Shown here: piece by piece, positions 1 through 64,000 of the stretch
Layout of the letters: each line of letters opens with the position of its first letter
How positions within the stretch are numbered: position 1 is the stretch's first letter
NCBI GenBank assembly: GCA_044352155.1
Contig: JBILEK010000003.1
Location: 834 to 64,833 of the forward strand
Origin: Bdellovibrionia bacterium
GTDB lineage: Bacteria; Bdellovibrionota; UBA1018; JBILEK01
Length of the DNA stretch: 64,000 bases
Direction: 5' to 3'
Made by a program: the position numbers and the translations under genes
The notes under the pieces: model-generated
The model's database searches: none
Seen by the model: only the letters and a program-made list of their open reading frames with translations
Told to the model about the DNA's origin: nothing

Positions 1-2645
1 TGAGCAAAGCTCAGTGTCCATCTCGCAAGACGATGAAGAGAGGCGATTGCATACGGTCCACCAGCCTCAGCGGCATCGGTGTAGAACTTTGAGAGACGCT
101 GAAATCCGTTGATCCGATCAGTAATCCCGCGCTGAAGCGTAACTTCCGGAAGCGCAAGAGGCGCAAACTTAAAGCGCTCCTCTTCGAAATCCGCCAGACG
201 ATAGCGCACATAACCGATGTAAGGCGACTGAGTTTTTGCTGCTAAACTCGAGACCTGTGCGTAAACTTTGCGCGCATTTGGAAAATCTTTTGACTTCAAA
301 AACAAGTCTCCTAAGCGCGCTCCACACTCGGCACCCACACTCCCGCCTGCTTTCAGACAATTGCGATACCACTGCGAGGCCGAAGACTCGCTCCCTGTCT
401 TTTCTTGAAGCTTTCCGATCAGCAGCTGGATGGAAGGTACTCTTGCTTGAGCCTGAGCTCCGAAGCGCTTGATCCACTCGGCCCAAAGCTTTTGTGCGTA
501 CTCTGCATCCCCGAGCGCCTCAGAGATACGCGCTGCAGTTTCCAGTGACTCAGCATCCGCAGTGTCCTGAGAGATGCGTTCAAAAACGACTACCGCTCCC
601 TTAAACTCACCCTGAATCAGCTGCTGAGTGGCCATGATGCGCAACTGCTCGGGTAGTTTTTTGCTTCGAGGAAATCGCACAGACCACCGCTGAAGTACTC
701 GCTCGGCGCTCTCACGATCAGAGGCGAGTCCGTAGTTTAAAATCGCACTCTGGTAGGACTTTTCTGAAAGCTCAGCGTCTTTACTCCCCTCGGCGAACCG
801 CTCATAGGCTCGCGCCGCCGCTTTATAGTCTTTCTTGCGCTCGTAGATCGAGATCAGGCTTACGGATAAACGCGTTTCTTGAGCCGCAATGAGCTGCGCT
901 AACTTGCCACCTTGCTTGCGATCTTCAGTGACCAGTGCTGCGTTTTCTTTAAGACTCTTACAGGTCTCTGCAAGATCTTCGGCACTTGAAGCAAACTCAC
1001 TTTCAGACGCTATTTTAGGATCAGGCAAACGATCACTTAAGATCTGCACCCAAAGTCGCGCAGCGGTAAGCCCTTGTGGAGTGCTTGGGTAGCGATTCAC
1101 TAAAGATTTTGCGCGTTTAAGCGCCTCTGCTTGAGTCTCCAGGTATCCTGCAAGAAGCTGCGCAGATCGCACGGCAGCCTCTCGGGCTTCAAGTGAGCCC
1201 TCGATACGCTCCTGAAGCTGATCTGAAGCCTTCACAAACTCGAGCTCCGTCTCTGTGGGTTGAGACTTACCGGTGTGCACTGAACCCGCAGAGGATTGTG
1301 CTTTTAAAGTTTCTGAGAGGGAACCCACCCAGTTGGCTGCTGCATCTTTCTTGAAGCGATCATCCCCTTTTTCAACAACCTCTTTGTATAGAAGCGAGGC
1401 CTCTTTTTTCTTACCGAGATCACGCTTAACTTCTGCAAGGTACATCTGGATCTCGGCTTTTTCTCCGCGTGAGTCGTTTCGAGCCAGAAGCTCAAGGTAG
1501 AGCTTATAGAAGCGCTCAGCCAACAAGAGCTGATCTCGCGAGGGCTTCTTACGATAACTCGCATGCGCTTGGGTCGCTGTACGGCGGAGCATCGACTTTA
1601 AGTTGTTAAAAGCAACCTCCGTATCACCGGAGAGACTCGTCGGGATTCGCGCGCGCTCAAGGAGTGCCGGAACGGCCGCGTAGTTTTTCTTATTGATTTC
1701 AAGCTCAATGAGCTTTGCAATCACCCGAAACGCAGCCTCATCCTCTGGATAGGTTTTTAAGATCGTTTCATAAACCTTGATTGCCTGATCTCTTTTAAGC
1801 GTGCGCTCATACTCTCGCCCGAGGCGCTCTAAGGTTACGGGAAAGTAGTCGCGATTTCCGGCAACGCTTTGAAAGTAAGCCAGCGCGTCCTCGACACGTC
1901 CTGCCTCCGTCATGAAAATCGCCATGTCTCGCAAAGCTTCTTCGCGCAAGGAGACTTGACTCTCCCCCTCCTCGGTTGCAGCGGAAATCGCTTTTTTCAT
2001 CGTCTCAACTGCACGGCTAAACTGCTTCGTGCGGTAGTATGTCCAAGCGAGTTTATGCAAGAGCGTTGGAGTTGTTCTTGGCTTAGAGCGCAGTGCAAGC
2101 TCGTAATAAGCTTGAGCCTGACGGTACTCTTGATCGCCATAAAACGAGTCGCCAAGCTCGCGATAGGCTTCGGCGACAAAGGGACTCTCTGGATATTGCT
2201 CGGTGAGCTTTTTCAAGTAGAGAAGGCTCTTTTTACGATCGCCAAGCTCTCCATAGTTAAAGCCCAGAAAATAATAAACGCGATCCATTTTGTTAAACGG
2301 TATTCGTAAATTCAAAATCTCACGGCACGCTTGGATTCCCTGGCTTAAGTACGGACGCGAGTTCGAGCGCTCGATCGTTTTAACTCGCATGCCTTGTTTT
2401 AAGCGCTTCTCATGCACTCGCCCTTCCAGCAAAAATTGCGCACGATACTCCTCAAGATAGAGCTCAGCTAAGCGAAAGTAGAGATCCGCGCGACGATTGG
2501 ACTGGATGCGCCGACCGAGGGCTAGGCGAATTTGTATCACTTCTTGCTCACGGAGCTGACGGATCTTGCTCTCCTTGTCTGACTCAACGCTTCGAAGCTC
2601 GCTTAGGCTATAGCGATCCGTCGCGGGGGCAGCATACGAGAGCAT
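1..2645 (-). CDS. Large TPR-repeat exported protein; 3-prime end runs off the window start (partial). ATG start at 2645; an alternative TTG at 2711 would add a classic signal peptide (HKRFLIPLLVLSAAMLSYAAPA)
   Basis: Manual translation of the minus strand from 2645 to position 1 gives an uninterrupted about 880-aa reading frame with repeated TPR-like helical motifs (for example AEAYRELGDSFYGDQEYRQAQAYYELAL). It is absent from the ORF track only because no stop codon lies inside the window. Confidence 0.6.
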   Translation of the reverse strand, partial: MLSYAAPATDRYSLSELRSVESDKESKIRQLREQEVIQIRLALGRRIQSNRRADLYFRLAELYLEEYRAQFLLEGRVHEKRLKQGMRVKTIERSNSRPYLSQGIQACREILNLRIPFNKMDRVYYFLGFNYGELGDRKKSLLYLKKLTEQYPESPFVAEAYRELGDSFYGDQEYRQAQAYYELALRSKPRTTPTLLHKLAWTYYRTKQFSRAVETMKKAISAATEEGESQVSLREEALRDMAIFMTEAGRVEDALAYFQSVAGNRDYFPVTLERLGREYERTLKRDQAIKVYETILKTYPEDEAAFRVIAKLIELEINKKNYAAVPALLERARIPTSLSGDTEVAFNNLKSMLRRTATQAHASYRKKPSRDQLLLAERFYKLYLELLARNDSRGEKAEIQMYLAEVKRDLGKKKEASLLYKEVVEKGDDRFKKDAAANWVGSLSETLKAQSSAGSVHTGKSQPTETELEFVKASDQLQERIEGSLEAREAAVRSAQLLAGYLETQAEALKRAKSLVNRYPSTPQGLTAARLWVQILSDRLPDPKIASESEFASSAEDLAETCKSLKENAALVTEDRKQGGKLAQLIAAQETRLSVSLISIYERKKDYKAAARAYERFAEGSKDAELSEKSYQSAILNYGLASDRESAERVLQRWSVRFPRSKKLPEQLRIMATQQLIQGEFKGAVVVFERISQDTADAESLETAARISEALGDAEYAQKLWAEWIKRFGAQAQARVPSIQLLIGKLQEKTGSESSASQWYRNCLKAGGSVGAECGARLGDLFLKSKDFPNARKVYAQVSSLAAKTQSPYIGYVRYRLADFEEERFKFAPLALPEVTLQRGITDRINGFQRLSKFYTDAAEAGGPYAIASLHRLARWTLSFA

Positions 2646-2682
2646 CGCAGCGCTTAGCACCAGCAAAGGGATCAAAAACCGT

Positions 2683-4233
2683 TTATGAACTGCACTGAGA
2701 TTCAAGACCAAAGACGTAATCCCCTAGTTCGTCGTTCCAGAACTCCCCGTTGAAGTCCCAGTAATACTGATGCTGTTTTGCTCGCGGAGTGTTTTGTCCT
2801 CGCAAGCGTCCTTCTGCAGGTGATTTCCCATACAGAAGCTTGTCTTTTGCGCGCCCGAGCATCTCGATCTTAATGAAGCTCATCTTTTCAAAATCGGAGA
2901 TCAACGCGGCATGGTGATCCAAAAGACTGTTTTTGACGAAAGCTCCGCCCAACTGGCGTACTGACTTCAGTCTCCACTGGAGGACTTGGCGAAGAAATCC
3001 TGGAAACCCCTCACGCAACTGATGCGACACTCCCGGCTGCAAGGAGTCGAACTGGCGGATCGCACTTTGCTCTGCTTGAATCGAGCCCTCTGATGCGACC
3101 AGGGTTTGAAAATAAGCGCCCCGTACAAATCGATTGATCACACGATTGAGCTCGTCTTGGGTGTGCAGTGGACTCTCGAGAGCTTGTTTACCGATTTGAT
3201 AGAACGGATCAAGCCGACTCGCGTTTTGCTCCAAAAACTGCTTCATGCGCTGTCCAAGAGGCAAGTAGCGCTGATCAAATTCTTTAATAGCTTTGTCAGT
3301 ATCCGCGTACAAGCAGAGCATCAAGAACGTCTGTGCACGCAGCACTTCAACCTCTGAGTTGTAGATAAACTGCAGCGCAGGTGCTTTGTAAGTGACCAAG
3401 CGTCCTAGCGTGCGGTTGTACTCTGCCTGGGCAAATGCATTCCAAGCTTGCTCAAAGAGGATATCCGTCCACACGAAACTTGATTTAGGGATTCGGTCCC
3501 ACTCGCGATCCGCCTCTTCAAAACGCCCTGCCTGATAGAGTGTGCGCGCCACACTTGCTTGACAACGCGACTTTAAGTCTTCGCCCTGACGCACTTGTGC
3601 GGGAGACTGCGTCAGCGATTGCGCTGCGCTGACGCAAGCGCTGAAGTCTTGAAGCGCACTTTGCACATCCCCCGTCATCGCGCGCGAAACGCCCCTCAAC
3701 TGCATCGCCCATGGATAGAGAAAACTCTCCTTGCTTACGCCACCTAAGAGCGCGATCACTCTCCGCTCATCACCCTCCAGCAGTGCTGACTTCGCCATCA
3801 CAAAAGCAAACGCATGGCGATTCACTCCCGAGTAATCATCCTCAGTCGTATGTTGGAGAAGATATTTTCGGAGCAGGTCTGGTCCCACTCGCTCGATCAT
3901 CTCGTGAGTTTGCGTCAGAACACGCCGAATTGCGCTTCGGTTACCGCTCTGAAGAGTGCGAATGAAAAAATACGAGGCCGAGTGATGGAGCCCCGCCTTG
4001 ATGAGTCCCAAGGCTGTCCACGAGTACGCTTGAGCCTGAAGGCTTGGATTGCCCTCCACCGCATCAAAAGCGTAGCGCGCAGCTTTGAAATACTGGCCAC
4101 TTTCATAAAGAGTGCGAGCGTCACGAAGCGCTTGCGCCTCCTCGGAGCGGGCCGTGGCAGGCAAAAGCGCAATCAGGACGAGCGCTAGAGGCGCAAGCCA
4201 GCGCCGATGTTGAACGTGTAGTTCGAGTACCAC
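2683..4233 (-). CDS. Exported TPR-like repeat protein (516 aa), function unknown
   Basis: Long ORF with an N-terminal hydrophobic signal-like segment (RRWLAPLALVLIALLPATA) and helical repeat composition. Its stop (TAA 2683-2685) overlaps the start region of the downstream TPR gene. Confidence 0.5.
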   Translation of the reverse strand: MVLELHVQHRRWLAPLALVLIALLPATARSEEAQALRDARTLYESGQYFKAARYAFDAVEGNPSLQAQAYSWTALGLIKAGLHHSASYFFIRTLQSGNRSAIRRVLTQTHEMIERVGPDLLRKYLLQHTTEDDYSGVNRHAFAFVMAKSALLEGDERRVIALLGGVSKESFLYPWAMQLRGVSRAMTGDVQSALQDFSACVSAAQSLTQSPAQVRQGEDLKSRCQASVARTLYQAGRFEEADREWDRIPKSSFVWTDILFEQAWNAFAQAEYNRTLGRLVTYKAPALQFIYNSEVEVLRAQTFLMLCLYADTDKAIKEFDQRYLPLGQRMKQFLEQNASRLDPFYQIGKQALESPLHTQDELNRVINRFVRGAYFQTLVASEGSIQAEQSAIRQFDSLQPGVSHQLREGFPGFLRQVLQWRLKSVRQLGGAFVKNSLLDHHAALISDFEKMSFIKIEMLGRAKDKLLYGKSPAEGRLRGQNTPRAKQHQYYWDFNGEFWNDELGDYVFGLESQCSS

Positions 4234-4898
4234 CGGGAGTCTCCTGAAGTTCCAAGAAGTTTAGCGGAGTAAAAAGCACCCATAAAATCAAGCCGCACAA
4301 CAAAGCTCTGAGACAAATGAAACTGATGCCCCGTTCCGAGCATGATTGGCACGAGGTTCTCAGTCACCAAGCTCGGTGCATTGTTGACGTTACGATTGAC
4401 GTCAAGCTGAGTACGCATCGAGGCAACACCTGCCGAAAAATACCAGTCAAAATACAAGATCGAATTAAAGACATTGATCTTCGAGTACCAAGGCGACCAT
4501 TGCAACAGGAGTCCTACGTTGCTCTGAATCTCGCGCACAATCGGAAGTGAAGTAGAGGAAAGAATCTTAAGTGCATCCATGGTCGAGTTAGAGGAGTTGG
4601 AATAGAACTGACCAAACGCCTCAAGACCGAAGTCCTCATGAAAGAAATACCCGAATCGAAGATCCGCGTTCTTTACGTCACGGTAAGGATTGGATAACCC
4701 AAATCCGCCTAACGCACTGAAGAGAACTTTTTTGGACTTCAAGTACTTACGGTTTTGGAGAACGTAGATTTTTTTGTCTGGATCAAGCCAGCTAAAATTG
4801 TACTCATCCCGGCTAGCGTAAGCTGTAGAGCTTACCCCTAAACACAGAGCACCGAAGACAACCAAGGCCAGGGCCCGCAATCGCGAATGAACGTCCAT
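4185..4898 (-). CDS. Putative outer-membrane beta-barrel protein (start chosen at MDVHSRLRALALVVFGALCLGVSSTAYA signal peptide)
   Basis: Signal peptide followed by alternating hydrophobic/aromatic-rich strands with a Gly/Ser/Asn/Tyr-rich composition and an aromatic C-terminal region typical of OM barrels. Inference only. Confidence 0.4.
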   Translation of the reverse strand: MDVHSRLRALALVVFGALCLGVSSTAYASRDEYNFSWLDPDKKIYVLQNRKYLKSKKVLFSALGGFGLSNPYRDVKNADLRFGYFFHEDFGLEAFGQFYSNSSNSTMDALKILSSTSLPIVREIQSNVGLLLQWSPWYSKINVFNSILYFDWYFSAGVASMRTQLDVNRNVNNAPSLVTENLVPIMLGTGHQFHLSQSFVVRLDFMGAFYSAKLLGTSGDSRWYSNYTFNIGAGLRL

Positions 4899-4970
4899 GT
4901 CACTCCCTACTCTTCTTCTCAAGATTAACAGCGAGGACGGAAAGAGAGCTAGTGATTTGTCCGTCTTGCG

Positions 4971-7829
4971 TCAACCCAATGACGAGCGGCCCTCGGCGCA
5001 GTGCTCAGTAAAGTCACAGAATCGACAACGCTCTGACGGACGCGCAACACCTGGGGCTCCCTGAACGATTTTGCTCATCTGCTCAAAGGACAGACAAAGA
5101 TCGACCCCACGGAGAGGCACTTCAATCTCTCGGACACCGAAGGGCGAGACATGAATCAGCACAGCGCGCACTTTGCCTTGCGCCTCTGGCTCAAGCGCAC
5201 CCACTGCGTACGCGTAGAGCTCAAGCTGAGCTTGATACTCCCTGATCAGCGCTTCTTCAGATTTTTCACCCCGCGTGATCTTAAAGTCTAAAACAACATA
5301 CTGTCCGCGCTCGCAGACGAGCCGATCGAGTGCTCCGACGAGCACTTCTTTTCCATCGCGCGTCTCAACTGGGGCCTCAAACGCAAGCTCCGCCCAAGCT
5401 TCAAAGCTCTTTGCCACGTCGCTCGGGCGCATCCAAGGGGAGCGCTCCATCCACTCGATGAGCGGAGCCGCTCGGAACCGATCACTCCCAAACTCAGCCT
5501 CTAACGCGCGCAGCATCTCTGCATCCAAGCGCTCCAAAGCGGCATGCACTCGAGTTCCAATCTCATTTTGAGCAATCGATTCGTTGTTTTTTTTCGCTCG
5601 CTCGTGCTCTCGACGCTCTCGATTGAGAGTCGCAGGATCGGGCGCCCTTAAATAAGTCCACTCATACGCCCTGGGACAGTGTTGATGAAGATTCCACTCA
5701 CTCACGCTGATGCGCGAACGCCTCAGCCCTGAGTGCTGAGCTTGAGGGCGCTTTTTAATCTCGCCTCTTGGCGCTTGAGTACCCCACTGAAACGCCTCAG
5801 CACACTGCGGTTTCCGAATCACCGTGCGTGCCGGAGCGCTCGTTTGAATCCAAGCTCTCCAATCCTCGCGCAGATCAAACGGCTCTTTTGGATCAGACTC
5901 AGGAGGCGTGTGCGGAAAAAAAACAGTCACCAGTCGCTCTTGGGCGCGCGTAAGAGCGACGTAAAAGAGACGTTTGTTTTCGGCAAGCTCTTTTGATCGC
6001 TCAAGTTCTTTCCACTGTAGATACTCAGAGTTTTTGCGATCAAGCTCTCCCTCCTCGTCGCGAGGAGCGAGAAACGCACCTTTCTCTCGATCCCAAAAAA
6101 GCGTCGGACTTCGTGCACGTGGAGGAGTCGTGAAATCCGAAGCAAAATCAAGCAAGATCACATGCGGAAACTCTAATCCCTTTGATCCATGAATCGTCAT
6201 GACCCTGAGACTTTCCAAGTTGCGAGGGGGCGGAACTTCTCGCTCCCTGCGCTCTGCCTCAATCGAACGGCCGAGCTCGCGCACAACCCCTGCAAAGTCG
6301 CGCCCTTCAAAACTCAACGTCTCCGAACGATGCCACAACCCAAGAGCCGCGTAGCCAAGCTGTGACTCAGACTCGGGCGCATCCAAAAGAGCTGCAATAA
6401 TCTCACCGGGTCGCACCACTCTGTGTCGCAGAGGCAAGAGCCGAAGTGCGAGCGGATGCTCGGTTTCAAAAAAATGATCTAGGAGAGGCTTTTTTTGCTC
6501 ACGAACCCAAAGATCCAAAGTCAGATCAGGCACACCCACCCAAGGAGCGCGCAAAAAGACGGCAGCCGAAAGTGAGTTCGCAGGCTGTCGCCACGCCTTT
6601 AAAAGAGCATAAACCTCACGGACGCGTGGATCCTCCCAGAAAAAACCTCCACTTGCGATCGCAACCGGTACCTGAGCCCGCTCGAGAGCCTCCAGCCAGT
6701 GCGTTGCGCCTCGTAGCTTACGCACTAAAATCACAAAATCAGAGAGTCGCTTGCCTTGACTCACTTCACTCCAGAGCCACTCTGCAAGAGACTCTGCGCG
6801 CTCCAAGTGAAGCTCTAAAACCTCATCCTCTCCAGAGGCCGGCCGCTCTGCGATCAGGGCTTCATACTGAAGCCCTGAGGACGGAAAAACACGCGCACAA
6901 ACGGTATTGGAGTATTCCAGAATTCCAGGCCGACTCCGAAAGTTGCGCGTCAGCGAGAGTCGCACTGGCAGCCGCTCACAGAGCTCCGTGAACAAACTCA
7001 CATCCGCGTCCCGAAACCGATAGATCGATTGCTTAGGGTCTCCGACGACGCAAAGGTTGGACTGATCCGGTCTCGCAAACGACCAGATCACTTGCGCTTG
7101 CACAGGGTTAGTGTCCTGAAACTCATCGACCATCACGAGATCAAATCTGCGATGAAACTCCTGCCTCACTCTCTCTGACTGGAGCGCTTCAAGCGCATAG
7201 TGTTCAAGATCGTCAAAGTCCAGTGCGGCTCGGCGCGCTTTGCCACGCTCATACGCTTTCAATACAAACTCTAAAATCCGATGAAGCGCCTGCGAAAAGA
7301 CGCTCTCGGAGGACGAGAGACTCTGAAGCACACCAAACGACCGAAGTGCTCGCCCTCGCACCAGCAAATCCACCAGCTGCGCGCGCGTATGCCGCTCAAG
7401 AAGACAATCCAGATCTCGGGCAATTTGCGTCGGGAGAGCGTCACTCCAAAGTCGCTCAAGCGCGCGCCCCCAGAGTGCTTGAGACTCGCTCTCGGAGAGC
7501 ACGCGCTCCTCCCCCACCAAACCCGCCGAGCGCGGCTCCTCACGTAAAATCGCCGAGCAAAGTCCATGAATCGTCATGACCCAGTGACGCTCAAGAGCCA
7601 CCTTTGCAGCGAGACGGGCCCTCAATTCGGAGGCCGATTTCTCAGTAAACGAGACGGCCACAAAGCGCGCTTCAGGGTTTTGACGTAGAAGCTCTTCACA
7701 TTTCTCGACTAAGGTGCTCGTCTTTCCGGATCCAGCCCCCGCTGCAACCGCACATCCGACGCCCCAAGTTTCTACGACGCGGCGCTGCTCGGTTGTCCAT
7801 TCTCGACGCTGAGTTTGTACTTCTGACAT
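4971..7829 (-). CDS. UvrD/AddA-family ATP-dependent helicase fused to a C-terminal RecB-like PD-(D/E)XK nuclease domain with a Cas4/AddB-type Cys4 (C-Xn-C-X2-C-X5-C) Fe-S motif
   Basis: Walker [11 protein letters not shown], motif VDEFQDTNPVQ, nuclease motif VVLDFKIT...QLELYAYAV, terminal CRFCDFTEHC plus an upstream Cys. Start set at MSEVQT (7829); the ORF track allows 7865. Confidence 0.7.
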   Translation of the reverse strand: MSEVQTQRREWTTEQRRVVETWGVGCAVAAGAGSGKTSTLVEKCEELLRQNPEARFVAVSFTEKSASELRARLAAKVALERHWVMTIHGLCSAILREEPRSAGLVGEERVLSESESQALWGRALERLWSDALPTQIARDLDCLLERHTRAQLVDLLVRGRALRSFGVLQSLSSSESVFSQALHRILEFVLKAYERGKARRAALDFDDLEHYALEALQSERVRQEFHRRFDLVMVDEFQDTNPVQAQVIWSFARPDQSNLCVVGDPKQSIYRFRDADVSLFTELCERLPVRLSLTRNFRSRPGILEYSNTVCARVFPSSGLQYEALIAERPASGEDEVLELHLERAESLAEWLWSEVSQGKRLSDFVILVRKLRGATHWLEALERAQVPVAIASGGFFWEDPRVREVYALLKAWRQPANSLSAAVFLRAPWVGVPDLTLDLWVREQKKPLLDHFFETEHPLALRLLPLRHRVVRPGEIIAALLDAPESESQLGYAALGLWHRSETLSFEGRDFAGVVRELGRSIEAERREREVPPPRNLESLRVMTIHGSKGLEFPHVILLDFASDFTTPPRARSPTLFWDREKGAFLAPRDEEGELDRKNSEYLQWKELERSKELAENKRLFYVALTRAQERLVTVFFPHTPPESDPKEPFDLREDWRAWIQTSAPARTVIRKPQCAEAFQWGTQAPRGEIKKRPQAQHSGLRRSRISVSEWNLHQHCPRAYEWTYLRAPDPATLNRERREHERAKKNNESIAQNEIGTRVHAALERLDAEMLRALEAEFGSDRFRAAPLIEWMERSPWMRPSDVAKSFEAWAELAFEAPVETRDGKEVLVGALDRLVCERGQYVVLDFKITRGEKSEEALIREYQAQLELYAYAVGALEPEAQGKVRAVLIHVSPFGVREIEVPLRGVDLCLSFEQMSKIVQGAPGVARPSERCRFCDFTEHCAEGRSSLG

Positions 7830-7849
7830 CCCTCTCTTAGTATAGAAGC

Positions 7850-8560
7850 GTGATCCGCGCAGCAATGGTCAAATCTTTCGCTCTGCTCTGCCTGCTCCTC
7901 CACATGACGAGCTCAGCCCGTGCCGGGAGCTCTAATCTTTTGTTCGCGCTCCCTCATCTCTCTCCGAGCCCTCTCACTCTCCCCGCAGGTCGGCTCCTGC
8001 TTGGAACGCAGATCTCCTACGGAGTGACTGACTTTTTGCAGGTAGAGACCGATTTGCTGCGCGATTTCTATAGCGTGTACAATGCCCACCTCAAACTACA
8101 GATCTGGGACGAGGATTTGGCTGCAGTCGCTTTGACGCTTGGTTTTGAGACCTACAACCCTAAAAACTTTTATCCCACATGCCCTGATAGCCAGATCACC
8201 TCTTGGCAGCCCGGCGTAGCTATAGCGCTTCTTGCGATGGATCGTGTTGCGTGGTTTGGCTCAGCAAATCTGAATTATCAAAAATTCGAAATGACATTTG
8301 CAGATGGCTCCACTCCTGCGGGAGTACGCGGAGCGCGACTCTCCAGTGATCTTGCGTGGGCCTACCATCCTGCCACAGCAAAGCGAGAGATCCCTCGCGT
8401 GCTCTCGGGAGGAGTGAGCTATGATTTTACGTACGGGTTATTTGGAGTGGGTGTGAGCCATCATTGGCCTGGATTTCAGGTGGGTTTTCACTACTACCCT
8501 AATGCAGGCCAACGAAAGCTTCTGCCCATCCTCATCGGCGGCATGGGGTTACAGCTCTAA
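7850..8560 (+). CDS. Hypothetical exported protein (signal peptide, Gly/aromatic-rich)
   Basis: ORF with N-terminal signal-like segment MVKSFALLCLLLHMTSSARA; no recognisable catalytic motif. Confidence 0.4.
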   Translation: MIRAAMVKSFALLCLLLHMTSSARAGSSNLLFALPHLSPSPLTLPAGRLLLGTQISYGVTDFLQVETDLLRDFYSVYNAHLKLQIWDEDLAAVALTLGFETYNPKNFYPTCPDSQITSWQPGVAIALLAMDRVAWFGSANLNYQKFEMTFADGSTPAGVRGARLSSDLAWAYHPATAKREIPRVLSGGVSYDFTYGLFGVGVSHHWPGFQVGFHYYPNAGQRKLLPILIGGMGLQL

Positions 8561-8570
8561 GAGATGGGTC

Positions 8571-8996
8571 TCAACCTGTGCGGTCGTGTCGCGCGCGCAC
8601 GACGGTACGGATATTTCCCCGAACCGAGAAATCTCCTGAGATCTCCATCTCCCAGGGATCTAAAAGCTCCACGAGATCATCGAGAATCTTATTGGGCACA
8701 TCCTCATGAAAGATGCCTTTGTTCCGAAACTGGTTGATATAAAGCTTAAGACTCTTGAGCTCCACGCACCAATCGCGCGGGATGTAGCGGATCGCAAGAG
8801 TTGCAAAATCAGGAAACCCCGTCACCGGACACAGGCACGTGAACTCAGGGATCGTAAACTCGATCGTGTAGCGACGTACGAGCGTGCGATTCCGAAAGCG
8901 CAAAAGACGAGCTTCTCGAATCATTTTCGCGCCATCTGGGCGCTTGAGTGCTAGTGTGTACTCATCTTTACGGGTCAGAGGCTTCTTTTTCGGCAT
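8571..8996 (-). CDS. queF: NADPH-dependent 7-cyano-7-deazaguanine (preQ0) reductase QueF
   Basis: 141 aa, conserved Cys motif EFTCLCPVTGFPDFA and QueF signature E-LKSLKLY. Confidence 0.8.
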   Translation of the reverse strand: MPKKKPLTRKDEYTLALKRPDGAKMIREARLLRFRNRTLVRRYTIEFTIPEFTCLCPVTGFPDFATLAIRYIPRDWCVELKSLKLYINQFRNKGIFHEDVPNKILDDLVELLDPWEMEISGDFSVRGNIRTVVRARHDRTG

Positions 8997-9028
8997 GCTC
9001 CCGACTTACCTTAAGCTCGCCTGCGACG

Positions 9029-9757
9029 CTACTCTTCGTCGTCGATCGCCTCACCGCGCAAAAGCGGCGCTGCAAACGCAATGCTTGATCGGTCCTTGCC
9101 ACGGATCTCAGTGCAATCTTTGGATCGAACGCGCTTGAGAACCGAATCCAAGCGCGGTGCGTGTTGAGAGAGCAGTTTTTCGTAGTTCCCTTGCGCAGTC
9201 ACTTCGGCCACAAATACACTGGGCCGCATGCGATGACCGCGGCGATCCACTTTCTCAGTCTGAAACACAATGTAAACATCATTGCGGTTGGACAGACAGC
9301 TGCCGAAAAACGCGCGGCTCTGATAGAGCGTTTGACCGGTTTTTCGATCCCTGACGCGGCCCGGATAAACAAAATGAAGCGGCCGCACTTGCGGTCGAAG
9401 ACTAAGGAGCGTGAGCCCTCGACGCTCTTCACACCCTGCGCAAGGCAAACCAGAGACCAAAACTGCAGGAAACTCAGGCGCTCCCTGAGCGCGGCTATAG
9501 ATCGGGCCTAAAACCTCGACGTCGTGGAGCCCAGTCTTCAGCTCACCCGGCGCCTGCGCCCCGCTCTGCGCTGCAAAAGTAATGACTCCCTGCTCCACTT
9601 TTGCGACTTGAATCGCGCCGCGAAACACTCCAGGCTCCGAAAGCGCTGGGCGCTCGGGAGAGCCAAAGGCGACGAAATTAAGAGTCCAGAGGGTCAAACT
9701 TAAGAGCAAATTCACGCTGTTTCTCCGTTTCTTGGCCTGTGGTATACCCGGGAGCAT
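9029..9757 (-). CDS. Hypothetical exported protein
   Basis: 242-aa ORF with N-terminal hydrophobic segment; no motif recognised. Confidence 0.4.
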   Translation of the reverse strand: MLPGIPQAKKRRNSVNLLLSLTLWTLNFVAFGSPERPALSEPGVFRGAIQVAKVEQGVITFAAQSGAQAPGELKTGLHDVEVLGPIYSRAQGAPEFPAVLVSGLPCAGCEERRGLTLLSLRPQVRPLHFVYPGRVRDRKTGQTLYQSRAFFGSCLSNRNDVYIVFQTEKVDRRGHRMRPSVFVAEVTAQGNYEKLLSQHAPRLDSVLKRVRSKDCTEIRGKDRSSIAFAAPLLRGEAIDDEE

Positions 9758-10325
9758 GAATGACAGCCCCGTTTATGTTTCGCTTGAGTTTACCCCGAAC
9801 CCCAACACGCTCAAATACTCTGTGAACCGCACTTTAATCTCGCGCGGCGCAGCAAGCTTTTCAAATGAGCAAGAGGCCGAAAAAAAATCACCCCTCGCAG
9901 CAAAGCTTCTGGGAGTAGAAGGGATTGAATCCGTGATGCTGGGACGCGACTTCGTCACCGTGACCAAGAGCGAAACAGGCTCTTGGGATCATGTGCACAA
10001 AACAGCCTCTCAGCTCCTCGAAGATCACCTCGCCCGGGGTGAAGTGATCCTGCACTCCAGTGAGGAGTCCAACACCCAAGGTCACGGAGGTGGAGACTCC
10101 GAGCTTGAAGCAAAAATCAAAGCGTTCCTCGATCAAGAGATTCGTCCTGCAGTTGCGATGGATGGAGGCGACATTACTTTTGATCGCTTTGAGGATGGGA
10201 TTGTCTATCTGTTCTTGCAAGGCTCTTGTAGCGGATGCCCAAGCTCAACGATGACCCTCAAAATGGGAATTGAAACGCGCATGAAGCAAGTCATTCCACA
10301 AGTGCGAGAGGTTGTGTCGGTTTAA
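9756..10325 (+). CDS. Nfu/NifU-type Fe-S cluster assembly protein (Nfu_N plus NifU C-terminal CxxC domain)
   Basis: MNDSPVYVSLEFTPNPNTLKY N-terminal domain and C-terminal LQGSCSGCPSS motif. Start set at the internal ATG 9756 (ORF track 9732). Confidence 0.7.
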   Translation: MNDSPVYVSLEFTPNPNTLKYSVNRTLISRGAASFSNEQEAEKKSPLAAKLLGVEGIESVMLGRDFVTVTKSETGSWDHVHKTASQLLEDHLARGEVILHSSEESNTQGHGGGDSELEAKIKAFLDQEIRPAVAMDGGDITFDRFEDGIVYLFLQGSCSGCPSSTMTLKMGIETRMKQVIPQVREVVSV

Positions 10326-10332
10326 GCGGCCC

Positions 10333-11175
10333 ATGAGCGTAGATCCACGGACGTTTCTTAGCGCTTTTCTTGCTATCGTGTTTACCTTTGCTTGTGCGAC
10401 TTCGCCCACAGGGCGCAAGCAGCTCCTCGCTCTGCCTGACTCTCAGATGAATGCGATGGGCGCTCAGTCTTTTGATGAGCTCAAGAAAAAAATCCCCCGC
10501 GAGTCTCTCCCCAGCACCAACACATACGTTCGCTGTGTTGCAGACGCACTCCTTCGGCAAACTCACGACTCTACGGGAGTGCGGGACTGGGAGGTCGTTG
10601 TTTTTCGTGACCCCTCGGCCAATGCGTTTGCCTTGCCTGGAGGCAAAATCGGAGTCCACACTGGCCTGCTTGAAGTCGCCAGCACGCCCGGACAACTAGC
10701 GGCGGTACTCGGACATGAAATTGCACACGTCACGGCTCGACACGGCAATGAGCGCGTCTCTCAAAGCGTTGCAACCCAAGGTGGGCTTGCGCTTGTCTCT
10801 GCAGTGCTCTCAGGTAAAGACAGCTCTTCAGAAAATCAAAAAAAACGCGCGATGCTTTTTGCGGGACTTGGCTTAGGACTGCAGTTTGGAGTGCTGCTGC
10901 CGTTTTCGCGCAGCCACGAGAGTGAGGCTGATCTCTTGGGCCAAGATCTCATGTCGCGCGCGGGATTTAACCCTGAAGAAAGTCTCGAGCTCTGGCGCAA
11001 TATGGCTAAAGCTTCGCGCGGACACCGAGCTCCACAGTTTCTATCCACTCATCCTTCAAACGAAACCCGCATCCAAGACCTAGCCAGTCACCTTGCTCAC
11101 TCGCGTCCGCTTTACTTGCGCGCGCTTGAGAGCGGAGTGCGTCCCGCATGCAGTCCCTCAAAGGAGCTCCGATGA
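10333..11175 (+). CDS. M48-family zinc metallopeptidase (BepA/YcaL-like), exported
   Basis: HEIAH zinc motif ([12 protein letters not shown]), downstream ESEAD motif, signal/lipoprotein-like N-terminus. Confidence 0.7.
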
Positions 11176-12524
11176 ACGAACCGAACTTTAAGATTCTTGA
11201 AATCCACGCAAGGGAGATCCTGGATTCGCGCGGCTACCCGACCGTCGAAGTTGAGCTCACACTTGAAAATGACGCAACCCCTGGAGCCCTCCACCTGGGT
11301 AGAGCGGCTGCACCCTCGGGCGCCTCCACCGGAGAAGGCGAAGCGCTTGAGCTTCGCGACGGCGATCCTAAACGCTACTTGGGCAAAGGTGTTCTCAAGG
11401 CCGTCAGTCATGTGCGCACCAAAATCGCGCCTGCAATCAGGGGGAGAAGTTTTTCGAGACAATCGCTTCTGGATGACGCGCTTTGCGAGCTCGATGGAAC
11501 TCCGAATAAAGCAAACTTAGGCGCTAACGCAGTTCTGGGCGTGAGTATGGCTTATGCGCGCGCAGTGAGTCGGGCACTTGGAGTCCCTACTTATCAGAGG
11601 GTTTCGGAGATGTTTGATTGCACGGGCGTCACGTTGCCCGTGCCGCTGATGAACATTATCAACGGTGGCAAACACGGGGAAAACGGCCTTGATCTTCAAG
11701 AGTTTATGATCGTGCCGGCGGGGTTTACCAAGTTCTCCGATGCACTCCGTGCTGGGGTAGAAACATTTCATCACCTTAAGAAAATCCTTAAATCCAAAGG
11801 CCTCACCGTTGGCGTTGGTGATGAAGGAGGGTTTGCACCTCAGTTCTCAGGCGAAGAACCGCATGCGCAGTGTTTATCCGCAATCCTACAAGCCATCACA
11901 GACGCAGGCTATCAACCTGGGAAACAGATTTTTCTCGCTCTCGATTGTGCGTCCAGCGAGTTTGCGTCGAAGCCCGGGTCGGGTGATCGCGGAAGTGTGA
12001 TTTACACTTTCGAGGGAGTTCCGCGCACCGCACAGGACATGATTGAGATTTACCGAAAGTGGATGGATGCGTACCCCATCCTCTCGATTGAAGACGGTCT
12101 CTCCGAGCACGACTGGATGGGCTGGGCACTGTTGACTCAAGAGTTGGGCTCACGCTGTCAGCTGGTCGGAGACGATCTTTTCGTTACAAACATCGCCTAC
12201 TTAAAAAAAGGTATCGAGCGCAAAGCTGGAAACTCCATCCTCATTAAACTCAACCAAATCGGAACGCTCACCGAGACGCTTGAAACCATGAAACTAGCCT
12301 TGAGCTCTGGCTACTCCACAATCGTCTCTCATCGAAGCGGCGAGACGGAGGATACCTTCATCGCAGATCTCGCAGTGGGCACCGACGCAGGTCAGATCAA
12401 AACAGGCTCAGGCTCACGCACGGATCGCATCGCTAAGTACAACCAGCTGCTTAGGATCGAAGAGGAGCTCGGAGCGCGGGCGCGATTTGCTGGAAAAGCG
12501 GCATTTCGGGGATTGTTAAAGTAG
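11172..12524 (+). CDS. eno: Enolase (phosphopyruvate hydratase)
   Basis: [29 protein letters not shown]... full-length enolase with canonical motifs; AAGGAG RBS at 11161-11166 eight nt upstream of ATG 11172. Confidence 0.95.
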
Positions 12525-12749
12525 ATCAAGCGCCTTCGACCAAGAGCGCTTAAAACCGGTCATACGATTAGAATACTTACTCCATCGCGTCTCTCTCCCA
12601 TTGCAAATGATAGAGTCCTTCTGGGTGAGGCAGTTCATGCTTGAGAGCCAAGATCTTACACAAAAAATCTTCGAAGCTTCAGAAGACATGCGAAACCTCA
12701 TGACTCCAGTCATAGTTTCGTCCAAACGGCGAATTGGTTTTTAAGAGAA

Positions 12750-12759
12750 CCCCCCCCCC
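12750..12759. repeat. Homopolymeric C10 tract in the eno-ftsB intergenic/5-prime region
   Basis: Read directly; a second C8 tract at 12823-12830 with similar flank (CCCCCCCCAAC). Confidence 0.9.
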
Positions 12760-12822
12760 AACCCTTGCCAAACCGAGGCGACTCGCTTCAAACTATAAGT
12801 CTGTGAGCCGCCCAAGAATCGT

Positions 12823-12830
12823 CCCCCCCC
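12823..12830. repeat. Homopolymeric C8 tract, second copy of the C-run/AAC motif
   Basis: Read directly from sequence. Confidence 0.9.
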
Positions 12831-12907
12831 AACGCCACTCCAACGCGAGCCCCACGCGTGCAAAGGCTTCGTCCCCACGTCCTTGGGGAGTCTGGCTTTG
12901 TGGCGCA

Positions 12908-13171
12908 GTGATTTGGCTCGTCCTGATCAGTGGAGCGCTCCCTTGGTCAGGGGCGCCAGGTATTTGGCAAGCTCTCCAGCTCCGAAGCCTGCTTGAGCAC
13001 AAGCGACAAAATCTTGTTCGGATCGAGCGCGAAGTTGCGGAGCTCGAGAGCGAGAAAAAACTCCTCGAAGCAGATCGCACCACTCAAGAGCGCGAGATTC
13101 GAAGAGTTTTAGGCTACGCGGCGCCTGATGAAATCGTTTTCGATTTCTCGCGCCAAAAAGATGGCACTTAA
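12908..13171 (+). CDS. ftsB: Cell division protein FtsB/DivIC-like (septum formation initiator); start uncertain (GTG 12908, ORF track extends to 12734 through two poly-C tracts)
   Basis: Single N-terminal TM helix then coiled coil (LQLRSLLEHKRQNLVRIEREVAELESEKKLLEADR), ending in a proline-containing tail; conserved position immediately downstream of eno. Confidence 0.55.
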   Translation: MIWLVLISGALPWSGAPGIWQALQLRSLLEHKRQNLVRIEREVAELESEKKLLEADRTTQEREIRRVLGYAAPDEIVFDFSRQKDGT

Positions 13172-13279
13172 ATTCGCAGTCCCCTCTTTTTTTTTCGTGC
13201 TTAAACCCCCTAAAATATGAGTTACGCGCCGTGCATCTTGGACGGAGCGACTCGACGTGTTCAAGGAGGACACCCTCGA

Positions 13280-13483
13280 ATGGCCATCGGAAAAGTCAAA
13301 TGGTTCAATGACGCGAAGGGCTTTGGGATGATCGAAAGTTTTGACGGCGACGATATCTTTGTCCACTACACCGCCATCAAGGCCGAGGGTTACAAAACTC
13401 TCGCTGAAGGACAGGAAGTCGAGTTCGATCTTTATGAGGGCAAAAAAGGCCCTCAAGCGCAGAACGTTCACTTTCGCTCCTAG
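13280..13483 (+). CDS. Cold-shock protein (CspA family)
   Basis: [19 protein letters not shown]...VHYTAIK RNP motifs; GGAGGA RBS upstream; 67 aa. Confidence 0.9.
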
Positions 13484-15765
13484 GGAGCTTTAGGGTTCGC
13501 AGGCCAGGCATGTCGAGGATAGCGCCGGCAGAGCTCCTGCCGGATGCGAGGATACTCTCGCTCCCAAAACCCTGCAAGATCTCGAGTCACTTGAAGAGCG
13601 CGCCCATTGGGGGCGAGTAAATGCAAAGTGAGAGGCACCACGCCAGAGCGAATTTTTGGACCAGAGCTTAGGCCAAAAAAGTCCTGCAAACGTGACTCAA
13701 TCCAAGGATCTCGATCGAGCGCATACTGAATCAGTACTCGCGCCCGACCGGGCAGAGCGACACTCTCAGGCGCTTGTCTGATTTCCTCAGGCGTAAAACT
13801 CAAAACCCGCGCCCGAAGCTCATCAAACGATGATGCTCCGACACAAAGCTCTTGGAGCAAAACGCTCCACTCCTGCTCACTAGGCTCCCCCGGCGGAATC
13901 CCTCGGCGCGCAAACTCTCGTCGAGCCCAGGCTGCGCGTAATCGCTCCAAATCCAGTGCGCGCTCTGGTTTTTTTAAAACCTCAAGCCTCAGTCTTGCTT
14001 GAAGTTCCTGAGGATCAGTTTCATGAGCCGGTAACGCTCGCTGCTCAAGCACGAGTGCACCAAATCGGAGTTCCTGACGAGCCTCTGCTTGATTGCGGAG
14101 CTCATTCCAGACGATCTCTTTTTTCTCTTGGAGGATCCCACCTGCAAACTCCCAAAGCGCTTCCTCATCAAGTTTGATCCAAGAGCGCAAGCGTGCGATC
14201 GAGTCCGTCTCAAGGGCATCGAGCACCAAAAGGAGCTCTCCTTGAGAGTGGCGATCTTTTTGAAGTTTAAGCTCCCCTCCTCCTGCGAGTGGAAGTGATT
14301 GCCCTCTCACCCGGCCGACACGATCCCAGAACGCTCGAGTCAAAGCACGCACACCGGGCTCCTCGCCACCTTGAGACTTTAAGCGCTCTTCTAGTTTTCT
14401 CACTGCGAAAGATCCCTCTTCAAACTGCTCTCCCCACTCAAGTTCTCCTTCGGGCAGCTCGCCCTCAGAGATACGCGCAGCCCAACGTTCAGATCCTGGC
14501 TCAGAGTGCTTTAAGAACAGCCCTATCCTGGGATGCACGGGTAGCTGTGAGAGCTCTCTGCCCAGCTCAGTACACTGACCTACGTCTGTGAGCGCGCCCA
14601 CCCCTTGGAGCCATTTTTGGGCCTGAAAAAAAGCATCAGCACTTGGTGACTCAGCCCATGGAAATTCGTTAACCGAAACAATCCCCTGCTCAGCAAGCCA
14701 GAGTACACAGGGGATAAGATCGACTCTCCTCACTTCGGGCGCCTCAAAGTGCTTCATCGCCTCAAAGTCAGCCAAAGAGTACAACCTCACGCACACTCCC
14801 GCCCCCGTACGCCCGGCGCGCCCTGCGCGCTGAGAGGCCGAGGCACGCGATATTCTCTGTGTTTCAAGTCGAGTCAGTCCTGTCCCAGGCGATGCGCGCG
14901 CAATGCGTGCAAGTCCTGAGTCAATCACGACGCGCACTCCAGGAATTGTAACGGAGCTTTCCGCAATGTTGGTTGAAAGGATGATTTTTCGGGCGTTCTC
15001 AGGCTTAAGTACCAAGTCCTGATCCGCTCGCTGCAAATCTCCGTGCAAGACTCTCACTATGCCAAAACGCTCCGAAAGACGCCCTTGCACGCGCCGAATT
15101 TCAGCCATCCCCGGCAAAAAAACAAGCGCATCTCCTGCGGTCTGCTTCAGTGCGCGCTCAATTGCTCCTCCCAGATCTTGCGTCACTGGCAAGTAACGCA
15201 TCTCCACAGCGTGTCGCTCACCTGAGATCTGGATCTCATGCGCTTCGCCTTTAAAATAAGCACTCAACAAGTCAAGATCCAACGTCGCCGACATCACAAT
15301 GACTCGAAGATCAGGGCGCACTGCTTTCTGCAACTTACGTACAAACCCGAGCGCAAGATCTGTATCCAATGAGCGCTCATGAAACTCATCCAGCACGACT
15401 GCGCCCACTCCTTGGAGATGAGGATTTTCAGATAGCTTCCTTAAAAACATCCCCTCTGTCAAAAACCTTAAACGCGTCCTTGGACTATCGCGTTTTTCAA
15501 ACCGCACATGATAGCCCACTCGCTCTCCAAGCGGCTCGCCTCTCTCTTGCGCCACTCGGGTCGCCGCAAGCCTTGCTGCAAGCCTGCGTGGCTCAAGCAC
15601 CCAGACTTCGTCGCGCTCACCAAGCCATGAGGCCTCCAAGAGCGCTGGTGGCACTCGCGTCGTCTTACCTGTGCCAGGCTCTGCACGTAAAATGAGCGTG
15701 CGTGAGTTTTGAAGGACTTCTAAAATCTCCGCAAGATGGGCATCAACCGGAAGCAAGCTCCGCAA
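13480..15765 (-). CDS. hrpB: ATP-dependent RNA helicase HrpB (DEAH-box)
   Basis: GTGKTT Walker A, DEFHER motif, about 760 aa with HrpB-type C-terminal extension. Confidence 0.85.
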
Positions 15766-15768
15766 AGC

Positions 15769-16392
15769 CTATCTCCCGGACTTGCGCTCAAAGTACTGAA
15801 GATCAATAAACAAAGCAGATGCGACGAGTACCAATCGCTCCTCATAGCTAAGCGCCTCGTCTATGAACTCAAGCTCAAAGCGATCCGCATCCGTAAACCC
15901 TTCGCGCAGGAGGCCTCCCCACTGCTTTCGCACAACTGCACGCTCTTGTCCGCGCGCCTTAAAAGGAAACGTCCATGGCTTCCAAATGGGAGAGCGAACT
16001 TCTAGCTCCACTCGTCCTTGGGGATTTTCTAAGTCAAACTTTTTTTGCAAAAACGAAAAGCGCTGTTGAAGTGCCCCTAAACAGGCTCCCTCAGGGCTAA
16101 ACACCTCTAGTCTCTGAAAGAAGAATCGAAACGGATGATGTGCACGAGCGACGACGGATTTGTTCGAAGAGAAAATCAAAATATCAAAAGTTCTCCAGTG
16201 CCCGAGCATCTGGCGCATCAAAAAACCAAGCACTCCTTTCTGTTGCTCTGCTGCAAACCCTGCAACATTGCCGTCGATTTGGATTTCGTACTTGTTGCGC
16301 GTCTCAAACCCTAGAAGCTCAGAGAGCTCGCGTCGTTGTTGAATACTGAGGCTCTTGGCTGATCCAAGTTGATCCATGATGAGCTGATCCAT
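15769..16392 (-). CDS. Scramblase-family (PLSCR/Tubby-like fold) protein
   Basis: Pattern matches phospholipid scramblase family (GNVAGF...EQ...F..L..Q..G.WR.F.I...EVFSPEGACLGALQQRF...F.L....G). Inference from motif memory. Confidence 0.5.
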   Translation of the reverse strand: MDQLIMDQLGSAKSLSIQQRRELSELLGFETRNKYEIQIDGNVAGFAAEQQKGVLGFLMRQMLGHWRTFDILIFSSNKSVVARAHHPFRFFFQRLEVFSPEGACLGALQQRFSFLQKKFDLENPQGRVELEVRSPIWKPWTFPFKARGQERAVVRKQWGGLLREGFTDADRFELEFIDEALSYEERLVLVASALFIDLQYFERKSGR

Positions 16393-16394
16393 GA

Positions 16395-17804
16395 TTAAAG
16401 TTTATTGACCGAGTCTAGAGCCGCGGTCTTGTAGGCTTCGGCAAGCGTGGGATAGTTAAACACAGATTCTACAAAATACTCGAGATCGCCACCTAAAATC
16501 ATTACGGCTTGCCCGATATGAATCAGGTCAGCCGCGCTATCCCCAATGATGTGCACTCCAAGAAGCTTTTGCGTTTTTCGATCCACAAGCATCTTAAGCA
16601 AACCCCAACGATCCCCAACGATTTGGCCCCGTGCAACTTCCTTGTACTTGGCGCGACCAACGACGTAATCTGCGCCCCTCTTTTTGAGCTCTTCCTCTGA
16701 CTCGCCGATCGTTGAGATCTCAGGGATCGTATAGATTCCATACGGGTAGAACTCAGGCATTCGCGCGAGCGTGGCACTTCGAACCCCAAATGCGTGACAA
16801 GCAGCGATACGCCCCTGCTCCATGCTGGTAGATGCAAGGGCCGGAAATCCGACCACATCTCCCACTGCGTAGATGTGAGGCACAGACGTACGAAAATACG
16901 CGTCCACAGAGAGTAGCCCCCGCTCATCAGGAGAAAGTCCGGCGTTGCTTAAGCCCAGATCCTCGGTGTTGCCATGACGTCCTTGTGCGATTAGGAGTGC
17001 CTCGGCCTCGCAAACTTTTCCGTTCGAAAGTCGCACTCGGACTCGGTCTTTTAGCGTATCGACTTTCTCAGACTCACATCCCAGATGAATCTGCATACCC
17101 GCGTAGCCAAACCAGTTGAGCAGACTCTCGACGATTTCACGATCGATGTTACTTAAAATCTCTTTTCTTTTGTCAATCAAAGTGACTTTGCAGCCTGCAA
17201 TCGCAAACATACTTGCAAACTCACACCCAATAATCCCGGCACCTAAAACGATAAGACTTTTGGGCATCTTCTTTAAGCGAAGCACCGTGTTGCTGTCTAA
17301 AACGCGCTTTGCATCCACGCGCAGAGGGTCAGGCGCACGCGGGGACGCTCCCACTGCAATCACAAAGTAGGTTGCTGAGAACTTTTTCTTTCCTTTTCGA
17401 GTTTGGACTTCGATTTCTTTTGGCCCACTAAAGCGCGCGTGCCCGTGCATCAGTTGGATCTTGTTACGCTTGAGTTGATCGAAAATGATCTGCGACTCTT
17501 GACTAATGACTCGATCTTTCCGCCGAAGTAAACGCTGCATCTCGGGAAGCTCTTGTCGCGCTTTTTTAAAGGTCGTACTCCTTTTCGTCTCAAGCGCCTC
17601 TCCCAGAGTGCCGCTTGAGCGCAGAGCCCAGCGGTACACCGACTCGCGAAACGACTTCGACGGCAGAGTCCCAAAATGGACGCAAGCTCCACCCACCGCA
17701 TCGTACTCTTCGACGAGCATCACTTTTTTTCCCGCTTTCGCGGCTTGGAGCGCAGCCTTCTGGCCGCCGGGGCCAGATCCAATGACAATGAGATCGAAGT
17801 GCAT
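16395..17804 (-). CDS. sthA: Soluble pyridine nucleotide transhydrogenase (SthA/UdhA-type flavoprotein disulfide reductase family)
   Basis: GSGPGG FAD motif, single-Cys GGACVHFGTLPSK as in SthA rather than the LpdA CxxxxC pair, second GAGIIGCE NAD motif, C-terminal FNYPTLAEAY. Confidence 0.75.
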   Translation of the reverse strand: MHFDLIVIGSGPGGQKAALQAAKAGKKVMLVEEYDAVGGACVHFGTLPSKSFRESVYRWALRSSGTLGEALETKRSTTFKKARQELPEMQRLLRRKDRVISQESQIIFDQLKRNKIQLMHGHARFSGPKEIEVQTRKGKKKFSATYFVIAVGASPRAPDPLRVDAKRVLDSNTVLRLKKMPKSLIVLGAGIIGCEFASMFAIAGCKVTLIDKRKEILSNIDREIVESLLNWFGYAGMQIHLGCESEKVDTLKDRVRVRLSNGKVCEAEALLIAQGRHGNTEDLGLSNAGLSPDERGLLSVDAYFRTSVPHIYAVGDVVGFPALASTSMEQGRIAACHAFGVRSATLARMPEFYPYGIYTIPEISTIGESEEELKKRGADYVVGRAKYKEVARGQIVGDRWGLLKMLVDRKTQKLLGVHIIGDSAADLIHIGQAVMILGGDLEYFVESVFNYPTLAEAYKTAALDSVNKL

Positions 17805-17945
17805 AGGGATAGTTAAAAATTTATCTTAAAACCGCAAACTGGCCACATCAATTGAGGAAAAGACCAGGTGGCAGCACTCAGTGAGCCGTAAGTAATTGAA
17901 ATCAATAAGAATTAATCCTGCCACACCCTCTCCGCTCGCAAAAGC

Positions 17946-19106
17946 CTATGCTGCCGCAAGCGTCGGATCGGCACGTAAAAGCTCCACATACCACTCAGGA
18001 GCGGCGAATTTCTCTCGCGGAAACGGAATCCGGTTGAGCTCAATCTCGTGCATGAAACTCGGCAGATTCCCCACCGCGATCATCTCTCCAATGATCTTTC
18101 CATCCTGCGACTTACCCCTCTGAACAAAGCGATAGATGTCGCGGATCTGGTAGCGTCCCTGATCATCTACTTCTGGAATCACTTCCGAAATATGTGTGAC
18201 CTTGCGTGTGCCATCGGACATGCGCTTGATCTGAACGACGATGTGGATTGCAGCCGAAATCTGTCGACGAATCGCAGCTACCGGAATGTTGGAGTCGCCC
18301 ATCATGGAAAGTGTCTCAAGACGCACCAACGCATCGTAGGGCGTGTTCGCGTGGGTTGTACCCATGGAGCCGCCGTGCCCCGTGTTCATCGCGTTGATTA
18401 AATCTAGCGATTCTGCTCCTCGCACTTCCCCGACCACAATTCGATCAGGCCGCAAGCGCAGAGCCGACTTCAGCAAGTCGCGAATTGAGACCGCTCCCTG
18501 ACCGCGCTCATCTGCATGCTTGGTCTCAAAATAGATCACATGAGAGGTTGCGATCTTAAGCTCAGAGGAATCCTCAATGATCAAAAGTCGTTGATTTCCT
18601 GGAATGCGAGATCCCACGACGTTGAGTAACGTCGTTTTCCCTGAGCCCGTGCCACCTGAAATGATCATATTGCGCGCAAGATAAACGCATACGTCCAGAA
18701 ATCGCGCAGCATCTTTTGAGATCGAACCACGGTTGATGAGATCGACGAAAGTGGGAGAAGTGCGCGAAAACTTTCGAATCGAGAGTGTGCTGCCGTTTCG
18801 AGTGGGACCCGCTTTAGAGACAGGGGGAAACACTGCAGCCACGCGCTCTCCTGTAGGGAGACGTGCATCTAAGATTGGGTGATCGAGATCAATTCTTCGT
18901 CCCACGGATTGAGCAATGTTTCGGATCGCAGCCTGAAGCGCCTGCTCGTCAATGAACTGTGCTGATGTTTTTTCAAGCATCCCTTTGCGCTCAACAAAAA
19001 CTTCTTTTGGGCCGTTCACGAGCACTTCGGTGACCGAATCGTCTTCTAAGTACTCAGCGATTGGACCTAAAAAAGTCTTAATTGAATCGCGAAAGACTTC
19101 ACTCAT
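17946..19106 (-). CDS. cpaF: CpaF/TadA-family type II/IV secretion ATPase
   Basis: VNGPKEVFVERKG N-domain, Walker A GGTGSGKTT, RIVVGEVRGAES, His box GHGGSMGTTHANT. Confidence 0.8.
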   Translation of the reverse strand: MSEVFRDSIKTFLGPIAEYLEDDSVTEVLVNGPKEVFVERKGMLEKTSAQFIDEQALQAAIRNIAQSVGRRIDLDHPILDARLPTGERVAAVFPPVSKAGPTRNGSTLSIRKFSRTSPTFVDLINRGSISKDAARFLDVCVYLARNMIISGGTGSGKTTLLNVVGSRIPGNQRLLIIEDSSELKIATSHVIYFETKHADERGQGAVSIRDLLKSALRLRPDRIVVGEVRGAESLDLINAMNTGHGGSMGTTHANTPYDALVRLETLSMMGDSNIPVAAIRRQISAAIHIVVQIKRMSDGTRKVTHISEVIPEVDDQGRYQIRDIYRFVQRGKSQDGKIIGEMIAVGNLPSFMHEIELNRIPFPREKFAAPEWYVELLRADPTLAAA

Positions 19107-19651
19107 TCAGAGACAAGCTCCCGCACAACTAAGGTGCCTTCCATCCCATTGACCGGGCAGTAGAACCTGAATTTCCCTGGAGTGGAGGGAGTGAAGGTGA
19201 TTTCTTCGATTTTTTGAGCGCGCACTTGTTTACGGACATTAAACGCGTCCATCATCACGCAGAGCGTGCCTTTGGAAGCACCTGTGACAAAAAGGCGCAC
19301 TGGCACATCGCGAGTCACAAAAACGGTTTTAGGGAAATACCCGAGATCCCCTGCAATCAGCGCAATTTCTTGCACTCCTTTGGTCCGATCAGGAACCAAA
19401 GACTGAAGGCGATCAAGCGAATTTGTTTTTGGTGCAGCAGGCACTTCGTCGCCGGGAGGGCTTACGGACCCAAGCGAAGCAAGCGCACGCCCGGAGTGAG
19501 GTTGCATTGGCTCAAAACCAAAGCGTGACTCTGCGAAAGTCTCGCCTGAGTCACGCGCTTTAGGGGGTGGAGGCAAGAACACGACATCCGCCAAAACAGG
19601 CGCACACCAGAGCAACAAACCTAAACTCATGACCTTGAGGGCTCTTTCCAT
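19103..19651 (-). CDS. Exported hypothetical protein with cupredoxin-like C-terminal region (start chosen at MERALKV signal peptide; ORF track allows 19807)
   Basis: Signal peptide MSLGLLLWCAPVLA, poly-Pro linker, C-terminal beta-rich segment with FYCPVNGMEGTLVV resembling a cupredoxin C-M end but lacking the usual His. The stop overlaps the cpaF start by 4 nt, implying co-transcription. Confidence 0.4.
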   Translation of the reverse strand: MERALKVMSLGLLLWCAPVLADVVFLPPPPKARDSGETFAESRFGFEPMQPHSGRALASLGSVSPPGDEVPAAPKTNSLDRLQSLVPDRTKGVQEIALIAGDLGYFPKTVFVTRDVPVRLFVTGASKGTLCVMMDAFNVRKQVRAQKIEEITFTPSTPGKFRFYCPVNGMEGTLVVRELVSE

Positions 19652-19833
19652 AGATCGACCTCTCTCCCCTTCATTTCGGAGTAAAGCGCGCGTCTCTGAA
19701 TGGGGAAGATTTGCAGTACGACATCCCTCTGACACCGGAGCGCTAAACGGATCAAAACCTTCTAAACTCAACGACTTAAAATGTAACCTGACGTCAGTAC
19801 CCGTCAAAAAAACGCTCCTCTATCCTAAAAAGT

Positions 19834-22068
19834 ATGCACTCAATCAGGGGCTTTACTCTTGTCGAGATCATGATTGCGATGGGGCTTACAGCGAGCGTGG
19901 GGCTTGGATCACTTGCGCTCCTCGACCACTTAGGCAAGGGGATCAAAAGTGTGACCGATCGAGCCGATATCGTAAGCACGCTCTCGAGCGTTTCGACTTT
20001 GCTCTCAGATCCTACTCTGTGCGCAAGCGCACTTACCGCCGTACAAAAAGGAACCCCCTCCAGAGTGCGCGTACCGGACTCACTACGATCGAGCGACGCA
20101 GGAGTTTTAGGGGCTCCTTACTTTAGCTGGGAGAGCGAAGTGGGGCAGTTCCAAAAAGTCTCTTCCGATCAAATCCGCTATGTCGGGCTGATGGGCGTTC
20201 CAACGCAGGATGGAGGTCTTAGCCAAGTCCTCTTAGCCTCAGCCGATGCGGCTGAGCTTTTTGGACTCCCACAGACGATCCCAGGCAACACCAACGTCCG
20301 CATCGCAGAGATGGGTCTCGTGCGGATGACGCCAAAAGAGGACGTCCGTATCGACGGCGAGTCCTGTAGGGTGCAAGTGCAGTTGAGGATGGTGTTTGAA
20401 AAAGTGGACCGCCGTATCTCTACCGGCGCGTCGCGCTTTGAGCGCAATTTCTTACTCAATGCTCGCGTAAAATGTCCAGAAGGCCGCATGGAAGGAGTAC
20501 ACCCCCTCCAGAGCTGTGGCCTGCAAGCTCCGAACAATGCAGATCTCTGCCTTGAGCTTGGCGGAGTCTACTCCCCCACTCGTCCACCCGCTGATCGCTG
20601 CTTGTTTGAGCAAAAGCGTTTTGCAAACCCTCACCCTGCCGGATCGCCGTCCGTAATCGACTATGACACCGCGATTGAGCTTGATCCAAACCCACTGCAA
20701 GGCGCCGCTGTTTCACGTGGGATCACTGATGTGTTTCCTGGACGGATCCAGCTTCACGGAAACGGTAACACCGTACAAACGCTCGACACAGCGATTGATC
20801 AGCACGGACCCAGCGGACAACTTGCGTTTTCGCGCTCCACCGGATCACTTACAGGTCGAGGACTGATCCGTGGTCAGCCTGATAGACTCAGTGCTCAAAC
20901 TAGCCTCGGGGTGATCACTTTTCGTGGACTCAACTCCGTCACCCATCCAACATACAGTGGCGCTCCCCATAACGGTCGCGAGTTTGTTCAGGCAGTTGGA
21001 ATCACCGCAAGCACCGACGGCAACTGGACACAAAACTCGAGCCCCTCACGAATCAACTTCACGACTACGCGCAGTGGTGTTGACACCTGGTTTGCACGCC
21101 CGCCGTTGCAATCGAGTTTTGGCAATCGGCCCGAACTGATCCGACAATACCCAGACTCTCCGGATGCAAACGCAATGACGATCCCAACGCTTTCAGTACG
21201 TGAAAGTCAAGCTCTTGAGGCGGCTGCAGAGATCCGTTTCGGAGTGGCCACCCGTATGGGTGACGGCAGTCCGCGCAGTGAGCCTCAACCTGGGCAGAGT
21301 TACAATGGAGGCACTCATCCCAACACGACGGCCTCAGGTTTAAGAGTGACTCACCGTCGTGGAGGGACCTTAAGAGTGCTCACCACTCCAGTCAGCACGC
21401 CGGGTTATGGCTACCAGAGCAAACTTGCTCTTAGCTCAGAGAGCGACCTCATTCAAGTACTCCAGCTCCGTAACAACGAGACCGGCGAGAACCTGGATCT
21501 TGAAATGCGCGATCTTCACGCACGAGACTTGTACCTGGCTCAGAACAACCCTAAGCAAAACTTAAGCGTCCTTGCAGCCGAAAACGACCAAGGACGAGCG
21601 CGCTGGCTTACGCCAAAGTATATCAAAATGGCAGGAAGCGTAAATCTCACCGATAGCTTGCAAGGAGAGCTAAATCTCTCTCGCTGTATCGCAAGGAGCC
21701 AGGGAGGAAGCACTCAGAACATCCATGGCATCTACGACGGAACAGATCTCAACCAGATCAACTGCCACAATCTCCAGTTCACCAATGGCGACGCAATCCC
21801 TAACGGACATCCGATTCTGGATCGAATCGGAATGACCGATACCGTAGGCACTCGCCGCTCCCCGACTCCGACTAACCCCATACAATGGGACATGTGCTTT
21901 CTCTCCGAGAACGTCATCATGCCCTCATCAGCCGCCACCGCCACTAACAGCAGCCCCACAGGTTGTGTGATCGATATTACTCCAAATGGCTGGCGGCTCA
22001 CCGGGATCAAGAGCTCTCATACTGCAATTAAGTGCGAAGCGTTCTGTGTGAAAATGGTGTTTGAATGA
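19834..22068 (+). CDS. Large (744 aa) type IV pilin-like / pseudopilin-like protein with class III (prepilin) signal and Cys-rich Gly/Ser/Thr/Asn-rich extracellular region
   Basis: N-terminus MHSIRG-FTLVEIMIAMGL is a canonical prepilin peptidase motif (G at -1, F at +1, E at +5, hydrophobic helix). About 14 Cys in the remainder. Coding frame verified from ATG 19834. Confidence 0.7.
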   Translation: MHSIRGFTLVEIMIAMGLTASVGLGSLALLDHLGKGIKSVTDRADIVSTLSSVSTLLSDPTLCASALTAVQKGTPSRVRVPDSLRSSDAGVLGAPYFSWESEVGQFQKVSSDQIRYVGLMGVPTQDGGLSQVLLASADAAELFGLPQTIPGNTNVRIAEMGLVRMTPKEDVRIDGESCRVQVQLRMVFEKVDRRISTGASRFERNFLLNARVKCPEGRMEGVHPLQSCGLQAPNNADLCLELGGVYSPTRPPADRCLFEQKRFANPHPAGSPSVIDYDTAIELDPNPLQGAAVSRGITDVFPGRIQLHGNGNTVQTLDTAIDQHGPSGQLAFSRSTGSLTGRGLIRGQPDRLSAQTSLGVITFRGLNSVTHPTYSGAPHNGREFVQAVGITASTDGNWTQNSSPSRINFTTTRSGVDTWFARPPLQSSFGNRPELIRQYPDSPDANAMTIPTLSVRESQALEAAAEIRFGVATRMGDGSPRSEPQPGQSYNGGTHPNTTASGLRVTHRRGGTLRVLTTPVSTPGYGYQSKLALSSESDLIQVLQLRNNETGENLDLEMRDLHARDLYLAQNNPKQNLSVLAAENDQGRARWLTPKYIKMAGSVNLTDSLQGELNLSRCIARSQGGSTQNIHGIYDGTDLNQINCHNLQFTNGDAIPNGHPILDRIGMTDTVGTRRSPTPTNPIQWDMCFLSENVIMPSSAATATNSSPTGCVIDITPNGWRLTGIKSSHTAIKCEAFCVKMVFE

Positions 22069-22083
22069 GCTACACTGACGTTC

Positions 22084-22914
22084 GTGCCTCCTCAGCCCAA
22101 AAAATCCTTTGAAGATGCGCTCCATGCGTTTCATGCCCACTACGATGCTCTTTGGGGTGAGCGATGGGAGTCTCTTAAACGTGCCCTCAGGGATGAGGAT
22201 TTTAAGAGCGCTTGGCGCAATCCGTTTCCTGGCCTTAAAGAACAGTATTTTCTTGACCCTGCCTCCATTGCAGTTGCTCAAGCCCTCCAAGTACAACCCG
22301 GCGATCGTGTGCTTGATCTGTGCGCAGCTCCGGGCGGAAAAACTCTCATCCTCGCTCAATCTCTTGCCTCGCACGGCGAGCTCACTGCAAACGAGCGCTC
22401 CTCCGAGCGTCGTGCACGTCTCAAGCGCGTGCTTGTGGAGTATCTTCCACCTGAGCTACGCGCACGCATCCGCGTGACCGGACATGACGCCACTCGCTGG
22501 GGCCTCCACGAGCGAGACCACTACGATCGCGTGTTGCTGGATGCGCCTTGCTCAAGCGAGGCGCACGTGCTCCGCGACCCGAAGGCGTTAGCGCTTTGGT
22601 CACCCAAACGCTCTGAGCGACTTGCGATCCAAGCGTACGCTATGCTTGCCTCAGCGCTTACAGCACTAAAGCCCGGCGGTGTGCTCGTCTACTCGACTTG
22701 CTCAGTGGCTCGGGCAGAGAACGACCAAGTTCTCCAAAAACTCATCACTCGCAGAGGATCAGAGATCACTCTGCTTCAGACCCAGCTCAACATCGGTGAG
22801 GCCACTGCGCACGGGTGGCAGATTCTGCCCGATCGCGATCGCGCAGGTCCGATGTATTTCAGCAAACTTAAAAAACTGGGAGCGCACTCGACTGTTGAAG
22901 GAACTGGTTTTTAA
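22084..22914 (+). CDS. NOL1/NOP2/Sun-family RNA m5C methyltransferase (RsmB/RsmF-like catalytic domain)
   Basis: SAM motif DLCAAPGGKT, catalytic motifs LLDAPCSSEA and VYSTCS. Confidence 0.8.
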   Translation: MPPQPKKSFEDALHAFHAHYDALWGERWESLKRALRDEDFKSAWRNPFPGLKEQYFLDPASIAVAQALQVQPGDRVLDLCAAPGGKTLILAQSLASHGELTANERSSERRARLKRVLVEYLPPELRARIRVTGHDATRWGLHERDHYDRVLLDAPCSSEAHVLRDPKALALWSPKRSERLAIQAYAMLASALTALKPGGVLVYSTCSVARAENDQVLQKLITRRGSEITLLQTQLNIGEATAHGWQILPDRDRAGPMYFSKLKKLGAHSTVEGTGF

Positions 22915-22915
22915 A

Positions 22916-22951
22916 ATGCCCGAGGCGCAGTCGGTCTGACCGTCGCCTCGG
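22916..22951. terminator. Bidirectional stem-loop between convergent rsm-like gene and the act operon
   Basis: Perfect 10-bp arms GCCCGAGGCG/CGCCTCGGGC (22916-22925 and 22942-22951) with an inner CGGTC/GACCG sub-stem; T/A-rich on the upstream side. Confidence 0.5.
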
Positions 22952-22999
22952 GCATCTCACAGCTGTACGAGCTCAGATGTTGGTTCTGGAGACTTCGAA

Positions 23000-24217
23000 C
23001 TACTGATGGTGGTGGTGCACTGATTCTGCCAGGCGCGGATCGCCGATGGCAACGACATTGTTCTTCGACAAGAAGCGCAATGCTGCAAACAAGAATAGCC
23101 CCAAGAAACCAAGCGTCACACCAATCTCAAAGATCCCGACGCGCGGGCCATCTTTGAAGAAATTGGGCTGAACAAGCCACAAGATATCGATCCACTGCGC
23201 GATCAGCATGAACACTGCAACTGCGACGAGCCACTTCTCGTTGCGTTTCGCGTCGCGACGGATCAACGCGAAAAACGGAACCATAAACTTACCGAACAGC
23301 AAGAACAAGGAGACATACATCCAGGATCCGCCGTTTTGCATGCGCTTGAGGTAAAAGCCCGTCTCCTCAGGCTGGTTTGCATACCAAATAAGCAAGAACT
23401 GAGAGATCGCGATGTAGGTCCAAAAAACCGTGAACGCAAACATGAACTTTCCAATATCGTGGAGATGATTTTCGTTCACGATCCCCGCAAGCACGCCCTT
23501 GCGCTTGAGCACGACCGTAAAGATCGCAAGCATCGCAAGTGTTGAGTAAAAGAGCCCCGCAAAGCAATAGATCCCAAAAATCGTCGAGAACCAATGCGGA
23601 TCAAGCGACATGATCTGATCAAAGCTCATCATTGTGAACCCGATCGCAAAGAAAATCAGAAACGCTGGCGTCAGCACCCGATTTTTGAGGGTCAGTCGGT
23701 AATCACCACTAGAGTCCTGGCGCACGGAGTTTCCGACCATCTTCCACGAAAAGAAAAACAAAATCGCAAATCCCACAAGATTGCGGATCGTAAAGAAACC
23801 CGCATTCAAGTAGCCCGATTTACCTCGAAGGATTGGATCCTTCATCACAGCCTCATGATCCATCCAGTGGTGATAAATGGGGTGAAGCGCCAGGCACACG
23901 CCAATCAAACTTAAGAGTGCGATCGGGAGATAAGCCGTAAACGACTCAGCCAAGCGACGCACTGGGGCTGACCACATTGCTCCTGTGATCCACTGAATTG
24001 CCGCGAAAAAAATCCCCCCCAGCGCCAAGCTCATAAAAAAGAAATGATTCACTAGATAGATCGACCAAGCACGATCTGCATTCGTGCGCCACAAAAAGAG
24101 AAACGACGCAAGTCCCGCAAGCATCAATGCAAAACACAGAAACTTGATCTCAGACGGTGTGGCGTAGGTCCCGGGGTTGCGAACCTTAAGGTCGTGGTGA
24201 CTTGCGTTTGCGCCCAT
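23000..24217 (-). CDS. actF: Alternative complex III subunit ActF (NrfD/PsrC-like integral membrane subunit); natural C-terminal HHHHQ tail
   Basis: Polytopic membrane protein, last gene of an actABCDEF-ordered operon. Confidence 0.7.
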   Translation of the reverse strand: MGANASHHDLKVRNPGTYATPSEIKFLCFALMLAGLASFLFLWRTNADRAWSIYLVNHFFFMSLALGGIFFAAIQWITGAMWSAPVRRLAESFTAYLPIALLSLIGVCLALHPIYHHWMDHEAVMKDPILRGKSGYLNAGFFTIRNLVGFAILFFFSWKMVGNSVRQDSSGDYRLTLKNRVLTPAFLIFFAIGFTMMSFDQIMSLDPHWFSTIFGIYCFAGLFYSTLAMLAIFTVVLKRKGVLAGIVNENHLHDIGKFMFAFTVFWTYIAISQFLLIWYANQPEETGFYLKRMQNGGSWMYVSLFLLFGKFMVPFFALIRRDAKRNEKWLVAVAVFMLIAQWIDILWLVQPNFFKDGPRVGIFEIGVTLGFLGLFLFAALRFLSKNNVVAIGDPRLAESVHHHHQ

Positions 24218-24220
24218 AGA

Positions 24221-24778
24221 TTAGAAACCTTCTGCTGCTTTCATTTCTTCGTTCGTCGGACTCTTCGCTTTTTGGAGTGCCCGAATGTAGTGAATGATCG
24301 CCCAGCGCGTCTGAGGGTCCACTTGCTGAGCATAGGAGGGCATTAGGTTCTGCCCTTTGGTGATCACGTGATAAATACTGCCGTCCGGATAGCCGCGGAT
24401 CTTGTCGCTTTGAAGGGAAGGCGGTTGTGGATATTTTGGGACGATCGAGCCGTTTCCTTCGCCATAAGTCCCATGGCAAACAGCGCAATAAACGTTGTAA
24501 TACTTTTGGCCTTCTTGAAGGACTTGACGGTTTTTAGGACGCGGATTTCGAAGACTTTTCCCAGCCTCTTCCAGCGTCTCGGGGACTTCATCTTTGACAA
24601 AGTTACGATGAATCGTCCCCTTCACCGGCATGCGAGGCGGGTACTCTTCCTGCGCCTTATAGCTCGGCTGATAAGCCATATCCGGCATGTAAATGAAGTT
24701 GGGATCTTTGTGCTTCCCACATCCCATCAACCCAAGCGCGAGAGCAGCCACCGGAGCGAGAGTGAATTGTTTCATCAC
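24221..24778 (-). CDS. actE: Alternative complex III subunit ActE (monoheme cytochrome c lipoprotein)
   Basis: Lipoprotein signal LALGLMGC, single CAVCH heme motif. Confidence 0.75.
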   Translation of the reverse strand: MMKQFTLAPVAALALGLMGCGKHKDPNFIYMPDMAYQPSYKAQEEYPPRMPVKGTIHRNFVKDEVPETLEEAGKSLRNPRPKNRQVLQEGQKYYNVYCAVCHGTYGEGNGSIVPKYPQPPSLQSDKIRGYPDGSIYHVITKGQNLMPSYAQQVDPQTRWAIIHYIRALQKAKSPTNEEMKAAEGF

Positions 24779-25399
24779 TTAAAACCACCCTTCATTGACG
24801 CACTTCTTTACTTCAACGGCGCCTGCTGAGCGAAGGAGCTGCTCTGCTTCTGCTGCATCAAACTTTTTGAAGCGAGCATGCTTTTTGACCTCTTCCTCGT
24901 CCTCCGCATCAAACTCAGGCTCCTCAATTACAATCGCAAAGCGATCGTTCGTGAGCGAAGGATCGAGGGCGCGTTTGTTTAGGTTCGGGAGACGGTTGAG
25001 TGCGAGCATCCCGAGCAGGGTCGAAATCCCAGCCAACAGAATCGTAAACTCAAACAGAACCGGAATGAACGCAGGCCACGAGTTAAACGGCTTACCTCCG
25101 ATGTTGTGAGCCCATCCCTGTCCGCCAAGGAAGTTGCCCAAAAAGATCTCGTGCGACGTGTAGTACTGAAGCCCAAATCCAATGCACGCTCCGGTTACGC
25201 CACCAAAAAAAGTAATCCAAGGGAGCCGAGAGCGCGCAAGTCCCTGCGCCTCGTCCATCCCATGCACCGGGAAAGGAGAGAACGCATCGAAGAGCTCGTA
25301 ATTGGCAGCACGCACTTTTTTCATACCCTCAAGCATGGCTTGAGGATTCGGGAAATAACCCAACACCGCTTTTCCACGCGGCAAAGCGTGATCAGACAT
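24779..25399 (-). CDS. actD: Alternative complex III subunit ActD
   Basis: About 200-aa membrane-anchored protein between actC and actE; operon position. Confidence 0.65.
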
Positions 25400-26789
25400 G
25401 AGAGCCTCCCTGCGTTTTTGATCCTGGCGGATCCATTACGCCTTTGATCTCTGACATCGCAAGCGTCGGCAGGAGCCGGCAGAACAGTAAGAACATCACG
25501 AAAAACAAACCAAACGCCCCAAAAGTCCATCCCCAATCGTACCAAGTCGGGAAATACATCGCCCAACTTGAAGGGATGAAGTCTTTATAGAGAGAGGTGA
25601 CCGTAATCACGTATCGCTCAAACCACATCCCGATGTTGACGTAGAGTGAGATGACAAACATCACGCCGACGTGCCTGCGCAATTTCTTGAACCAAAACAA
25701 CTGTGGGAAAAACACGTTGCACGAGACCATGATCCAATACGCCCACCAGTACTCACCAAAAGCACGGTTGATGAAGACGTATTTCTCAAATGGGTTACCC
25801 GAGTACCAAGCAATAAAAAACTCGCACGCATACGCGTAGCCCACCATCATGCCTGTCGCCATGATGATCTTGTTCATTTTTTCCAAGTGATCGAGCGTGA
25901 TGTATTGCTTGAAGTTAAACACTTCGCGCATGAACACGAGCAACGTCACAACCATCGCAAATCCAGAGAAAATGGCTCCGGCCACGAAGTAAGGTGGAAA
26001 AATCGTCGTGTGCCAACCCGGGATCATCGAAACTGCGAAATCAAACGAAACGATCGTGTGCACCGAGAGAACCAGAGGCGTCGAAAGGCCCGCAAAAATC
26101 ATGTATGCAATTTCATAATGGGACCAGTGCCGGTTGTTTCCGCGCCATCCCAAAGAGAGCATCGTTAAGATAGTTTTTCGGATCCCCGGTTGCGCACGGT
26201 CACGCAGCGAGGCCAAATCTGGAATCAGCCCCACAAACCAGAACAGAAGAGAAATCGTGAAGTACGTTGAAACTGCAAACACGTCCCAAAGAAGCGGGGA
26301 TCTGAAGTTCACCCACAACTGCCTCTGGTTTGGATAAGGAAGTAGCCAGTACGCCGCAAACCAAGGCCGCCCCGTATGGAGAAGCGGGAACGAGAGCGCC
26401 GTGATGACGGCAAAGATGGTCATCGCTTCGGCTGAACGGTTGATCGCTGTGCGCCACTTCTGTCGGAACAAAAACAAGATTGCAGAGATCAAAGTGCCCG
26501 CATGCCCGATCCCGACCCAGAACACGAAGTTCGTAATGTCCGTGCCCCAACCTGCCGGTTGATTGATTCCAAGCACCCCTTGTCCGCGCGTGACAAAAGA
26601 AAAAACAACGAACGCCCAGATCGCAAGTGCGGTCAGAGAGAAAAGAAAAATCCCCCACCAACGGCGCGTCGGAAACGTCTCAGCCGGAAGCGCAACGTCT
26701 TGATTGACGTCGGCATAGGTTTTCCCTCCCTGAACGAGGACTTCGGGCACATACTTCGTTTGATCCATCTCAGTGGTGTGCGTCGCCAT
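25392..26789 (-). CDS. actC: Alternative complex III subunit ActC (NrfD/PsrC-family quinol-interacting membrane subunit)
   Basis: 465-aa polytopic membrane protein following actB. Confidence 0.75.
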
Positions 26790-29700
26790 CGGCGGCTCCG
26801 TTCTTTTCGGTGTTGCGGACCACGTTTCTCACTTTGGAGAGATACGAAATCATCGGTTTTGCGTTTAAGATCTCAAGCACCCGGAACGCCCGAGCGTCTT
26901 CGCGGAGCTTGGAGACCTTGGAGTTCGGATCATTGACGTTGCCGAACACGATCGCCTCTGTTGGGCACGTCTGCTGACATGCTGTCTTAAGATCGGCATC
27001 CGTGATCTTGCGGCCTTGCGCCTTTGTCGTGTCGCGTGCCGTTTGAATGCGCTGAACACAGAATGAACACTTCTCCATCACCCCGCGTGTCCGCACGGTG
27101 ACATCTGGGTTCCACGCCAAATTCATCGTGTCTTTGTAGTCCTTCCAGTGATCAAAGAAGTTAAAGCGGCGCACTTTGTACGGGCAGTTGTTTGCGCAGT
27201 AGCGCGTGCCCACGCAACGGTTATAGGTCATTTGATTCAGACCTTCTTCGTTGTGCGAAGTCGCGATCACCGGACAGACCGTCTCGCAAGGTGCGTTCTC
27301 ACAGTGTTGGCAGAGCATCGGCTGAAACACGACTTCAGGATCGTTTGCAGGACCTGAGAAATAGCGATCGATCTTAATCCAGTGCATCTCTCGAGAGAAA
27401 CGCACGCGATCACGACCGACGACGGGGATATTGTTCTCCGCTTGGCAGGCGATCACACATGCGCCACATCCGGTGCAGGAACTCAGATCAATCGCCATCG
27501 CCCAACGGTAGCCTTGCGAGTAGTCGTGCTTAGGCCAGATGGTCGGCACAGGCTCCATGCGCAAGTGCGGATCCGTATGCGCCTCCGCTTTTGGGTTTTT
27601 ACGAAACTCCGCGAGCGTGATGTCGTTGACGATTGGGCGTCCTTCGGTACGGTGGTGTCCTTGCGTAATCGCAAGCTCAAAGCGCATTCCCGTCTTTACG
27701 ACTTTCACTCCGCTTCCGGACAGAACGTACTCTCGATCTGTGCGCGAGAGTTTAAACGCGTTCCAGCCACAGTTTTGGCCGACTTTACCCGCGCGCACTC
27801 GTCCATAGCCTGAGGCGATCGCAATCGTGCTCTGATGAAGACCCGGCTGCACAAGTACAGGGAGCTCAATACGACTCTCCGGCTTTTCAGCAAGCGAGAC
27901 CGCAACGACATCTCCGGTTTTGAGTTGATTTAAGCGCGCAAACTCCACCGAAACTGCAGCAAAGTTATCCCAAGTCGCTGTCGTCATCGGATCCGGCATC
28001 TCAAGGAGCCAAGGGTTGTTGGCGAAACGTCCATCCCCCATTGCAGCAGATGAGTAAATTGCAAGTCGAGGCTCGTTGCTCGCAGGTTTAAACGCAGGAA
28101 TTACTGGAGCACTTCCCGCACGGATGGAGCGCGCACTTCCGCGTGAGGGCAGCCCGACCCAGCCCTTTTGGAGAGCATGATCCCAGCTCAGTCCCTTAAA
28201 TCGCGCTGCAAAGCCTTTGCGTAGCACATCATACCAAGTGCCCGAAGCGCTCATCTTAAGTCCCGCAGCCTTGCCCCATTGCAAAAGCGAGTCTTCAAAA
28301 GCGCGCGTATCGTGCAGAGGCGCGATCGCAGGCTGCTGAAGAGCATAAACTCCTACCGCAGGCTCAGCGTCGCCCCAGTTCTCAAGATAGTGATGATCCC
28401 CTGCGACCGCATCGCCTAAGGCTGCGGTCTCATCGATCCGATCTGCAACTGAGACCACGAACTTCACTTTTTTCAGAAGAGCTTCAAAACCTGGAACACT
28501 GTATACGGGGTTTGAGCGATGCAGGATGAGGACATCAACAGAGCCTGAACGCATCTCTTCCATCAGCTTAGCGAAGTACTTATACCCTCGACCTACGTAC
28601 GAGCGCCCGGTCATGACGGTCTGGCCTTCGTTTCCGAGAGCGGAGTTCAGCATCGCAACCACGCACTGAAGTGCGAGCGAATCCTCGGAGCGCGAGTCTG
28701 CCCCACCTGCGACGACGAGCGATGTTCCGCGCGCGGATCTTAGCGCTGCCGCTGCAGCTTTGAGGCGCTCCAGGGCCTGCGCGCTCCCCACGTCTTTTGC
28801 AACGGCATCAAGCGTATAGCCTTGCGCTCGAGCCATCTGAGGCGCGATCTCGGAGAGAAGTGCCATGGCGATCTTGAGCTCATCACCAGGGCGGATGGCC
28901 ACACGCTCATCTGCGTTCGCTCCCGTAAGTGAGTAGTTGGACTCAAAAGCAAAGAGTCGAGACATCTTTGCTCCAGAAGCACGAGCGGAGTCGAGCTTGC
29001 GATTGGACATCCAAGCGCGCGCGTTTGACTCACTTTGGGGCCACGCCCCCAAAAAATCCCCACCAATCGAAACCACGACTTGGGCCCGAGTGAAATCGTA
29101 GGCCGGGATCGCTCGATTCCCCGTAAGCAACTCGGCCGCATCCGCCTGTGAGTCGAGATCCAAAGGCTCAAAATGAATAACTTGCCCGTCGCGGAAAGCG
29201 CCACAGAACTCGCGCGCAAGCGCAAGAGTTTGAGGTCCTGGGGTCACCCCGAGCAGCATGCGCACGCGAGCAGCACTTGAAAGCGCGCTCACGACACGCG
29301 CATCGAGCTCATCCCAGGGCACTTGTTTTTCAGCGCCTGTCGCGCGATCAATCAGCGTCGCGCCCTTGGCTCGATCCAGATCATAGAGATTGAGCACCGA
29401 AGCCTGCACCTGTGCTGAGACCGTGCCGCCTGTGGTCGAATCAAGATCGTTGCCTTCGAGCTTGATGGGGCGACCTTCGCGCGTTTTCACTAAGATTGCG
29501 GGCGTATCCGACACATCTTTACAGACTGAAGCGTAGTAGTTTGCCTTGCCTGGCGTGATCTGTTCGGGCGGGACGACGTAGGGAATGATCTTGTGCACCG
29601 GCCGACGTGCACACGCGAGCGTCGACATCGCAGTCGCTGCGCCCATCAAGGTCAAAAACTCGCGTCGCGCAACACCTTGCGTGTCGAGTTTCTCGAGCGC

Positions 29701-29856
29701 TTCTAAGGTCTCGATGGGCTTGTGGAGAAACTCTCGACCTCGCGACTCCTGCTGAGCCTCATCACTCCAGTACTGAGCGGAGAGCTCTTCAAGTCCCGAC
29801 CAGTGACGGGGGGGAGTAAATCCTTCGGCGGAAGCGGGCGTGTTTTCGTCTTTCAT
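26770..29856 (-). CDS. actB: Alternative complex III subunit ActB (molybdopterin-oxidoreductase-like domain fused to 4Fe-4S ferredoxin domain), Tat-exported
   Basis: Twin-arginine signal [20 protein letters not shown]; multiple ferredoxin Cys clusters ([41 protein letters not shown]...CQQTCP); 1028 aa. Confidence 0.85.
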
Positions 29857-29865
29857 GATGATTCC

Positions 29866-30528
29866 TTAATAGTGGCAGACTGCGCAGTTAAACGGCGCAA
29901 CGGGTTTGCCTTTGGCTTCTTCTGCCGTGAGTCCGGGGTGAGTTTTTTCAACAAGCCACGCTGGGGTGGTCTGGCCACGATGGCACTCAAGACACCATCC
30001 CATGGTGAGAGGTTTGTCCTGATAAACGACTTCCATATCCTGAATCGGACCGTGGCACTGCTGACAGGAGATCCCCTTTTCGATGTGGGGGCGATGATTG
30101 AATTTCGCGTGATCCGGAAGCTCATGAATTCGGATCCACTGGATCGGAGTGTTTGACGTACAGTTAAACTGATCGTCTGGCTTGCAGTGCTCCCAGATCT
30201 TTTGAACTTCGGGGCTATCGGTCTTCACCACGCGGTGGCAGTTCATGCAGACTTGCACCGCAGGCACCGAGGCGTGAGGACCTTTTTCGACGTTGATGTG
30301 GCAGTACTTACAATCGATCTTGAGCTCCCCTGCATGGAGCTTGTGGCTATAAGCAATGGGCTGCGTGGGCATGTACCCCTGGTTCGTGGACGTTGGAAAA
30401 ACGTACGCGATCACTGGGATCCCTAGAAGCACGCCTAAAACCAGAGTGAAAAAACCGAGCTTCTTTTGAACGCTCCAATTCCTCTGGACACCACCCGCCG
30501 GATCTTCTGCCATAAGCACCTTTAACAC
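29866..30528 (-). CDS. actA: Alternative complex III subunit ActA (pentaheme cytochrome c, membrane-anchored)
   Basis: Five CxxCH motifs (CKYCH, CMNCH, CQQCH, CLECH, CAVCH) after an N-terminal TM anchor. Start may be the second ATG (30513). Confidence 0.85.
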   Translation of the reverse strand: MLKVLMAEDPAGGVQRNWSVQKKLGFFTLVLGVLLGIPVIAYVFPTSTNQGYMPTQPIAYSHKLHAGELKIDCKYCHINVEKGPHASVPAVQVCMNCHRVVKTDSPEVQKIWEHCKPDDQFNCTSNTPIQWIRIHELPDHAKFNHRPHIEKGISCQQCHGPIQDMEVVYQDKPLTMGWCLECHRGQTTPAWLVEKTHPGLTAEEAKGKPVAPFNCAVCHY

Positions 30529-30571
30529 GTTGAGTTTGAGACTCAGTTATACTGTGCCCCCGGGCCCGGAT

Positions 30572-31669
30572 CTACAGAGAATTTCGAAGAAGTTTCGCGG
30601 GTCTGCGCTCCGATGTCCGAGGCCTTGGGTCGGATTGCTGGGAGAGCTCCTCTCCGTCCATTTCCTCGTCCTCTTCACCCTCAATTTGTTGAAACTCCGG
30701 ACAACCCGGAAGCCCTGGCCCCTCGCCGATTCGAATATGAAAATGCCCACGATGACTCCGCACGTGGCGGATCAGTGGTCCCAAACGTGCCCAGTCCGGA
30801 TCCCCCTGCTTTTGGACCCATTGTCTAAGTTTTTTGATGTGGGCGCGATCAACGAACACGGACTTAATACAGACATAGGGGTTCTCAAACACGCGCTTGA
30901 GCATTTGCCAATTCATCGCCGGATCAAAACGACGATCAAAAGGCGCATGAACTTGCGCGGGGGTGCGGTACGCTAAAAACCCTAAATCCACGTCTTTCCC
31001 ATTGGTGTGGGACTTATGCCCACGTCGACCTCGACGCCCCGAAATGCAGCCCCCGCGAGGGGCTGATAGATCTCCTAAAATCATGTAAGCGGACTTCCCG
31101 TTTTCCGACGGGTAATCACGCGCGATCTGACGCCCCGTCCACTCCAGCATCGCCACCATGAGATCGGTACCGAACTGCGTGCAGCGTCGCGGATTTTTGA
31201 CGATGAGCCGATTCTCCTCCGACGGGATAACGGGACGCCCTTGAACTAAAAACCCATTGCCGATCGAGCAGTAGGCCTGACGGCGCAAGGAACCCAGATC
31301 CTGCTCCATCAAACGAAGCTCGATCTCCGGAAGTGGGTCCCGCGGCAGTTCGTCAACGGAGCGCTGCAGGGTCTCGTGCTGCTCTTGCGTGAGCTCGTCG
31401 CAGAAACTCCATTTTACACGCCGCAAGTCACAGGGCAGCATTCTTCCACGCTTGCCTCGCGTCGGGCGACAGCATGTGGAGCTTTTTGAGGAGTAATCAG
31501 GATTCCACTGCGAGCAGAACGCGTCGTCGACCTGCTCGAACATCCGTGGATCAGGTCGGCCCACAGCTTCCGACGCAAGCGGAGAGGCGAGCAAACCAAA
31601 GAAGCATAATCTCAGAAGCGAAACCCGCACGATGCCCTTGAGGTTAGGGGAAGCAGGCAGCCGCGTCAA
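30572..31669 (-). CDS. MepA-like penicillin-insensitive murein endopeptidase (peptidase M74 family), exported
   Basis: Signal peptide, LAS-type metal ligands GHKSHTNGKDVDL and HRGHFHIRI resembling MepA HxSHQxGLDVD / HDDHFHVRL. Confidence 0.6.
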   Translation of the reverse strand: MTRLPASPNLKGIVRVSLLRLCFFGLLASPLASEAVGRPDPRMFEQVDDAFCSQWNPDYSSKSSTCCRPTRGKRGRMLPCDLRRVKWSFCDELTQEQHETLQRSVDELPRDPLPEIELRLMEQDLGSLRRQAYCSIGNGFLVQGRPVIPSEENRLIVKNPRRCTQFGTDLMVAMLEWTGRQIARDYPSENGKSAYMILGDLSAPRGGCISGRRGRRGHKSHTNGKDVDLGFLAYRTPAQVHAPFDRRFDPAMNWQMLKRVFENPYVCIKSVFVDRAHIKKLRQWVQKQGDPDWARLGPLIRHVRSHRGHFHIRIGEGPGLPGCPEFQQIEGEEDEEMDGEELSQQSDPRPRTSERRPAKLLRNSL

Positions 31670-31678
31670 ATGAATCGA

Positions 31679-31996
31679 TCAAGATCGCTCTTGCGCTAAG
31701 CGATTGAGAATCTGCTCCGCCGGGGTCTCAAGCTTTTTCGAGCGATTGCAAGCCAAACACGCAGGCACGACGTTACTCTTAACGCTCTCTCCGCCGCGGG
31801 CAATCGGCACTAAATGATCAAGCGTTAGCTCGGAGGAGGGAACCTTTTGTCGGCAATAGTGACAGAGTCCTTGGGAGACTTTCGCTTTCCACCATGCACT
31901 CTGACGAAGCTCCCGCGCGCGCTCGCGCTCACGCCTCAGACGTCGAGGATCCGTGTGCTCAGGGCGCAGGAGATGATATCCATGATTTCCCACCAT
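31679..31996 (-). CDS. Small HNH endonuclease domain protein
   Basis: CHYC...LTLDHLVPIARGG...NVVPACLACNRSK matches the zinc-finger HNH motif; 105 aa. Confidence 0.75.
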   Translation of the reverse strand: MVGNHGYHLLRPEHTDPRRLRRERERARELRQSAWWKAKVSQGLCHYCRQKVPSSELTLDHLVPIARGGESVKSNVVPACLACNRSKKLETPAEQILNRLAQERS

Positions 31997-32053
31997 AGAG
32001 CCTAAGCTCTATCACGTTTGGCGCAACGCAACAAGCCCAAGCTCACCGAGGAG

Positions 32054-33052
32054 CTAAACGTCCACGAGCATGCCTTCATAGGCAAAGAGCCACTCAACCT
32101 CATGCAAGCTTGAGACACTTTGAGCCACACCCTCAACTCCCTGCGCTCGCCGTGAGCTCTTGAGCTGACTTTGATAGTAGCGTCGGGCCTCTTTTTCGGC
32201 CTGCAAGATTTTTTCATCCGTGGAGGCCGGGTCGTGGTGCACAAACAACACACGCTTCACTCCTTCGCGCATCGCGAGATCCAGACCGATCGATGCAGCG
32301 GCATGCCCCCAGTTGATCTTCTCGATGCTCTCCATCAGCGTGTACTGCGCATCAAAGATCATGAGATCGACATTCTGGTACAGCGGTAGATCAGGACCAA
32401 GCTCCTCGCGACTGACGCGTATGGCCTCGGTATCGACGCAGTGAGAAAGTACACGGCCTGCGTGCTCGAAGCGGTATCCCCAGCATGGATCAGGATGATC
32501 GAGCTGATAGGGGGTGAATTCAATTTCGCCAATCTTCTTTTTTTTGCGCGGCTCAAGCCGATGGTAATGAATCTTCGCCCCCAAATGCTCCAGAGGGACT
32601 GGAAAATAGGGTTTCTTAAAAATCGACTGAAACACCTGCGGTAACTCCGGCTGTACCGCGTAGACGTGGATCTGATTGCCTGGGATAAAAATCGGCGTAA
32701 AAAACGGCAATCCAATCAAATGGTCCCAGTGAAAGTGCGTGAACAGGATGTGCACCTCCCCTTGTCCGCGCCCGCAGGGACCTCGAAGCAGGTCATAGCC
32801 CAGCATGCGGATCCCGCTTCCGCTATCGACGATGAGCTGAGTCGATTCAGCTTTGACTTCGATGCAGGGAGTGTTTCCCCCAAACCCGCCCACTTGAGTG
32901 GGAGGAAGGGAGTTTAAATACGCGTCGATTTGATCTGCAGTGCTGTGGCCTGCGTTTAAAAACTGAGTCATCACACGCGAGACGCGCTCCCTCACTTGTG
33001 TCGGGGAGAGCGGTGATGGAAGAGACCCTCGTGCGCCCCAGATTTTAACCTG
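32054..33052 (-). CDS. Metallo-beta-lactamase-fold hydrolase
   Basis: HxHxDH motif FTHFHWDHLIGLPFF, later FVHHDP; start set at MQVKIWGARGS (ORF track 33091). Confidence 0.7.
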   Translation of the reverse strand, partial: QVKIWGARGSLPSPLSPTQVRERVSRVMTQFLNAGHSTADQIDAYLNSLPPTQVGGFGGNTPCIEVKAESTQLIVDSGSGIRMLGYDLLRGPCGRGQGEVHILFTHFHWDHLIGLPFFTPIFIPGNQIHVYAVQPELPQVFQSIFKKPYFPVPLEHLGAKIHYHRLEPRKKKKIGEIEFTPYQLDHPDPCWGYRFEHAGRVLSHCVDTEAIRVSREELGPDLPLYQNVDLMIFDAQYTLMESIEKINWGHAAASIGLDLAMREGVKRVLFVHHDPASTDEKILQAEKEARRYYQSQLKSSRRAQGVEGVAQSVSSLHEVEWLFAYEGMLVDV

Positions 33053-33110
33053 CATTCTTTTGAGAATAAGAGAGGCCGAAGGTTCTTGCAAAGTACGAAG
33101 ATCGCAGGGG

Positions 33111-33126
33111 ATTCAATTTTGAATCT
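33111..33126. promoter_or_regulatory. Perfect 16-bp palindrome GATTCAATTTTGAATC flanked by CAGGGG on both sides, in the divergent MBL / XRE intergenic region; candidate operator
   Basis: Read directly from sequence at 33111-33126; location between divergently transcribed genes, one encoding an HTH regulator. Confidence 0.45.
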
Positions 33127-33209
33127 TCAGGGGTTGCCAAATTCTTGCGCCTCAGGTTAGACGCTTCTCCTCATCGTCAGAATTCACAACAGATGGAGAC
33201 TCTTCCCGC

Positions 33210-33716
33210 TTGAACACACTGGCTTCTGCTGTTTCGACTGGTACCCGCTCCTCGCAAATTCTCAAGAAATCAAAGCGTCCCCAAAAAGGGGCAAAATCCT
33301 TTGGTCCACTGGGAGATTTGATCCGCTCCGCTCGCTCTCAGGCAAACCTTGGCCTCGTCGATGTGGCAAAAGCTTGTCGCTGCTCGGTGCAGTTTATTTC
33401 AAACATCGAGCATGGTCGCGCACCGCTTCCGTGGGACAAAGCGCAAGATCTTGCGCGCGTCCTTGCGATCCCCTTTGAGCAGCTTCAGGCTGCAAACCTT
33501 GCGATCCGATCCGACTTCCAGAGCTTTGTAACTTCCAACACGCGACGCGTGAAGCGCGCCTCAACCGCTCTGCACGGACTCAAGGACACCGCCTCTCTCA
33601 TCACGCTTGCAACTCAGGACCGTCGTCTGCGCGATCTTCTCCAACAGTACACTCAAGCGAGCGCTGCAACGCGGAAGCGATTTTTGGATGGCGCGAAAAA
33701 AATGCTCCAAGAGTGA
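33210..33716 (+). CDS. XRE-family helix-turn-helix transcriptional regulator (TTG start; no internal ATG)
   Basis: HTH_XRE-like segment LIRSARSQANLGLVDVAKACRCSVQFISNIEHGRAPLP. Confidence 0.6.
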   Translation: MNTLASAVSTGTRSSQILKKSKRPQKGAKSFGPLGDLIRSARSQANLGLVDVAKACRCSVQFISNIEHGRAPLPWDKAQDLARVLAIPFEQLQAANLAIRSDFQSFVTSNTRRVKRASTALHGLKDTASLITLATQDRRLRDLLQQYTQASAATRKRFLDGAKKMLQE

Positions 33717-33769
33717 GCGCAGTCAAACGGACGTACGTTACGTCTGCGACTTCAGTTGCCCGCTCAGCT

Positions 33770-34564
33770 TTAAATAGCAACCTGCGCTTTGATCGGCGGA
33801 TGCGGATTGTAATCGAGGATCTCAAAGTCCTCGTAGCCAAAGTCAAAGAGCGAGCTCACGCTCGGATTGAGTTTTAACTTTGGGAAAGCACGCGGCTCAC
33901 GCTGCAATTGGAGACGCGCCTGCTCGAGATGATTCATGTACAGATGAGCATCTCCAAAAGTGTGTATGAACTCGCCCGGCCGTAAGCCGGAGACTTGCGC
34001 CATCATCATCGTGAGCAGCGCATAGCTTGCGATGTTAAAAGGCACACCCAAAAACACGTCCGCACTGCGCTGATAGAGCTGGCAGGAGAGCTTTCCGTCG
34101 TTCACATAAAACTGAAAAAAAGCGTGGCACGGGGGGAGCGCCATCTTCGGGATCTCAGCTACATTCCACGCGCTCACAATCAGTCGGCGCGACTCTGGGT
34201 TTCGCCGAATCTCGTTTAAAACCCAAGTAATCTGATCGACCGCATTTCCGTCCGCATCTTTCCACGAACGCCACTGCGAGCCGTAAACAGGCCCAAGCTC
34301 TCCACGCTCGTCTGCCCACTCATCCCAAATGGTCACGCCGTTCTCGCGGAGGAACTTCACGTTCGTCTCACCGCGCAGAAACCAAAGTAGCTCGTAGGCG
34401 ATCGATTTAAAGTGCACTTTCTTCGTCGTGAGCAGCGGGAACCCTTGCGAAAGATCCCATCGCATCTGATGTCCAAAAAGACTTAAGGTCCCCGTACCCG
34501 TGCGGTCTCCTTTGGGGGATCCGTTTTCGAGAACTTTTTTGAGAAGTTCCAAGTACGCTCGTTC
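33770..34564 (-). CDS. thyA: Thymidylate synthase ThyA
   Basis: Near-collinear match to E. coli ThyA ([61 protein letters not shown]). Start set at MERAYLELL. Confidence 0.95.
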
Positions 34565-34598
34565 CATCCATTTCCGACCGTAGCCTATTGCCAAAAAA

Positions 34599-36722
34599 GT
34601 GCAACTGGAGGAACACTGCAGCATCTTGGGTCTCTCTTTAAACAGACTTAACCTCAAACAACGCGAAGCGGTGCTTCACACTGAAGGACCGCTTTTGATC
34701 TTAGCAGGCGCTGGCTCAGGTAAGACCTCAACCATGAGCTACCGGATCGCGCATCTGATTGCCGATCAGAAAGTACCCGCCTCCAAAATCCTGGGACTCT
34801 CCTTCACGAACAAAGCCGCACGCGAGCTGCGCGAGCGGGTGATCGAGCTTGTGAGCCGTCATGCTTCACGCGAGGCCTGCAAAGGGATTACGATCTCAAC
34901 GTTTCACTCGCTTTGCGCACGACTGCTGCGCGAGTTTGCGCCCAAGATTGGCTATACGGCCGATTTCACGATCGTCAGTGACTCGGACCAGACTGAGATC
35001 GTACGGAAAATTTTAAAAGAAATCCGTATCGACGATCGCAAGTTCGATCCCCAAATCCTGCTCTCGCAAATCTCGCGCGCCAAAAACCTAGGCCTCACCG
35101 ACGAGCAGGCTTCGCTCTACTTGATGCAAAACCCTGGCGAGCTTAAAGGCAAGACCGACTATCAGGTTGCGCTCTCCTCGGCCTACGGGCGCTACCAAGC
35201 ATCCCTGCGCGCCCTCAATGCGATGGATTTCGACGATCTGCAGCTCTGGCTTGTGCGCCTGCTTGAGAAGGACTCAGAGGTTCGCGAACGCCTGCAGGCT
35301 AAGTTTCGTTACGTGCACGTCGATGAGTACCAAGACACTAACCCGATTCAGTTTCGGATCTTAGAGCTCCTCACCGCTCAGCATCGCAACTTATGTGTCG
35401 TGGGGGATGACGATCAGTCGATCTACGCCTGGCGTGGCGCAGACCCCTCCTACATCTTAGGATTTGCAAAACGCTACGATGACTCGCGCGCAATCATTCT
35501 TGAGCAAAACTATCGAAGTACTCAGCCCATTTTGGATGCAGCAAACGAGGTGATCTCGAAGAATTGTGTTCGCCACCAAAAAGAGCTCTGGAGCGAGCGC
35601 GAGAGTGGCGATCTCTTACGGCACCTGATTGTCGAAAACGACGAGGACGAGTCGGAGACTGTGGCAGAAGAGATTTTAAAAATGCGCTCAAACGAGCAGC
35701 ATCGCTTTGATCAGTTTGCAGTGCTTTTTCGCTCAAACGCTCAGTCGCGCGCTTTTGAAGAAGCATTTCGACGCCACAAAATCCCGTACAAGCTCGTGGG
35801 GGCGATGAGCTTTTTAGATCGCAAGGAGATTAAAGACCTTCTCTCTTACTGGCGATTAATTCTCAATCCCGCAGACGATCTCTCGGCTCGTCGAGTGATC
35901 AACTGGCCTGCACGCGGGGTCGGTCGAGGAGCGCTTGGAAGTTTAAACTCAGAGGCAGCCTCTCGCGGGATCGCTCTCCTTGAGGCGCTGCGACTCTCGC
36001 CTCAGGTCGCCCCCAAGGCCGCACGAGGAGCGCTTGAGCTGGTAGAGCTCGTCACAGGTTTACGTGAGGATCTCGAGCGTACGCCTAAAGAGCCTCAAGC
36101 CCTAGCACAGTGGGCCCTGCGCTCAATGGAGCGCATCGATGTCCGTAAAGGACTTCAAGAGGACTCCGATCAACCCGCCCAAGTGCAAGCGCGTTTTGAG
36201 AACCTCGAAGAGCTCGCTCACTCCATGGGGAGACTCGATCTTGAAACCCCCGGTCTTGAGTCCTCGGTTGATGCGTTGCGTGAGTTTCTCCAAAACCTTG
36301 CGCTCGATACCAAAGAAGACAAAGAGGACGACGAGCAAAACCAAAATCAAGTCACGCTCATGACGCTTCACTCGGCTAAAGGCCTTGAGTTTCCGATCGT
36401 GTTTCTTGCGGGCATGGAGGAAGGATTTCTCCCCCACTGGCGAACCCTTCAAGACGGCACTGACTTAAGCGAAGAGCGTCGCCTCTGCTACGTGGGGATG
36501 ACTCGTGCAAAAGATCGTCTGATCCTTTCGCGCGCAAAGTTTCGAACCCGCTATGGAAAACAAGTCCCGCGCACGCTCTCGCGCTTTATTCAGGATGTGC
36601 CTTCAGATTTGATCGAACTTGATGATCGCTCAAGCACTCCAGATCTTACGACAGAAAGCGCTGTAAAAGCTCACGAGGATCGCGTGAAAGGCTTTCTCGA
36701 TAAAATCCGCGCTCGGCTTTAG
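34599..36722 (+). CDS. uvrD: ATP-dependent DNA helicase UvrD/PcrA family (GTG start)
   Basis: [31 protein letters not shown]-terminal [13 protein letters not shown] and [10 protein letters not shown] motifs. Confidence 0.9.
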
Positions 36723-36731
36723 GGGGGGGGG
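36722..36731. repeat. Homopolymeric G10 tract overlapping the uvrD stop codon, about 70 bp upstream of the S8 protease start
   Basis: TAGGGGGGGGGGCAG read directly at 36720-36734. Confidence 0.9.
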
Positions 36732-36800
36732 CAGAGGGCACACGGTGCTCACGGCACGATACTCTATAAAATCTCTCGCAACTCTCCGATACATAGTGCG

Positions 36801-39800
36801 ATGACGTCAAAAACAAGCGCGCTACGATCCCTGATCCTGCTGATGGCTTTAAGTGTTTGCGGGTATTCGTCGGCTCTTGCGTCTACGCGTCCTACGATCG
36901 CGGGCCTAAAAACCGTGCTCGTGATTCGCGACAAAAAACAAACACTCGAACGCTTTGCGCAAAACCTTCCTGCGGGCGTCAAAATCGTCTCCTCATTTGA
37001 CGATCTCGTCCTTCTCGAAGGGATGACCTCAGAGTCAACGAAAGACCTCAAAAAGCGTCTTCACGCTCGCTTTATCAAGCAAGGTCAAAACGTCTCCTCT
37101 CCGATCACTGCTCTGAGTGCGCGTCATCGGAGTAATCAAGCTCTCGACGTCCCTCCGCGCCAGGAGACTTCTCACCGATCGCTTGCAGCACTCACGGATC
37201 GATGTCCTGATGGGCGCTCGCGCCTTTGGGCTCAAGAGTCCTTAGATGCACCGTTGTTTGAGACGGCTCTCTCACTGATTGATCCAAAAATTCAGGCGCA
37301 AAGCGCGCGCGTTGCCGTACTGGATTCAGGGTTTGACGCAACTCAAGCTGACGCGTTTAGTGCGATCGGTGGAGTACAGCCTCGTGATGGTGTGCTTGCA
37401 GGAGATCGCAGACCCGTAGGGAGCGTCTCCTGGCCCACGGACTCTAGCAAAGATCCAAGCACTCCGATCACAGGACGCCCCGGATTTGATCCGGGCGGTC
37501 ACGGCACCATGGTCGTAAGCACTATTGCCGCAAACGACGGGCTTGGAATCGCAAAAAACATCGAACTCTCTTTGTATCGAATTACTCCCGAGGGAGATGG
37601 AGGGTCTACTTCTTCAGTCTACATCGACATTGCACTTTGGAGAGCTTGTCAGGAGATGCGCGACCCGGCGGGCCTTACGCTCATTAACCTCTCGTGGGGC
37701 GGTCGCTTAGATGAGCAACAAGTAGAGGATGCGGAAGATCTTAAACTGGATCAAGAAATGGAGCGACGCTTAGCTGAGGCAGGATGCCTTGTTTTTAAGG
37801 CAGCAGGCAATGACAACTTTCGAAACGCTCGACGTGACGAAAAACTTGATGACGCCACTCTACGGGTCGCTGCCACGGATCTCACCCGAAAGCTAAGCTC
37901 TTTCTCAACGCGAGGTGAAGTCTCAGCGCCCGGCAGTGACGTGTGGGTTGTACAAAGTGCGCAGACTAAAGTCTCTGATCGCGCCTCAAGCAAGTGTGAG
38001 GCGTTCACACATCCCTCGCGACCACGTCGATTCATCAATGGGACAAGTTTTGCGGCCCCCTTCATGACTGCGGTTGCCTCTCAGGTCGTGCGCGCGCTTA
38101 AAGCGGGAGATCAGTTTGCAACTCTCTCAACACGCGACCGAATCAAGCTTGTGAATCGAATTTTAAAAGCCTCGACTCTCTCAGGCTCTGTGAATCTAGT
38201 GCGCGCAGTTCAGATCGCTTCTGAATGGAACAAAAATCCGATCCCCGGATCCCCAGATGAGCTTGAAGCTCTCTTAAGCGCAAATCCAAATCCGAGTTGT
38301 AAAGAAGAAAAACCCGTGCGCTGCTCACGCCTGACTGACCCGATCCTTGTTAAGTCGTGCGTACTTCAAAGTCGGCTTCGCGTTGCAACTTGCCCATCGG
38401 TCGATCCCTCTGTGCTTGAGGATCTGGCGATTACTGCTTTCAAGGAGGCAGAGATTGAGCTTGGGCTAAAAGCCGCAGATCTCTTTGCAGAGCACTCAAA
38501 CAACAACAAAGCAAAGCGCTCGATTTTAAAAAGTGGGATCGATCAGTTCGTCGCACGCACTGGAAAAAACGACTATAAAATCGCGCCCGTCCTCACTCCG
38601 AATCTCTTGCGCGCTCTGATTATTCCTTATCTTGAAGCTTGCACGCTCGAGCGCAACTGCGATGGAGAGTTAAGCTTGGTCCTCGTTCGAGCTGCGCTAC
38701 TCTCTCGCTCTATCGCATTTTCACTCTCTGAAGGAGTTGATACCGAGACTGGAGAGGATCGAGGGAGTCGGGATACCGAAAAAGCAATGTCACGACTTTT
38801 CGAGCTCTCCCTTAAAACGATTTCCTTGGATGGAGCTCTTCAAGTCCTTAAAATGCTCCAACGCGCTTCGTTTGGAGACACCCCAAGCCCTGAAGAAATC
38901 CTGAAAGAAAACTCCGAGGATCAAAACTACTTCAGCCGCACTCAGATCCCAAGACTCGCTCCCAGTGTCGTTGTGAGGTTACTGGATGCTTTCATCCGAG
39001 TGACCAAACCTGGGTCCGCAATCAGCGTCGTCTCCCAACGCATGGAAGCGCGCGTTCTCGAAGAAATGGCCAAAAGAAACGACTACTTTCTTGGAAAAAC
39101 CGAAAAGTTTGTCCTCTATGTCGAGCAAATGCCAGAGCGCGGAAGCTTTGATGCTACTCTGGAGCGTAACCGCACAAGAATCGATCTCGCGCTTGAGAGC
39201 GGCCAGTGGCAAGCGCTCGCTCCGATCGAGATGCATTACGCTCTCCGAAATCCCCAAGGATATCCAAAGTGGAAAGAGGCTTACTTAAAAATGCTGATCG
39301 AGGCCTCAGAGCTTGCTCTTCAGGGGAGAGGCTGGGGCGCACAAAACGATAACGAAATCGTGATGCTCGCACTTGAAGAGTGTTTTGCTCCTCGCTCAAA
39401 GCTCTCTCCAAGTGATCAAGCCACTTTACTTGAGTCGCTGAGGAGTGCTCTGTTAAAGGCCAGAAACTCTGATGTGCTCTTAGAGCTTGAGTATGCGGAG
39501 CGGCTCAATCTGAGCATCGGACAAACTGCAACAGAGGGGCTGTTTAGCTCTTACAAAGAAAGAGCCGAAGCCGAAAAAAATGGCCTCACTTTCAAGTCTC
39601 ATCCCCTTTTGAGTCCATCCTTGATGGCTCATGTGCGTTTGCGACTAGCCGCTGGAGTCCTAAGCTCTCGTGGACGGCACCGAAAATTCAATCGTATCCG
39701 CTTTCAGGATTTGATCGAACGCCTTGCGATCGATCACGCAAAAGCGACTCCGATCCAAAGCTCTTCGGACGCAAGCGTGCTCCCACTCACAGCCTTTGAG

Positions 39801-40208
39801 GGATCCCCTCCGTCGCGGCTTCCGGATCCCAAGCGTCCGAGTGGTACAGCGCTCGAGCTCACGCACGAGTCAAGAGCCGAGATCTTGGACTCGCTTGCTG
39901 AGCGACTGATTGTTGAGAGCTTTGAGCAGACACCTAAGGGGCTGCGACTAGGGGTGGACTCGGATCGGCGCTATCTTTTTTATCAAACGGGGCGCTGGTT
40001 TAGAGACGAAGAGGATCGGACTCGATTTTACTTAGGTTTTAATCCGCAAGGAAAGTGGCGCAAAGCTGCACAAAAAATCATCGACACACTTCGAGGCAGT
40101 TATGGTGATTATTCAACGAGTGATGCTGTGTACGCACTTCGCTCGATGATCGAGCGCGTTGAAAAAGTGCACCAATCAAAAACTGGCTGCGTTGATTGTG
40201 GTATCTGA
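36801..40208 (+). CDS. Secreted subtilisin-like serine protease (peptidase S8) with long C-terminal extension (1135 aa); last 9 codons plus stop lie inside the IS left inverted repeat
   Basis: Signal peptide; catalytic triad motifs VAVLDSGFD, GHGTMVVSTIAA, GTSFAAPFMTAVAS. Confidence 0.8.
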   Translation: MTSKTSALRSLILLMALSVCGYSSALASTRPTIAGLKTVLVIRDKKQTLERFAQNLPAGVKIVSSFDDLVLLEGMTSESTKDLKKRLHARFIKQGQNVSSPITALSARHRSNQALDVPPRQETSHRSLAALTDRCPDGRSRLWAQESLDAPLFETALSLIDPKIQAQSARVAVLDSGFDATQADAFSAIGGVQPRDGVLAGDRRPVGSVSWPTDSSKDPSTPITGRPGFDPGGHGTMVVSTIAANDGLGIAKNIELSLYRITPEGDGGSTSSVYIDIALWRACQEMRDPAGLTLINLSWGGRLDEQQVEDAEDLKLDQEMERRLAEAGCLVFKAAGNDNFRNARRDEKLDDATLRVAATDLTRKLSSFSTRGEVSAPGSDVWVVQSAQTKVSDRASSKCEAFTHPSRPRRFINGTSFAAPFMTAVASQVVRALKAGDQFATLSTRDRIKLVNRILKASTLSGSVNLVRAVQIASEWNKNPIPGSPDELEALLSANPNPSCKEEKPVRCSRLTDPILVKSCVLQSRLRVATCPSVDPSVLEDLAITAFKEAEIELGLKAADLFAEHSNNNKAKRSILKSGIDQFVARTGKNDYKIAPVLTPNLLRALIIPYLEACTLERNCDGELSLVLVRAALLSRSIAFSLSEGVDTETGEDRGSRDTEKAMSRLFELSLKTISLDGALQVLKMLQRASFGDTPSPEEILKENSEDQNYFSRTQIPRLAPSVVVRLLDAFIRVTKPGSAISVVSQRMEARVLEEMAKRNDYFLGKTEKFVLYVEQMPERGSFDATLERNRTRIDLALESGQWQALAPIEMHYALRNPQGYPKWKEAYLKMLIEASELALQGRGWGAQNDNEIVMLALEECFAPRSKLSPSDQATLLESLRSALLKARNSDVLLELEYAERLNLSIGQTATEGLFSSYKERAEAEKNGLTFKSHPLLSPSLMAHVRLRLAAGVLSSRGRHRKFNRIRFQDLIERLAIDHAKATPIQSSSDASVLPLTAFEGSPPSRLPDPKRPSGTALELTHESRAEILDSLAERLIVESFEQTPKGLRLGVDSDRRYLFYQTGRWFRDEEDRTRFYLGFNPQGKWRKAAQKIIDTLRGSYGDYSTSDAVYALRSMIERVEKVHQSKTGCVDCGI
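40178..40202 (+). repeat. IS left terminal inverted repeat (IRL)
   Basis: AAAAACTGGCTGCGTTGATTGTGGT; overlaps the last codons of the S8 protease (QSKTGCVDCGI-stop). Confidence 0.65.
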
Positions 40209-40237
40209 GGCCTTAAGTTTGCAACGCATGCGGAGGA

Positions 40238-41161
40238 GTGGGCGCGCATTTTACCTTACCGAAACTTTCTCAGTCCCAGTCGGCGAGAGTCTCCTTTAAG
40301 GGCATAGTGTGTCGATGTCCAGGTGAGCGTCCAGAGAGCGTGCATGCGTTTGGCAGTTTTCTCAGACGCTCTGATCGCACTCGCGTTTTGCGCTATCGGT
40401 GCACTCGATGTAAAAAGTCATTTTCAGAGGCCACGCTCACTCTTGAGTGGCGGCAAAAAAAGCGGCATATCAACGCACCGCTTGAGCATCTGATTTGCTC
40501 TGGGGTGACTTTTCGGCGCTCCGCTCGGATTTTAGGGGTGCATCGCTCAACAACGCTCAGGCGATTAAAGTATCTGGCGCGCAGGGCTGAGCTCTGGCAG
40601 CGGGAGTTTCTTAGCGGTTTTCAAGCGGGCAGCGAAATACAGTTTGATGAAATGGAGTCTTTAGAGCAAACAAAGCTTAAGCCGCTCTCGATTCCACTTT
40701 TAGTAGATAAACAGACGCGAAAGATCCTTGCCTTTGATGTCGCATCGATGCCGGCTAAGGGAGTGCTGGCTTCAATGTCGCGGAAAAAATACGGCCCTCG
40801 CAAAGACGAGCGGAGCGCTGCGATCGAAAAACTGCTCGAGGATCTGAGTCCGCGCCTTACGAGCTGCCAGATCATCCGCTCGGATGATTGCCCCCGATAC
40901 CCAAGGCCCATGAGACGTCATCTGCCGAGACTTAAGCATCTGCGCTGCGCTGGGGGGCGGAGTTGCGTTTTGGGGCTGGGGGAGCTTAAGCGCAAAGTCT
41001 ATGATCCGCTTTTCTCGCTTAATCATACGGCTGCCATGCTGCGCGCCAATCTCAGTCGACTCCAGCGAAGGACTTGGAGTGTTTCGAAAAAGGCCGAGAA
41101 CTTAAAGCATCACATCCAAGTCTACATCCGCTACCATAATGAAGTGCTCACGGCGCTCTAG
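40238..41161 (+). CDS. IS1-family transposase, single fused ORF (zinc finger + HTH + DDE domain), GTG start
   Basis: N-terminal Cys4 zinc finger CRCPGERPE...RYRCTRCKKSF aligns to IS1 InsA. HTH segment is SARILGVHRSTTLRRLKYL. The DDE region and C-terminal LNHTAAMLRANLSRLQRRTWSVSKKAENLKHHIQVYIRYHN align to IS1 InsB ([41 protein letters not shown]). Confidence 0.65.
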   Translation: MGAHFTLPKLSQSQSARVSFKGIVCRCPGERPESVHAFGSFLRRSDRTRVLRYRCTRCKKSFSEATLTLEWRQKKRHINAPLEHLICSGVTFRRSARILGVHRSTTLRRLKYLARRAELWQREFLSGFQAGSEIQFDEMESLEQTKLKPLSIPLLVDKQTRKILAFDVASMPAKGVLASMSRKKYGPRKDERSAAIEKLLEDLSPRLTSCQIIRSDDCPRYPRPMRRHLPRLKHLRCAGGRSCVLGLGELKRKVYDPLFSLNHTAAMLRANLSRLQRRTWSVSKKAENLKHHIQVYIRYHNEVLTAL

Positions 41162-41314
41162 CGCCGATCTTCTTTGTGCCACACACTCCCTCAAGAATCT
41201 CAGTGATTGAGTGTGCAGGACGTGATGGTTTCGTGCGATGGCGCTTCAGGGACGCTCTCTTTAGAGCTTATTGATGAAACTCAGCCCGAATTCGAGCGCG
41301 CATGCGTAATTCAA

Positions 41315-41339
41315 ATCAAAAATGACCACAATCAACGCA
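41315..41339 (-). repeat. IS right terminal inverted repeat (IRR)
   Basis: Reverse complement identical to IRL; encodes the last five codons plus TGA stop (KNWLR-stop) of the minus-strand ccsA. Confidence 0.65.
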
Positions 41340-43035
41340 GCCAGTTTTTACCCTTCACAATTGCAGTACACCCGAGCACATAGGCGAGCTTGATCCCTAT
41401 TCCGATCCACACCCCACCAGATGCGCCACTCGTGAATCCGTACGAGTGCAACCCAACTCCTAAAATAAAGTTCACGCCGTACCACGCCATCATTACCGAC
41501 AAAAAGCTCACCACCGTCCAGACCGCAAACCCAAACCGTCCCACCCAGCCCGCATAGCGTCCATGGAGCACAGCCAGGTAACACAATAGAGCAATGAGAG
41601 CCCAAACCTCTTTGGGATCCCAACCCCAGAATCGACCCCACGAGTAGTCCGCCCACACTCCCCCTAAAATCGTCCCTGCCGCAAGCAGCACGACTCCGTA
41701 CTGCATGGATCGATAAGCAAGTTGATTCATTTGATCGATCGACTCACGAAACGATCTGCCGGTGATCTTTTCTCGCGCAAATTGAAAAAGCGAAACATCC
41801 GCAAGCCCCATCGAGAGCGCAAAAGCGGCGTAGCTGATCGTGATCGTCAGCACATGAACGGTGAGCCAGAGGTTACTTCGCAAAACCGGGACAAGAGGAT
41901 GGATCCCAGGATCCATGACGGCAGGCGCTGCATCAGCAGCGATTAGGCCAAAAGCTGCTAGAAAACATGAGGTCGCAAGCAAAATCAATTGTCGCTGATA
42001 GTAGTAAAGGATGAGCCCAAAAAAGAGCACTCCAAATGCAACCCAAACAATCGACTCATACATATTGCTCACCGGCGGACGACCCGCGATGTAGCACCGA
42101 AACGCAAACCCCAGCGTGTGCACAGCAAACCCCAGCCCCAGAAACACCCAGGCACTTGCGCGCAGGAGCTTTGAGTTTGCTCCCGCCCCGAGAGCCGCCC
42201 ACAAGATGGCCGAGAGCAAATAGAGGATCCACGCCCAAAGAAACGGATGCCACTCATTGTACAGGCGCTCGGCGCGCATCAAAGTGTCTAAGCGTGGGGC
42301 TCCAAGATTTGCGATACTCTGCTCTACTGCTTCACGCGCTTTCTCACTCGCAGACTCAAAACCCGTCTGATCTCCAGAGTAGTAAGCACGGATCATCTCC
42401 GCATAAAGTGCAGGCACACTCGATCTATCCGTCGAGCTTAGCCCCTCCATCCTCGCTTGCGCGAGCGACTTCCAAGGCTCAGGAGAGCGCTCAGGGATCA
42501 CGCCCCAGGCCTCTCCGCTGACTAGAGCTCGAAAGAGACTGATCCCTTGGATCACTCGCTCGAACTCTTTTTCACGCACAGGTTGAAGCGAGGTGCCAGC
42601 GGTCGCATTTTCTTTGCTGATCGTATTCTTTTTTACTCCGGCACTTGCGTACTGCGCGACTGCCGGATTGCTCAGAAGTTCTTCAGGAGAGAATCTCGAT
42701 CTCGACTCATCTAAAAGCAGCTGGCGCTTGACTTCTTGGTGGTTGATTTTAATGAACTCGCGCTTCTGCCATACTTCGGGCGCTGAAATGAGTGAAAACA
42801 TCAAATCAACCGGGTCCCAACCCTGATACGTCCGCGATGAAGTGAGCGAAAGAACAACTTCACGCGCATAGGTATCAAATGGCTTAAAGCGGCCGCCCGC
42901 CTGCACAGGGATCAAACCTGCTGGACCAAAGTTCCACGTCTTGCGTCGTTCTCCGGCTTCTGGACGAGACTTTTCTTGCGCATTTGCAAAAGGCACTGAC
43001 AAAACGAGCGCAATCAAGAGACCGAGAGTTTTCAT
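41332..43035 (-). CDS. ccsA: Cytochrome c-type biogenesis protein CcsA/ResC (system II heme lyase component)
   Basis: WGWDPKEVWAL tryptophan-rich WWD motif, conserved His residues, polytopic; follows ccsB. Confidence 0.85.
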   Translation of the reverse strand: MKTLGLLIALVLSVPFANAQEKSRPEAGERRKTWNFGPAGLIPVQAGGRFKPFDTYAREVVLSLTSSRTYQGWDPVDLMFSLISAPEVWQKREFIKINHQEVKRQLLLDESRSRFSPEELLSNPAVAQYASAGVKKNTISKENATAGTSLQPVREKEFERVIQGISLFRALVSGEAWGVIPERSPEPWKSLAQARMEGLSSTDRSSVPALYAEMIRAYYSGDQTGFESASEKAREAVEQSIANLGAPRLDTLMRAERLYNEWHPFLWAWILYLLSAILWAALGAGANSKLLRASAWVFLGLGFAVHTLGFAFRCYIAGRPPVSNMYESIVWVAFGVLFFGLILYYYQRQLILLATSCFLAAFGLIAADAAPAVMDPGIHPLVPVLRSNLWLTVHVLTITISYAAFALSMGLADVSLFQFAREKITGRSFRESIDQMNQLAYRSMQYGVVLLAAGTILGGVWADYSWGRFWGWDPKEVWALIALLCYLAVLHGRYAGWVGRFGFAVWTVVSFLSVMMAWYGVNFILGVGLHSYGFTSGASGGVWIGIGIKLAYVLGCTAIVKGKNWLR

Positions 43036-44471
43036 ATTTTCCTCGCTTTTGAACGACTTTTTTGTTCGCGCAAGCGCACGTAAAACAAGAGAACGGAACC
43101 TAAGACAATGAGAAAAGATCCTAAGTACTTTAAAAATCGTCCTGGATCTCGATTCACAGAGAGAACGCTTGTGATCGGACGTGGCTCTGCTGGAATGTAG
43201 CTGGACTGGTAGAACGTGTAGCCCCCGTACTTGAGTGGCTCGTTCATACTGATGCGCACAGGCGAGAGCATGCGACCATCCTCTGCGCGGACGCGCACAA
43301 GTGAGCTATACTCCATTGGGTTTCGAGTGCCTGCGTAGTGATCGATTCGAAATTCCTCAAGGTGAATCGAAAAAGGCAAGCGCTGCTTTGCGGGCACGTA
43401 AGAGACTTCGACTGAGGCTTTTTCGGTATTGAACTGAGTGCGATCGCCAAGACCAAGCCATTTTTCGACCCTCTGTACACCTGCCCCCCCCACGACGAGG
43501 ATTGCACCTGTAGGAGCATCAGCACCATACTGGATGCGGGCCCGCGTGAAACTTGAAGTGTTGATCGCGTCAGGGATCCACTCTCGGAGTAGAATTTTCA
43601 TTCCCATCCAACCGGGATCAAGCTCGCGACCGGGGATTTGATCTTTCTGAAGGACTCCGCTCTTAACGCCCGCCTCTCCCGAGCTGATCCGATACGCAAG
43701 CGCGCCATCAGACAGAGCACGGATCTCAAACTTGCCGCGCTCATGGGCCTGAGACTCTGGAAAGCTCTTGGCTCCAACTGGATGCAAGATAAACTGCGCA
43801 GGCCCAAAGCTCACATAGCTCCACTCGGCCTCCCCACCCCAAAGCCAGAGTGTTTGGTTGAGATCCATCGGACCACCCTGAAGAACAAACTGAAGCGCAG
43901 GACCTCGACGCTCACCCCGCGCGATCGCTTCAGGAGTGATGGGTGAGAACTGAAAAAACGGCTCCGCACGAGAGAGATACTCTTTGATCTCAAGATCGTA
44001 CTCAGGGATCGTACGCGGCGAGTACTTTCGATGTGGCGGCAACCAAGGAAACTGAAACGACGTCGCCTGAACCGGTGAGCGCGAGAGCTCACGCACTTGC
44101 ACGAGCGCGTTCTCACTTTCAAGCCATGGCTGCGCCTCTCCCTCACTGACAACTAGGTTTGCATCCACGCCTGAGAGCTGCGTCCAAAAAGAGCCCGCAA
44201 GCAAAAGCAAAATCCCAAGATGCGCGAGCAGAAATGGGGTGTGCCTCTTTCGCCAAGGCCAGCGACTGAGCGCGACGACGAGGATGTTGAGACCCAAGAG
44301 CGCGAGCAATGCATTGAACCAGGGAGCGCGATAGACCCAGTATTTTCCGGTGGGAATATCGTAAATCGACTCAATAAACGTCGCAGCCGCCAGAGCTGCT
44401 GAGAGCCCAAGAATCACGATGACCGCGAGCTTGAGCGAGGCTAAGAAACGAAACACCCTTTGCGCCAACAT
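43032..44471 (-). CDS. ccsB: Cytochrome c biogenesis protein CcsB/ResB
   Basis: N-terminal TM segments with large periplasmic domain and C-terminal TM, ResB-like N-terminus LKLAVIVILGLSAALAAATFIES; 4-nt overlap with ccsA. Confidence 0.8.
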   Translation of the reverse strand: MLAQRVFRFLASLKLAVIVILGLSAALAAATFIESIYDIPTGKYWVYRAPWFNALLALLGLNILVVALSRWPWRKRHTPFLLAHLGILLLLAGSFWTQLSGVDANLVVSEGEAQPWLESENALVQVRELSRSPVQATSFQFPWLPPHRKYSPRTIPEYDLEIKEYLSRAEPFFQFSPITPEAIARGERRGPALQFVLQGGPMDLNQTLWLWGGEAEWSYVSFGPAQFILHPVGAKSFPESQAHERGKFEIRALSDGALAYRISSGEAGVKSGVLQKDQIPGRELDPGWMGMKILLREWIPDAINTSSFTRARIQYGADAPTGAILVVGGAGVQRVEKWLGLGDRTQFNTEKASVEVSYVPAKQRLPFSIHLEEFRIDHYAGTRNPMEYSSLVRVRAEDGRMLSPVRISMNEPLKYGGYTFYQSSYIPAEPRPITSVLSVNRDPGRFLKYLGSFLIVLGSVLLFYVRLREQKSRSKARKI

Positions 44472-44488
44472 CGTTGGCGCTTACCCTA

Positions 44489-45037
44489 TCAACTCTGCTG
44501 AAGAGGTGGCAAATCTAAAGCGATTTTCTTGCTTAAGTCCTGAGTCGCCTCGCCCGTGGGCATCGTCGCTACTCCCGCCAGGTGGAACACTTGCTTGAGC
44601 GCGATTCGCTCGCGCTCGTGGGTGTCTCGCGCTGGAGTGAAGCCAGGTGCTTTCTCGTCGAAAATACGATCATAGATCCTTTTTCGAAAAAGCCCTGCAT
44701 TGCGGCCGACTGCAAACCTTGCTCGCGAACGCAGATGCCGCGCGTAAAACCAACCCTGCCTCGCTCCGGGCCCAGTAAAATCCACCAGAAGATCCACATG
44801 TTTTGGAGCTGGAATCCCCATTGCCTGCCCCGAGGTTGTAATGAAAAAGACAGCTGCTTCTGGGTAAGCGAGCACGATCTTATGACGGAGTCCGTCTAAA
44901 TCCATCACCATCGCCTTGCTTGAAAGCACAATGAGCACGCTGCGTACGCCTTCCACGCGATTGCCCTCGATTTGCGTACGTTGCTCGAGCTGAGTGAGGA
45001 CGTTGCGTGACTCTTGATCCACCACAATCGAGCTCAT
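44489..45037 (-). CDS. Hypothetical protein; weak resemblance to the N-terminal domain of GT9 heptosyltransferases (LVDFTGPGARQGWFYARHLRSRARFAVG)
   Basis: 182-aa ORF; motif-level resemblance only, no complete GT9 C-terminal domain. Confidence 0.35.
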   Translation of the reverse strand: MSSIVVDQESRNVLTQLEQRTQIEGNRVEGVRSVLIVLSSKAMVMDLDGLRHKIVLAYPEAAVFFITTSGQAMGIPAPKHVDLLVDFTGPGARQGWFYARHLRSRARFAVGRNAGLFRKRIYDRIFDEKAPGFTPARDTHERERIALKQVFHLAGVATMPTGEATQDLSKKIALDLPPLQQS

Positions 45038-45041
45038 CGGT

Positions 45042-45311
45042 TTATCGCTTTCTTTGCTGCATCTGGGCGAGCATATCCATCGCCATTTTCATCTGTGGGT
45101 TCATGTTCGGGGCGCCGGGTTTTCCACCGCGCATTTGCATTTGCCCCATCATCGCTTGCATCTGAGCCATCGCATCACCCATGTTCTTAGACCCTGGGAA
45201 CGCCATTTTCATCATGTCGGTTGAAGCTTTCTTAAGCTTCAGAAAGATAAAAACATTGACCGCAGTCAGAATCGCCACAAAAACCCAGCTCAAAATAATT
45301 GCAATCGTCAT
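45042..45311 (-). CDS. Small membrane-anchored Met/Gln-rich protein (89 aa)
   Basis: One N-terminal TM helix then a low-complexity tail with about 20 Met (MMKMAFPGSKNMGDAMAQMQAMMGQMQMRGG...MKMAMDMLAQMQQ). Confidence 0.45.
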   Translation of the reverse strand: MTIAIILSWVFVAILTAVNVFIFLKLKKASTDMMKMAFPGSKNMGDAMAQMQAMMGQMQMRGGKPGAPNMNPQMKMAMDMLAQMQQRKR

Positions 45312-46120
45312 AGACCTTCTTTGTACCCGTTGGGCGGCGTGACCTCAAGTAACAAACTCCCCTGAGCGCGCGGCCACAGAGGGATGGGCTTTGCTCTGAG
45401 TGCACGCCGCAGCGCATCCTCCCCCATGCACTGCTTGCACAAGTTCATTGGAACTAACTTCGCAACCACGCGTGCTTGATCCTCAAGCCAAAAAAACGGT
45501 GTGAGCTGCCATGCGCTCAGCATGCGTTGCATCTCAGCGTCATTTGCGGGGACTTTCTGAACCGGAAAGCGCAGGAGCAGACTTGCGGAGTAGCCACCAT
45601 ACTCGATCAAACCCATGAACTCCGACTTCTCCACCGGGAGACGAGCGGCATAGCAGTCGATCTGATCTTTGGAGCCTCCTGCACGAGGCGCCAGAAAAAA
45701 AATCTCCCGCGGCACTGCAAAGCGAGGGAGCACTGAGCGCAAGCAGCTCGGGATTTGCTCTGGATCGGTCTCAAGCACAGCTTCAGGCTGCGCGCTCCCC
45801 TCGATCTGATACCGAACCATCAACTCGGCTTTAACCGATTGGAGGCACTCACGAAGCAGTCTCAGGTTGATCCCGTTTTCTGAAAGTTTCTCAATCGGCT
45901 GACAGTCAAGCTTCGAGTCGGGAGGAGGGTTCCTCATCCAATCCGGATCCTGAGGCTCGGCCTGCGGGCGAGCGGACATCGGCTGAGGACGGCGCACGTG
46001 GATCTCAAGAGGGAGGATTTGATCCGTGCGATTTTCAAAGAGCTCTCGCCGAGGTGCGCTTGAGCAGGACAAAACCAAGAGCGCTAAAATCGCCCCCTGC
46101 TTAACGACTAAGCTCTTCAT
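45308..46120 (-). CDS. Hypothetical lipoprotein
   Basis: Lipobox LLVLSCSS; 270 aa; no motif recognised. Confidence 0.45.
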   Translation of the reverse strand: MKSLVVKQGAILALLVLSCSSAPRRELFENRTDQILPLEIHVRRPQPMSARPQAEPQDPDWMRNPPPDSKLDCQPIEKLSENGINLRLLRECLQSVKAELMVRYQIEGSAQPEAVLETDPEQIPSCLRSVLPRFAVPREIFFLAPRAGGSKDQIDCYAARLPVEKSEFMGLIEYGGYSASLLLRFPVQKVPANDAEMQRMLSAWQLTPFFWLEDQARVVAKLVPMNLCKQCMGEDALRRALRAKPIPLWPRAQGSLLLEVTPPNGYKEGL

Positions 46121-46811
46121 ACGCGATCTGCATCCGCGTCCGCACGCGCTCCATGAGAGTCTCTAAGTCTTTTCCGGTTAAACCCACCGTCATCTCAGGC
46201 TCAAGCACTCGCACTCTCACACTCCCAGGGCGCAACGTGAGTCGCTCAAGGACGCCTACGCGCATGTAAGACTGCGCGACAATCGGCAGCACGGGGACTT
46301 GCGCCTGAATGGCGAGATGAAATGCACCTTTCTTAAACGGCAGTAAACCTTTGGTGCTTTTGTTGCGCGTTCCTTCCGGAAAAATACCAACCGTGATCCG
46401 TTTTTCGCGCACTCTTCGAACGGCTTCTTTAAGACTTTCTGTCGCTGAGACTCGGTTTTTCCGGTCAATGAGAATCGTGCCTGAGCACAGAAGCGACCAA
46501 CCCAGAAAAGGCACCCATGCAAGCGAGCGCTTTGCGATGAGCGCGCAGTTGGGTACAAAATGTTTTCCAAAAACCGCCATGTCCATCGCACTTTGATGAT
46601 TGAGCACAATAACGACTGGAGCATGATGGAGATGCTCACGCCCCTCCCACGTCACTTTCCATCCTGAAAATAAGCGTGCCCCAAGTGAGAACAGCTTAAA
46701 AGTGATCTGATTGTTACTCGGATGACCAAATCGAGGGAGACCTAGCAAAAAACCCAAGCCATACGAGAGAAGGAGCCAGACTGCGACCAAAAAAGAACGA
46801 ATAATGCTCAT
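46101..46811 (-). CDS. plsC: 1-acyl-sn-glycerol-3-phosphate acyltransferase (PlsC/LPLAT family)
   Basis: NHQSAMDMAVF acyltransferase HX4D motif and FPEGTRN motif. Confidence 0.8.
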   Translation of the reverse strand: MSIIRSFLVAVWLLLSYGLGFLLGLPRFGHPSNNQITFKLFSLGARLFSGWKVTWEGREHLHHAPVVIVLNHQSAMDMAVFGKHFVPNCALIAKRSLAWVPFLGWSLLCSGTILIDRKNRVSATESLKEAVRRVREKRITVGIFPEGTRNKSTKGLLPFKKGAFHLAIQAQVPVLPIVAQSYMRVGVLERLTLRPGSVRVRVLEPEMTVGLTGKDLETLMERVRTRMQIAYEELSR

Positions 46812-47734
46812 CGTTTTTTGCGCAATAGCGAGCTTCGATACGCAAGAACGTAGCGACTTGAGATCTGCTTATGAATTTTTTTGGAAAAAAGCATACTCGT
46901 GCGCGCGAGACGCTCTAAGTTGATCCCCGTTTTTAAGCCCATCCCCTCAAGAAGATACACTAAGTCCTCGGTCGCTAAGTTGCCCGTAGCGCCTGGTGCA
47001 AACGGGCATCCCCCTAACCCTCCCGCCGAGGAGTCAATGGTCCTGACTCCATGCTCAAGTGCGCGCAAGGAGTTGGCCAGTGCGGTTCCGCGCGTGTCAT
47101 GAAAATGCACGGCAAGCGCGCGCTGACCTAAACTCTTAAATGCGGGCCTCACGATCTCATCGACTTGTTTGGGAGTCGCGACTCCGATCGTATCACCGAC
47201 TGAGACTTGCTCGGCTCCGAGCTCATGCAGTTTTGAAATCACTTTTAGCGCCTGCTTAGGCGAGACTCTGCCCTCATACGGGCAACCAAACACTGTTGAT
47301 ACATAGCCTCGCACACGCAAGCGGTGCTTTCGCGCTTCATGAATGACTTGTTGATAAGTGCGCAGTGACTCCTCAATGGACATCCCGATGTTTCGGCGAT
47401 TAAACGTCTCACTTGCAGCGGTGAAAACAGCAATGTTTTTGACTCCCGCCTCAATCGCTCGCTCTAATCCTTTTAAGTTAGGGACCAGGTACCACCCGCG
47501 CGCTTTTTTCCCAAACCGAAGCTCCCCGCTTCGAGCCGCAGCGGCGATGCGATCGGTATCAGCCATCTGAGGTACGCGATCTCCGCGCACGAAGGAGCCC
47601 ACCTCGATCTGCTCCACTCCGGCCTCTAGCAAGCCAGAGATAAACCATTTTTTTGTTAGAAGCGAAATCGACCATGGCTCGTTTTGAAGTCCATCTCTTG
47701 GGCCCACTTCAAACACCGTGACTTTCTCACTCAT
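46808..47734 (-). CDS. Hydroxymethylglutaryl-CoA lyase
   Basis: VFEVGPRDGLQNE, HFHDTRG, GGLGGCP motifs of HMGL-like TIM barrel family; sits in a leucine-catabolism cluster. Confidence 0.85.
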   Translation of the reverse strand: MSEKVTVFEVGPRDGLQNEPWSISLLTKKWFISGLLEAGVEQIEVGSFVRGDRVPQMADTDRIAAAARSGELRFGKKARGWYLVPNLKGLERAIEAGVKNIAVFTAASETFNRRNIGMSIEESLRTYQQVIHEARKHRLRVRGYVSTVFGCPYEGRVSPKQALKVISKLHELGAEQVSVGDTIGVATPKQVDEIVRPAFKSLGQRALAVHFHDTRGTALANSLRALEHGVRTIDSSAGGLGGCPFAPGATGNLATEDLVYLLEGMGLKTGINLERLARTSMLFSKKIHKQISSRYVLAYRSSLLRKKR

Positions 47735-48216
47735 TTCTCGCTCTCCGCCTCGAAGTCAATGAGCAGCGTGCCAGGAGAGAGCTGCTGCCCTTCGCTCACG
47801 AGCACTTTGCGAACCACTCCGACTCCGGGCGCCTTAATGGCAAACTCCATCTTCATCGCTTCAAGAAGCATGAGTGAGTCGCCTTCACCCACGCGAGTGC
47901 CGGGTTGGACGAGTATTTTACGAACTTTACCGGGAAACTGAGCAACCAAATCGGAGTCCCCTGATCCTCCCGTAGAGCTTGCGCGCGAAAGAGCTTTGAG
48001 TTCAGCAAAATAGGGGCGTCCAGAAACCAGAGCTGATACTCGACTTCCCACTCGGACTTGCGCGATCCGCACGCGCTCAACTCCACCCCCCGCACTCGGT
48101 CGCTCCAAAATGATCCATCCCCCCGCTCGCAGTTCTGTCACAACAGGTGCTTGCTCGGAGACCCGGTGGCGCTTGCCTGAAATCTTGTACTCCCTCTCAC
48201 TCATCGTGTGCTCCAA
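47731..48216 (-). CDS. Methylcrotonyl-CoA carboxylase alpha subunit, linker + biotin carboxyl carrier (BCCP) portion, separate ORF
   Basis: Biotinylation motif LLEAMKMEF; overlaps the upstream biotin carboxylase ORF by 16 nt in a different frame. Confidence 0.7.
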   Translation of the reverse strand: MEHTMSEREYKISGKRHRVSEQAPVVTELRAGGWIILERPSAGGGVERVRIAQVRVGSRVSALVSGRPYFAELKALSRASSTGGSGDSDLVAQFPGKVRKILVQPGTRVGEGDSLMLLEAMKMEFAIKAPGVGVVRKVLVSEGQQLSPGTLLIDFEAESEK

Positions 48217-49652
48217 GGCGAGGCAAAACTCGCTCCCTCACGCTCAGCGCGCTGAGATCCATCCATCGCCACAAGCAACTCCAAATCCGACTGCAAGCAC
48301 GCGGGGTCAACTGTGCCGTCAAAAACACCAAACTCGCTCTCTAACCAGTGCGTATGCACTTCAGCGCGCGCAACTTCAGGCGCGCGTGCGATGCGAAGCA
48401 AATACGCCTGGTTGGTCCCGATCCCTAAGATCGCAGTCTCTTCCAAAGCGTAGCGCATACGCGCAATGGCAAGCTCTCGTGTTGGCGCATGAACAATGAG
48501 TTTTGCAAGCATCGAATCAAAGAGTGTGGTGATGGTTTGCCCACTTTCGATGCCACTATCGACCCGAATTCCAGGACCCATCGGAAACCTCACGCTCTCA
48601 ATCTTGCCAGGCGTCGGCATAAACCCTTGCGCAGGATCTTCGGCGTACAAGCGGACTTCGATTGCATGCCCGCGCGGCTCAGGAACCGACACTAAAGCGG
48701 ATCGACTGGGCTCAAGGGCTTGATCGATCTGCGCGTGCACGAGATCGACTCCGGTCACAAGCTCTGTGACGGGATGCTCAACTTGAAGACGAGTGTTCAT
48801 CTCTAAAAAGTAAAATCCACCTTGCTGATCCACCAAGAACTCACACGTCCCAGCACTTCGATAACGAGTTTCGCTGACGAGCTTGAGCGCAGCTTCATGG
48901 AGTCCTCGCCGCGTCGAGGGATCGAGTCGAGGGGCTGGAGCTTCTTCCCAGACCTTTTGATGCCTCCGCTGAAGCGAGCACTCTCGCTCTGAGAGATGGA
49001 CGCCTCCGCCTTGACCATCCCCGAAAACCTGTACTTCGATGTGGCGCGGATTCTCGACCAATCGCTCTAAAAAAAGTGTCCCATCGCCGAACGCCGCTTT
49101 TGCCTCTGCCGAAGCACTCTCCGCAGCAGACTCAAGCTCGGAGACCTGCGTGACTTTACGCATCCCCTTGCCCCCACCTCCAGCGGATGCTTTCAGTAAG
49201 AGTGGAAATCCGATGCGCTGGGCCTCTTTCTTGAGCTGCGAGACATCTTGAACGCGCGCCCAAGGGAGCGTAGGCACACCGATCCGAGCTGCGAGCTCTT
49301 TTGACGCGATCTTCTCGCCCATCTGAATCATGGTCTCCGCGCGAGGTCCTACAAACACAAGCTGCGATCCCTCTACAGCTTCTGCAAACTTAGGCCGCTC
49401 GGAGAGAAAACCGTATCCAGGGTGAATGAGCTTTGCACCCGAGCGCTTTGCCGCAGAGACAATTGCAGAAACGTCCAAGTACGACGGCACGTCTTGAATC
49501 TCATCTGCGTAAGTGAGGTGGCGCGCTTCTTCATCGCCGGGCGCTCTGAGTGCGACGGTTTTCAATCCGCGCTCACGACACGCTTGAAAAATCCGACACG
49601 CGATTTCCGAGCGATTTGCAACTAAAAGTTTCATTTTTGAGCTGCCATCCAC
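48201..49652 (-). CDS. Methylcrotonyl-CoA carboxylase alpha subunit, biotin carboxylase domain
   Basis: MKLLVANRSEIACRIFQACRERG..., ATP-grasp motifs, complete BC domain (483 aa). Confidence 0.85.
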   Translation of the reverse strand: MDGSSKMKLLVANRSEIACRIFQACRERGLKTVALRAPGDEEARHLTYADEIQDVPSYLDVSAIVSAAKRSGAKLIHPGYGFLSERPKFAEAVEGSQLVFVGPRAETMIQMGEKIASKELAARIGVPTLPWARVQDVSQLKKEAQRIGFPLLLKASAGGGGKGMRKVTQVSELESAAESASAEAKAAFGDGTLFLERLVENPRHIEVQVFGDGQGGGVHLSERECSLQRRHQKVWEEAPAPRLDPSTRRGLHEAALKLVSETRYRSAGTCEFLVDQQGGFYFLEMNTRLQVEHPVTELVTGVDLVHAQIDQALEPSRSALVSVPEPRGHAIEVRLYAEDPAQGFMPTPGKIESVRFPMGPGIRVDSGIESGQTITTLFDSMLAKLIVHAPTRELAIARMRYALEETAILGIGTNQAYLLRIARAPEVARAEVHTHWLESEFGVFDGTVDPACLQSDLELLVAMDGSQRAEREGASFASPWSTR

Positions 49653-50440
49653 GTGGGTTTTCGCTTTTCCAAAAAAGCGCGCACCCCTTCTTGCCCCTCA
49701 GGAGAGATCCGCAGCTCTGCAAGCATCCGAGAGATGTACTCCAGCGGATCTTTGATCTCTGCGCGCCTCTCTGGCCAGGAGAGATTGAGAATTAACTCTT
49801 TCGCCGCGGACACGGCATGGGGTCCTGCCTGAAGGATGTTTGAAACCACTCGCTCCACAGCTGAGTCAAGAGCGACTTCGTCAGAGACCACCTCGTGAAC
49901 CAATCCAATCTCAAGCGCACGCGGGGCAAAAAACCGCTCGGCTGAGATAAAAAGACTACGCGCGTGCGAGGGACCGATCTTTGAAATCACAAAAGGACCG
50001 ATACATGCTGGAACGAGCCCCAAGCGCACTTCACTGAGACTAAACACCGTCTCTTTGGTTGCGATTCCGTAATCGCAAACACTCACCAGCCCAACTCCGC
50101 CCCCGATCGCTGCGCCCTGGAAAGCTCCAATCACGGGCTTGGGGAACTCGTTGAGCTGGTCAAACAACTGAGCCAAAGTATGGGTATCGAGAAAGTTCTC
50201 CTCAATCCCTAAGCTTGCCGCTCGCTTCATCCAGTTGAGATCACCCCCTGCGCAGAACACAGGCCCCTTCCCGCGTAGGACGACCAAACGGACTTCTTTT
50301 TGAGTCGCTCGCTTAGCAAACGCAGAGCTTAACTCTGAGATCAAGACCTCGTTAAACGCGTTGCGCACTTCGGGACGATGAAGCGCGATCGTCAGGACTC
50401 CGCGCGCATCTAATTCTAGCTCAAGACACGTGTAAGCCAT
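49631..50440 (-). CDS. Enoyl-CoA hydratase/crotonase family (probable methylglutaconyl-CoA hydratase)
   Basis: Crotonase fold motifs (GKGPVFCAGGDL, oxyanion-hole region); context between MCC subunits. Confidence 0.75.
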   Translation of the reverse strand: MAYTCLELELDARGVLTIALHRPEVRNAFNEVLISELSSAFAKRATQKEVRLVVLRGKGPVFCAGGDLNWMKRAASLGIEENFLDTHTLAQLFDQLNEFPKPVIGAFQGAAIGGGVGLVSVCDYGIATKETVFSLSEVRLGLVPACIGPFVISKIGPSHARSLFISAERFFAPRALEIGLVHEVVSDEVALDSAVERVVSNILQAGPHAVSAAKELILNLSWPERRAEIKDPLEYISRMLAELRISPEGQEGVRAFLEKRKPTWMAAQK

Positions 50441-50531
50441 GGTGCGGAGGAGCGTAACGCGACTCCGCCGCTTTCAAAAGGCATTTTCAGGTTGACTCAG
50501 TGGCCCAAACTCGGTCTTAACTAAAAAGAGC

Positions 50532-52139
50532 ATGAGCGTTCTTTCCTCTCAAATCCACAGTTCTTCGGACGAGTTCAAGACCCGTAAAGCCCACCACGAA
50601 AAACTTGCCTCCGAATTGCGCGCGCATCTGGATCAAGTCGCTCGAGGCGGCGGTCCCGAAGCACGTGCGCAACATGAGTCGCGCGGCAAGCTTTTCGTTC
50701 GCGAGCGCGTGAGGAAACTCTTAGATCCTGGCACTGAGTTTCTGGAGCTCTCTGCACTTGCAGCACACGGGATGTACGAAAACGCCGCACCCAGCGCCGG
50801 AATCATCACCGGAATCGGCGCAGTCCATGGTCGCGAAGTTGTTGTCGTTGCAAACGACGCCACGGTCAAAGGGGGAACCTACTTTCCCATGACCGTAAAG
50901 AAGCACCTGCGTGCGCAGGAAATTGCGCGCGAAAATCGACTTCCTTGCGTGTACCTGGTGGACTCGGGGGGAGCATTTCTTCCCCTACAATCTGAAGTGT
51001 TTCCGGATCGCGATCACTTTGGCCGGATTTTTTATAACCAAGCTCAGCTCTCGGCTGCTAGGATTCCGCAGATTGCGGCGGTTTTGGGCTCGTGCACAGC
51101 GGGCGGCGCGTACGTCCCTGCGATGTCCGATGAAACGGTGATTGTGCGCAATCAGGGGACAATTTTTTTAGGCGGACCTCCGCTTGTGAAAGCAGCCACT
51201 GGAGAGGAAGTCACCGCCGAAGAGCTGGGCGGCGGCGAAGTCCACACGCGCACATCCGGGGTCGCCGATCACTTGGCCGAAAACGACGCGCACGCACTTG
51301 AGCTCTGTCGCGAGATCCTGCGAAACCTCAATCGCCCGACTCCTACAGAGTGTGATCGCCAGCCGATCGAAGAGCCGCTGTACGATCCCGCAGAGCTTTC
51401 GGGAGTTTTGCCGACCGATCTGAGACATCCGATGGATGTGCGCGAGATCATCGCACGCCTGGTCGATGGCTCGCGCTTCCATGAGTTTAAGCCTTTGTAT
51501 GGATCGACGCTCGTGTGCGGATTTGCGCATCTCTGGGGCTATCCGGTTGGGATTTTGGGAAACAACGGAATTCTTTTCTCCGAGTCGGCACTGAAGGGTG
51601 CTCACTTTATTGAGCTCTGCGAGCAACGCAAAATTCCGCTCGTATTCCTTCAAAACATCACGGGCTTTATGGTCGGTAAGAAATACGAGTCAGGCGGCAT
51701 CGCTCGAGATGGCGCAAAGCTCGTCACCGCAGTCTCAAACGCTCAAGTCCCTAAATTCACCGTGATCGTGGGCGGATCCTACGGCGCTGGAAACTACGGG
51801 ATGTGTGGTCGCGCTTTTCAGCCTCGCTTTTTGTGGATGTGGCCCAATGCGCGCATTTCAGTGATGGGAGGAGAGCAGGCGGCCCACGTTCTGTCTCAAG
51901 TCAAAGTTGAGCAGCGCTTAAAGAAGGGCGAAAAAATAACCGACGCTGAGATCAAGGCCCTAAGAGACCCGATTTTAGCTCAGTACGAGCGCGACGGATC
52001 TCCTTACTTCTCGACGGCTCGCCTGTGGGATGATGGCGTGATTGCACCCTCCGACACGCGCAGGGTGCTCGCTTGTGCGCTTTCGGCGTCGTACAATGCG
52101 CCGATTCCAGAACCGCAGTTCTCGCTTTACAGAATGTAG
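50532..52139 (+). CDS. Methylcrotonyl-CoA carboxylase beta subunit (carboxyltransferase)
   Basis: 535-aa acyl-CoA carboxyltransferase with duplicated crotonase-like CT domains; divergently placed from hydratase/MCC alpha. Confidence 0.85.
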
Positions 52140-52295
52140 AGCATTGAACAACGCGACTTTGGAGCGCTTCACGTCAATCCTTTGTCGGACCTTAACAGAG
52201 GGTTAAATATTTCCGGGTAAGTTTTTTCCCTCCCCTCTAGTCGTTCTCTCAAAACCTCTTCATCCTGAAAGAACAGAAAAGGAGCACGGAAGCTC

Positions 52296-53183
52296 ATGAA
52301 AACTCGACTCACAGTCTTTTTTGCAGCGTTGATCGCCTCTCAGGCCGCCTTCGCTCAAATCCTGCCTGAGAACAACCTGCACTTACAGGACGATCTCTTT
52401 GCCAAGGACGCCAAGATGACCGAAGCAGAGTTCAACCAACTCACGGACGAGGTCATCAAACACTGGGAAGATCTTGCAAAAATCCACGGCGCCACACTGG
52501 TCGCAAAGAAAAACTGGACCGACTCTACTGTCAACGCTTACGCAACTCAGTCAGGCAAGAGCTGGGAGGTCGCCATGTTCGGCGGTCTCGCTCGACGCCC
52601 TGAAGTAACCAGCGATGGCTTCCAACTGGTCGTCTGCCACGAGCTCGGCCATCATTTTGCGGGTTTCCCTTTTTATGGCGCAAGCGATTGGGCCGCTTCC
52701 GAAGGTGAATCTGACTATTTCGCAACTCACGTCTGTGCTCGCAAAATCTGGGCAGACCAACCAGAAGTGAACGCATCGTACCGCGATCGCATCGGATCTG
52801 TTGCTGCAAGCAAGTGTGATCTCGCTTGGAGCGAGCAAGCCGATCGCGACTTGTGCTACCGCACTTCAGCGGGCGGCCAATCGCTTGCAAACCTACTTGC
52901 AGCTCTCGGCAGCCAAGGCACGCCGAAGTTTGAGACCCCAGATCCAACTGTAGTTGCAAAAACGAACGTCAATCACCCCAAAGGGCAGTGCCGCTTAGAC
53001 ACCTACTTTCAAGGCGCTCTTTGCCCCACCGTTTTTGACCTAAAAAAAATCCCTGGTCGGAAGCATCCGATGGGTCAAGGCAGCAAAGATGCTGAGCAAG
53101 AGGCTATCACCGCGTCGTGTGCGAAATCGATGGGATTTACGCAAGGAAATCGCCCCCTCTGCTGGTTTAAGCCCCAGCTCTAG
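52296..53183 (+). CDS. Secreted putative zinc metallopeptidase (HExxH)
   Basis: Signal peptide MKTRLTVFFAALIASQAAFAQ; VVCHELGHHF zinc-binding motif; multiple Cys. Confidence 0.5.
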   Translation: MKTRLTVFFAALIASQAAFAQILPENNLHLQDDLFAKDAKMTEAEFNQLTDEVIKHWEDLAKIHGATLVAKKNWTDSTVNAYATQSGKSWEVAMFGGLARRPEVTSDGFQLVVCHELGHHFAGFPFYGASDWAASEGESDYFATHVCARKIWADQPEVNASYRDRIGSVAASKCDLAWSEQADRDLCYRTSAGGQSLANLLAALGSQGTPKFETPDPTVVAKTNVNHPKGQCRLDTYFQGALCPTVFDLKKIPGRKHPMGQGSKDAEQEAITASCAKSMGFTQGNRPLCWFKPQL

Positions 53184-53196
53184 TCCCTAGGACTTC

Positions 53197-53841
53197 ATGC
53201 GTTCAGGTTTTCGTATTCCTTCTGTTGTTTGTCTTTTTCTCCTGCTGATGAGCCCTCTCGCTTCAGTGTCCCTGGGCGAGAGGGCTCCGGCGTGGAAGCA
53301 AGCTCCCCTTGAGCTTCGGGATCATGATCTTTCGCTCGCCATCGTTGGTGAGGGGTTTTTTTCACTGATCAATCCCATCAACGGACAACGTGTTTACTCG
53401 CGCGACGGCGACTTCACCCTGGATCGAGACGGATTCATTGCCCAGCGTGAGACAGGCTTTAGGCTCGAGATCGAGATCGGCTCAACTCTGGGTCCTTTGC
53501 GCCTCGGCAGCTTCCTGCACGCCGAGCGCAAAGGGAAAGTCCTGCGCCTCAGGCGGCTGAACATCAGCTCCTTTGGAGGCATTGAAGCGTATTACAACAA
53601 AAACGAGCGCCGGACTCTGGGGCAGATTAAAATCGCTCTTTTTGATCGACCCACTCAACTTCGCAGAGTCGGTACCCATCTTTTCGTCCCAAACGCCGAC
53701 TCAGGAGCCGCAGAGCTCCGCTCGCCGCGCCACACCGCACGCGTTGGCGGCATCGAATCAAGGGTGCTTGAGCGATTAACAGACTCCCACTACAAGTCGA
53801 TGCTATTTGAGTCGGACTTGCATGGACGGATCGCCCTGTAG
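53197..53841 (+). CDS. Exported protein with flagellar rod/hook (FlgF/FlgG-type) core domain but no N-terminal rod segment
   Basis: DLSLAIVGEGFFSLINPINGQRVYSRDGDFTLDRDGFI closely resembles FlgG DLDVAIEGQGFF...YTRDGSFQVDQNG; preceded by a signal peptide; 214 aa. Confidence 0.5.
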   Translation: MRSGFRIPSVVCLFLLLMSPLASVSLGERAPAWKQAPLELRDHDLSLAIVGEGFFSLINPINGQRVYSRDGDFTLDRDGFIAQRETGFRLEIEIGSTLGPLRLGSFLHAERKGKVLRLRRLNISSFGGIEAYYNKNERRTLGQIKIALFDRPTQLRRVGTHLFVPNADSGAAELRSPRHTARVGGIESRVLERLTDSHYKSMLFESDLHGRIAL

Positions 53842-55473
53842 GACGTACCAACGCTGATTATCTGAGAGATCGCTTTTGTTGGTCGTGTTCTCTGACAGGT
53901 AGACATGTCCTTCTTGAATGATGGACCCCAAGACTGGGATTTGAGCTTTTTCAACCATTCTAAACACCATTCCACGCGCAAGAATCGCAGGAGGGTGCCA
54001 GGAGATATTGACCGTTCCACCGTAGAATGCGGTCACCCCCAGGCCCTCGCCGCTCCCGGAAGCCTGATGCAACAGCGTCGCTCCTGCATGACTGGTGGAG
54101 AGTCCGCCGTTTTGGCATGCGACGTCCATCCACAAGGGCTTGACGACGCGTGAGTTTCGAAGATTTTTCATGTCACTCACGGAGTACGTACGATTAAACG
54201 ACGACCATGAAGTTCCGGATCCATGCCCCAAGTAAGTCACCCACATCGCCCCTTCATCCATCCGTGCGTTGAAGTAAGACGCATTTGAATTTGGATCGTT
54301 TTGATACAGATGTGTAAATGAGGTGGAAAATTTATTTTGAATCGCACTCTCCATAGCCCGCACATACTCATTATCGCTTGGGTTAGAGCCTTCGTTTGAT
54401 GCGATTCCAATCGCGCGCGCCCAACCCTGTGATGAGTCATGACGATCAAGCTCGTAGTCCATCCACTTGCGCGTGATCCGCTCCACCTGAGTTGGCGTAT
54501 CGGCTACGATCCGCCCTGCGAGCACATCAGGAACAATGTCTGAGGCCCCTCCATAAGTAAAAAAGGGCAAATCCGAAGGCGTCTGCGCGTCTGCAGAAGT
54601 AGACACAATATGTGCAGGAACTAATTTCTGGCTCCCCACAATCAGTGCGTAGAGAAACGAATTTTTACGATACTCCGCTTGAATCAACTGCGTAAGAGAC
54701 GCTGCAGTATGCGCTCCTGCTTTCAGTTGAACGACGCGCATATTAAAACCTTGAGCGCGCTTATGCTCAAGCCACTCTCCCATTGCTCCTCCAAGAGCTT
54801 CATGAGCGAGCACCAAGTAGTCTGCGTTTGCAGCGTGAGTTTGTGAGCGAATCCACTCAGAAGCCTCAATCAAGTTTGATTTCGCGCGAACACTGACGCG
54901 CGCGTTTGGGTAAAAGAGCAGCTTCCCTGCGGTAGGATCATATCGATGAGGTACAAAAACCATGCGCGTCAGCGCACGTCCCCTAAAGTCCCCGATCTTC
55001 TCAAGGTAGAGGTTTTGATCAGGGCTCTGATACTGAAGCACTTGATCGCGAAAACGACGCTGATGATCTGTAGTGCAGCGGCAATCCTCTTCCTGGGCGG
55101 GTTCAATGAGCGGGGAGCCTCGCGCGATCTCAGCCACTTGAACTGGCTCTCCCAGCTCGACGCTGATCTCTAAGTTCGCAGGATCCGCTGCCAACGTCAG
55201 CGCGTAAAAAGGGAGGCGAGGAGCACCTAAGTCGTTGGAGCGCGGAAGGTCATCGGCCTTCACTTCAAAGTACTCACGTCCGTGAAGCTTTGTTTTTTCA
55301 ACCGAGAGCTCTCGCAGAGAGAACTTGACAGATAGGACACCGAATCCACGCTTACGCTCAATCCGCTTCTCTACCGTGCCGCTGCCTGCCTCAAAGCGAT
55401 ACGTCCCAGCCTGAGCTGCGAGCACAAAAAACAAAGAAGCAAGAGCGATCCCTGTCCAACGCTTCATCTGCAA
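53803..55473 (-). CDS. Secreted clan CD cysteine peptidase, gingipain (C25)-like
   Basis: Signal peptide; YLGHGSGTSW ... WMDVACQNG His/Cys dyad arrangement typical of caspase-fold C25 peptidases. Inference from motif memory. Confidence 0.5.
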   Translation of the reverse strand: MQMKRWTGIALASLFFVLAAQAGTYRFEAGSGTVEKRIERKRGFGVLSVKFSLRELSVEKTKLHGREYFEVKADDLPRSNDLGAPRLPFYALTLAADPANLEISVELGEPVQVAEIARGSPLIEPAQEEDCRCTTDHQRRFRDQVLQYQSPDQNLYLEKIGDFRGRALTRMVFVPHRYDPTAGKLLFYPNARVSVRAKSNLIEASEWIRSQTHAANADYLVLAHEALGGAMGEWLEHKRAQGFNMRVVQLKAGAHTAASLTQLIQAEYRKNSFLYALIVGSQKLVPAHIVSTSADAQTPSDLPFFTYGGASDIVPDVLAGRIVADTPTQVERITRKWMDYELDRHDSSQGWARAIGIASNEGSNPSDNEYVRAMESAIQNKFSTSFTHLYQNDPNSNASYFNARMDEGAMWVTYLGHGSGTSWSSFNRTYSVSDMKNLRNSRVVKPLWMDVACQNGGLSTSHAGATLLHQASGSGEGLGVTAFYGGTVNISWHPPAILARGMVFRMVEKAQIPVLGSIIQEGHVYLSENTTNKSDLSDNQRWYVLQGDPSMQVRLK

Positions 55474-55612
55474 TTCCCCCTATGAACGAGTATCGGCTTC
55501 AGGGATGCCCCTCTGTAGACTGCAAGATTTTCCCGACACGCGGAGCCACACGCTCGGAACTCATTTAAAAAGCCTGCGGCTTAGTGCTCGGATTTAAGGA
55601 CGAGTCGCACTC

Positions 55613-55631
55613 TCAACGCAGCCAGTTTTTA
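55613..55631 (-). repeat. Solo partial copy (outer 18-19 nt) of the IS terminal inverted repeat, same orientation as IRR; encodes the KNWLR-stop tail of the NUDIX gene
   Basis: TCAACGCAGCCAGTTTTTA identical to 41322-41340; verified base by base. Confidence 0.7.
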
Positions 55632-56071
55632 AAAGGCGCGCCACGAGCTAATCCTTCAGTCAAAAGACGCAACGCCTGCAACTGCGAGTCAAACGGAATG
55701 CGCACGCGCGCCTCCTCAAGCGAGACCCACGCATGCGCTACGTGCTCGCGAGAGTCGAGGATCGGCTCTAAACAACTCGGCAACTCCCATGAATAGCAGC
55801 GCTCCTCAACAGGGCCGCGCGCTCCACGAAAAAAAAACTCAAACCCAAGCGCTTTAGGAGTGCCCAAATCGCCGTTAAAACCCGTCTCCTCGCGCCCCTC
55901 ACGATAAGCCGCTTGGTCCTGATCCTCTCCTGGCTCAACGCCACCGGTCACAGGCTGCCAGATCGATTTGCGCTCCGGGGTTGTCTGAAGCAGTAGCACC
56001 CGATGCTCGCCCGATCTCTCGTCTCGAGCATGGATCCAGACCTGGACTTTTTTAAGCGATCCTTGTTTCAT
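55613..56071 (-). CDS. NUDIX hydrolase
   Basis: Nudix box GGVEPGEDQDQAAYREGREETG. Confidence 0.8.
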   Translation of the reverse strand: MKQGSLKKVQVWIHARDERSGEHRVLLLQTTPERKSIWQPVTGGVEPGEDQDQAAYREGREETGFNGDLGTPKALGFEFFFRGARGPVEERCYSWELPSCLEPILDSREHVAHAWVSLEEARVRIPFDSQLQALRLLTEGLARGAPFKNWLR

Positions 56072-56625
56072 CGAATAAAGCGGGCAGGATTACGTTTAAA
56101 CTCACTCAACATAGGCATCGCAGCGTCGCGAGCGGAGACTTGAGGGTTTTTGATCGGCCATGGGATCCCGAGCTCTGGATCATCCCAACGCACTCCGGAC
56201 TCCGTGGAAGGAGTGTACACAGCATCCACCTTGTAAACCACATCCGCGGGCTCGGAGCCTAACACACAAAATCCATGCGCAAATCCGGGCGGAATCCAGA
56301 GCATCGTTCCTTCGACGTCGGAGAGCTCAACGGCGAGATGACGACCAAACGTCGGTGACTGCGCACGGAGATCCACTGCGACATCCCAGATCCGACCACG
56401 CACGACGCCTACAAGCTTTCCTTGCGCGGGAGCCGTCTGAAAGTGCAGTCCTCGGACGATTCCAGGACTCGAGCGAGAGTGGTTGTCTTGGACAAACTCA
56501 AACGGCAGTCCAGCATCGCGGAAGCGCTGCTTTTGAAAACGCTCGACGAAAAAACCGCGCGCATCTCCATGGAGCTTTAACTCGATTTTTTTTAAGCCTT
56601 CCAGCTCAAGTGCCACTACTTTCAC
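56068..56625 (-). CDS. rmlC: dTDP-4-dehydrorhamnose 3,5-epimerase RmlC (GTG start in GTGA overlap with rmlA stop)
   Basis: Cupin motifs [17 protein letters not shown]; 185 aa with trimmed start. Confidence 0.85.
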
Positions 56626-57503
56626 GCGTGTGGCTCCGTGTACTTTGCCACTCGCAATAAGTACTGTCCGTAATCGCTTTTGGTGAGCTTTTCGCCCAAA
56701 CGCTGCAGTTGATCTTGCGAGATAAACCCCCGCAAAAAAGCGATCTCCTCCGGACACCCGATCTTAAGTCCCTGCCGATTTTCAAGAGTTTGCACAAACT
56801 GAGCAGAGGAGAGAAGCGAGTCTGGAGTCCCTGTATCCAACCATGCAACTCCGCGCCCCAGCCGAACTACTTCAAGATCGCCACGCTCAAGGTACTTGCG
56901 ATTCACATCCGTGATCTCAAGCTCGCCTCGCGCGGAGGGTTTAAGCGCGCGGGCGATTTCGACAACGCTTGAGTCATAAAAATAGAGCCCCGTGACCGCC
57001 CAGTTTGAGCGGGGAAGCTTCGGTTTTTCCTCAATCGAAAGCGCTCGTCCTTGCGAGTTAAACTCAACCACTCCATAGCGCTCAGGATCTTGCACCTGAT
57101 AGCCAAACACGCGCGCGCCGCGAGACAGACGCGCAGCCTCCTCGAGTTTCAAGGAGAGCTCGTGCCCATAAAAAAGATTATCGCCCAGGATCAGTGCCAC
57201 CGGATCCTGACCGATGAACTTTTCTCCCAGCAAAAATGCTTGTGCGATTCCTTCTGGTTTTTCTTGAATCTTGTAAGAGAAACTCAATCCCCAATCCGAT
57301 CCCGAACCTAGGAGCTGCTCAATCATCGGCGTATCGCGTGGAGTGCTGATGATGAGGATCTCGCGAACTCCGGCGAGCATCAGGGTCGAGATGGGATAGT
57401 AAATGGTGGGCTTGTCATACACAGGCAAGAGCTGCTTACTGACTGCATGCGTGAGAGGATAAAGACGGGTGCCAGAGCCTCCGGCAAGCACGATGCCCTT
57501 CAC
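56622..57503 (-). CDS. rmlA: Glucose-1-phosphate thymidylyltransferase RmlA (start in ATGA-type 2-nt overlap with rmlB stop)
   Basis: [17 protein letters not shown]...QLLPVYDKP signature. Confidence 0.9.
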
Positions 57504-58516
57504 TTTTTCGCTCCTTTCGCGAGTACCGTTTGGCTCCATCGCTCGTTTTCAAGATACCATCGAATCGTTTGCTCTAAGCCCGACTCAAAACGATGCTTGC
57601 GCGTAAACTGTAGCTCGCGCTCCGCTTTTCGATCATCGATCGCGTAACGACGATCATGCCCTAGGCGATCTTTTACAAACGCAATCTGCGTGCGGTAGGA
57701 CTTGCCGTCTGAACGAGGCTTTAAGCGATCGAGGTGATCACAAAGAATGTGGACGAGATCGAGATTTTTTTTCTCAGCATTTCCGCCAAAGCAATAGGTC
57801 TCCCCAGGCCGGCCCACCGTGAGCGCAAGATACACTCCCGTACAGTGATCATCGACGTGGATCCAGTCACGTACGTTTTGACCATCGCCATAGACGGGTA
57901 GAGCTTTACCTTCGAGCGCACAGCGGATCATGTGCGGAATCAGCTTTTCTGGATATTGACGAGGTCCATAGTTGTTTGAACAATGCGTGACTACTGCAGG
58001 AAAGCCGAACGTGTGGTGCCATGCGCGCACAAAGTGATCGGCCGAGGCCTTGGAGGCCGAGTAAGGCGAGTTCGGCGCAAAGGGGGTCTCCTCTGAGAAC
58101 TTTCCAGTTTCGCCTAAGCTCCCGTACACTTCATCGGTGGAGACTTGAACGTACTTCCATGCCGGAGGCTGATGACGCTCGAGGTACTCGCGCGACGCAC
58201 GCAGGAGTTCGAACGTTCCCATCACGTTCGTTTCTAGAAATGCTGCAGGCCCCTCAATCGAGCGATCCACATGTGACTCAGCTGCAAAGTGCACAAGCCC
58301 ATCCGGCCTGATCTGCTCCAGAAGCGCTCGCACCTTTGCCCCATCGCGGATATCGCCGACCACAAGCTCGCAGGCGAGACCCTCGAGATTCTCACGGTGA
58401 CCGGCATAAGTCAGAGCATCGAGTACGGTCACGCGCTCGCCTCGCGCTTGAGCTAGGCGAACAAACGCGCTCCCGATAAACCCAGCTCCCCCGGTCACTA
58501 ACCAATGCTTAGACAT
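57500..58516 (-). CDS. rmlB: dTDP-glucose 4,6-dehydratase RmlB
   Basis: TGGAGFIGS Rossmann motif, YSASKASAD catalytic YxxxK. Confidence 0.9.
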
Positions 58517-58528
58517 AGACCCTCATTC

Positions 58529-59884
58529 CTAGCGCGGCTCGGTTTTGAGCGAAAGGAAAGATCTTCGCATAATGCGCGCCGCATTAAGGCCAGAAACTCC
58601 CAGCACACCAAGCACAACGACAAGACGCAAAAGCCTGACGCCTGGATCATTCGTAATCATCTGGAGCAGTTCGGGCCAGATCGCGCCGCGCCCGGGAGTT
58701 TGGGTTGTGATCAAAACCAAAACTCCAAACGTAACCGAGAGCGCAAGCGCAATAATCACCCCTACTCGAGCCGCCGCAAAAACGAGCGCACGGACCCCGA
58801 AAAAAGCAAGCAGCGGAAGCGCTCCACACAAGTAGCGTGCTCCCGGCGATCCGCCGGCGTGCCACGCTCCGAACGAGGCATTCATCATGAATAGCAAAAC
58901 AAAGTATGCGAGCGAAAATCTCCAGGCCGCGCGCTCAGGGTTCGAGCCCAATCGAAAGAGTCCCCAAACCAGTCCAAAAAATACGATCGGCTGCGTCCAA
59001 AGTAACCCCCGCTCTAATCCGAACACAAGTCCCCAAATCGCCTCGAACTGCGGAAAGGAGTGAAACACACCGAAAAGTGCTGTGCCGGTGGGAACATCAA
59101 CGAACGCAGGGTTTTGAAATTTCTGAACCAAAATCCAGGGTGACCCAAAGAGCGCAAAGTGGATGGAGCCAATGAACGCAAGCCCAGGCAAAAGCCCTAA
59201 AACCACTTTTCTCCAATCCCAACTTCGTCCGACCATCAGCAGCGCCGGTAGGGCTAAGAGCGCCGAGTAATCCATCGCCACCGCAAACCCAGCGCAAAGA
59301 CCGGCCAGAAGCGGTCGACGCTCCAAAATCGAAAGCAAAACCCCAAGACTTAAAACTGCAACCAGTCCGTGGCCAAACCACGCATTCATCATGAGGGCTG
59401 CAGTGTTTCCAAGCCCCAGGGCCAAAACAAGGGCAATTCGCTCTCCTTCTCGAGCTCTACAGTGATCCCTCAAACGCAAAATCAAAAACCCAAGCGGGAG
59501 AATTTGAAAAATAAGACTCAAAACAAAATTCGCGATGTATCGAATCTGAAACTGCGATTGAACGCTCTCTCCGGCACCAAAAACTTTTTGAATCGCACAG
59601 TACACTGGGATCCCAACGACCACTCCCCCGGGAGCTTTGTTGGAATAAGTGCGCCCATCCGGAGTGCGTGCCCAGTCAATCGTCCAAGCTGCGCGCTCGT
59701 CACGAACGTACTCCGTGATCTCAAGGCTTGCAGAGCGACAAAACGCAGCCATCCCAGCCAGTCGAGAGAGAGGATTGACTCCGACATGAGGCCAAAGAAA
59801 CAGTTGTACGCAAAGCACGCCAGCCAATACCCATGTCGATGGTGCGCCACGGTTGGCGATCGCTCGAATTCCTGTTAGAACCAC
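58529..59884 (-). CDS. Polytopic membrane protein, probable GT-C-type (ArnT/PMT-like or DUF2029-like) glycosyltransferase; true start probably internal
   Basis: About 12 predicted TM helices with periplasmic loops; sits between rmlBAC and a GT2 polyprenyl-phosphate glycosyltransferase. Confidence 0.45.
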
Positions 59885-59887
59885 GGC

Positions 59888-60673
59888 ATGATCTTAGGAA
59901 AAAAGGTGGCCGTTGTCATGCCCGCATACAACGCGGCGAAAACTCTTGAACGTACTCTTGTAGAAATCGATCGCGCAATCGTCGATGAGATCATCCTGGT
60001 CGACGATGCCTCGCGCGACGCTACCGCTGAAATCGCGCGCCGAAACAATCTCAAAACATACGTTCACCCTAAAAACCTCGGCTACGGCGGAAATCAAAAG
60101 ACTTGCTACAGAGCCGCTCTTGACGCGGGTGCCGATATCGTCGTCATGGTGCACCCCGACTACCAGTACACTCCAAAACTGATCCCAGCGATGACCTCGA
60201 TGATCGCCTCAGGTCTTTACGACTGCGTTCTTGGTTCACGGATTTTGGGCAATGGTGCACTCGAGGGCGGGATGCCGGTCTACAAGTACATTTTTAACCG
60301 CTTCCTGACGCTTGCGCAAAACCTGCTGATTGGTCAAAAACTGAGCGAGTACCACACAGGGTATCGAGCATTTTCGCGTACGATCCTTGAAACCTTGCCG
60401 CTCGGCGAGTGCGATGATGACTTTGTATTCGATAACGAGATGCTCGCACTCGTGCATTACCGGGGTTTTCGCATCGGCGAAGTGAGCTGCCCGACCAAGT
60501 ACTTTGACGAGGCATCTTCCATCAATTTTTCGCGCTCCGTAAAGTATGGACTCGGCGTCTTACGTGTGAGCTTGAGCTTTCGCTTGGCCCGACTGGGCTT
60601 TGGGCGCTCTCGTATTTTTTCTGCGCAAGGCCGGACCGTGCGCGATACACCGCTGCGAGCAGAACTAACGTAG
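59888..60673 (+). CDS. Family 2 glycosyltransferase, polyprenyl/dolichyl-phosphate sugar transferase-like (ArnC/DPM1-like)
   Basis: [22 protein letters not shown], DxD-like region, C-terminal amphipathic segment. Confidence 0.75.
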
Positions 60674-60755
60674 CGCGTTGCGTTATTCGCTGAATCGGGG
60701 TTGTCTCAGGGCTTCCGATCCGCTAGTCAGAAGGAGTCCTGCCACTTTTTAAGGA

Positions 60756-60830
60756 TGCCGGTGTAGCTCAGTGGTAGAGCAGCGCTTTCGTAAAGCGCAG
60801 GTCGTCCGTTCAATCCGGATCACCGGCTCC
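60756..60830 (+). tRNA. tRNA-Thr (anticodon CGT)
   Basis: Cloverleaf folded by hand: acceptor GCCGGTG/CACCGGC, D arm GCTC-AGTGGTA-GAGC, anticodon arm GCGCT-TTCGTAA-AGCGC, T arm GTCCG-TTCAATC-CGGAT, discriminator T, encoded CCA. Confidence 0.9.
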
Positions 60831-60877
60831 AGTGGAAGGTCTCTTATCTCCTCTCTTACTCTGTTTTTAATCGAGTT

Positions 60878-61258
60878 TTAGTCGAGACCGCCTGATGCAG
60901 GAGCGAGACGCGGAATCATTTTCCAACGCCTTGCTCTTGTCCGTCGACGAACGCGTCGTCGATCCCCCGTGCGGTTGATCGCCTCAAGCAGAGGATCCAC
61001 GAGCTCCGCAAGCGCGAGATAGAGAGTGGAGGCTGACTTCACGATCTTAAGTCCTCGGTAGCGACCCGCGCGCACAAACAGATGAACAGTGAACACATCT
61101 GCCCCTGCTTTGTGAGGAGAGTTCTCCATCTCAAGTGTCAACTGGATCGGCGAACTGCGTAACGCAGGAAAGCGATCGGCAAGTGCTTTGACTCTCGCTT
61201 CCACTGCTTCGCGAGTGATCGATGAGCTTCGTAAGCCTTTGAAGTGAATTCGAATCAT
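60878..61258 (-). CDS. hpf: Ribosome hibernation promoting factor / RaiA (short HPF)
   Basis: MIRIHFKGLRSSSITREAVEARVKALADRF...VFTVHLFV pattern matches YfiA/HPF family; GGAGG RBS upstream of ATG 61258. Confidence 0.7.
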   Translation of the reverse strand: MIRIHFKGLRSSSITREAVEARVKALADRFPALRSSPIQLTLEMENSPHKAGADVFTVHLFVRAGRYRGLKIVKSASTLYLALAELVDPLLEAINRTGDRRRVRRRTRARRWKMIPRLAPASGGLD

Positions 61259-61592
61259 GTCTCTCTCCCTCCTCCTAAATTTTTTTCCGGAATCGAACTC
61301 TGCCCCGGCAGACACGCTCCTCTCAACTGCTCGAGATGCTGAAGCGGATCGCCCGACACCCAAGGCTCGACTCGCAACAGTGCACTGCCGGTCTTAAAAC
61401 ATGGCGTCGTGACGAACACACTCCATCTCTCTCGAGCGTATCCCGCAGCCGTTGAAAGCACAGAGACAGACAACAAGACCAAGCCAACACCGAACACTCC
61501 CGCAAGAGCCAGCCCTCCAAGGAGCCATGAACGGGCTTTCTTTGACCTCAGGAGGCTTCCTGCGAGAACCAGAAGGATCTTTTTTGCATCTC

Positions 61593-62690
61593 TCATTGCG
61601 CCACCTGCAACTCTAACTCGGCACTCTTTCGAAGTACTGCGAGAATCGAGCGCTGCTCTGGGATTTGGTCGCGCTCAACCACAACCACCTCGCCCCCAGC
61701 GAGCAAAACCTTTTGCGCAAGATCATCTAATACATCGTCATCCTCGTGATCCATATCAAAGGGATGAAGACAGAGCTCGCCTGAGCGAGAATCAATCCGT
61801 CCAAAGAGCTCACGATTTTCTGCCACAACTAAAATCTCAACTTGTTGGCGCACTGCTGCTTGAGCGATTTTCTGAATCCGCGTCTCCACTCTGCGCCCAG
61901 GCTTTGTCACCCGAAGAGAGTCTAAAATCTTTTGCACTCTCAAGCGCGCATGCTCTCGGGCGAAATCCTGGAGACTTTTTTTCAGGGACTCAGCTTCTTT
62001 CTCTCTGAAAACCTGCTCCAACAAAAACACTTCGACCCCACGCCGCTCCTCAGCCCTCAAAAACGCATCACTCAACTCTCCCTGACCTACGACGATTACA
62101 GGCTTACCTTGAAGAGGTAATACGGCACGAATCCATGACCAGATCCAATTAAAATCAATCTCCTCTGAGTTATCGATCGATGCCCCCCCGACCGAGTAGC
62201 CGATGACATCCACGGCCTTAAACGAGCTCGACCCACACACATAGAGATGAGCGGCATCTTTTCCGAGCCCAATCACAACGTAGTCGCGATCGACCTGAAG
62301 CCAGGACAACAGAGGCTTCACATGAAACGTGCTCGCCACATGACAGCCTGGCCGGACTTTAGCTTCGATGGAGAGAATCCTGAAAAACCCTTTCGTGCGA
62401 AAGACTCCCACATTTCCACTCAAACTCGCCAACGCGCTCCCATCACTGAGCAATGCTTCGAGCGGAGCGAGAAACTCCTTCATCTCCCGCTCAGTCATCG
62501 CGGGAATTAACACATCTTTCGCGTCAAAAATCGCGCGATTGAGATCGCCCTTCAAAAGCGCAAGGTCTCCTCGATTCTCAAGATAAATCGTCAAGTGAGT
62601 TTGATTCCCCGATGCCACAATGAAACCAAACGCATTTCTCCAATCCCTCGTCATCAAACATCCTCCTTGTACGCCTTGATCCGAGACCAA
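61593..62690 (-). CDS. eRF1/Pelota-like domain protein (bacterial archaeo-eukaryotic release-factor-like, baeRF-type)
   Basis: N-terminal NAFGFIVASGNQTHL resembles eRF1 domain 2 (KFGFIVMDGQGTLFG); C-terminal VEILVVAENRELFGRI...DDVLDDLAQKVLLAGGEVVVVERDQ...ILAVLR resembles eRF1/Pelota domain 3. Confidence 0.5.
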   Translation of the reverse strand: MVSDQGVQGGCLMTRDWRNAFGFIVASGNQTHLTIYLENRGDLALLKGDLNRAIFDAKDVLIPAMTEREMKEFLAPLEALLSDGSALASLSGNVGVFRTKGFFRILSIEAKVRPGCHVASTFHVKPLLSWLQVDRDYVVIGLGKDAAHLYVCGSSSFKAVDVIGYSVGGASIDNSEEIDFNWIWSWIRAVLPLQGKPVIVVGQGELSDAFLRAEERRGVEVFLLEQVFREKEAESLKKSLQDFAREHARLRVQKILDSLRVTKPGRRVETRIQKIAQAAVRQQVEILVVAENRELFGRIDSRSGELCLHPFDMDHEDDDVLDDLAQKVLLAGGEVVVVERDQIPEQRSILAVLRKSAELELQVAQ

Positions 62691-62762
62691 AGCCTAACGA
62701 CCAGAGGACGCGCGCGAAATTGGATAATTCAGAACTGATGAATCGAAAATTACGAAGAACAA

Positions 62763-63638
62763 CTAACCAAAGCGAAACTCTCGGAAAAGCCTCGACGCAA
62801 CGGGGTTTTCGATCTTTCGACTGGCTGAGACCAAGTAGATCTCCTCAAATACTCCTTCAAGTCTCCCGAGCATCATCAGCTCACCTTTTTTTACGAGATC
62901 CTCAACAGCAAGCTCTGGCACTGGGATCACGCCGATTGCACGCGCACCCAAAATTTTTTGCAAGCTCGTGTCTTGCGTCTCCGCCACCACCTCGGGCTGA
63001 ATACGAAGATCCCTGAAAAACTGATCGATATCTTGCCTGAGCTTACTGTGTACGGTGGGAAGTACAATCGGCTGTGCATCGAGCGACTGAGGAAACCCGC
63101 GTTTTAAGGCCTTATGCTGGGGCGAGGCATAGATCGACACCGGCAAATGTCCAATGGAGCGCACAAAAATTTTTTCTGTCCCAGACACTGAGGGACGATG
63201 ATTTGACATCAGCAGATCGATCCGATGCGAGGTGAGCTCACGCAAAAGCTCTGCATCATGCCCCTCCAAGACCGAGACACTGCAGCGCTGAACTTGATAC
63301 GCCGCCTCTACCCAACGATAGAGCAACTGCTTGGGAATGCTATCGAGCGCTCCAAGTTGGACATGGATCCGCGTGGGCTTTTTTCGATCTTCGAGCGCAT
63401 CCATCATCTCTGAGCCAAGTCGGAAGATCTCTTTGGCGTATTGAAACGCGACCCTCCCCTGCTCATTGAGGATCAGACGCTTATGCTGGCGATCAAAAAG
63501 GGGGATCCCCAGATGCTCTTCGAGTGTTTTAAGCTGGGCTGAGAGCGTCGGCTGACCGAGACGAAGACGCTCGGCGGCCCGTGCAATGCTCCCCTCCTCA
63601 GCAATGACCTTGAAGTAAAGCAAATGATGATAGTTCAC
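62763..63638 (-). CDS. LysR-family transcriptional regulator, NhaR-like (GTG start; ORF track allows 63668)
   Basis: VNYHHLLYFKVIAEEGSIARAAERLRLGQPTLSAQLKTLE matches NhaR N-terminal HTH. Confidence 0.75.
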   Translation of the reverse strand: MNYHHLLYFKVIAEEGSIARAAERLRLGQPTLSAQLKTLEEHLGIPLFDRQHKRLILNEQGRVAFQYAKEIFRLGSEMMDALEDRKKPTRIHVQLGALDSIPKQLLYRWVEAAYQVQRCSVSVLEGHDAELLRELTSHRIDLLMSNHRPSVSGTEKIFVRSIGHLPVSIYASPQHKALKRGFPQSLDAQPIVLPTVHSKLRQDIDQFFRDLRIQPEVVAETQDTSLQKILGARAIGVIPVPELAVEDLVKKGELMMLGRLEGVFEEIYLVSASRKIENPVASRLFREFRFG

Positions 63639-63757
63639 CCAAGGTTCCACAACAGACCTCCCGAACACTTGCGATCGTTATAATTCTATTAAAACGAATC
63701 ATAACAGTATATTTATCGATTTGAGCAAATCAACCCACTCAAGGATACTCACAAACA

Positions 63758-64000
63758 AATGACGGACATGCTTCTTTTTCCCTTTGCAGAATATGCTTGG
63801 CTTTATGGTGCGTTTATCGCGTTTGTGTGTGCGATGCTTGCGTTGGATCTTGGAGTGTTTCATCGCAACGCGCATGTCGTTACCTTTCGGGAGGCGGCGG
63901 GGTGGAGCATATTCTGGGTGAGCTTGTCCTTGTTTCTCAACTACGGGTTCTACGCATACGCACTCCATAAGTTTCAAACCGATCCCGCCTACACTGTGCT
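63758..64000 (+). CDS. TerC-family integral membrane protein (partial, continues past window end)
   Basis: ATG 63758; MTDMLLFPFAEYAWLYGAFIAFVCAMLALDLGVFHR...EAAGWSIFWVSLSLFLNYGF typical TerC/Alx N-terminus. Confidence 0.7.

Follow-up and report, generated by a model that had tools for sequence, protein, structure and literature searches.

A minimal CpaF-family ATPase and an exported Cys2 cupredoxin form a putative two-gene operon conserved across Bdellovibrionota

The window (the whole 64-kb stretch of DNA that was analyzed) encodes a short CpaF/TadA-family ATPase immediately 3′ of the gene for an exported cupredoxin-domain protein, an arrangement recovered in 56 of 56 testable non-redundant loci and best explained as a two-gene operon conserved across Bdellovibrionota. 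We put the probability at roughly 0.55 that the ATPase is a second, non-redundant Tad-type motor, acting on a platform encoded elsewhere, and that it serves the same predation pathway as its periplasmic Cys2 cupredoxin partner. Tad and type IV machinery is central to attachment and prey entry by Bdellovibrio-type predators. The features on which the analysis draws are as follows (coordinates within the window, strand, description, basis).

16395..17804 (−), SthA-like soluble transhydrogenase, GGACVHFGTLPSK (Pfam Pyr_redox_2/Pyr_redox_dim)
17946..19106 (−), minimal CpaF/TadA-family secretion ATPase, 386 aa (Pfam T2SSE, PDB match to CpaF, clade of cupredoxin-linked ATPases)
18630..18656 (−), Walker A/P-loop GGTGSGKTT of the ATPase, residues 151 to 159, with Lys157 (aligned to the CpaF P-loop)
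19103..19106 (−), ATGA in which the stop of the partner overlaps the start of the ATPase (sequence)
19103..19651 (−), exported cupredoxin-domain partner, 182-aa precursor (PF13473, homologues, AF2, Foldseek)
19118..19384 (−), cupredoxin domain of the partner, residues 90 to 178 (alignment A2, CupA alignment, AF2)
19517..19537 (−), FAESRFG short linear motif in the disordered linker of the partner (alignments A1 and A2)
19589..19651 (−), putative Sec-type signal peptide of the partner, residues 1 to 21, MERALKVMSLGLLLWCAPVLA then DVV, AxA-type site (sequence reading)
19834..22068 (+), divergent prepilin-like protein, 744 aa (N_methyl match; outside the conserved module)

The open reading frame of the ATPase is intact (ATG start, with GGGAG ∼12 nt 5′ of it), and its product matches the Pfam family T2SSE (PF00437; E = 2.7 × 10−52, 178 bits). 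In a search of the PDB the best solved relative was CpaF of Caulobacter crescentus (E = 1.7 × 10−81, 277 bits), with VirB11 scoring 141 bits, GspE2 and FlaI 126 and 118 bits, and PilT 40 bits; since the best library representatives were also CpaF-like, the protein is placed nearer to CpaF than to VirB11, FlaI, PilT or GspE. As judged from its sequence it is a member of the CpaF family, as the sequence-only reading of this DNA had held. It nonetheless falls below the trusted cutoff of TIGR03819 (295.8 versus 373.15 bits) and reaches none of the NCBIfam equivalog cutoffs. None of the four catalytic motifs is disrupted: Walker A, the Asp box (IIEDSSE), Walker B (GEVRG) and the His box (THAN) align with CpaF K287, E312, E357 and H382. 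A catalytically intact, hexameric motor of CpaF/TadA type is the best explanation of what the gene is predicted to encode. The C-terminal P.F...L...LP...F tail presumably resembles those of canonical CpaF proteins. Residue D73 aligns with CpaF D208, which has been predicted to contact the CpaG/H platform (PMC11300603).

The ATPase shares with CpaF/TadA, the bifunctional motor of Tad (type IVc) systems (C. crescentus CpaF; PDB 8rkd, 8rjf and 9e24), the core of NTD2 and RecA-like CTD, the four motifs and the D208-equivalent Asp. It differs from it in lacking NTD0 and the three-helix NTD1: residues 13 to 346 pair with CpaF residues 148 to 474, only 12 residues precede the position of CpaF residue 148, at the hinge-1 Gly, and NTD2 plus CTD is all that is left. 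In Caulobacter, CpaF function requires the flexible NTD1 hinge (PMC11300603). At least 100 additional N-terminal residues are present in 114 of 145 other CpaF representatives, and none of the 145 exceeds 51% identity. Against canonical CpaF cores in general, the best library representatives among them, identity is about 45 to 52%. By neighbor joining the cupredoxin-linked ATPases group together in a single compact clade, with one 50%-identity cluster representative inside it; also unlike CpaF, they have no linkage to tadB/C, cpaB/C/E or flp and always lie 3′ of a cupredoxin gene.

The partner gene is preceded by the ribosome-binding site GGAGAGAGG, and its product scores 38.1 bits against Pfam Cupredoxin_1 (PF13473; gathering cutoff of 27). 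Its homologues number 391, and the matches listed are all PF13473 proteins; many carry the label “plastocyanin” at JGI. The signal peptide has a family consensus of MxR...AxA (alignments A1 and A2) and is modeled by AF2 as a helix over residues 3 to 15. No canonical lipobox was found when the signal peptide was read, and the Cys of its LLWC stretch is not conserved while the AxA site is, which rules out a lipoprotein or a signal-anchored protein. The 182 residues are those of the precursor, and the mature protein would be ∼161 aa and not the 183 aa given earlier. Between signal and domain lies a long disordered linker; the partner includes a PPPP stretch, the FAESRFG motif, for which the family consensus is PESRFG with S42 and G45 invariant (alignments A1 and A2), and a second conserved linker motif, RxPAGL. 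The protein ends in FYCPVNGMEGTLVV.

In the AF2 model of the partner, built with alignment A2, residues 94 to 177 contain eight strands (block-mean pLDDT of 76 to 92). The best Foldseek matches were CuA domains and, with target-normalized TM scores of 0.75 to 0.83, the Bacillus anthracis Cupredoxin_1 proteins (4hcf, 4hcg and 4hci) and CupA of Streptococcus pneumoniae (4f2e); for 4hci, 4hcf and 4f2e, E was ∼10−7 and the target-normalized TM score 0.77 to 0.83. The partner thus models as a cupredoxin whose nearest relatives are the B. anthracis proteins and pneumococcal CupA (4f2e and 2mry), a Cu(I) chaperone; with both it shares PF13473 and the eight-stranded Greek-key beta-sandwich of the cupredoxin fold. 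Structure prediction, which the sequence-only reading had proposed as a check, therefore returned no unrelated fold and bore out its description of an exported, poly-Pro, cupredoxin-like protein that lacks type-1 His ligands.

Three residues of the domain, C131 (in LCVMMD), C165 (in FYCPVNGMEG) and M133, are invariant among the 43 sequences of alignment A2. The two Cys align with Cys74 and Cys111 of CupA, the pair that makes up its high-affinity bis-thiolate S1 Cu(I) site (PMC7558416). There is no His in residues 90 to 182 and no conserved His column in alignment A2, which eliminates a type-1 blue copper site (His2-Cys-Met ligands). A CuA site (H...CxExCxxxHxxM) is eliminated by the same absence of His and by the spacing of the two Cys, which are 34 residues apart; the likeness to the CuA domains of heme-copper oxidase subunit II and N2O reductase is at the level of the fold only. 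Like CupA, the partner keeps both S1 Cys in position and has no type-1 His ligands, and the invariant Cys pair, together with Met133, may either hold a metal, probably Cu(I), in a bis-thiolate site or be redox-active. CupA has in addition a Met-rich S2 site (CxMxM, C-G-M-N-M), which is not conserved in the partner: the corresponding sequence there is C-P-V-N-G-M, and only M170 and M133/M134 remain. M170 is kept in ≥90% of the core family, and distant members have Ile or Lys at this position. CupA is anchored in the membrane, its domain on the cytoplasmic side, whereas the partner would be exported by Sec to the periplasm via a cleavable signal; CupA also lacks the linker with PESRFG and RxPAGL and is coupled to CopA/CopY and not to a CpaF ATPase. 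By Pfam, a P1B ATPase is not among the neighbors in the window (ATPase and SthA).

The 4-nt overlap of the two genes, already noticed in the sequence-only reading, is an ATGA, which suggests that partner and ATPase may be translationally coupled. Two further loci were left out of the 56 because their sequence ends too near the partner stop. Across the 56, the spacer between the genes has an estimated median of ∼9 nt and a range of about −7 to +69 (all <∼80 nt), figures that use ATPase starts projected from the tblastn match, most of them unconfirmed as start codons. When the search was started from the ATPase instead, the pair was again adjacent in 6 of 6 loci. It is kept in distant lineages (L055, L056 and L058 to L060), where the partner is 39 to 45% and the ATPase 52 to 59% identical and all other neighbors differ. 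The pairing was called unusual from the window alone; it is, and it is a phylum-wide trait. Mean pairwise distances were 0.25 for the ATPase and 0.27 to 0.33 for the cupredoxin domain, while enolase and SthA gave 0.33 and 0.38, respectively; the ATPase is better conserved than enolase, and the pair is under strong purifying selection. A sigma-28-type promoter was found 5′ of the pair in 2 of 54 loci and so is not conserved, and scans of this region of the window for sigma-70 promoters and terminators gave results at chance level.

Other neighbors are less constant, reaching 39 to 67% of loci at most. An SthA gene is frequent downstream of the pair but not obligate (11 of 28 loci); it is separated from the ATPase by 3 nt between called genes in L011, and the tblastn matches of the two nearly abut in L019, L043 and L050. 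Enolase is a neighbor in 12 of 28 loci, and a small helical protein, absent from the window, in 16 of 24. As SthA/PntAB, enolase and the small helical protein are all inconstant, none of them qualifies as a third obligatory gene beside the pair. Genes for alternative complex III and cytochrome c biogenesis are also encoded in the window.

These surroundings bear on an alternative that we regard as unlikely: that the two genes share a transcript and have separate functions, the cupredoxin being a periplasmic copper chaperone or redox protein for respiratory cuproenzymes and the ATPase a spare Tad paralogue, in an old and stable housekeeping operon. It would account for the synteny of the pair with PhoH-PIN, SthA/PntAB and enolase, which lie in one block with it, for the identity of the closest characterized relative of the partner, a copper chaperone, and for the presence in the window of the two sets of genes just named. 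It is also consistent with a mirror-tree analysis in which no co-evolution specific to the pair was detected: distances of cupredoxin and ATPase correlated with r = 0.40 overall and ∼0 within the SthA- or enolase-carrying subsets, while cupredoxin distances tracked those of SthA and enolase (r ∼ 0.7) and ATPase distances were flat at ∼0.25 and correlated with nothing. However, a housekeeping operon would not by itself explain why adjacency is universal for this pair and 39 to 67% for every other neighbor, why the spacers are tiny and the genes of the window coupled by ATGA, or why the pair outlasts all its other neighbors in distant lineages. A general respiratory copper chaperone would, moreover, be expected to affect axenic growth too, and the data from Bdellovibrio bacteriovorus point the other way, with both putative counterparts of the pair being induced in attack phase, hit in a predation screen and not essential for axenic growth.

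In the transposon sequencing of B. bacteriovorus 109J, Bd0792 and Bd0793, which correspond to EP01_RS17855 and EP01_RS17860, are consecutive locus tags (PMC6561027, Data Sets S4 to S6), annotated as “hypothetical, PHYRE2 98% metal binding (Cupredoxins)” and “TadA subfamily,” respectively (PMC6561027). The order is that of the window, with a gene of PHYRE2-predicted cupredoxin fold directly 5′ of an orphan TadA/CpaF ATPase in the same phylum; Bd0789, close by, is a Dsb-type protein. From this matching architecture and the phylum-wide conservation of the pair we infer orthology; no B. bacteriovorus protein is among the homology-search matches listed for the pair. Fitness on prey was 0.062 for Bd0792 and 0.0017 for Bd0793 (0.0004 for each in the mini-pool), and prey survival with the mutants was 79 and 188%, respectively (PMC6561027). 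Insertions in both genes were recoverable, making them predation hits and not axenic-essential genes, and their “Karunker AP Induced” values (78 and 44) resemble those of the Tad genes of the hit locus (PMC6561027). Transcription of bd0793 is lower in host-independent strains than in attack phase (PMC3818213). These published transposon data suggest that the likely B. bacteriovorus counterpart of the pair is needed for prey killing, although the phenotype of Bd0792 insertions may reflect polarity on Bd0793. Duncan et al. (2019) name the two genes as hits and leave the pair, its conservation and its mechanism unanalyzed (PMC6561027).

The same species encodes tadA Bd0111 in its hit locus and two further cpaF genes, Bd0793 and Bd3307 (PMC3818213), which for B. 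bacteriovorus supports the idea, raised as a check in the sequence-only reading, that a cpaF of this kind is an extra paralogue. Because Bd0111 is itself required (fitness of 0.0018; PMC6561027), the Bd0111 and Bd0793 ATPases are non-redundant. An orphan tadC, Bd0470, is likewise needed for predation.

The absence of Tad genes around the ATPase, another claim of the sequence-only reading, extends past the 15 kb it had covered. No Tad, Flp, Cpa or Rcp domain was detected in 46 ORFs of ≥150 aa spread over the 64-kb window, no Flp-type G/xxxxEY motif in any of its frames, and nothing identifiable as a platform protein, a secretin or a prepilin peptidase. Nor were tadB/tadC (T2SSF), cpaB/rcpC, secretin or flp genes found within 10 kb on either side in L005, L006, L010 and L011. 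None of the annotated loci joins the pair to a gene for a platform protein (T2SSF/TadB/C), a secretin or a pilin, which leaves family membership as the only connection to Tad. It is conceivable, though improbable, that the ATPase powers a non-Tad envelope process specific to Bdellovibrionota through another membrane partner, with the cupredoxin as cargo or cofactor (for example, in the export or insertion of the cupredoxin itself or of a copper-dependent prey-attack factor). A distinct, compact clade without NTD1 and without Tad genes beside it would fit such a process, as would conservation above that of enolase, which suggests a core machine and not an accessory paralogue, and the PESRFG and RxPAGL motifs, which resemble docking sites. 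Against this, the ATPase shares ∼50% identity with the cores of canonical CpaF proteins and still has the Asp of the platform contact, the ordinary Sec signal of the partner makes a special exporter unnecessary, and all T2SSE ATPases known to us depend on a membrane partner of T2SSF or VirB type.

Under the preferred reading, that of a second Tad-type motor in a predation pathway, the ATPase would most likely dock on platform proteins of TadB/TadC type, whose genes would lie in another part of the genome, and act as a second motor of a Tad (type IVb/c) pilus or Tad-like apparatus in prey attack. The first gene of the operon would supply a Sec-exported periplasmic protein, with a disordered linker bearing two conserved motifs and a CupA-like domain, that acts within the pathway of the ATPase. 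That the ATPase uses a Tad platform, that the cupredoxin binds metal and that the two are coupled, physically or functionally, are all steps that we infer. Several observations count against it: it is not obvious how a periplasmic protein, once cleaved, would physically reach an ATPase in the cytoplasm and, its Sec signal being cleavable, the partner is unable by itself to join the ATPase to the envelope; NTD1 is missing; the mirror-tree analysis gave no signal specific to the pair; and the S2 site of CupA is not conserved.

There is a parallel in the division of labor between PilB and PilT in type IVa pili: a short ATPase without N-terminal domains (here 375 to 390 aa) occurs beside a longer family member from the main pilus locus, and both are needed, Bd0111 and Bd0793 each being a hit; unlike PilT, the ATPase of the window is a CpaF. 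The Tad systems studied so far are described as relying on one bifunctional CpaF (PMC6920026). It is a speculative extension that the pair is a device peculiar to Bdellovibrionota, in which the NTD1-less CpaF clade is a dedicated second motor (e.g., for PilT-like retraction) and the Cys2 cupredoxin, responding to copper or redox state, gates or assembles the predatory Tad apparatus where it meets the prey; the PilT-like minimal architecture is the one feature that would speak, by analogy, for retraction. If true, a copper- or redox-gated motor would link the metal or redox state of the envelope to the motor of a type IV filament, a coupling that to our knowledge has been described for no type IV filament system. 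The analysis delimits a CpaF clade that is compact and extremely conserved, always accompanied by a periplasmic Cys2 cupredoxin and tied, through the putative orthology, to the uncharacterized predation-essential hits Bd0792 and Bd0793. The “plastocyanin” and “CpaF pilus assembly” labels attached to thousands of metagenomic proteins conceal one conserved module, which raises the questions of a split-motor Tad system in predators and of the role of a copper-type domain in a pilus or secretion pathway.

The sequence-only reading had gone further and suggested that the pair could be a minimalist module for secretion or pilus retraction working with the 744-aa gene; taken as a self-contained module of all three, this is a proposal that synteny already largely refutes and to which we attach very little probability. 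In its favor, the 744-aa gene is divergent from the pair at a distance of 182 bp, and two distant loci (L055 and L056) encode, directly upstream of the pair, a different protein that is rich in Cys and hydrophobic at its N-terminus, for which no Pfam family was found. The pilin-like character of the giant neighbor holds up, if narrowly: its N-terminus, MHSIRG/FTLVEIMIAMGLTASVGL, has the form of a class III signal peptide, G/F-x-x-x-E and then a hydrophobic helix, and the N_methyl score is borderline, marginally above the Pfam cutoff (21.7 versus 21.2), with TIGR02532 just under its own (15.9 versus 16.3). Its proposed work with the pair is not supported. The G/FTLVE signal is of T4a/T2SS type and not of Flp/Tad type, and T4a/T2SS-type prepilins are processed and assembled by PilD/PilB/PilC-type machinery and not by that of Flp/Tad type. 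A module complete in itself also has against it the absence of a platform protein, secretin and prepilin peptidase from the 64 kb and the cleavable signal of the partner. Synteny excludes the gene as a conserved partner, since it is lineage-specific and missing beside the pair in all other lineages; a 589-aa neighbor of the pair in L005 is not homologous to it. Adjacency of the 744-aa gene to the pair is confined to this species (the window together with L008 and L009), and the 90% cluster of its product has three members.

The gene pair lies on the minus strand of the window, as follows.

19103-19651, minus strand: partner ORF, 182 aa, upstream gene of the pair
17946-19106, minus strand: CpaF-family ATPase ORF, 386 aa, downstream gene of the pair

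Both ORFs run in the same direction, with the partner stop overlapping the ATPase start (ATGA) and a purine-rich ribosome-binding site ahead of each. The sequence-only reading had proposed an orphan CpaF-type ATPase with an overlapping exported cupredoxin-like partner, which was borne out by the ORFs, Pfam matches and a window scan. When 46 ORFs (≥150 aa) spanning the full 64 kb were searched against Pfam, none matched a T2SSF/TadB/C, CpaB/RcpC, secretin, CpaE/TadZ, prepilin peptidase, Flp or TadE family, and no Flp-type motif occurred in any frame, confirming that the ATPase is without Tad/Flp companions in the window.

The ATPase carries a T2SSE domain (Pfam, E = 2.7e-52), and its best solved relative was Caulobacter CpaF (E = 1.7e-81, 277 bits), with VirB11 (141 bits), archaeal GspE2/FlaI (126/118 bits) and PilT (40 bits) all well below. 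Alignment with CpaF showed the complete set of Walker A, Asp box, Walker B and His box motifs, so its CpaF hallmarks, as first described, are genuine. D73 occupies the position of CpaF D208, which an AlphaFold-Multimer model places in a loop contacting the CpaG/CpaH platform (PMC11300603). As the alignment starts at CpaF residue 148, the ATPase is without the disordered NTD0 and three-helix NTD1 of CpaF. Its score fell below every NCBIfam equivalog cutoff (best TIGR03819, 295.8 versus 373). The reading we prefer is that of a specialized NTD1-less CpaF paralogue, which would act on TadB/TadC-type platforms encoded elsewhere; its minimal architecture resembles that in the PilB/PilT split of type IVa pili, and by analogy a retraction role might be envisaged.

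Of >8000 ATPase homologues (90% clustering), the best 120 were all 364-399 aa long and 72-94% identical. After library clustering at 50% identity, one representative (P0247, 59% identical) stood for the whole family, the remaining CpaF representatives being ≤51% identical. A neighbor-joining tree (without bootstrap) placed 39 cupredoxin-linked ATPases, including that of the window, in one clade with the single library representative; outside this clade, 114 of 145 CpaF representatives had at least 100 additional N-terminal residues. At the same loci, mean pairwise distance was lower for the ATPase (0.25) than for enolase (0.33) or the soluble transhydrogenase-like SthA (0.38), and that of the cupredoxin domain in related loci was 0.27-0.33; both genes of the pair are under unusually strong constraint. 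ATPase distances were flat (∼0.25) and did not correlate with those of SthA or enolase at these loci, for which narrow variance, saturation or recombination are possible causes.

The partner has a Sec-type signal peptide (AxA site), a PPPP stretch, a linker of low complexity and a C-terminal PF13473 Cupredoxin_1 domain (38.1 bits versus a cutoff of 27) with no histidine, in agreement with the signal peptide, poly-Pro linker and His-less cupredoxin-like C-terminus noted earlier. The earlier figure of 183 aa for the mature protein needs correction: 182 aa is the precursor, and the mature form is ∼161 aa. Alignments of 32 and 43 homologues gave a signal peptide consensus of MxR...AxA, a PESRFG motif in which S42 and G45 are invariant, an RxPAGL motif within a variable, disordered linker, and a domain of ∼90 residues in which C131 (LCxMMD), M133 and C165 (RFYCP..G.EG) are invariant and no His is conserved. 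The missing His rules out both a type-1 and a CuA copper site. The AlphaFold model suggested in the sequence-only reading yielded a cupredoxin fold, an eight-stranded sandwich (AF2, mean pLDDT 73; domain block means 76-92) for which Foldseek ranked Bacillus anthracis Cupredoxin_1 structures (bound Cu or Zn) first, followed by pneumococcal CupA and CuA domains. By sequence, CupA was the sole meaningful PDB match. Both partner cysteines align with the CupA pair that forms a high-affinity bis-thiolate S1 Cu(I) site (PMC7558416). The partner does not retain CupA's Met-rich S2 site and, unlike CupA, faces the periplasm.

The cupredoxin-ATPase pairing is a conserved feature rather than an accident. 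When genomes were scanned with the ATPase, four MAG loci were recovered, with the labels Oligoflexia, Bdellovibrio sp., "Deltaproteobacteria" and WWE3, and each has a PF13473 gene directly upstream. Contig L002 (JBBRLF010000162.1), labelled "candidate division WWE3", is probably mis-binned, given its Bdellovibrionota-type cupredoxin-ATPase-enolase arrangement and 71% identical ATPase. For four more homologues, located on 0.6-1.7 Mb contigs, context look-ups found the same pair, with no Tad families within 10 kb on either side. A metagenome scan that used the partner alignment as query gave 50 loci; after pooling all loci and removing duplicates, the ATPase directly followed the partner in 56 of 58 loci, the other two contigs stopping 78 and 170 nt past the partner stop. 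The spacer was estimated at a median of ∼9 nt and never more than ∼70 nt; because the ATPase starts were placed by extrapolating tblastn coordinates, the true spacers are possibly ∼9 nt longer. Other neighbors were less constant: SthA in 11 of 28 loci, enolase in 12 of 28 and an upstream small helical protein of ∼105 aa in 16 of the 24 loci with sufficient upstream sequence. A divergent lineage (L055, L056, L058-60) keeps the pair (partner 39-45% identical, ATPase 52-59%) while all other neighbors differ. In this most divergent lineage the ATPase (L055 6687-8069, L056 5607-7058) has an additional ∼90-aa Ala/Gln-rich C-terminal tail, and directly upstream of the cupredoxin gene is encoded a 330-349-aa Cys-rich protein (L055 5113-6105, L056 4029-5078) with no Pfam match, whose N-terminus, RGQSGNVILLLLL, is signal-anchor or pseudopilin-like.

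The small upstream protein (∼105-115 aa; motifs NVISL, ELLEEMVxFQEER and SYRRHLE; without a Pfam family; probably helical, as judged by eye) is encoded 0.3-2.5 kb upstream of the pair, in most cases divergently and frequently beside a PIN-PhoH gene. It had no match in the 64-kb window and was placed in related loci as follows.

L005 8937-9266, minus strand: small ∼105-115-aa protein
L006 7722-8069, minus strand: small ∼105-115-aa protein
L010 8916-9245, plus strand: small ∼105-115-aa protein
L011 8660-8980, minus strand: small ∼105-115-aa protein
L050 9430-9756, minus strand: small ∼105-115-aa protein
L054 7329-7649, minus strand: small ∼105-115-aa protein

A self-contained module with the divergent giant pilin-like gene, as once suggested, is unsupported: among the related loci compared, this 744-aa neighbor adjoins the pair in this species only, its prepilin signal is of T4a/T2SS type, and no platform, secretin or peptidase gene lies nearby. 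On a 1.19-Mb Bdellovibrionota contig (L005), the ATPase has a short prepilin-like ORF (17360-17578, plus strand; MKNEKG|MTLVEIMIASS...) 6.5 kb downstream, and the Cys-rich 589-aa ORF that comes next is not homologous to the 744-aa protein.

Bdellovibrio bacteriovorus HD100 has three CpaF/TadA genes, bd0111 (hit locus), bd0793 and bd3307 (beside a secretin), and an orphan tadC, bd0470; all four are lower in host-independent strains than in attack phase (PMC3818213). In a Tn-seq study, Bd0792 (EP01_RS17855) is listed as "hypothetical; PHYRE2 98% metal binding (Cupredoxins)" and Bd0793 (EP01_RS17860) as "TadA subfamily" (PMC6561027, Data Sets S4-S6). From their identical architecture, in the same phylum and with universal adjacency, we infer that they are orthologues of the window pair. 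For Bd0792 and Bd0793, respectively, fitness was 0.062 and 0.0017 on planktonic Vibrio cholerae and 0.0004 and 0.0004 in the mini-pool, attachment score 0.58 and 0.49, prey survival 79% and 188%, and "Karunker AP Induced" 78 and 44, a pattern similar to that of the Tad genes of the hit locus (PMC6561027). The Bd0792 phenotype may be a polar effect on Bd0793. Bd0470 (TadC) is required, as is Bd0111 (fitness 0.0018) (PMC6561027); since Bd0111 is itself required, it and Bd0793 are not redundant. Close by, a disulfide interchange protein, Bd0789 (fitness 0.005, prey survival 99%), and the cytochrome P450-like Bd0791 (fitness 0.08) were predation hits, and the gene after Bd0793 (EP01_RS17865, hypothetical) had zero insertions in the axenic library (PMC6561027, Data Sets S3, S5). 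That a Dsb-type protein is encoded close to a periplasmic Cys2 protein may be relevant.

The best-supported reading is a second Tad motor and a periplasmic cupredoxin in one pathway: the ATPase would serve the prey-attack Tad apparatus as a second, non-redundant motor, and the exported Cys2 cupredoxin would have a periplasmic role in the same pathway. Tight physical coupling of the two is argued against by the cleavable signal peptide of the partner, by the platform gene never being linked to the pair, and by a negative mirror-tree test (cupredoxin versus ATPase, r = 0.40 overall, ∼0 within subsets); at the same loci, cupredoxin-domain distances track those of SthA and enolase (r ∼ 0.7). The genes may also share a transcript and have separate functions, the cupredoxin as a copper chaperone and the ATPase as a spare Tad motor, or the ATPase may power an unrecognized non-Tad process. 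Both proteins belong to known superfamilies, and their likely B. bacteriovorus counterparts are already present as unexamined Tn-seq supplement entries. In the literature searched we found no account of an obligate, phylum-wide coupling of a compact NTD1-less CpaF clade to a periplasmic CupA-like cupredoxin, of pair conservation at or beyond enolase level, or of how annotation as "plastocyanin" and "pilus assembly protein CpaF" misleads. The pair can be tested directly and is relevant to how bacterial predation works.

Neighbors of the pair in the window include the SthA-like transhydrogenase, a scramblase-family protein, HrpB, enolase, an RsmB-like methyltransferase and an alternative complex III operon. 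The scramblase-family protein (15769-16392, minus strand, 207 aa), encoded directly downstream of the SthA-like gene and also found in locus L008, matches the eukaryote-type phospholipid Scramblase family (PF03803, E = 9.5e-33). The alternative complex III-like operon (23000-30528, minus strand) encodes ActD, an NrfD-like subunit, a 1028-aa Fe-S subunit, one multihaem cytochrome, one mono-haem cytochrome c and a 405-aa membrane protein without a Pfam match; genes for ResB/CcsA cytochrome c biogenesis are found at 41332-44471. The interval 53197-55473 encodes, on opposite strands, a 214-aa protein bearing a flagellar hook FlgE/F/G D1-like domain and, next to it, a 556-aa Peptidase_C25 (gingipain-family) protein.

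Follow-up and report, generated by a model that had tools for sequence, protein, structure and literature searches.

In the window, by which we mean the whole 64,000-nucleotide stretch of DNA that was analysed, an ORF running from ATG to stop on the forward strand encodes a 744-aa protein that we consider likely to be a modular (large minor) type IV pilin-like protein whose distal modules are presented at the end of a filament. It is probably displayed at the filament tip for ligand binding. The mature form was computed to have 738 aa, a mass of ~79 kDa and a pI of 6.8, and an earlier sequence-only reading was right that the mature part is far above the size of an ordinary pilin, which it exceeds about fivefold. 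The features on which the analysis turns are the following.

19834..22068, + strand: gene for the modular prepilin-like protein, from the ORF, its composition and the homologues P0002, P0005 and P0006
19834..19851, + strand: leader peptide MHSIRG (Pfam N_methyl, TIGR02532), with predicted cleavage after Gly6 by prepilin peptidase
19852..19923, + strand: hydrophobic alpha1-N segment FTLVEIMIAMGLTASVGLGSLALL, residues 7-30, the sole Kyte-Doolittle peak above 1.2 and conserved in the family
19924..20619, + strand: remainder of the putative pilin module (residues 31-262), from the alignment; a long amphipathic helix and then beta strands, with six conserved Cys
20620..21546, + strand: central region, residues 263-571, G/S/T/N/P-rich and free of Cys, with conserved motifs
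21547..22065, + strand: C-terminal module, residues 572-744, with six conserved Cys and predicted to form an all-beta sandwich
22084..22914, + strand: RNA m5C methyltransferase of the RsmB/F type, 276 aa, consisting of the catalytic domain only (Pfam Methyltr_RsmB-F, E 7.9e-37)
19103..19651, - strand: secreted cupredoxin-like protein, 182 aa with the start as called in relatives (Pfam Cupredoxin_1, E 2.6e-9)
17946..19106, - strand: TadA/CpaF/VirB11-like secretion ATPase, 386 aa (Pfam T2SSE, E 2.7e-52)
19781..19801, + strand: candidate promoter or operator, a conserved 21-nt motif (ATGTAACCTGACGTCAGTACC) that lies 32 nt upstream of the ATG

The protein begins MHSIRG|FTLVEIMIAMGL, and the class III (prepilin) signal that had been read there proved to be real and conserved. 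It consists of a six-residue basic leader, Gly-1, Phe+1, Glu+5 and ~24 hydrophobic residues; F7-T-L-V-E11 is followed by IMIAMGLTASVGLGSLALL. The 744-aa protein marginally passes the Pfam N_methyl cut-off (21.7 bits vs 21.2) and falls slightly under that of TIGR02532 (15.9 vs 16.3), and N_methyl is matched by each of the four full-length members of the family (lowest E-value 1.2e-5). Gly-1, Phe+1 and Glu+5 are invariant in these four proteins despite overall identities of 30-35%, and the leaders of the relatives (9-13 residues) are likewise short, basic and Gly-terminated. The window protein and three other full-length relatives also fit the PROSITE-style pilin pattern. The protein has one hydrophobic segment only (residues 3-33), within which alpha1-N would act both as an inner-membrane anchor and as a filament-assembly interface. 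A six-frame scan of the window revealed no other prepilin-type ORF starts.

The exported part that follows alpha1-N comprises about 715 residues. Even if the pilin module is generously set at 262 residues, some 480 residues lie beyond it, which is the layout of a modular pilin (sensu Raynaud et al. 2021); as the extra module corresponds to no catalogued domain, membership of that class is by architecture only. The protein had been described as Gly/Ser/Thr/Asn-rich, with about 14 Cys that suggested a disulfide-bonded surface domain. The enrichment is real (G+S+T+N make up 31.9% of the protein vs 21.4% in 36 other window ORFs), and such a composition, together with paired Cys, is what one expects of a surface-type protein that is exported, but the cysteines number 12. 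They form two clusters of six, one in the putative pilin module (residues 63, 178, 214, 228, 239 and 256) and one in the C-terminal module (618, 644, 688, 711, 734 and 738), and all 12 are conserved in the family alignment, implying an oxidising, exported location. The central region between them has 44 columns that are invariant in four members, with motifs that include LGxITFRG, DGxWxxxSSPxRxxF, IPxLSxRxxQ, xRFGV and LSSE, and its identity to the relatives is 31-59%. Invariant residues of the C-terminal module are W685, D686, C688, C711, W720, C734 and C738, and the protein terminates in KCEAFCxKMVFE. No internal repeats were found in the 744 residues.

A full-length AlphaFold model built from four sequences had a mean pLDDT of 33, with the pilin module below 50 and the central region not folded. 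The order of elements in residues 31-262 (helix to ~71, strands from 106 to 213) resembles a pilin head, but because pLDDT is below 50 the pilin fold of this part is not established. Modelled alone, the last 173 residues gave a beta-sandwich with a pLDDT of 77, and the C-terminal module is predicted to be an independently folding all-beta sandwich. A search for lectin, vWA or peptidase folds at the C-terminus had been suggested. Pfam, NCBIfam, PHROGs, a PDB sequence search and a fold search all failed to detect such a domain, and the structural matches in the fold search were at noise level. Nor did the central region match anything in Pfam, PHROGs or PDB. An F5/8 type C match at residues 364-425 was discarded as noise (E = 0.1, in one of eight members), and a phage tail-fibre relationship, suspected from the central-region motifs, was dropped when PHROGs and phage tblastn searches gave no match. 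Past the first ~45 residues there is no similarity to known minor pilins. Likewise, Pfam gave no match to the PilY1/PilC C-terminal beta-propeller (IPR008707; PF05567), and the C-terminal model is a sandwich and not a propeller.

How does this architecture compare with those already described? Modular pilins are widespread and thought to be tip-exposed, and the window protein resembles them in having a class III signal and a putative pilin module to which one or more bulky modules are added, in its presumed display at the tip and in its length, which lies within their range of up to 860 aa (PMC8179133). Those of Streptococcus sanguinis include PilB, whose extra module is of the vWA kind, and PilC, which has a lectin module (PMC8179133). 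Unlike the surveyed modular pilins, the window protein has extra modules without a known signature, a diderm host and no adjacent pil genes; lacking a known signature, it would have escaped the survey that Raynaud et al. 2021 made of InterPro (PMC8179133). The predicted order of parts (pilin module, beta-rich linker or repeat region, C-terminal beta-sandwich) is also that of the type IVb minor pilins CofB of ETEC and TcpB of V. cholerae, which keep Glu5, are located at the tip and initiate assembly; in CofB the C-terminal sandwich is an H-type lectin domain (PMC8179133). Discoidin I, HPA and SLL-2 also have H-type lectin domains. Another parallel is with the KilN/TadG tip pilins (Herrou et al. 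2025, PMC12075869), which are large, have an uncharacterised distal fold with many predicted disulfides, occur as several paralogues per genome with genes scattered from the machinery, and have been proposed to act as a variable recognition tip. These have TadE/G-type N-termini and form L/M/N triplets, whereas the window protein has an N_methyl signal and is solitary or in tandem with its own paralogue, and no homology to KilN/TadG was detected. Finally, ComZ of Thermus thermophilus and GspK of the T2SS, both proposed filament caps, are pilin-like proteins that owe their larger size to a non-pilin domain, which is a beta-solenoid in the former and an alpha-domain in the latter (PMC8179133). 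In both, unlike the window protein, this domain sits inside the pilin beta-sheet, and no similarity to either was detected. GspK is also not known to carry Glu5.

The family is very rare, fast-evolving and from uncultured bacteria. Among the candidates compared, word-indexed homologue searches gave only the 744-aa protein itself and two relatives; among the matches listed, a scan of GTDB genomes gave only an unrelated Coraliomargarita prepilin N-terminus, and scans of JGI metagenomes gave no additional loci. A TPR protein (P0011) was rejected as a relative because its match, to the DYDTAIELDPNP stretch, is spurious. The pilin gene is the most divergent of its neighbourhood, with 58% identity vs 71-94% for six neighbours. 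Its variable stretches, residues 241-280, 321-360, 601-640 and 681-720, show 35-45% identity to the orthologue. One relative has tandem paralogues (806 and 756 aa) as well as a dispersed one (797 aa). Such fast divergence and multiplication of paralogues among relatives accord with a component of the tip that is exposed and variable.

The neighbouring genes give little guidance to function. The gene had been described as divergent from an orphan CpaF ATPase. A TadA/CpaF-like ATPase is indeed near, but the divergent gene immediately upstream encodes the cupredoxin-like protein and overlaps the ATPase gene by 4 nt. The ATPase scores 296 bits against TIGR03819, under the cut-off of 373; it is 94% identical in L001, and the cupredoxin-like protein 83%. 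As for the m5C methyltransferase-like gene placed 16 bp downstream, Pfam bears out its identity, but the gap, up to a GTG at 22084, is 15 nt. No terminator-like site was found between the two genes and their adjacency is kept in five lineages, but it offers no functional clue and a linkage to the pilin is not supported. The methyltransferase was also considered as a pilin N-methylase; this was rejected since it carries DAPCSSE and YSTCS, corresponding to the cysteine motifs (PC and TC) found in RNA m5C methyltransferases, and matches the RsmB/F profile strongly. Neither the 64-kb window nor ~18 kb of flanking DNA contains genes for a prepilin peptidase, PilB/PilC/PilQ or other pilins.

We propose that the N-terminal helix would insert the protein into the inner membrane, where a PilD-type prepilin peptidase would remove MHSIRG and N-methylate Phe7, and that the periplasmic part would fold with up to six disulfides. 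By its alpha1-N helix the protein could then enter the tip or priming complex of a filament, either a type IVa pilus or a T2SS-like pseudopilus, whose genes presumably lie elsewhere in the genome. This would present the central and C-terminal modules distally, most likely to bind a ligand in adhesion or recognition. The analysis gave no support to the suggested part in recognizing prey or host, nor to a predatory way of life.

Four other explanations were weighed. The protein might be a pilin-like anchor with no pilus involved: a periplasmic or cell-surface protein that uses its class III signal only for export, processing and anchoring in the inner membrane or a short stub. The sugar-binding proteins of the archaeal bindosome have a class III signal without filament display, many prepilin-like proteins of Planctomycetota and Verrucomicrobiota may likewise be anchors without a pilus, and to our knowledge many bacteria encode prepilin-like proteins never demonstrated in a filament. 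Moreover, class III signals on non-pilus proteins are documented (PMC3047682), no filament machinery or partner minor pilins lie beside the gene in any of three contexts, and a 79-kDa subunit would be bulky for passage through a secretin. Nevertheless we regard a mere anchor as rather unlikely: conservation is strict at Glu+5 and throughout the alpha1-N assembly interface, as incorporation into a filament requires and beyond what an anchor needs, and modular pilins of comparable or larger size (CofB, S. sanguinis PilB) have been demonstrated or modelled at pilus tips (PMC8179133). That the same architecture displays an enzyme on the filament, with catalytic distal modules (for example a glycanase or peptidase) in place of adhesive ones, seems to us very unlikely.

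It is quite improbable that the protein is a tip pilin of a Tad (type IVc) system, that is, a functional analogue of TadG/KilN working with the neighbouring TadA/CpaF-like ATPase, the divergent gene pair then belonging to a single dispersed Tad-like apparatus. An ATPase-cupredoxin operon is divergent from the pilin gene in both the window and L001; in Bdellovibrio the tad genes are dispersed, one tadA paralogue and a tadG each standing alone, and the Flp pilin is a substrate of PilD (bioRxiv 10.64898/2026.07.08.737194); and tip pilins of the KilN type are large and disulfide-rich, with genes apart from the machinery (PMC12075869). Against this, the protein starts with an N_methyl-type signal (G|FTLxE), and TadE/TadG-type families gave no Pfam or NCBIfam match even at E up to 1-10. 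The window also lacks platform, secretin, TadB/C, RcpA and Flp genes, the TadA-like ATPase is a lone one, and the third paralogue (P0006) sits elsewhere without an ATPase neighbour. The synteny of ATPase and pilin genes carries little weight because the genomes compared are close relatives in which flanking housekeeping genes are also syntenic. A functional linkage of pilin and ATPase is not supported. The remaining explanation, that this is not a pilin at all but an ordinary signal-anchored or secreted protein whose prepilin-like start is fortuitous or untranslated, turns on the start codon. The NCBI record of the same protein has 729 aa and starts at Met16, no Shine-Dalgarno sequence is evident before ATG 19834, and the TIGR02532 score misses its cut-off by 0.4 bits. 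We consider this explanation extremely unlikely, since the residues preceding Met16, G-F-T-L-V-E included, are invariant or conservatively replaced in relatives of ~30% identity, every relative has its own short basic leader, and a start at Met16 would leave a truncated hydrophobic stretch without a positively charged n-region. The Met16 call conceals the pilin signal. An in-frame stop 14 codons 5' of ATG 19834 makes a longer form impossible.

A modular pilin of this kind follows a design that is already described; it is a well-defined, ordinary example that, on present evidence, leaves the general understanding unchanged. Were it displayed at a pilus tip, the protein would extend the repertoire to which type IV filaments owe their versatility by an effector module not yet catalogued, whose folds are probably new. 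It also lends support to a suspicion, already in print, that modular pilins are under-counted, their modules having no database signatures. Being rare, fast-diverging and expanded into paralogues, it is a candidate determinant of specificity for whatever surface the bacterium attaches to. Large, disulfide-rich KilN/TadG tip pilins with uncharacterised distal domains have been described (PMC12075869). A more speculative proposal, which we hold to be improbable, is that the giant pilins are interchangeable, fast-diversifying recognition tips of type IV filaments, with an unseen fold and one to three paralogues per genome, in a possibly predatory or epibiotic lineage. They would then be the type IVa-signal counterpart of the Myxococcus Kil 'Tips', and in a bolder version the pilins, the TadA-like ATPase and the cupredoxin-like protein would form a dispersed, unconventional filament system.

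The region upstream of the pilin gene gave no match in a search for sigma-54 promoters or in an Rfam scan. The 21-nt motif there has no other copy in the window. It is also found upstream of the orthologues in L001, L003 and L006 (chance expectation 0) and is a candidate promoter or operator.

Is the prepilin-type start of the 744-aa protein genuine or fortuitous? Its gene lies among the following features of the window.

17946-19106, minus strand: TadA/CpaF/VirB11-type ATPase gene, its start overlapped for 4 nt by the 3' end of the cupredoxin gene
19103-19651, minus strand: cupredoxin-like gene (182 aa, secreted), directly divergent from the pilin gene
19781-19801, plus strand: 21-nt motif ATGTAACCTGACGTCAGTACC (ATGTAACCnGACGTnAGTACC), conserved 5' of the 744/756-type orthologues
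19834-22068, plus strand: pilin gene, an ATG-to-stop ORF of 744 aa
22084-22914, plus strand: RsmB/F-type RNA m5C methyltransferase gene, GTG start, catalytic domain only

The protein begins MHSIRGFTLVEIMIAMGLTASVGLGSLALL, and a longer leader is impossible because an in-frame stop sits 14 codons 5' of the ATG. Its one hydrophobic segment is N-terminal. The Pfam N-terminal methylation motif (N_methyl) is matched with 21.7 bits, just over the gathering score of 21.2, and TIGR02532 is 0.4 bits too low (15.9 vs. a cut-off of 16.3). The classical pilin pattern is [KRHEQSTAG]-G-[FYLIVM]-[ST]-[LT]-[LIVP]-E-[LIVMFWSTAG](14), and the start matches it. No other ORF with a prepilin-type start was found when all six frames of the whole window were searched with a relaxed regular expression. 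The decisive evidence is comparison with three full-length relatives (P0002, P0005 and P0006). Each opens with a short basic leader of its own (9-13 residues), after which come G|F(T/S)LVE(I/M)M and a hydrophobic stretch. The residues Gly-1, Phe+1 and Glu+5 (numbered around the predicted cleavage site) are invariant across the four full-length members, and all four match N_methyl. Judged by this comparison the prepilin start is genuine, bearing out the class III signal that the sequence-only reading had claimed, and we regard a fortuitous motif as highly improbable. The product in the NCBI record (P0004) has 729 aa, which implies initiation at Met16 (codons 1-16 occupy 19834-19881); this start is probably mis-called, and it deletes the prepilin signature that the relatives conserve.

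The family to which the protein belongs is very rare. A word-indexed search of 5.8 billion clusters returned only the protein itself and P0002 (756 aa, about 57-58% identical). An exhaustive HMMER search with residues 35-744 against 1.84 billion representatives gave eight proteins at E ≤1e-3: the protein itself, P0005 (806 aa, 31% identical), P0006 (797 aa, about 30%), four C-terminal fragments encoded on short contigs (P0007-P0010) and one TPR protein. Scans of GTDB and JGI metagenomes added no loci among the matches listed, and all members originate in metagenome assemblies. At two loci, L001 (7488-12271) and L006 (9-1281), two giant pilins stand in tandem, an 806-type followed by a 756-type; in the relative from sample SRR29352984 (L001) the tandem proteins of 806 and 756 aa are 31-35% identical to each other's type. 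The same sample yielded P0006 on a separate contig (L004 1358-3751) in an unrelated context, with ABC transporters nearby, no ATPase or methyltransferase alongside, and a divergent gene whose 385-aa TPR-like product may have a winged-helix domain at its C-terminus. These arrangements indicate a paralogue expansion of the family. On a 1.3-kb NCBI metagenome contig (L007 545-887), pilin homology starts abruptly some 105 codons before the stop, with a minus-strand adh_short gene fragment directly on its 5' side; the contig is a product of chimeric assembly, or else the gene is a truncated remnant.

The mature protein would have 738 aa (about 79 kDa, calculated pI 6.8). Its Gly, Ser, Thr and Asn together make up 31.9% of residues, vs. 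21.4% in 36 other window ORFs, in agreement with the richness noted from sequence alone; the cysteines, put there at about 14, number 12. When the four full-length proteins and the four fragments are aligned, the protein seems to divide into four parts:

residues 1-30: leader and hydrophobic N-terminal helix (alpha1-N)
up to about residue 262: putative pilin module, with six conserved Cys (63, 178, 214, 228, 239, 256)
residues 263-571: central region, Cys-free and G/S/T/N/P-rich
residues 572-744: C-terminal module, with six conserved Cys

All 12 cysteines are conserved in this alignment, in two clusters of six, a pattern that speaks for up to six disulfides and so for an exported protein. In the AlphaFold model the putative pilin module has a helix up to about residue 71 and strands between 106 and 213. 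The model is of low confidence here (pLDDT <50 throughout); its order, helix then strands, is that expected of a pilin head. The central region was left unfolded by AlphaFold and has no internal repeats that we could find; 44 of its columns are invariant, and it carries several conserved motifs. Residues 275-286 (20656-20691), DYDTAIELDPNP, mimic the TPR repeat consensus, and it was through this stretch that the TPR protein (P0011) gave a spurious multi-stretch match; it was rejected as a family member. The C-terminal module, with invariant W685, D686, C688, C711, W720, C734 and C738, is the best conserved part among the fragments (39-51% identity in three, 33% in P0010). Modelled alone from eight sequences, it folds autonomously as an all-beta sandwich (mean pLDDT 76.7, pTM 0.73).

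Past the N-terminus nothing was matched by Pfam (all family members, scanned to E 10), by NCBIfam or PHROGs, by the PDB sequence library (profiles of the whole protein, central region and C-terminal module) or by tblastn against phage genomes. The lectin, vWA or peptidase fold that had been anticipated was not found. A filament-displayed enzyme seems to us quite unlikely.

The window, the near-identical locus L003 and L001 share a gene order: HrpB, scramblase, SthA-like, (STAS), TadA-like ATPase, cupredoxin, divergent pilin(s) and RsmB/F-type methyltransferase. Between the window and L001 the ATPase is 94% identical, the cupredoxin 83% and the pilin 58%, the lowest of seven genes compared; the pilin is diverging fast. 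The 21-nt motif recurs at L001 9931-9951, L003 4298-4318 and L006 446-466, in L001 and L006 inside the short gap that separates the tandem pilin genes. It has a palindromic core (TGACGTCA in the window copy), has no second copy in the window even at up to 3 mismatches, and may be a promoter or operator; searches of the upstream region for Rfam families and sigma-54-like sites found none.

The methyltransferase gene is adjacent to the pilin gene as described, with a gap of 15 nt after the stop (GTG at 22084) rather than 16 bp. The enzyme matches the RNA m5C methyltransferase profile, carries the cysteine motifs of these enzymes, and has no NusB-like or PUA domain. In five lineages its gene (L001 12287-13087; L005 521-970; L007 905-1327) invariably lies 3' of a 744/756-type pilin gene; the gap is 15-17 nt in four and 48 nt in L005, and the adjacency is kept down to 67% methyltransferase identity. 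Because there is no terminator-like site between the two genes, co-transcription is plausible. The synteny lies inside one clade only, and no functional link is evident from it.

What, then, might the protein do? We think it reasonably probable that the gene encodes a modular type IV pilin-like protein recruited to a tip or priming complex, with distal modules for ligand binding. In such a scheme alpha1-N would insert the protein into the inner membrane, a PilD-type peptidase would cleave after Gly6 and N-methylate Phe7, and disulfide-assisted folding would follow in the periplasm. Alpha1-N would then bring the protein into a priming or tip complex, that of a type IVa pilus or of a T2SS-like pseudopilus whose genes lie elsewhere, and the central and C-terminal modules, distally exposed, would bind a ligand. 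The analysis shows the conserved signal, export-type chemistry, multi-module size, a C-terminal module that folds by itself, fast divergence and paralogy; processing, entry into a filament, placement at its tip and adhesion are inferred. Neither the window nor roughly 18 kb past its ends yielded a platform protein, a secretin, a prepilin peptidase or another pilin. The earlier suggestion of a tip adhesin or displayed module is reasonable and borne out only in part. The expected folds, a functional tie to the ATPase and evidence of prey recognition were not found.

An anchored protein that merely borrows the class III signal and enters no filament is rather unlikely in our view. Could it instead be a Tad-type tip pilin partnered with the neighbouring ATPase? 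In Bdellovibrio the tad genes are reported to be dispersed, with tadG standing alone and a tadA paralogue isolated, and Flp processing to depend on PilD. However, the N-terminus is not TadE/G-like, and the P0006 paralogue has no ATPase neighbour. We consider this reading improbable. The 'orphan CpaF' gene is indeed divergent from the pilin gene, with the cupredoxin-like gene as the direct neighbour; no functional tie to the pilin was found. The ATPase scores under every NCBIfam equivalog cut-off, and the cupredoxin-like protein has YCPVNGM near its C-terminus without an obvious His ligand after the Cys. A cytoplasmic secretion ATPase and a periplasmic cupredoxin in one two-gene operon (17946-19651, minus strand) are an unusual pairing.

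The preferred reading, a modular pilin-like protein, has structural precedents in CofB, TcpB, ComZ and GspK. The modular-pilin design is known from Raynaud et al. 2021, who gave the definition, counted >1,200 such proteins in 264 architectures, of up to 860 residues, and noted that many more must exist with modules that lack signatures (PMC8179133). In Myxococcus, Kil (Tad) pili have interchangeable tips around the large disulfide-rich pilin KilN, with a distal domain that lacks PDB homologues; several dispersed paralogous clusters encode these tips (Herrou et al. 2025, PMC12075869). The window protein resembles these in its logic without being homologous to any of them. In sequence-level membership tests it passes as a bearer of a class III signal and fails as a TadE/G or PilY1 member. 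Its family is new, and belongs to a known kind of protein.

The window also holds an alternative-complex-III-like operon, rhamnose biosynthesis genes, and genes for an outer-membrane beta-barrel protein, for a protein with a flagellar rod or hook domain and for S8 and C25 peptidases, a content that points to a flagellated diderm and no further. The six genes of the alternative-complex-III-like cluster (22915-30528, minus strand), just 3' of the methyltransferase, encode a multihaem cytochrome, a molybdopterin/FeS-type subunit (1028 aa), a polytopic membrane subunit (465 aa) and three more proteins, of 206, 185 and 405 aa; the cytochrome was scanned with Pfam and the other assignments were read from translations. 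Sizeable ORFs at 2683-4233, 40238-41161 and 58529-59884 have no Pfam match. The peptidases are large secreted-type proteins, a 1135-aa subtilase (36801-40208, plus strand) and a 556-aa gingipain-type C25 peptidase (53803-55473, minus strand). A 207-aa protein (15769-16392, minus strand), conserved in L001, matches the eukaryote-type Scramblase family PF03803 over its full length (E 9.5e-33), a family that seems uncommon in bacteria.

Follow-up and report, generated by a model that had tools for sequence, protein, structure and literature searches.

In the window analysed here, a 64,000-nucleotide stretch of a Bdellovibrionia contig, a gene for an S8 protease and a ccsA gene on the opposite strand converge, and an insertion sequence lies where the two genes end. 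The preliminary description recognised an IS1-family element at this position, with perfect inverted repeats that supply the C-termini and stop codons of both neighbours. The features of the locus, numbered from the first letter of the window, are as follows.

36801-40208, plus strand: S8 (subtilase) protease gene (Pfam Peptidase_S8, E 2e-26)
40170-40178: possible left member of a decayed 9-bp target duplication, CACCAATCA; partner TACCCTTCA at 41349-41357, 6/9 match
40178-41349, plus strand: the complete insertion sequence of 1172 bp, bounded on both sides by a perfect 25-nt inverted repeat
40178-40202: left terminal inverted repeat AAAAACTGGCTGCGTTGATTGTGGT, fitting the terminal consensus of about 60 family loci
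40225-40232: left subterminal palindrome CGCATGCG, within the 9-mer ACGCATGCG, which starts 47 nt from the tip
40238-41161, plus strand: transposase ORF, uninterrupted, 307 aa from GTG 40238
41151-41166, plus strand: G+C-rich hairpin spanning the transposase stop codon and followed by a T-rich run (terminator-like); a consensus scan match, weak evidence
41299-41306: right subterminal palindrome CGCATGCG, within the same 9-mer in the same tip-relative orientation, 43 nt from the tip
41325-41349: right terminal inverted repeat, identical to the left one when reverse-complemented
41332-43035, minus strand: ccsA/ccsB, system II cytochrome c biogenesis (Pfam Cytochrom_C_asm, E 5e-34; TIGR03144, E 1.5e-47)

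Ends of the element

The left repeat, AAAAACTGGCTGCGTTGATTGTGGT, has a single exact reverse complement within the 64-kb window, and the two arms are identical at 25 of 25 positions. No further match was found in the window with up to three mismatches allowed (shuffle expectation 0.00). The left arm and the perfection of the repeats thus stand as first described. The right arm, on the other hand, had been placed at 41315-41339; it lies 10 nt higher, at 41325-41349, and an element end at 41339 would cut through it. Alignment of the window with an orthologous locus that lacks the insertion (L004) agrees with the corrected end, as DNA homology between the two has its boundary exactly at 41350. By the rule that holds for the family, the tip itself may lie 1 nt further inward on each side, at 40179 and 41348. 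A 22-mer of the repeat is not present in L004, and it is present in a JGI metagenome contig (L003). An exact search of metagenome contigs with this 22-mer returned no match; as the collection does not include the sample of L003, this result is uninformative. The contig L001 was considered as an element-only sequence and set aside as uninformative on the ends, because it is flanked by Nextera adapter sequence.

The same ends recur beyond this locus. The left repeat is near-identical to the repeat AAAACTGGCCGCGTTGAGTGAGT of 68%-identical relatives, and a terminal consensus, (T/A)AAACTGGC(C/T)...TG(T/G)(T/G)G, was recovered at about 60 loci and also in the closest relatives. Both repeats of the window element fit these conserved ends, indicating that they are not a host repeat.

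Paired palindromes just inside the ends had been suggested as transposase-binding sites. Both exist, one base away from the positions first given, but the pair is absent from the 60 more distant family loci and only loosely kept in the closest relatives, which rules it out as a family-wide binding site. The 8-mer CGCATGCG occurs six times in the window, twice inside the element, and a related sequence, GGCGCACATGCGCC, is found about 58 nt inside the right tip of two relatives (L164 and L165). At the element ends, neither RNA folding nor scans for promoters and terminators gave a signal above background, and the promoter scan found no promoter-like site at the left end on the transposase strand. 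The folding energy of the hairpin over the transposase stop codon was likewise not unusual (z -1.2). The transposase would be expressed through read-through from the protease gene.

The transposase and its relatives

The 307-aa ORF first reported between the repeats was confirmed as uninterrupted. Its start is probably GTG 40307, giving a protein of 284 aa, as one NCBI gene call and the relatives start at about this point; the gene call of another assembly gives 273 aa from GTG 40340. Neither the 307-aa protein nor P0007 was on record in our look-ups. The transposase is composed of an N-terminal zinc ribbon, a helix-turn-helix and an RNase-H-fold catalytic domain. The NCBIfam IS1 model (NF033558) matched residues 50-172 with 44.5 bits (E 1.6e-11) against a cutoff of 100, and Pfam DDE_Tnp_IS1 (PF03400) gave 14.2 bits against a cutoff of 24.1 (E 0.057). 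When the family alignment was compared with E. coli InsA by hhalign, residues 13-110 matched with a probability of 95.4% (E 2e-8). The same comparison of the catalytic part of the family with InsB alone was not significant (E 0.23); kinship of the catalytic domain therefore rests on the NCBIfam model, on a three-way alignment with a bona fide IS1 transposase and on the fold.

Residues D137 and D216 align with both catalytic aspartates of E. coli InsB and of the bona fide single-ORF IS1 transposase. The catalytic glutamate is absent from the aligned position. By Pfam mapping, which places window residues 265-300 on InsB 129-164, InsB E126 corresponds to N262, while a gapped alignment puts the canonical glutamate opposite A265. 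An invariant glutamate, E249, is found in a clade-specific loop. Thus, of the zinc finger, helix-turn-helix and InsB-like DDE region originally proposed, the InsA-like N-terminus and the two aspartates hold, but the canonical glutamate is not where the alignment would put it. By analogy with IS1, the transposase would mobilise the 1.17-kb element after binding to its conserved 25-bp terminal repeats.

The protein is a member of a large single-ORF clade that lacks annotation and is almost confined to Bdellovibrionota. The homologues collected number more than 2665. At 50% identity there are 562 clusters with E <= 1e-30, and species genomes account for at least 577 loci, almost every one of them in Bdellovibrionota. 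All aligned relatives have a single uninterrupted ORF, and two clade-specific insertions carry the invariant motifs MPAKG...KKYG.R and GQGELK...DP.F. The NCBIfam IS1 model matched each of the 30 family members tested (best E 4.5e-17). A protein search of genome and metagenome contigs found no relative above 51% identity.

Members of the clade behave as mobile elements would. Multiple copies at 85-99% identity are present in at least seven genomes or metagenome samples, with similarity stopping at the repeat tips, and the closest relative, P0246, occupies two different sites. Clean target duplications of 9-10 bp flank 10 of 60 family loci, where about 0.04-0.5 would be expected; the other 50 copies lack one. 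Of 36 long inward-reading ORFs, 17 end with a stop codon at the tip, no significant excess over the one third expected. A search of the literature on Bdellovibrio insertion sequences and on IS1 and IS1595 found nothing relevant. The element family is not recognised by current annotation: its thousands of members are now labelled 'hypothetical protein' or have no Pfam domain, so that the mobile DNA of Bdellovibrionota is under-counted.

Insertion at the convergent junction

In the insertion-free L004, the protease gene and ccsA are direct neighbours with stop codons 4 nt apart. The window protease aligns with its L004 ortholog without gaps over 232 aa (63% identity), up to ...VHQSK in the window and ...AQLSR* in L004. 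It then continues to ...QSKTGCVDCGI*, the last nine codons (KTGCVDCGI) and the stop, 40179-40208, being encoded by the element. The earlier statement that the protease reads through the left repeat is correct as to this tail; the stop codon (40206-40208), however, lies 29-31 nt inside the element and 4 nt past the inner edge of the repeat. On the other side, ccsA was said to end within the right repeat, and indeed its last five codons (KNWLR) and stop occupy 41332-41349. The 85%-identical CcsA ortholog P0122 ends ...AIVKGAFIKPKRA, compared with ...AIVKGKNWLR in the window; among 40 CcsA homologues, the tail beyond the last membrane helix ranges from 3 to 30 residues. Because the native tails seen in L004 differ, the ends of the element supply both KTGCVDCGI* and KNWLR*, and the proposal that repeat-encoded tails replaced the native 3' ends of both genes is borne out by the orthologue alignment.

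These comparisons suggest how the junction arose. The element landed where the two genes converge. About 38 nt of the native junction are missing relative to L004, no direct repeat flanks the element, and, as the preliminary description noted, no intact target duplication is evident at this copy. Together these results indicate that a small deletion beside the element most likely followed or accompanied the insertion. L004 is the sole close insertion-free comparator, at 85% identity for CcsA and 63% at the protease tail, so that the ancestral junction and the size of the deletion are estimates. The two genes now read into identical repeats in different frames, ccsA reaching a stop after five codons and the protease gene after nine. 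Since two of the three reading frames meet a stop codon in the element ends, an insertion between convergent genes only swaps dispensable tails. What the host genes lost are short native tails of low conservation, and both genes are therefore probably still functional, which would explain why the insertion was tolerated and is apparently fixed. In a genome so densely packed with genes, a promoterless junction of this kind is one of few places where an insertion does no harm. Thus, the locus offers a worked example of an insertion absorbed harmlessly, and tails encoded by element ends are a tidy but ordinary outcome of insertion.

Taken together, we consider it highly probable that a genuine single-ORF IS1-related insertion sequence landed at the protease/ccsA junction with a small adjacent deletion and that it encodes the present tails. 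This reading draws on the boundaries, the homology and fold of the transposase, the conservation of the ends across the family, the empty site in a relative and the single locus. The copy had also been called recent and possibly active, a description that found no support. In a collection of 15 billion proteins, transposases at least 90% identical come only from this locus in three assemblies, and comparison of the assemblies shows the same density of differences in the element as in its flanks (1/1172 versus 9/8134). An old insertion, fixed, single copy and no longer transposing, with repeats kept identical as host-protein coding or by chance, could account for these observations. The CcsA cluster at 90% identity consists of one sequence only, so that the sampled alleles include none without the insertion. 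Assemblies from short reads run through the element, suggesting a single copy, and its G+C content equals that of the host. The missing target duplication and a leucine in place of Q247, a 98%-conserved position in the GQGELK motif, are also consistent with such an immobile relic or domesticated copy. Against it, the ORF is uninterrupted and deviates from the family at 2 of 78 conserved columns, compared with a family median of 1, and the identical repeats agree with the family consensus. Additionally, the coding part amounts to no more than 18 nt in the right repeat and 24-25 nt in the left, in different frames, and protein-level selection on dispensable tails is unlikely to hold both arms identical. 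We therefore regard a relic as possible but rather unlikely; the copy is an intact-looking IS1-like element, and any present expression or mobility is hypothetical.

The missing 38 nt would also be accounted for if the element itself made no deletion. Here a canonical insertion at CACCCTTCA would have duplicated 9 bp within the ccsA tail, about 47 nt to the left of the element would then have been deleted in a separate event, and the left duplicate would have drifted. The flanks CACCAATCA and TACCCTTCA match at 6 of 9 positions at the geometry standard for the family (a 1.2% chance per test), the geometry at which ten family loci have their clean duplications, and the left flank shares 7 of 9 positions with the native L004 9-mer CACCCTTCA. 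However, 15 combinations of offset and length were inspected, and the 6/9 match may be a coincidence. The left 9-mer is equally well read as native protease codons, H-Q-S, aligned with Q-L-S of the ortholog. Such a history needs the 9 nt to have acquired three substitutions during a time in which all 48-50 nt of the repeats were preserved, and a deletion that stopped exactly at the edge of the duplicate, making it improbable in our view. The 25-nt repeats could alternatively be, rather than element ends, the arms of a hairpin, terminator or repeat family that the host already possessed, given that bidirectional terminators are common between convergent genes and that a weak terminator-like hairpin is present in the right arm on the minus strand. 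The folding energy of that hairpin is unremarkable (z -1.6), and the terminal sequence found here also borders homologous transposase genes elsewhere, in about 60 unrelated settings as well as in the closest relatives. These shared ends, and the absence of the repeat from the insertion-free ortholog and from the rest of the window, effectively refute a host origin and leave it a negligible chance. An assembly artefact was also considered, in which two loci would have been joined as a chimera through a repeated element, as most family copies in metagenome-assembled genomes lack target duplications, a pattern that chimeric joins through multi-copy repeats could yield. This was rejected as extremely improbable because three independent assemblies agree on the structure at 99.9% identity and because the flanking genes are direct neighbours in L004.

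Relation to IS1 and IS1595

The preferred reading, insertion of an IS1-related element at the convergent junction, can be set beside E. coli IS1 (IS1A, insA/insB; NC_000913 19796-20563). The zinc ribbon and helix-turn-helix of the window transposase are homologous to InsA. In the catalytic domain, the two catalytic aspartates align (SD..P.Y with TDGWPLY), as does a C-terminal helix motif, LRAN..RL.RR...SKK. Both elements have terminal repeats of about 23-25 bp. Where the present family makes a target duplication, its length resembles the 9 bp usual for IS1, and IS1 is known to cause adjacent deletions, which fits the 38 nt missing here. In contrast, insA and insB are joined by a -1 frameshift while the element described here has one ORF, and IS1 is 768 bp long compared with 1172 bp. 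The tips are (T/A)AAACTGG instead of the GGT of E. coli IS1. IS1 has its catalytic glutamate in IERHN, seven residues before a conserved arginine, where N262 or A265 is found here, and the two clade insertions further set the group apart. The absence of the canonical glutamate, and of target duplications from many copies, poses small but testable questions for the biochemistry of transposases.

Single-ORF elements are also found among bona fide IS1 relatives, such as the ISMhu11 group of ISfinder. IS1 family transposases share about 23% identity with the window protein, and the nearest annotated relatives 23-27%. The closest of these is an IS1 family transposase on plasmid pEMTOL03 of Emticicia oligotrophica (WP_015026368.1; E 4e-5 over 97% of the query). 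It is likewise a single ORF with zinc ribbon, helix-turn-helix and catalytic domain, and shares an NH motif just before the catalytic helix. On the curated IS1 model, however, it reaches 165.8 bits against the cutoff of 100, well beyond the window protein. It also retains the E(7)R motif and is without both clade insertions, and its element is about 770 bp long with GGTATTT tips.

IS1595 shares its type of N-terminal zinc-binding domain with the family, and NF050000, a model defined for IS1 and IS1595 together, matched 3 of 30 members. The IS1595 model itself (NF033547) matched 2 of 30 (best E 6.7e-4) and left the window protein unmatched. Several IS1595 groups reportedly have an asparagine in place of the catalytic glutamate (a DDNK motif), an arrangement that N262, seven residues before R269, resembles. 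IS1595 elements typically make 8-bp duplications, compared with 9-10 bp in the present family. Reading these features jointly, we tentatively raise the idea, about which we have more doubt than confidence, that the window element represents a large, undescribed group of the IS1/IS1595 superfamily, mainly in predatory Bdellovibrionota. Such a group would combine a single ORF, two clade insertions, (T/A)AAACTGG tips, a non-canonical third residue (N262, as in DDN-type IS1595, or E249 from a new loop), a lack of duplications in most copies and, in several copies, tips that form the stops of convergent neighbours. If true, the pattern would indicate a transposition outcome or a selective filter peculiar to these compact genomes. 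The family assignment first proposed is thus upheld in part: this is a genuine insertion sequence with an IS1-related transposase, but the relationship is a distant one, below the curated IS1 thresholds, with one ORF, different tips and no canonical glutamate.

Boundaries and insertion site

Both convergent neighbors of the element, an S8 protease gene and ccsA, run into its terminal repeats.

Features of the element and its neighbors (window coordinates)
36801-40208: S8 protease ORF, reading ...QSKTGCVDCGI; stop codon 40206-40208
40178-40202: left terminal inverted repeat, 25-mer AAAAACTGGCTGCGTTGATTGTGGT
40225-40232 and 41299-41306: palindromes CGCATGCG
40238-41161: uninterrupted transposase ORF
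41325-41349: right terminal inverted repeat, exact reverse complement of the left 25-mer
41332-43035, minus strand: ccsA, ending KNWLR; stop codon 41334-41332 within the right arm

The preliminary description reported a perfect 25-bp repeat pair, as we also found, but had placed the right arm at 41315-41339, 10 nt too low; the corrected limits of the element are 40178-41349 (1172 bp). The two palindromes are present, each one base away from its reported position. The intact ORF, the protease reading through the left arm and the ccsA stop codon inside the right arm were all as described. The proposed check for further copies of the 25-mer, run across the 64-kb window at up to 3 mismatches, returned the two arms only (0 in 100 shuffles). 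Between the transposase stop and the right repeat lie ~160 nt of non-coding sequence (41162-41324), more than most relatives have; their elements measure ~1000–1040 bp. A 58-aa ORF at 41207-41383, probably spurious, exits the element across the right repeat, and a CxxC motif in the repeat-derived protease tail (40179-40205) is probably incidental.

The insertion site was compared with L004, the closest insertion-free locus, which has the same gene order and a CcsA that is 85% identical.

Gene ends in L004 and the window (a slash precedes residues encoded by the element)
Protease tail: L004 ...YVDKAQLSR*; window ...VEKVHQS/KTGCVDCGI*
Spacer between stops: L004, 4 nt; window, the element
ccsA tail: L004 ...AIVKGAFIKPKRA*; window ...AIVKG/KNWLR*

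Because the L004 tails differ, L004 lacks the repeat sequence and window-L004 DNA homology reaches exactly 41350, both native 3' ends have been replaced by element ends, as originally proposed. In this alignment, the element ends apparently stand in for about one codon and the stop of the protease and for eight codons and the stop of ccsA; the window has nothing corresponding to ~38 nt of the L004-type junction. Each gene reads into the same repeat sequence in its own frame, which is why the acquired tails differ from each other; the third frame is open for more than 100 nt. Among 40 homologues, the CcsA tail past the last membrane helix ranges from 3 to 30 residues, so loss of the native tail is plausibly harmless. 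Both genes are indeed capped, as is to be expected when an element inserts at gene ends. ccsA overlaps resB (ccsB; 43032-44471) by 4 nt, forming a system II cytochrome c biogenesis pair, and the order acyltransferase gene to ccsA is also kept in L004.

Target duplication, age and expression

Consistent with the preliminary description, no intact target duplication was found in the flanks. We favor an insertion that would have been followed or accompanied by a small deletion adjoining the element; IS1 is known to cause deletions adjoining itself. Alternatively, a duplication could have decayed before a separate deletion: at the family-standard geometry the flanks, CACCAATCA and TACCCTTCA, match at 6/9 positions (chance 1.2% for that single test), and the native 9-mer of L004 agrees with the left flank at 7/9. 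However, the left 9-mer can also be aligned as codons native to the protease, and the 6/9 match could be coincidence.

Clean 9–10-bp duplications occur at 10/60 family loci, abutting the tip 2 nt outside AACTGG (control expectation 0.04–0.5). None was detected at 50 of the 60 family copies with well-defined tips (among L005-L084), and duplication-free copies include three in one genome (L015, L017, L019) and a short Logan contig (L164). Chimeric assembly through the repeats, replicative or intramolecular events, or a duplication-free pathway are possible reasons. Two Logan contigs, L001 (positions 1-19) and L164 (4-23), start with the Nextera/Tn5 mosaic-end adapter AGATGTGTATAAGAGACAG, and L001 also ends in the start of its complement; both are adapter-contaminated, single-fragment-like contigs.

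The view of the element as recent and possibly active was not borne out. In a search of ~15 billion proteins, all transposases at least 90% identical came from contigs of 37.7, 85.8 and 9.3 kb, each of the three carrying this same locus. The CcsA 90% cluster is a single sequence, indicating that no insertion-free allele was sampled. L003, a metagenome contig with the same insertion, differs from the window at 10/9306 positions, 1 of them inside the element, indicating that the element dates back to the split between these populations. Its G+C content is that of the host. These observations speak for a single, fixed copy. Its repeats are perfect, and its intact ORF deviates at only 2/78 highly conserved columns, including Q247L in GQGELK. 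To judge by its sequence, the element appears functional, but nothing points to recent movement.

A scan for promoter-like sites upstream of the transposase, on the transposase strand, came up empty, and the gene starts 29–98 nt past the protease stop on the same strand, making expression by read-through from the protease gene a reasonable inference. A G+C-rich, terminator-like hairpin of unremarkable folding energy (41151-41166) spans the transposase stop codon. Elsewhere, a tRNA-Thr (anticodon CGU) at 60757-60831 was the sole Rfam or ARAGORN match in the window.

A large clade with conserved ends

The transposase has more than 2665 protein homologues, almost none named or carrying a Pfam domain. 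Clustering at 50% identity gives 562 clusters with E <= 1e-30. Species-representative genomes contribute at least 577 loci, almost all of them in Bdellovibrionia, Bacteriovoracia or Oligoflexia. At ~60 loci, inverted repeats with the consensus (T/A)AAACTGGC(C/T)…TG(T/G)(T/G)G bracket the transposase gene; the window repeat agrees with it, and that of 68%-identical relatives is AAAACTGGCCGCGTTGAGTGAGT. In multi-copy genomes, copies cease to resemble each other at the repeat tips. The 25-nt repeats are thus the ends of a mobile element, and the clade is large. Other family loci also lie between convergent long ORFs (L013, L026, L015, L024, L077, L002); at L013 and L026, a TAA or TGA straddling the element tip terminates each of the two ORFs. 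Across the family, the excess of stops at tips (17/36) over the 1/3 expected by reading frame was not significant.

The paired palindromes, suggested earlier to bind transposase, belong to a 9-mer, ACGCATGCG, whose two copies have the same orientation relative to the tips, at distances of 47 and 43 nt. Nothing similar was seen in 60 family loci, although the closest relatives have a related palindrome toward their right end; a binding role is speculative.

Relationship to IS1

The gene between the repeats is a transposase. The NCBIfam IS1 model matched the window protein (E 1.6e-11, 44.5 bits, under the cutoff of 100) and 30/30 family-alignment members (best E 4.5e-17), as compared to 2/30 for the IS1595 model, while Pfam DDE_Tnp_IS1 matched only the C-terminus (E 0.057). 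When profiles were compared, the zinc-ribbon and helix-turn-helix part matched E. coli InsA with 95% probability (E 2e-8); the comparison with InsB alone was not significant. The AlphaFold model (113 homologues) is confident (pLDDT 92, pTM 0.88). A search of 72,556 plasmids yielded only two matches, both annotated IS1 transposases at 23–27% identity; one of these, encoded by a single ORF in Emticicia, scores above the curated IS1 threshold.

When the family was aligned with the Emticicia protein and InsB (307-aa numbering), D137 and D216 aligned with the two IS1 catalytic aspartates, and a C-terminal helix motif was common to all. Two clade insertions carry the invariant motifs MPAKG..KKYG.R and GQGELK..DP.F. 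The IS1 glutamate (IERHN / VERVN) is absent from the aligned position in the clade (alignment A3): ungapped Pfam mapping places it at invariant N262, seven residues ahead of invariant R269, and the gapped alignment at A265. Invariant E249 sits in the clade-specific GQGELK loop, which neither E. coli IS1 nor a bona fide single-ORF IS1 transposase has. N262 and E249 are candidates for the third active-site residue. One conceivable, if rather unlikely, reading is that this clade forms a group not yet described, whose active site is non-canonical.

Similar to IS1, the element has an InsA-like head for DNA binding, both aspartates in a catalytic domain of RNase-H fold, repeats of ~25 bp and, at a minority of its family's loci, 9-bp duplications. 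In contrast to IS1, it scores under the curated model thresholds, lacks the canonical glutamate and the two-ORF frameshift organization, and has a different tip sequence. Since several defining IS1 features are missing, the original assignment to the IS1 family stands only in part, and we file the element as IS1-related, belonging to a distinct Bdellovibrionota clade, rather than as a certified IS1 family member.

Follow-up and report, generated by a model that had tools for sequence, protein, structure and literature searches.

Gene ends at the resident insertion sequence and at 55.6 kb

The window (the whole 64-kb stretch of DNA analysed here) carries a resident insertion sequence (IS) and, apart from it, a solo copy of the IS right end flanked by genes for a NUDIX hydrolase and a C25 peptidase (Table 1). 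The solo copy is a 19-mer, TCAACGCAGCCAGTTTTTA, of which the window holds two exact copies, at 55613-55631 (+) and 41332-41350 (+), sharing one orientation, and the IS left end gives a minus-strand match at 40177-40195 with one mismatch. The sequence-only reading had taken the 19-mer for the tip of the IS right end in the same orientation, and the exact match agrees with this; the position that it gave for the IS copy, 41322-41340, was 10 nt too low. The match at the solo site starts precisely at the IS terminus, and the two mismatches of the extended repeat are adjacent to each other. When the related IS of locus L045 was compared by tblastx, its matches were confined to 40.3-41.2 kb, that is, no IS body was found near 55.6 kb. 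Neither an intrinsic terminator nor a promoter was found at the site as an explanation of the 19-mer.

Table 1. Features discussed in the text (window positions, except for the two L004 repeats, which are numbered along that locus).
Feature	Position	Strand	Remarks
S8 peptidase gene	36801..40208	+	convergent with ccsA; ends in the IS left end
Resident insertion sequence, 1172 bp	40178..41349	+	perfect 25-nt inverted repeats; single transposase ORF; sub-threshold NCBIfam IS1 match
Left inverted repeat, AAAAACTGGCTGCGTTGATTGTGGT	40178..40202	+	encodes the last 9 codons of the S8 peptidase, KTGCVDCGI
Transposase ORF, 307 aa from the first GTG	40238..41161	+	
Right inverted repeat	41325..41349	+	source of the final five codons and the stop of ccsA (minus strand)
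ccsA/ResC-type cytochrome c assembly gene, 567 aa	41332..43035	-	domain model ends by residue 533
Candidate relic extent, 66-nt imperfect palindrome (tentative)	55566..55631	-	TAAAAACTGGCTGCG... pairs with ...CCGCAGGCTTTTTA
Extended solo inverted repeat	55608..55631	+	22/24 nt identical to the IS right repeat, 41327-41350
Solo IS-end copy	55613..55631	+	exact 19-mer, identical to 41332-41350; last 5 codons and TGA of the NUDIX gene (minus strand)
NUDIX hydrolase gene, 152 aa	55613..56071	-	Pfam NUDIX domain at residues 21-124
L004 repeat, TAAAGCTGGCCTACGAGAGTGTGC	718-744	+	PWM 17.0 bits
L004 repeat, GCAAACTGGCCCACTTGTGTGTGC	850-876	-	PWM 28.6 bits

The similarity is hardly accidental. It had been put at about 1 in 100, which is right for any repeated 19-mer in 64 kb but not for a match to one specific IS tip, for which our own arithmetic gives an expected count of about 128,000/4^18, or ~2e-6. 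Shuffled sequences searched with up to three mismatches to the 19-mer held 0.02 matches on average, and 0 of 100 reached three. On the other side, a weight matrix (PWM) of the family inverted repeats (see below) scores the solo site (55604-55630) at 12.5 bits, not above the maxima of 8 to 18 bits in 30 shuffles of the 64-kb window, while the left and right repeats of the IS reach 21.1 and 20.9 bits. Given the exactness of the match to the resident tip, we regard chance or convergent similarity as negligible. A scan of 185,579 representative genomes, the source genome not among them, for the 18-mer returned 38 scattered single matches in unrelated phyla and no pair, which is consistent with chance (about 17 expected by our own arithmetic). 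A 23-nt degenerate pattern gave 0 matches in a subset of JGI metagenome contigs, a search that missed the site-bearing JGI contig L002.

Three genes end in such IS-end DNA. On the minus strand, the NUDIX gene ends ...GCG CCT TTT AAA AAC TGG CTG CGT TGA (APFKNWLR, stop) and ccsA ends ...AAG GGT AAA AAC TGG CTG CGT TGA (KGKNWLR, stop); that the NUDIX gene terminates inside the 19-mer with the same KNWLR-TGA as ccsA had been claimed before and is evident from the tails as read from the sequence. The KNWLR tail is the same in all public contigs with this NUDIX gene (five blocks, two of them read). The S8 peptidase tail is ...VEKVHQS followed by KTGCVDCGI, with its stop codon at 40206-40208.

Orthologues in relatives without the IS have other tails. 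The NUDIX orthologues end ...GSPFQSLQGKK (locus L003, 81% identical) and ...GSPFSSLRPS (locus L004, 77%). The ccsA orthologue (P0136 in locus L046, 85% identical) ends ...AAIVKG-AFIKPKRA (IVKGAFIKPKRA, stop), against ...TAIVKG-KNWLR in the window, the native eight-residue tail AFIKPKRA being replaced by KNWLR; the S8 gene of L046 ends ...VDKAQLSR, its stop lying 4 nt after the convergent ccsA. The sequence-only reading had named beforehand the outcome that would count against an IS origin, namely IS-free relatives in which the NUDIX and ccsA genes natively end with the same sequence; the C-termini in such relatives proved to be different. Because the IS-free orthologues end differently, we read both KNWLR tails as element-encoded. 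The LR codons of the tail (CTG CG) coincide with the native-looking ...SSLR.. of L004, and therefore a small part of the identity in the NUDIX tail could be ancestral.

The IS-derived part of the NUDIX protein comprises its last five residues only. In the NUDIX and ccsA proteins the replacement affects the extreme C-terminus and leaves the NUDIX and CcsA domains untouched. The genes probably stayed functional, the scars being tolerated. For annotation, the point is that an S8 peptidase, ccsA and a NUDIX hydrolase within 16 kb have C-termini and stop codons from transposon-end DNA.

A large family of distantly IS1-like elements

The resident element belongs to a large, uncatalogued and distantly IS1-like family. 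A homology search returned 2,665 proteins at E ≤ 1e-3, including the public transposase entries P0011 and P0131-P0134, and at least 563 family loci were confirmed in one metagenome scan; a transposase search of 72,556 plasmids gave no match. The public gene callers use later starts and give transposases of 257-284 aa. The window transposase scores 44.5 bits against the NCBIfam IS1 transposase model NF033558 (cut-off 100), a model that 26 of 26 aligned relatives likewise match below threshold, with a best E-value of 1.2e-14. A Pfam search of the product gave nothing at E ≤ 0.01, the match to DDE_Tnp_IS1 being weak (E = 0.057). The N-terminus has a CxC...CxxC zinc ribbon, and every residue that is invariant in the 26-member family alignment is kept.

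Terminal repeats were located in about 60 family loci from unrelated metagenomes, in elements of 960 to 1290 bp. A tip (T)AAACTGGC/C with an inner TG is common to these ~60 members, whose transposases are 42-69% identical, and the tip motif is kept in 126 family ends. The window repeat fits this pattern. With its tip motif shared by some 60 family members, the 19-mer is transposon DNA and not captured host DNA. The closest other member, L045 (transposase 69% identical), has a clearly different repeat, AACTGGCCGGCTTAAGTGGG, which traces the solo copy to the lineage of the resident IS.

Target duplications of 9 nt were found in 7 of 62 family loci (L047, L053, L069, L071, L073, L095 and L099); six of the seven are perfect, and all lie at one offset, 2 nt outside AACTG. 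The loci that lack a duplication may have recombined, or may be chimeras from the assembly of a repeated element. The left flank of L062 is that of L063 and its right flank that of L066, around the same IS, as a result either of recombination between copies or of chimeric assembly. In L091, the right repeat is immediately adjoined by AAAAACTGCC (~1915-1935), which resembles an IR tip; the two make up the palindrome GGCAGTT-AAA-AACTGCC, for which a junction of abutted ends, a solo tip and chance are all conceivable.

The 9 nt abutting the family tips have an A+T content of 64-74%, against a background of 52%, with a sharp drop at nucleotide 10. Flanks of family IS (loci L047-L126 and L045, flanks of at least 300 nt) were also examined for inward open reading frames of at least 90 codons that end between -3 and +60 of the tip. 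Such frames were present in 35 of 72 flanks (49%), compared with 8.0% (77/957) at random positions (p ~1e-19), and on both sides in 17 of the 24 loci with both flanks. The family thus has an AT-rich 9-bp target and favours sites near gene 3' ends, as shown family-wide. AT-rich 9-mers would be concentrated around stop codons and terminators, where insertions at the 3' end would do the least harm. Because this gene-end bias goes together with an AT-rich 9-bp target of sharp boundaries, it may owe something to targeting in addition to selection. This family, with thousands of metagenome homologues, no Pfam model, scores below the NCBIfam IS1 cut-off and an unusually sharp link to gene 3' ends, would lend itself well to telling target choice apart from purifying selection in the distribution of IS.

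Empty sites in relatives and the origin of the solo repeat

It had been proposed that the 19-mers might bound an IS-mediated rearrangement of the 41.3-55.6 kb segment, and a synteny comparison had been suggested as a check. Such a rearrangement would be an inversion, translocation or deletion that moved or delimited the segment. When this comparison was run by tblastx, L003, which has rmlC, NUDIX and C25 peptidase genes in window order, was collinear with the window from 63995 to 51780, straight across 55.6 kb, and L046 was collinear from 50885 to 41350 and then past the IS from 40181 to 39480. Gene order is therefore kept across both sites and the whole interval, with no inversion or translocation junction at either repeat. 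The sole break in collinearity is a 2.1-kb indel between L003 and the window at ~52.15 kb, far from both repeats. The extra ~2.1 kb of L003 (13964-16103), absent from the window at ~52140-52175, holds three small genes (206, 243 and 189 aa) between a 295-aa gene and a carboxyltransferase gene.

Two observations at the resident IS would suit a rearrangement: the element has no target-site duplication, its flanks CACCAATCA and TACCCTTCA (40170-40178 and 41349-41357) matching at 6 of 9 positions, and ~34-37 nt of native DNA with both convergent stop codons are absent at the IS site relative to L046 (9681-9714 there), so that some local IS-associated deletion did occur. The missing 34-37 nt point either to a deletion next to the IS or to recombination after two insertions. 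The collinearity nevertheless refutes a large rearrangement of the 41.3-55.6 kb segment; the 41-56 kb block is native and not rearranged, and the solo site is best read as an ordinary transposon relic rather than a rearrangement breakpoint.

A decayed 9-bp duplication formed by CACCAATCA and TACCCTTCA (6/9, p ~0.01) was considered and rejected, as their L046 homologues are separate 9-mers more than 30 nt apart, one from ccsA (VKG) and the other from S8 (QLS). Three public contigs span the IS, and in each it lies at the same position, suggesting a low copy number. A Logan contig of the IS, L043, begins with AGATGTGTATAAGAGACAG (1-19) and ends with CTGTC (1001-1007), terminal sequences that we take for remnants of Nextera adapters and hence for an artefact of assembly without biological meaning.

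The 19-mer is absent from the NUDIX 3' end of L003, the nearest IS-free relative, which at about 80% identity stands at some distance from the window lineage. Neither this gene end nor the ccsA/S8 end of L046 has a PWM match of at least 8 bits to the family repeat. L004 differs, in that a pair of inverted family repeats, spanning 159 bp from end to end, starts at the NUDIX stop codon (Table 1); the top PWM score in the 30 window shuffles, for comparison, was 18.0 bits. No target duplication was found at this 159-bp miniature element. Its repeats differ from those of the window and its insertion point lies ~18 nt downstream, and therefore this gene end has received at least two insertions from the family.

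These relatives also bear on the idea that the NUDIX tail is natively IS-end-like and that the IS prefers such neighbours, without any insertion having taken place at 55.6 kb. In classic work on IS1 and IS30, insertions near end-like sequences have been reported. A family-type repeat within ~20 nt of the NUDIX stop in two lineages (the window and L004) hints at a preferred spot, and the tip-like sequence that abuts a right repeat in L091 could be read in the same way. However, the empty sites in L003 and L046 have no IR-like sequence, and the sequence-only reading's suggestion of a preferred target that mimics the IS end finds no support here. Moreover, the measured target preference is for AT-richness over exactly 9 nt rather than for likeness to a repeat, and 19/19 identity to the resident IS is unexpected for host DNA that evolves independently, family repeats being diverse. 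The copy in L004 is one arm of a two-armed miniature element rather than a bare host motif, and is evidence of transposition into the site rather than of a native look-alike. Target mimicry is accordingly judged unlikely.

Alternatively, ectopic gene conversion or templated repair might have transferred a short patch of the ccsA-IS junction to the NUDIX tail, with no transposition into that gene. This would fit an identity that extends one base (A, at 41350 and 55631) past the perfect 25-nt repeat, and a net site length similar to that of L003. One shared flanking base is nevertheless a 1 in 4 coincidence, and likelier in an AT-rich target; the next flanking bases differ (CCC vs AAA), and there is no homology to prime conversion, whereas transposition into the spot is directly documented in L004. 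We therefore hold short-patch copying to be quite unlikely.

Taken together, 55608-55631 probably stems from a second insertion, by the resident IS1-like element or a miniature form of it, of which deletion has removed the greater part. Among the explanations offered earlier was a relic of a second IS copy, and it accounts best for the data: the tip motif is IS-borne, it is absent at L003, and the native tails differ. Read inward in one frame, the element end is AAA AAC TGG CTG CGT TGA, with the TGA 16 nt from the tip, and a gene fused to it in that frame acquires KNWLR-stop; S8 is fused in another frame and has KTGCVDCGI-stop. We hypothesize that an IS copy or miniature derivative inserted into an AT-rich ...CCTTTTA at the NUDIX end. 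With a probability of 1 in 3, the insertion would have fallen in the frame that ccsA uses, and this would account for the shared tail of two unrelated proteins. Most of the element would then have been lost by host-mediated deletion (illegitimate recombination or slippage across paired repeats), leaving a single terminal repeat that is almost whole and, possibly, the degenerate palindrome of 66 nt.

This palindrome folds as DNA with -11.7 kcal/mol (z -2.25; 5 of 200 shuffles as good) and may, tentatively, be a degenerate miniature element. A 9/10 direct repeat on either side of it (55564-55573 / 55628-55637) is at chance level, as is the best candidate for a target-site duplication around the relic, CGCCTTTTA / GGCTTTTTA (7/9). 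A tentative model with a 64-nt insertion between TTTAAAA(A/G)GC repeats gives a NUDIX tail ...GAPFK-TGA, but with the 64 nt removed the fit to L003 is not clearly better (alignment score 151 against 141). The spacer between the NUDIX and C25 genes has no significant homology to the IS interior or to the L004 element except for one 24-nt block. This block (55496-55519, TCTACAGAGGGGCATCCCTGAAGC) resembles the right subterminal region of the IS (41242-41265, TCTAAAGAGAGCGTCCCTGAAGC; 0 of 500 shuffles as good), a likeness that is probably coincidental because the block is conserved in the IS-free L003 too.

It is possible, though we think it doubtful, that the family actively targets gene 3' ends, chiefly convergent junctions, via its AT-rich 9-bp target, that its ends act as portable stop codons, and that the NUDIX 3' end is a recurrent hot spot. 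The family ends do contain stop codons: the tip consensus TAAACTGG includes TAA, which most members have at the tip, and the window element has TGA 16 nt in. If this were true, insertions would rewrite C-termini instead of killing genes, and the NUDIX 3' end would have been hit independently in two species. A further reading, far less likely, is that the left IS repeat and the nearly intact solo repeat (22/24) could still work as a pair and mobilise a unit of 15.4 kb with ccsBA and the liu cluster.

Relation to known systems

Solo inverted repeats and IS remnants arise by deletion or 'nearly precise excision', classically in Tn10/IS10, through host slippage between short repeats. The site at 55.6 kb is alike in that an IS-terminal fragment stands alone, beginning at the tip, with no IS body and with no counterpart at the empty site of a relative. 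It differs in that neither a flanking duplication nor a short repeat marking the junction of the deletion was found, and in that the relic lies in coding sequence and supplies the stop codon.

The likeness of the family to IS1 lies in a size of ~1.0-1.2 kb, 25-nt terminal repeats, 9-bp target duplications (in seven family loci, the window copy having none) and a DDE-type transposase with an N-terminal zinc ribbon and HTH. AT-rich target choice is a property of IS1, and AT-rich targets are also found in this family. In contrast to IS1, the window element has a single ORF without frameshift instead of the insA/insB' arrangement, its scores against NF033558 and DDE_Tnp_IS1 are low (see above), and its ends are (T)AAACTGG and not of the GGTGATG type known for IS1. 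Adjacent deletions and several transposition pathways are known for IS1 (Turlan and Chandler, 1995, cited in bioRxiv 10.1101/2023.06.07.543989).

As regards MITEs, the 159-bp element at the NUDIX stop in L004, with its two family terminal repeats, is like them, and the 66-nt palindrome of the window, with one recognisable repeat and a degenerate partner, is a possible decayed miniature element; no duplication was found for either the L004 or the window element. Finally, an enrichment of IS between convergent genes has been described and ascribed to selection (Plague, 2010, Genome Biol Evol, PMC2942039). The resident IS resembles this pattern in lying between the convergent S8 peptidase and ccsA genes, but differs from it in that the insertions extend into the final codons of the genes, with stops provided by the IS ends.
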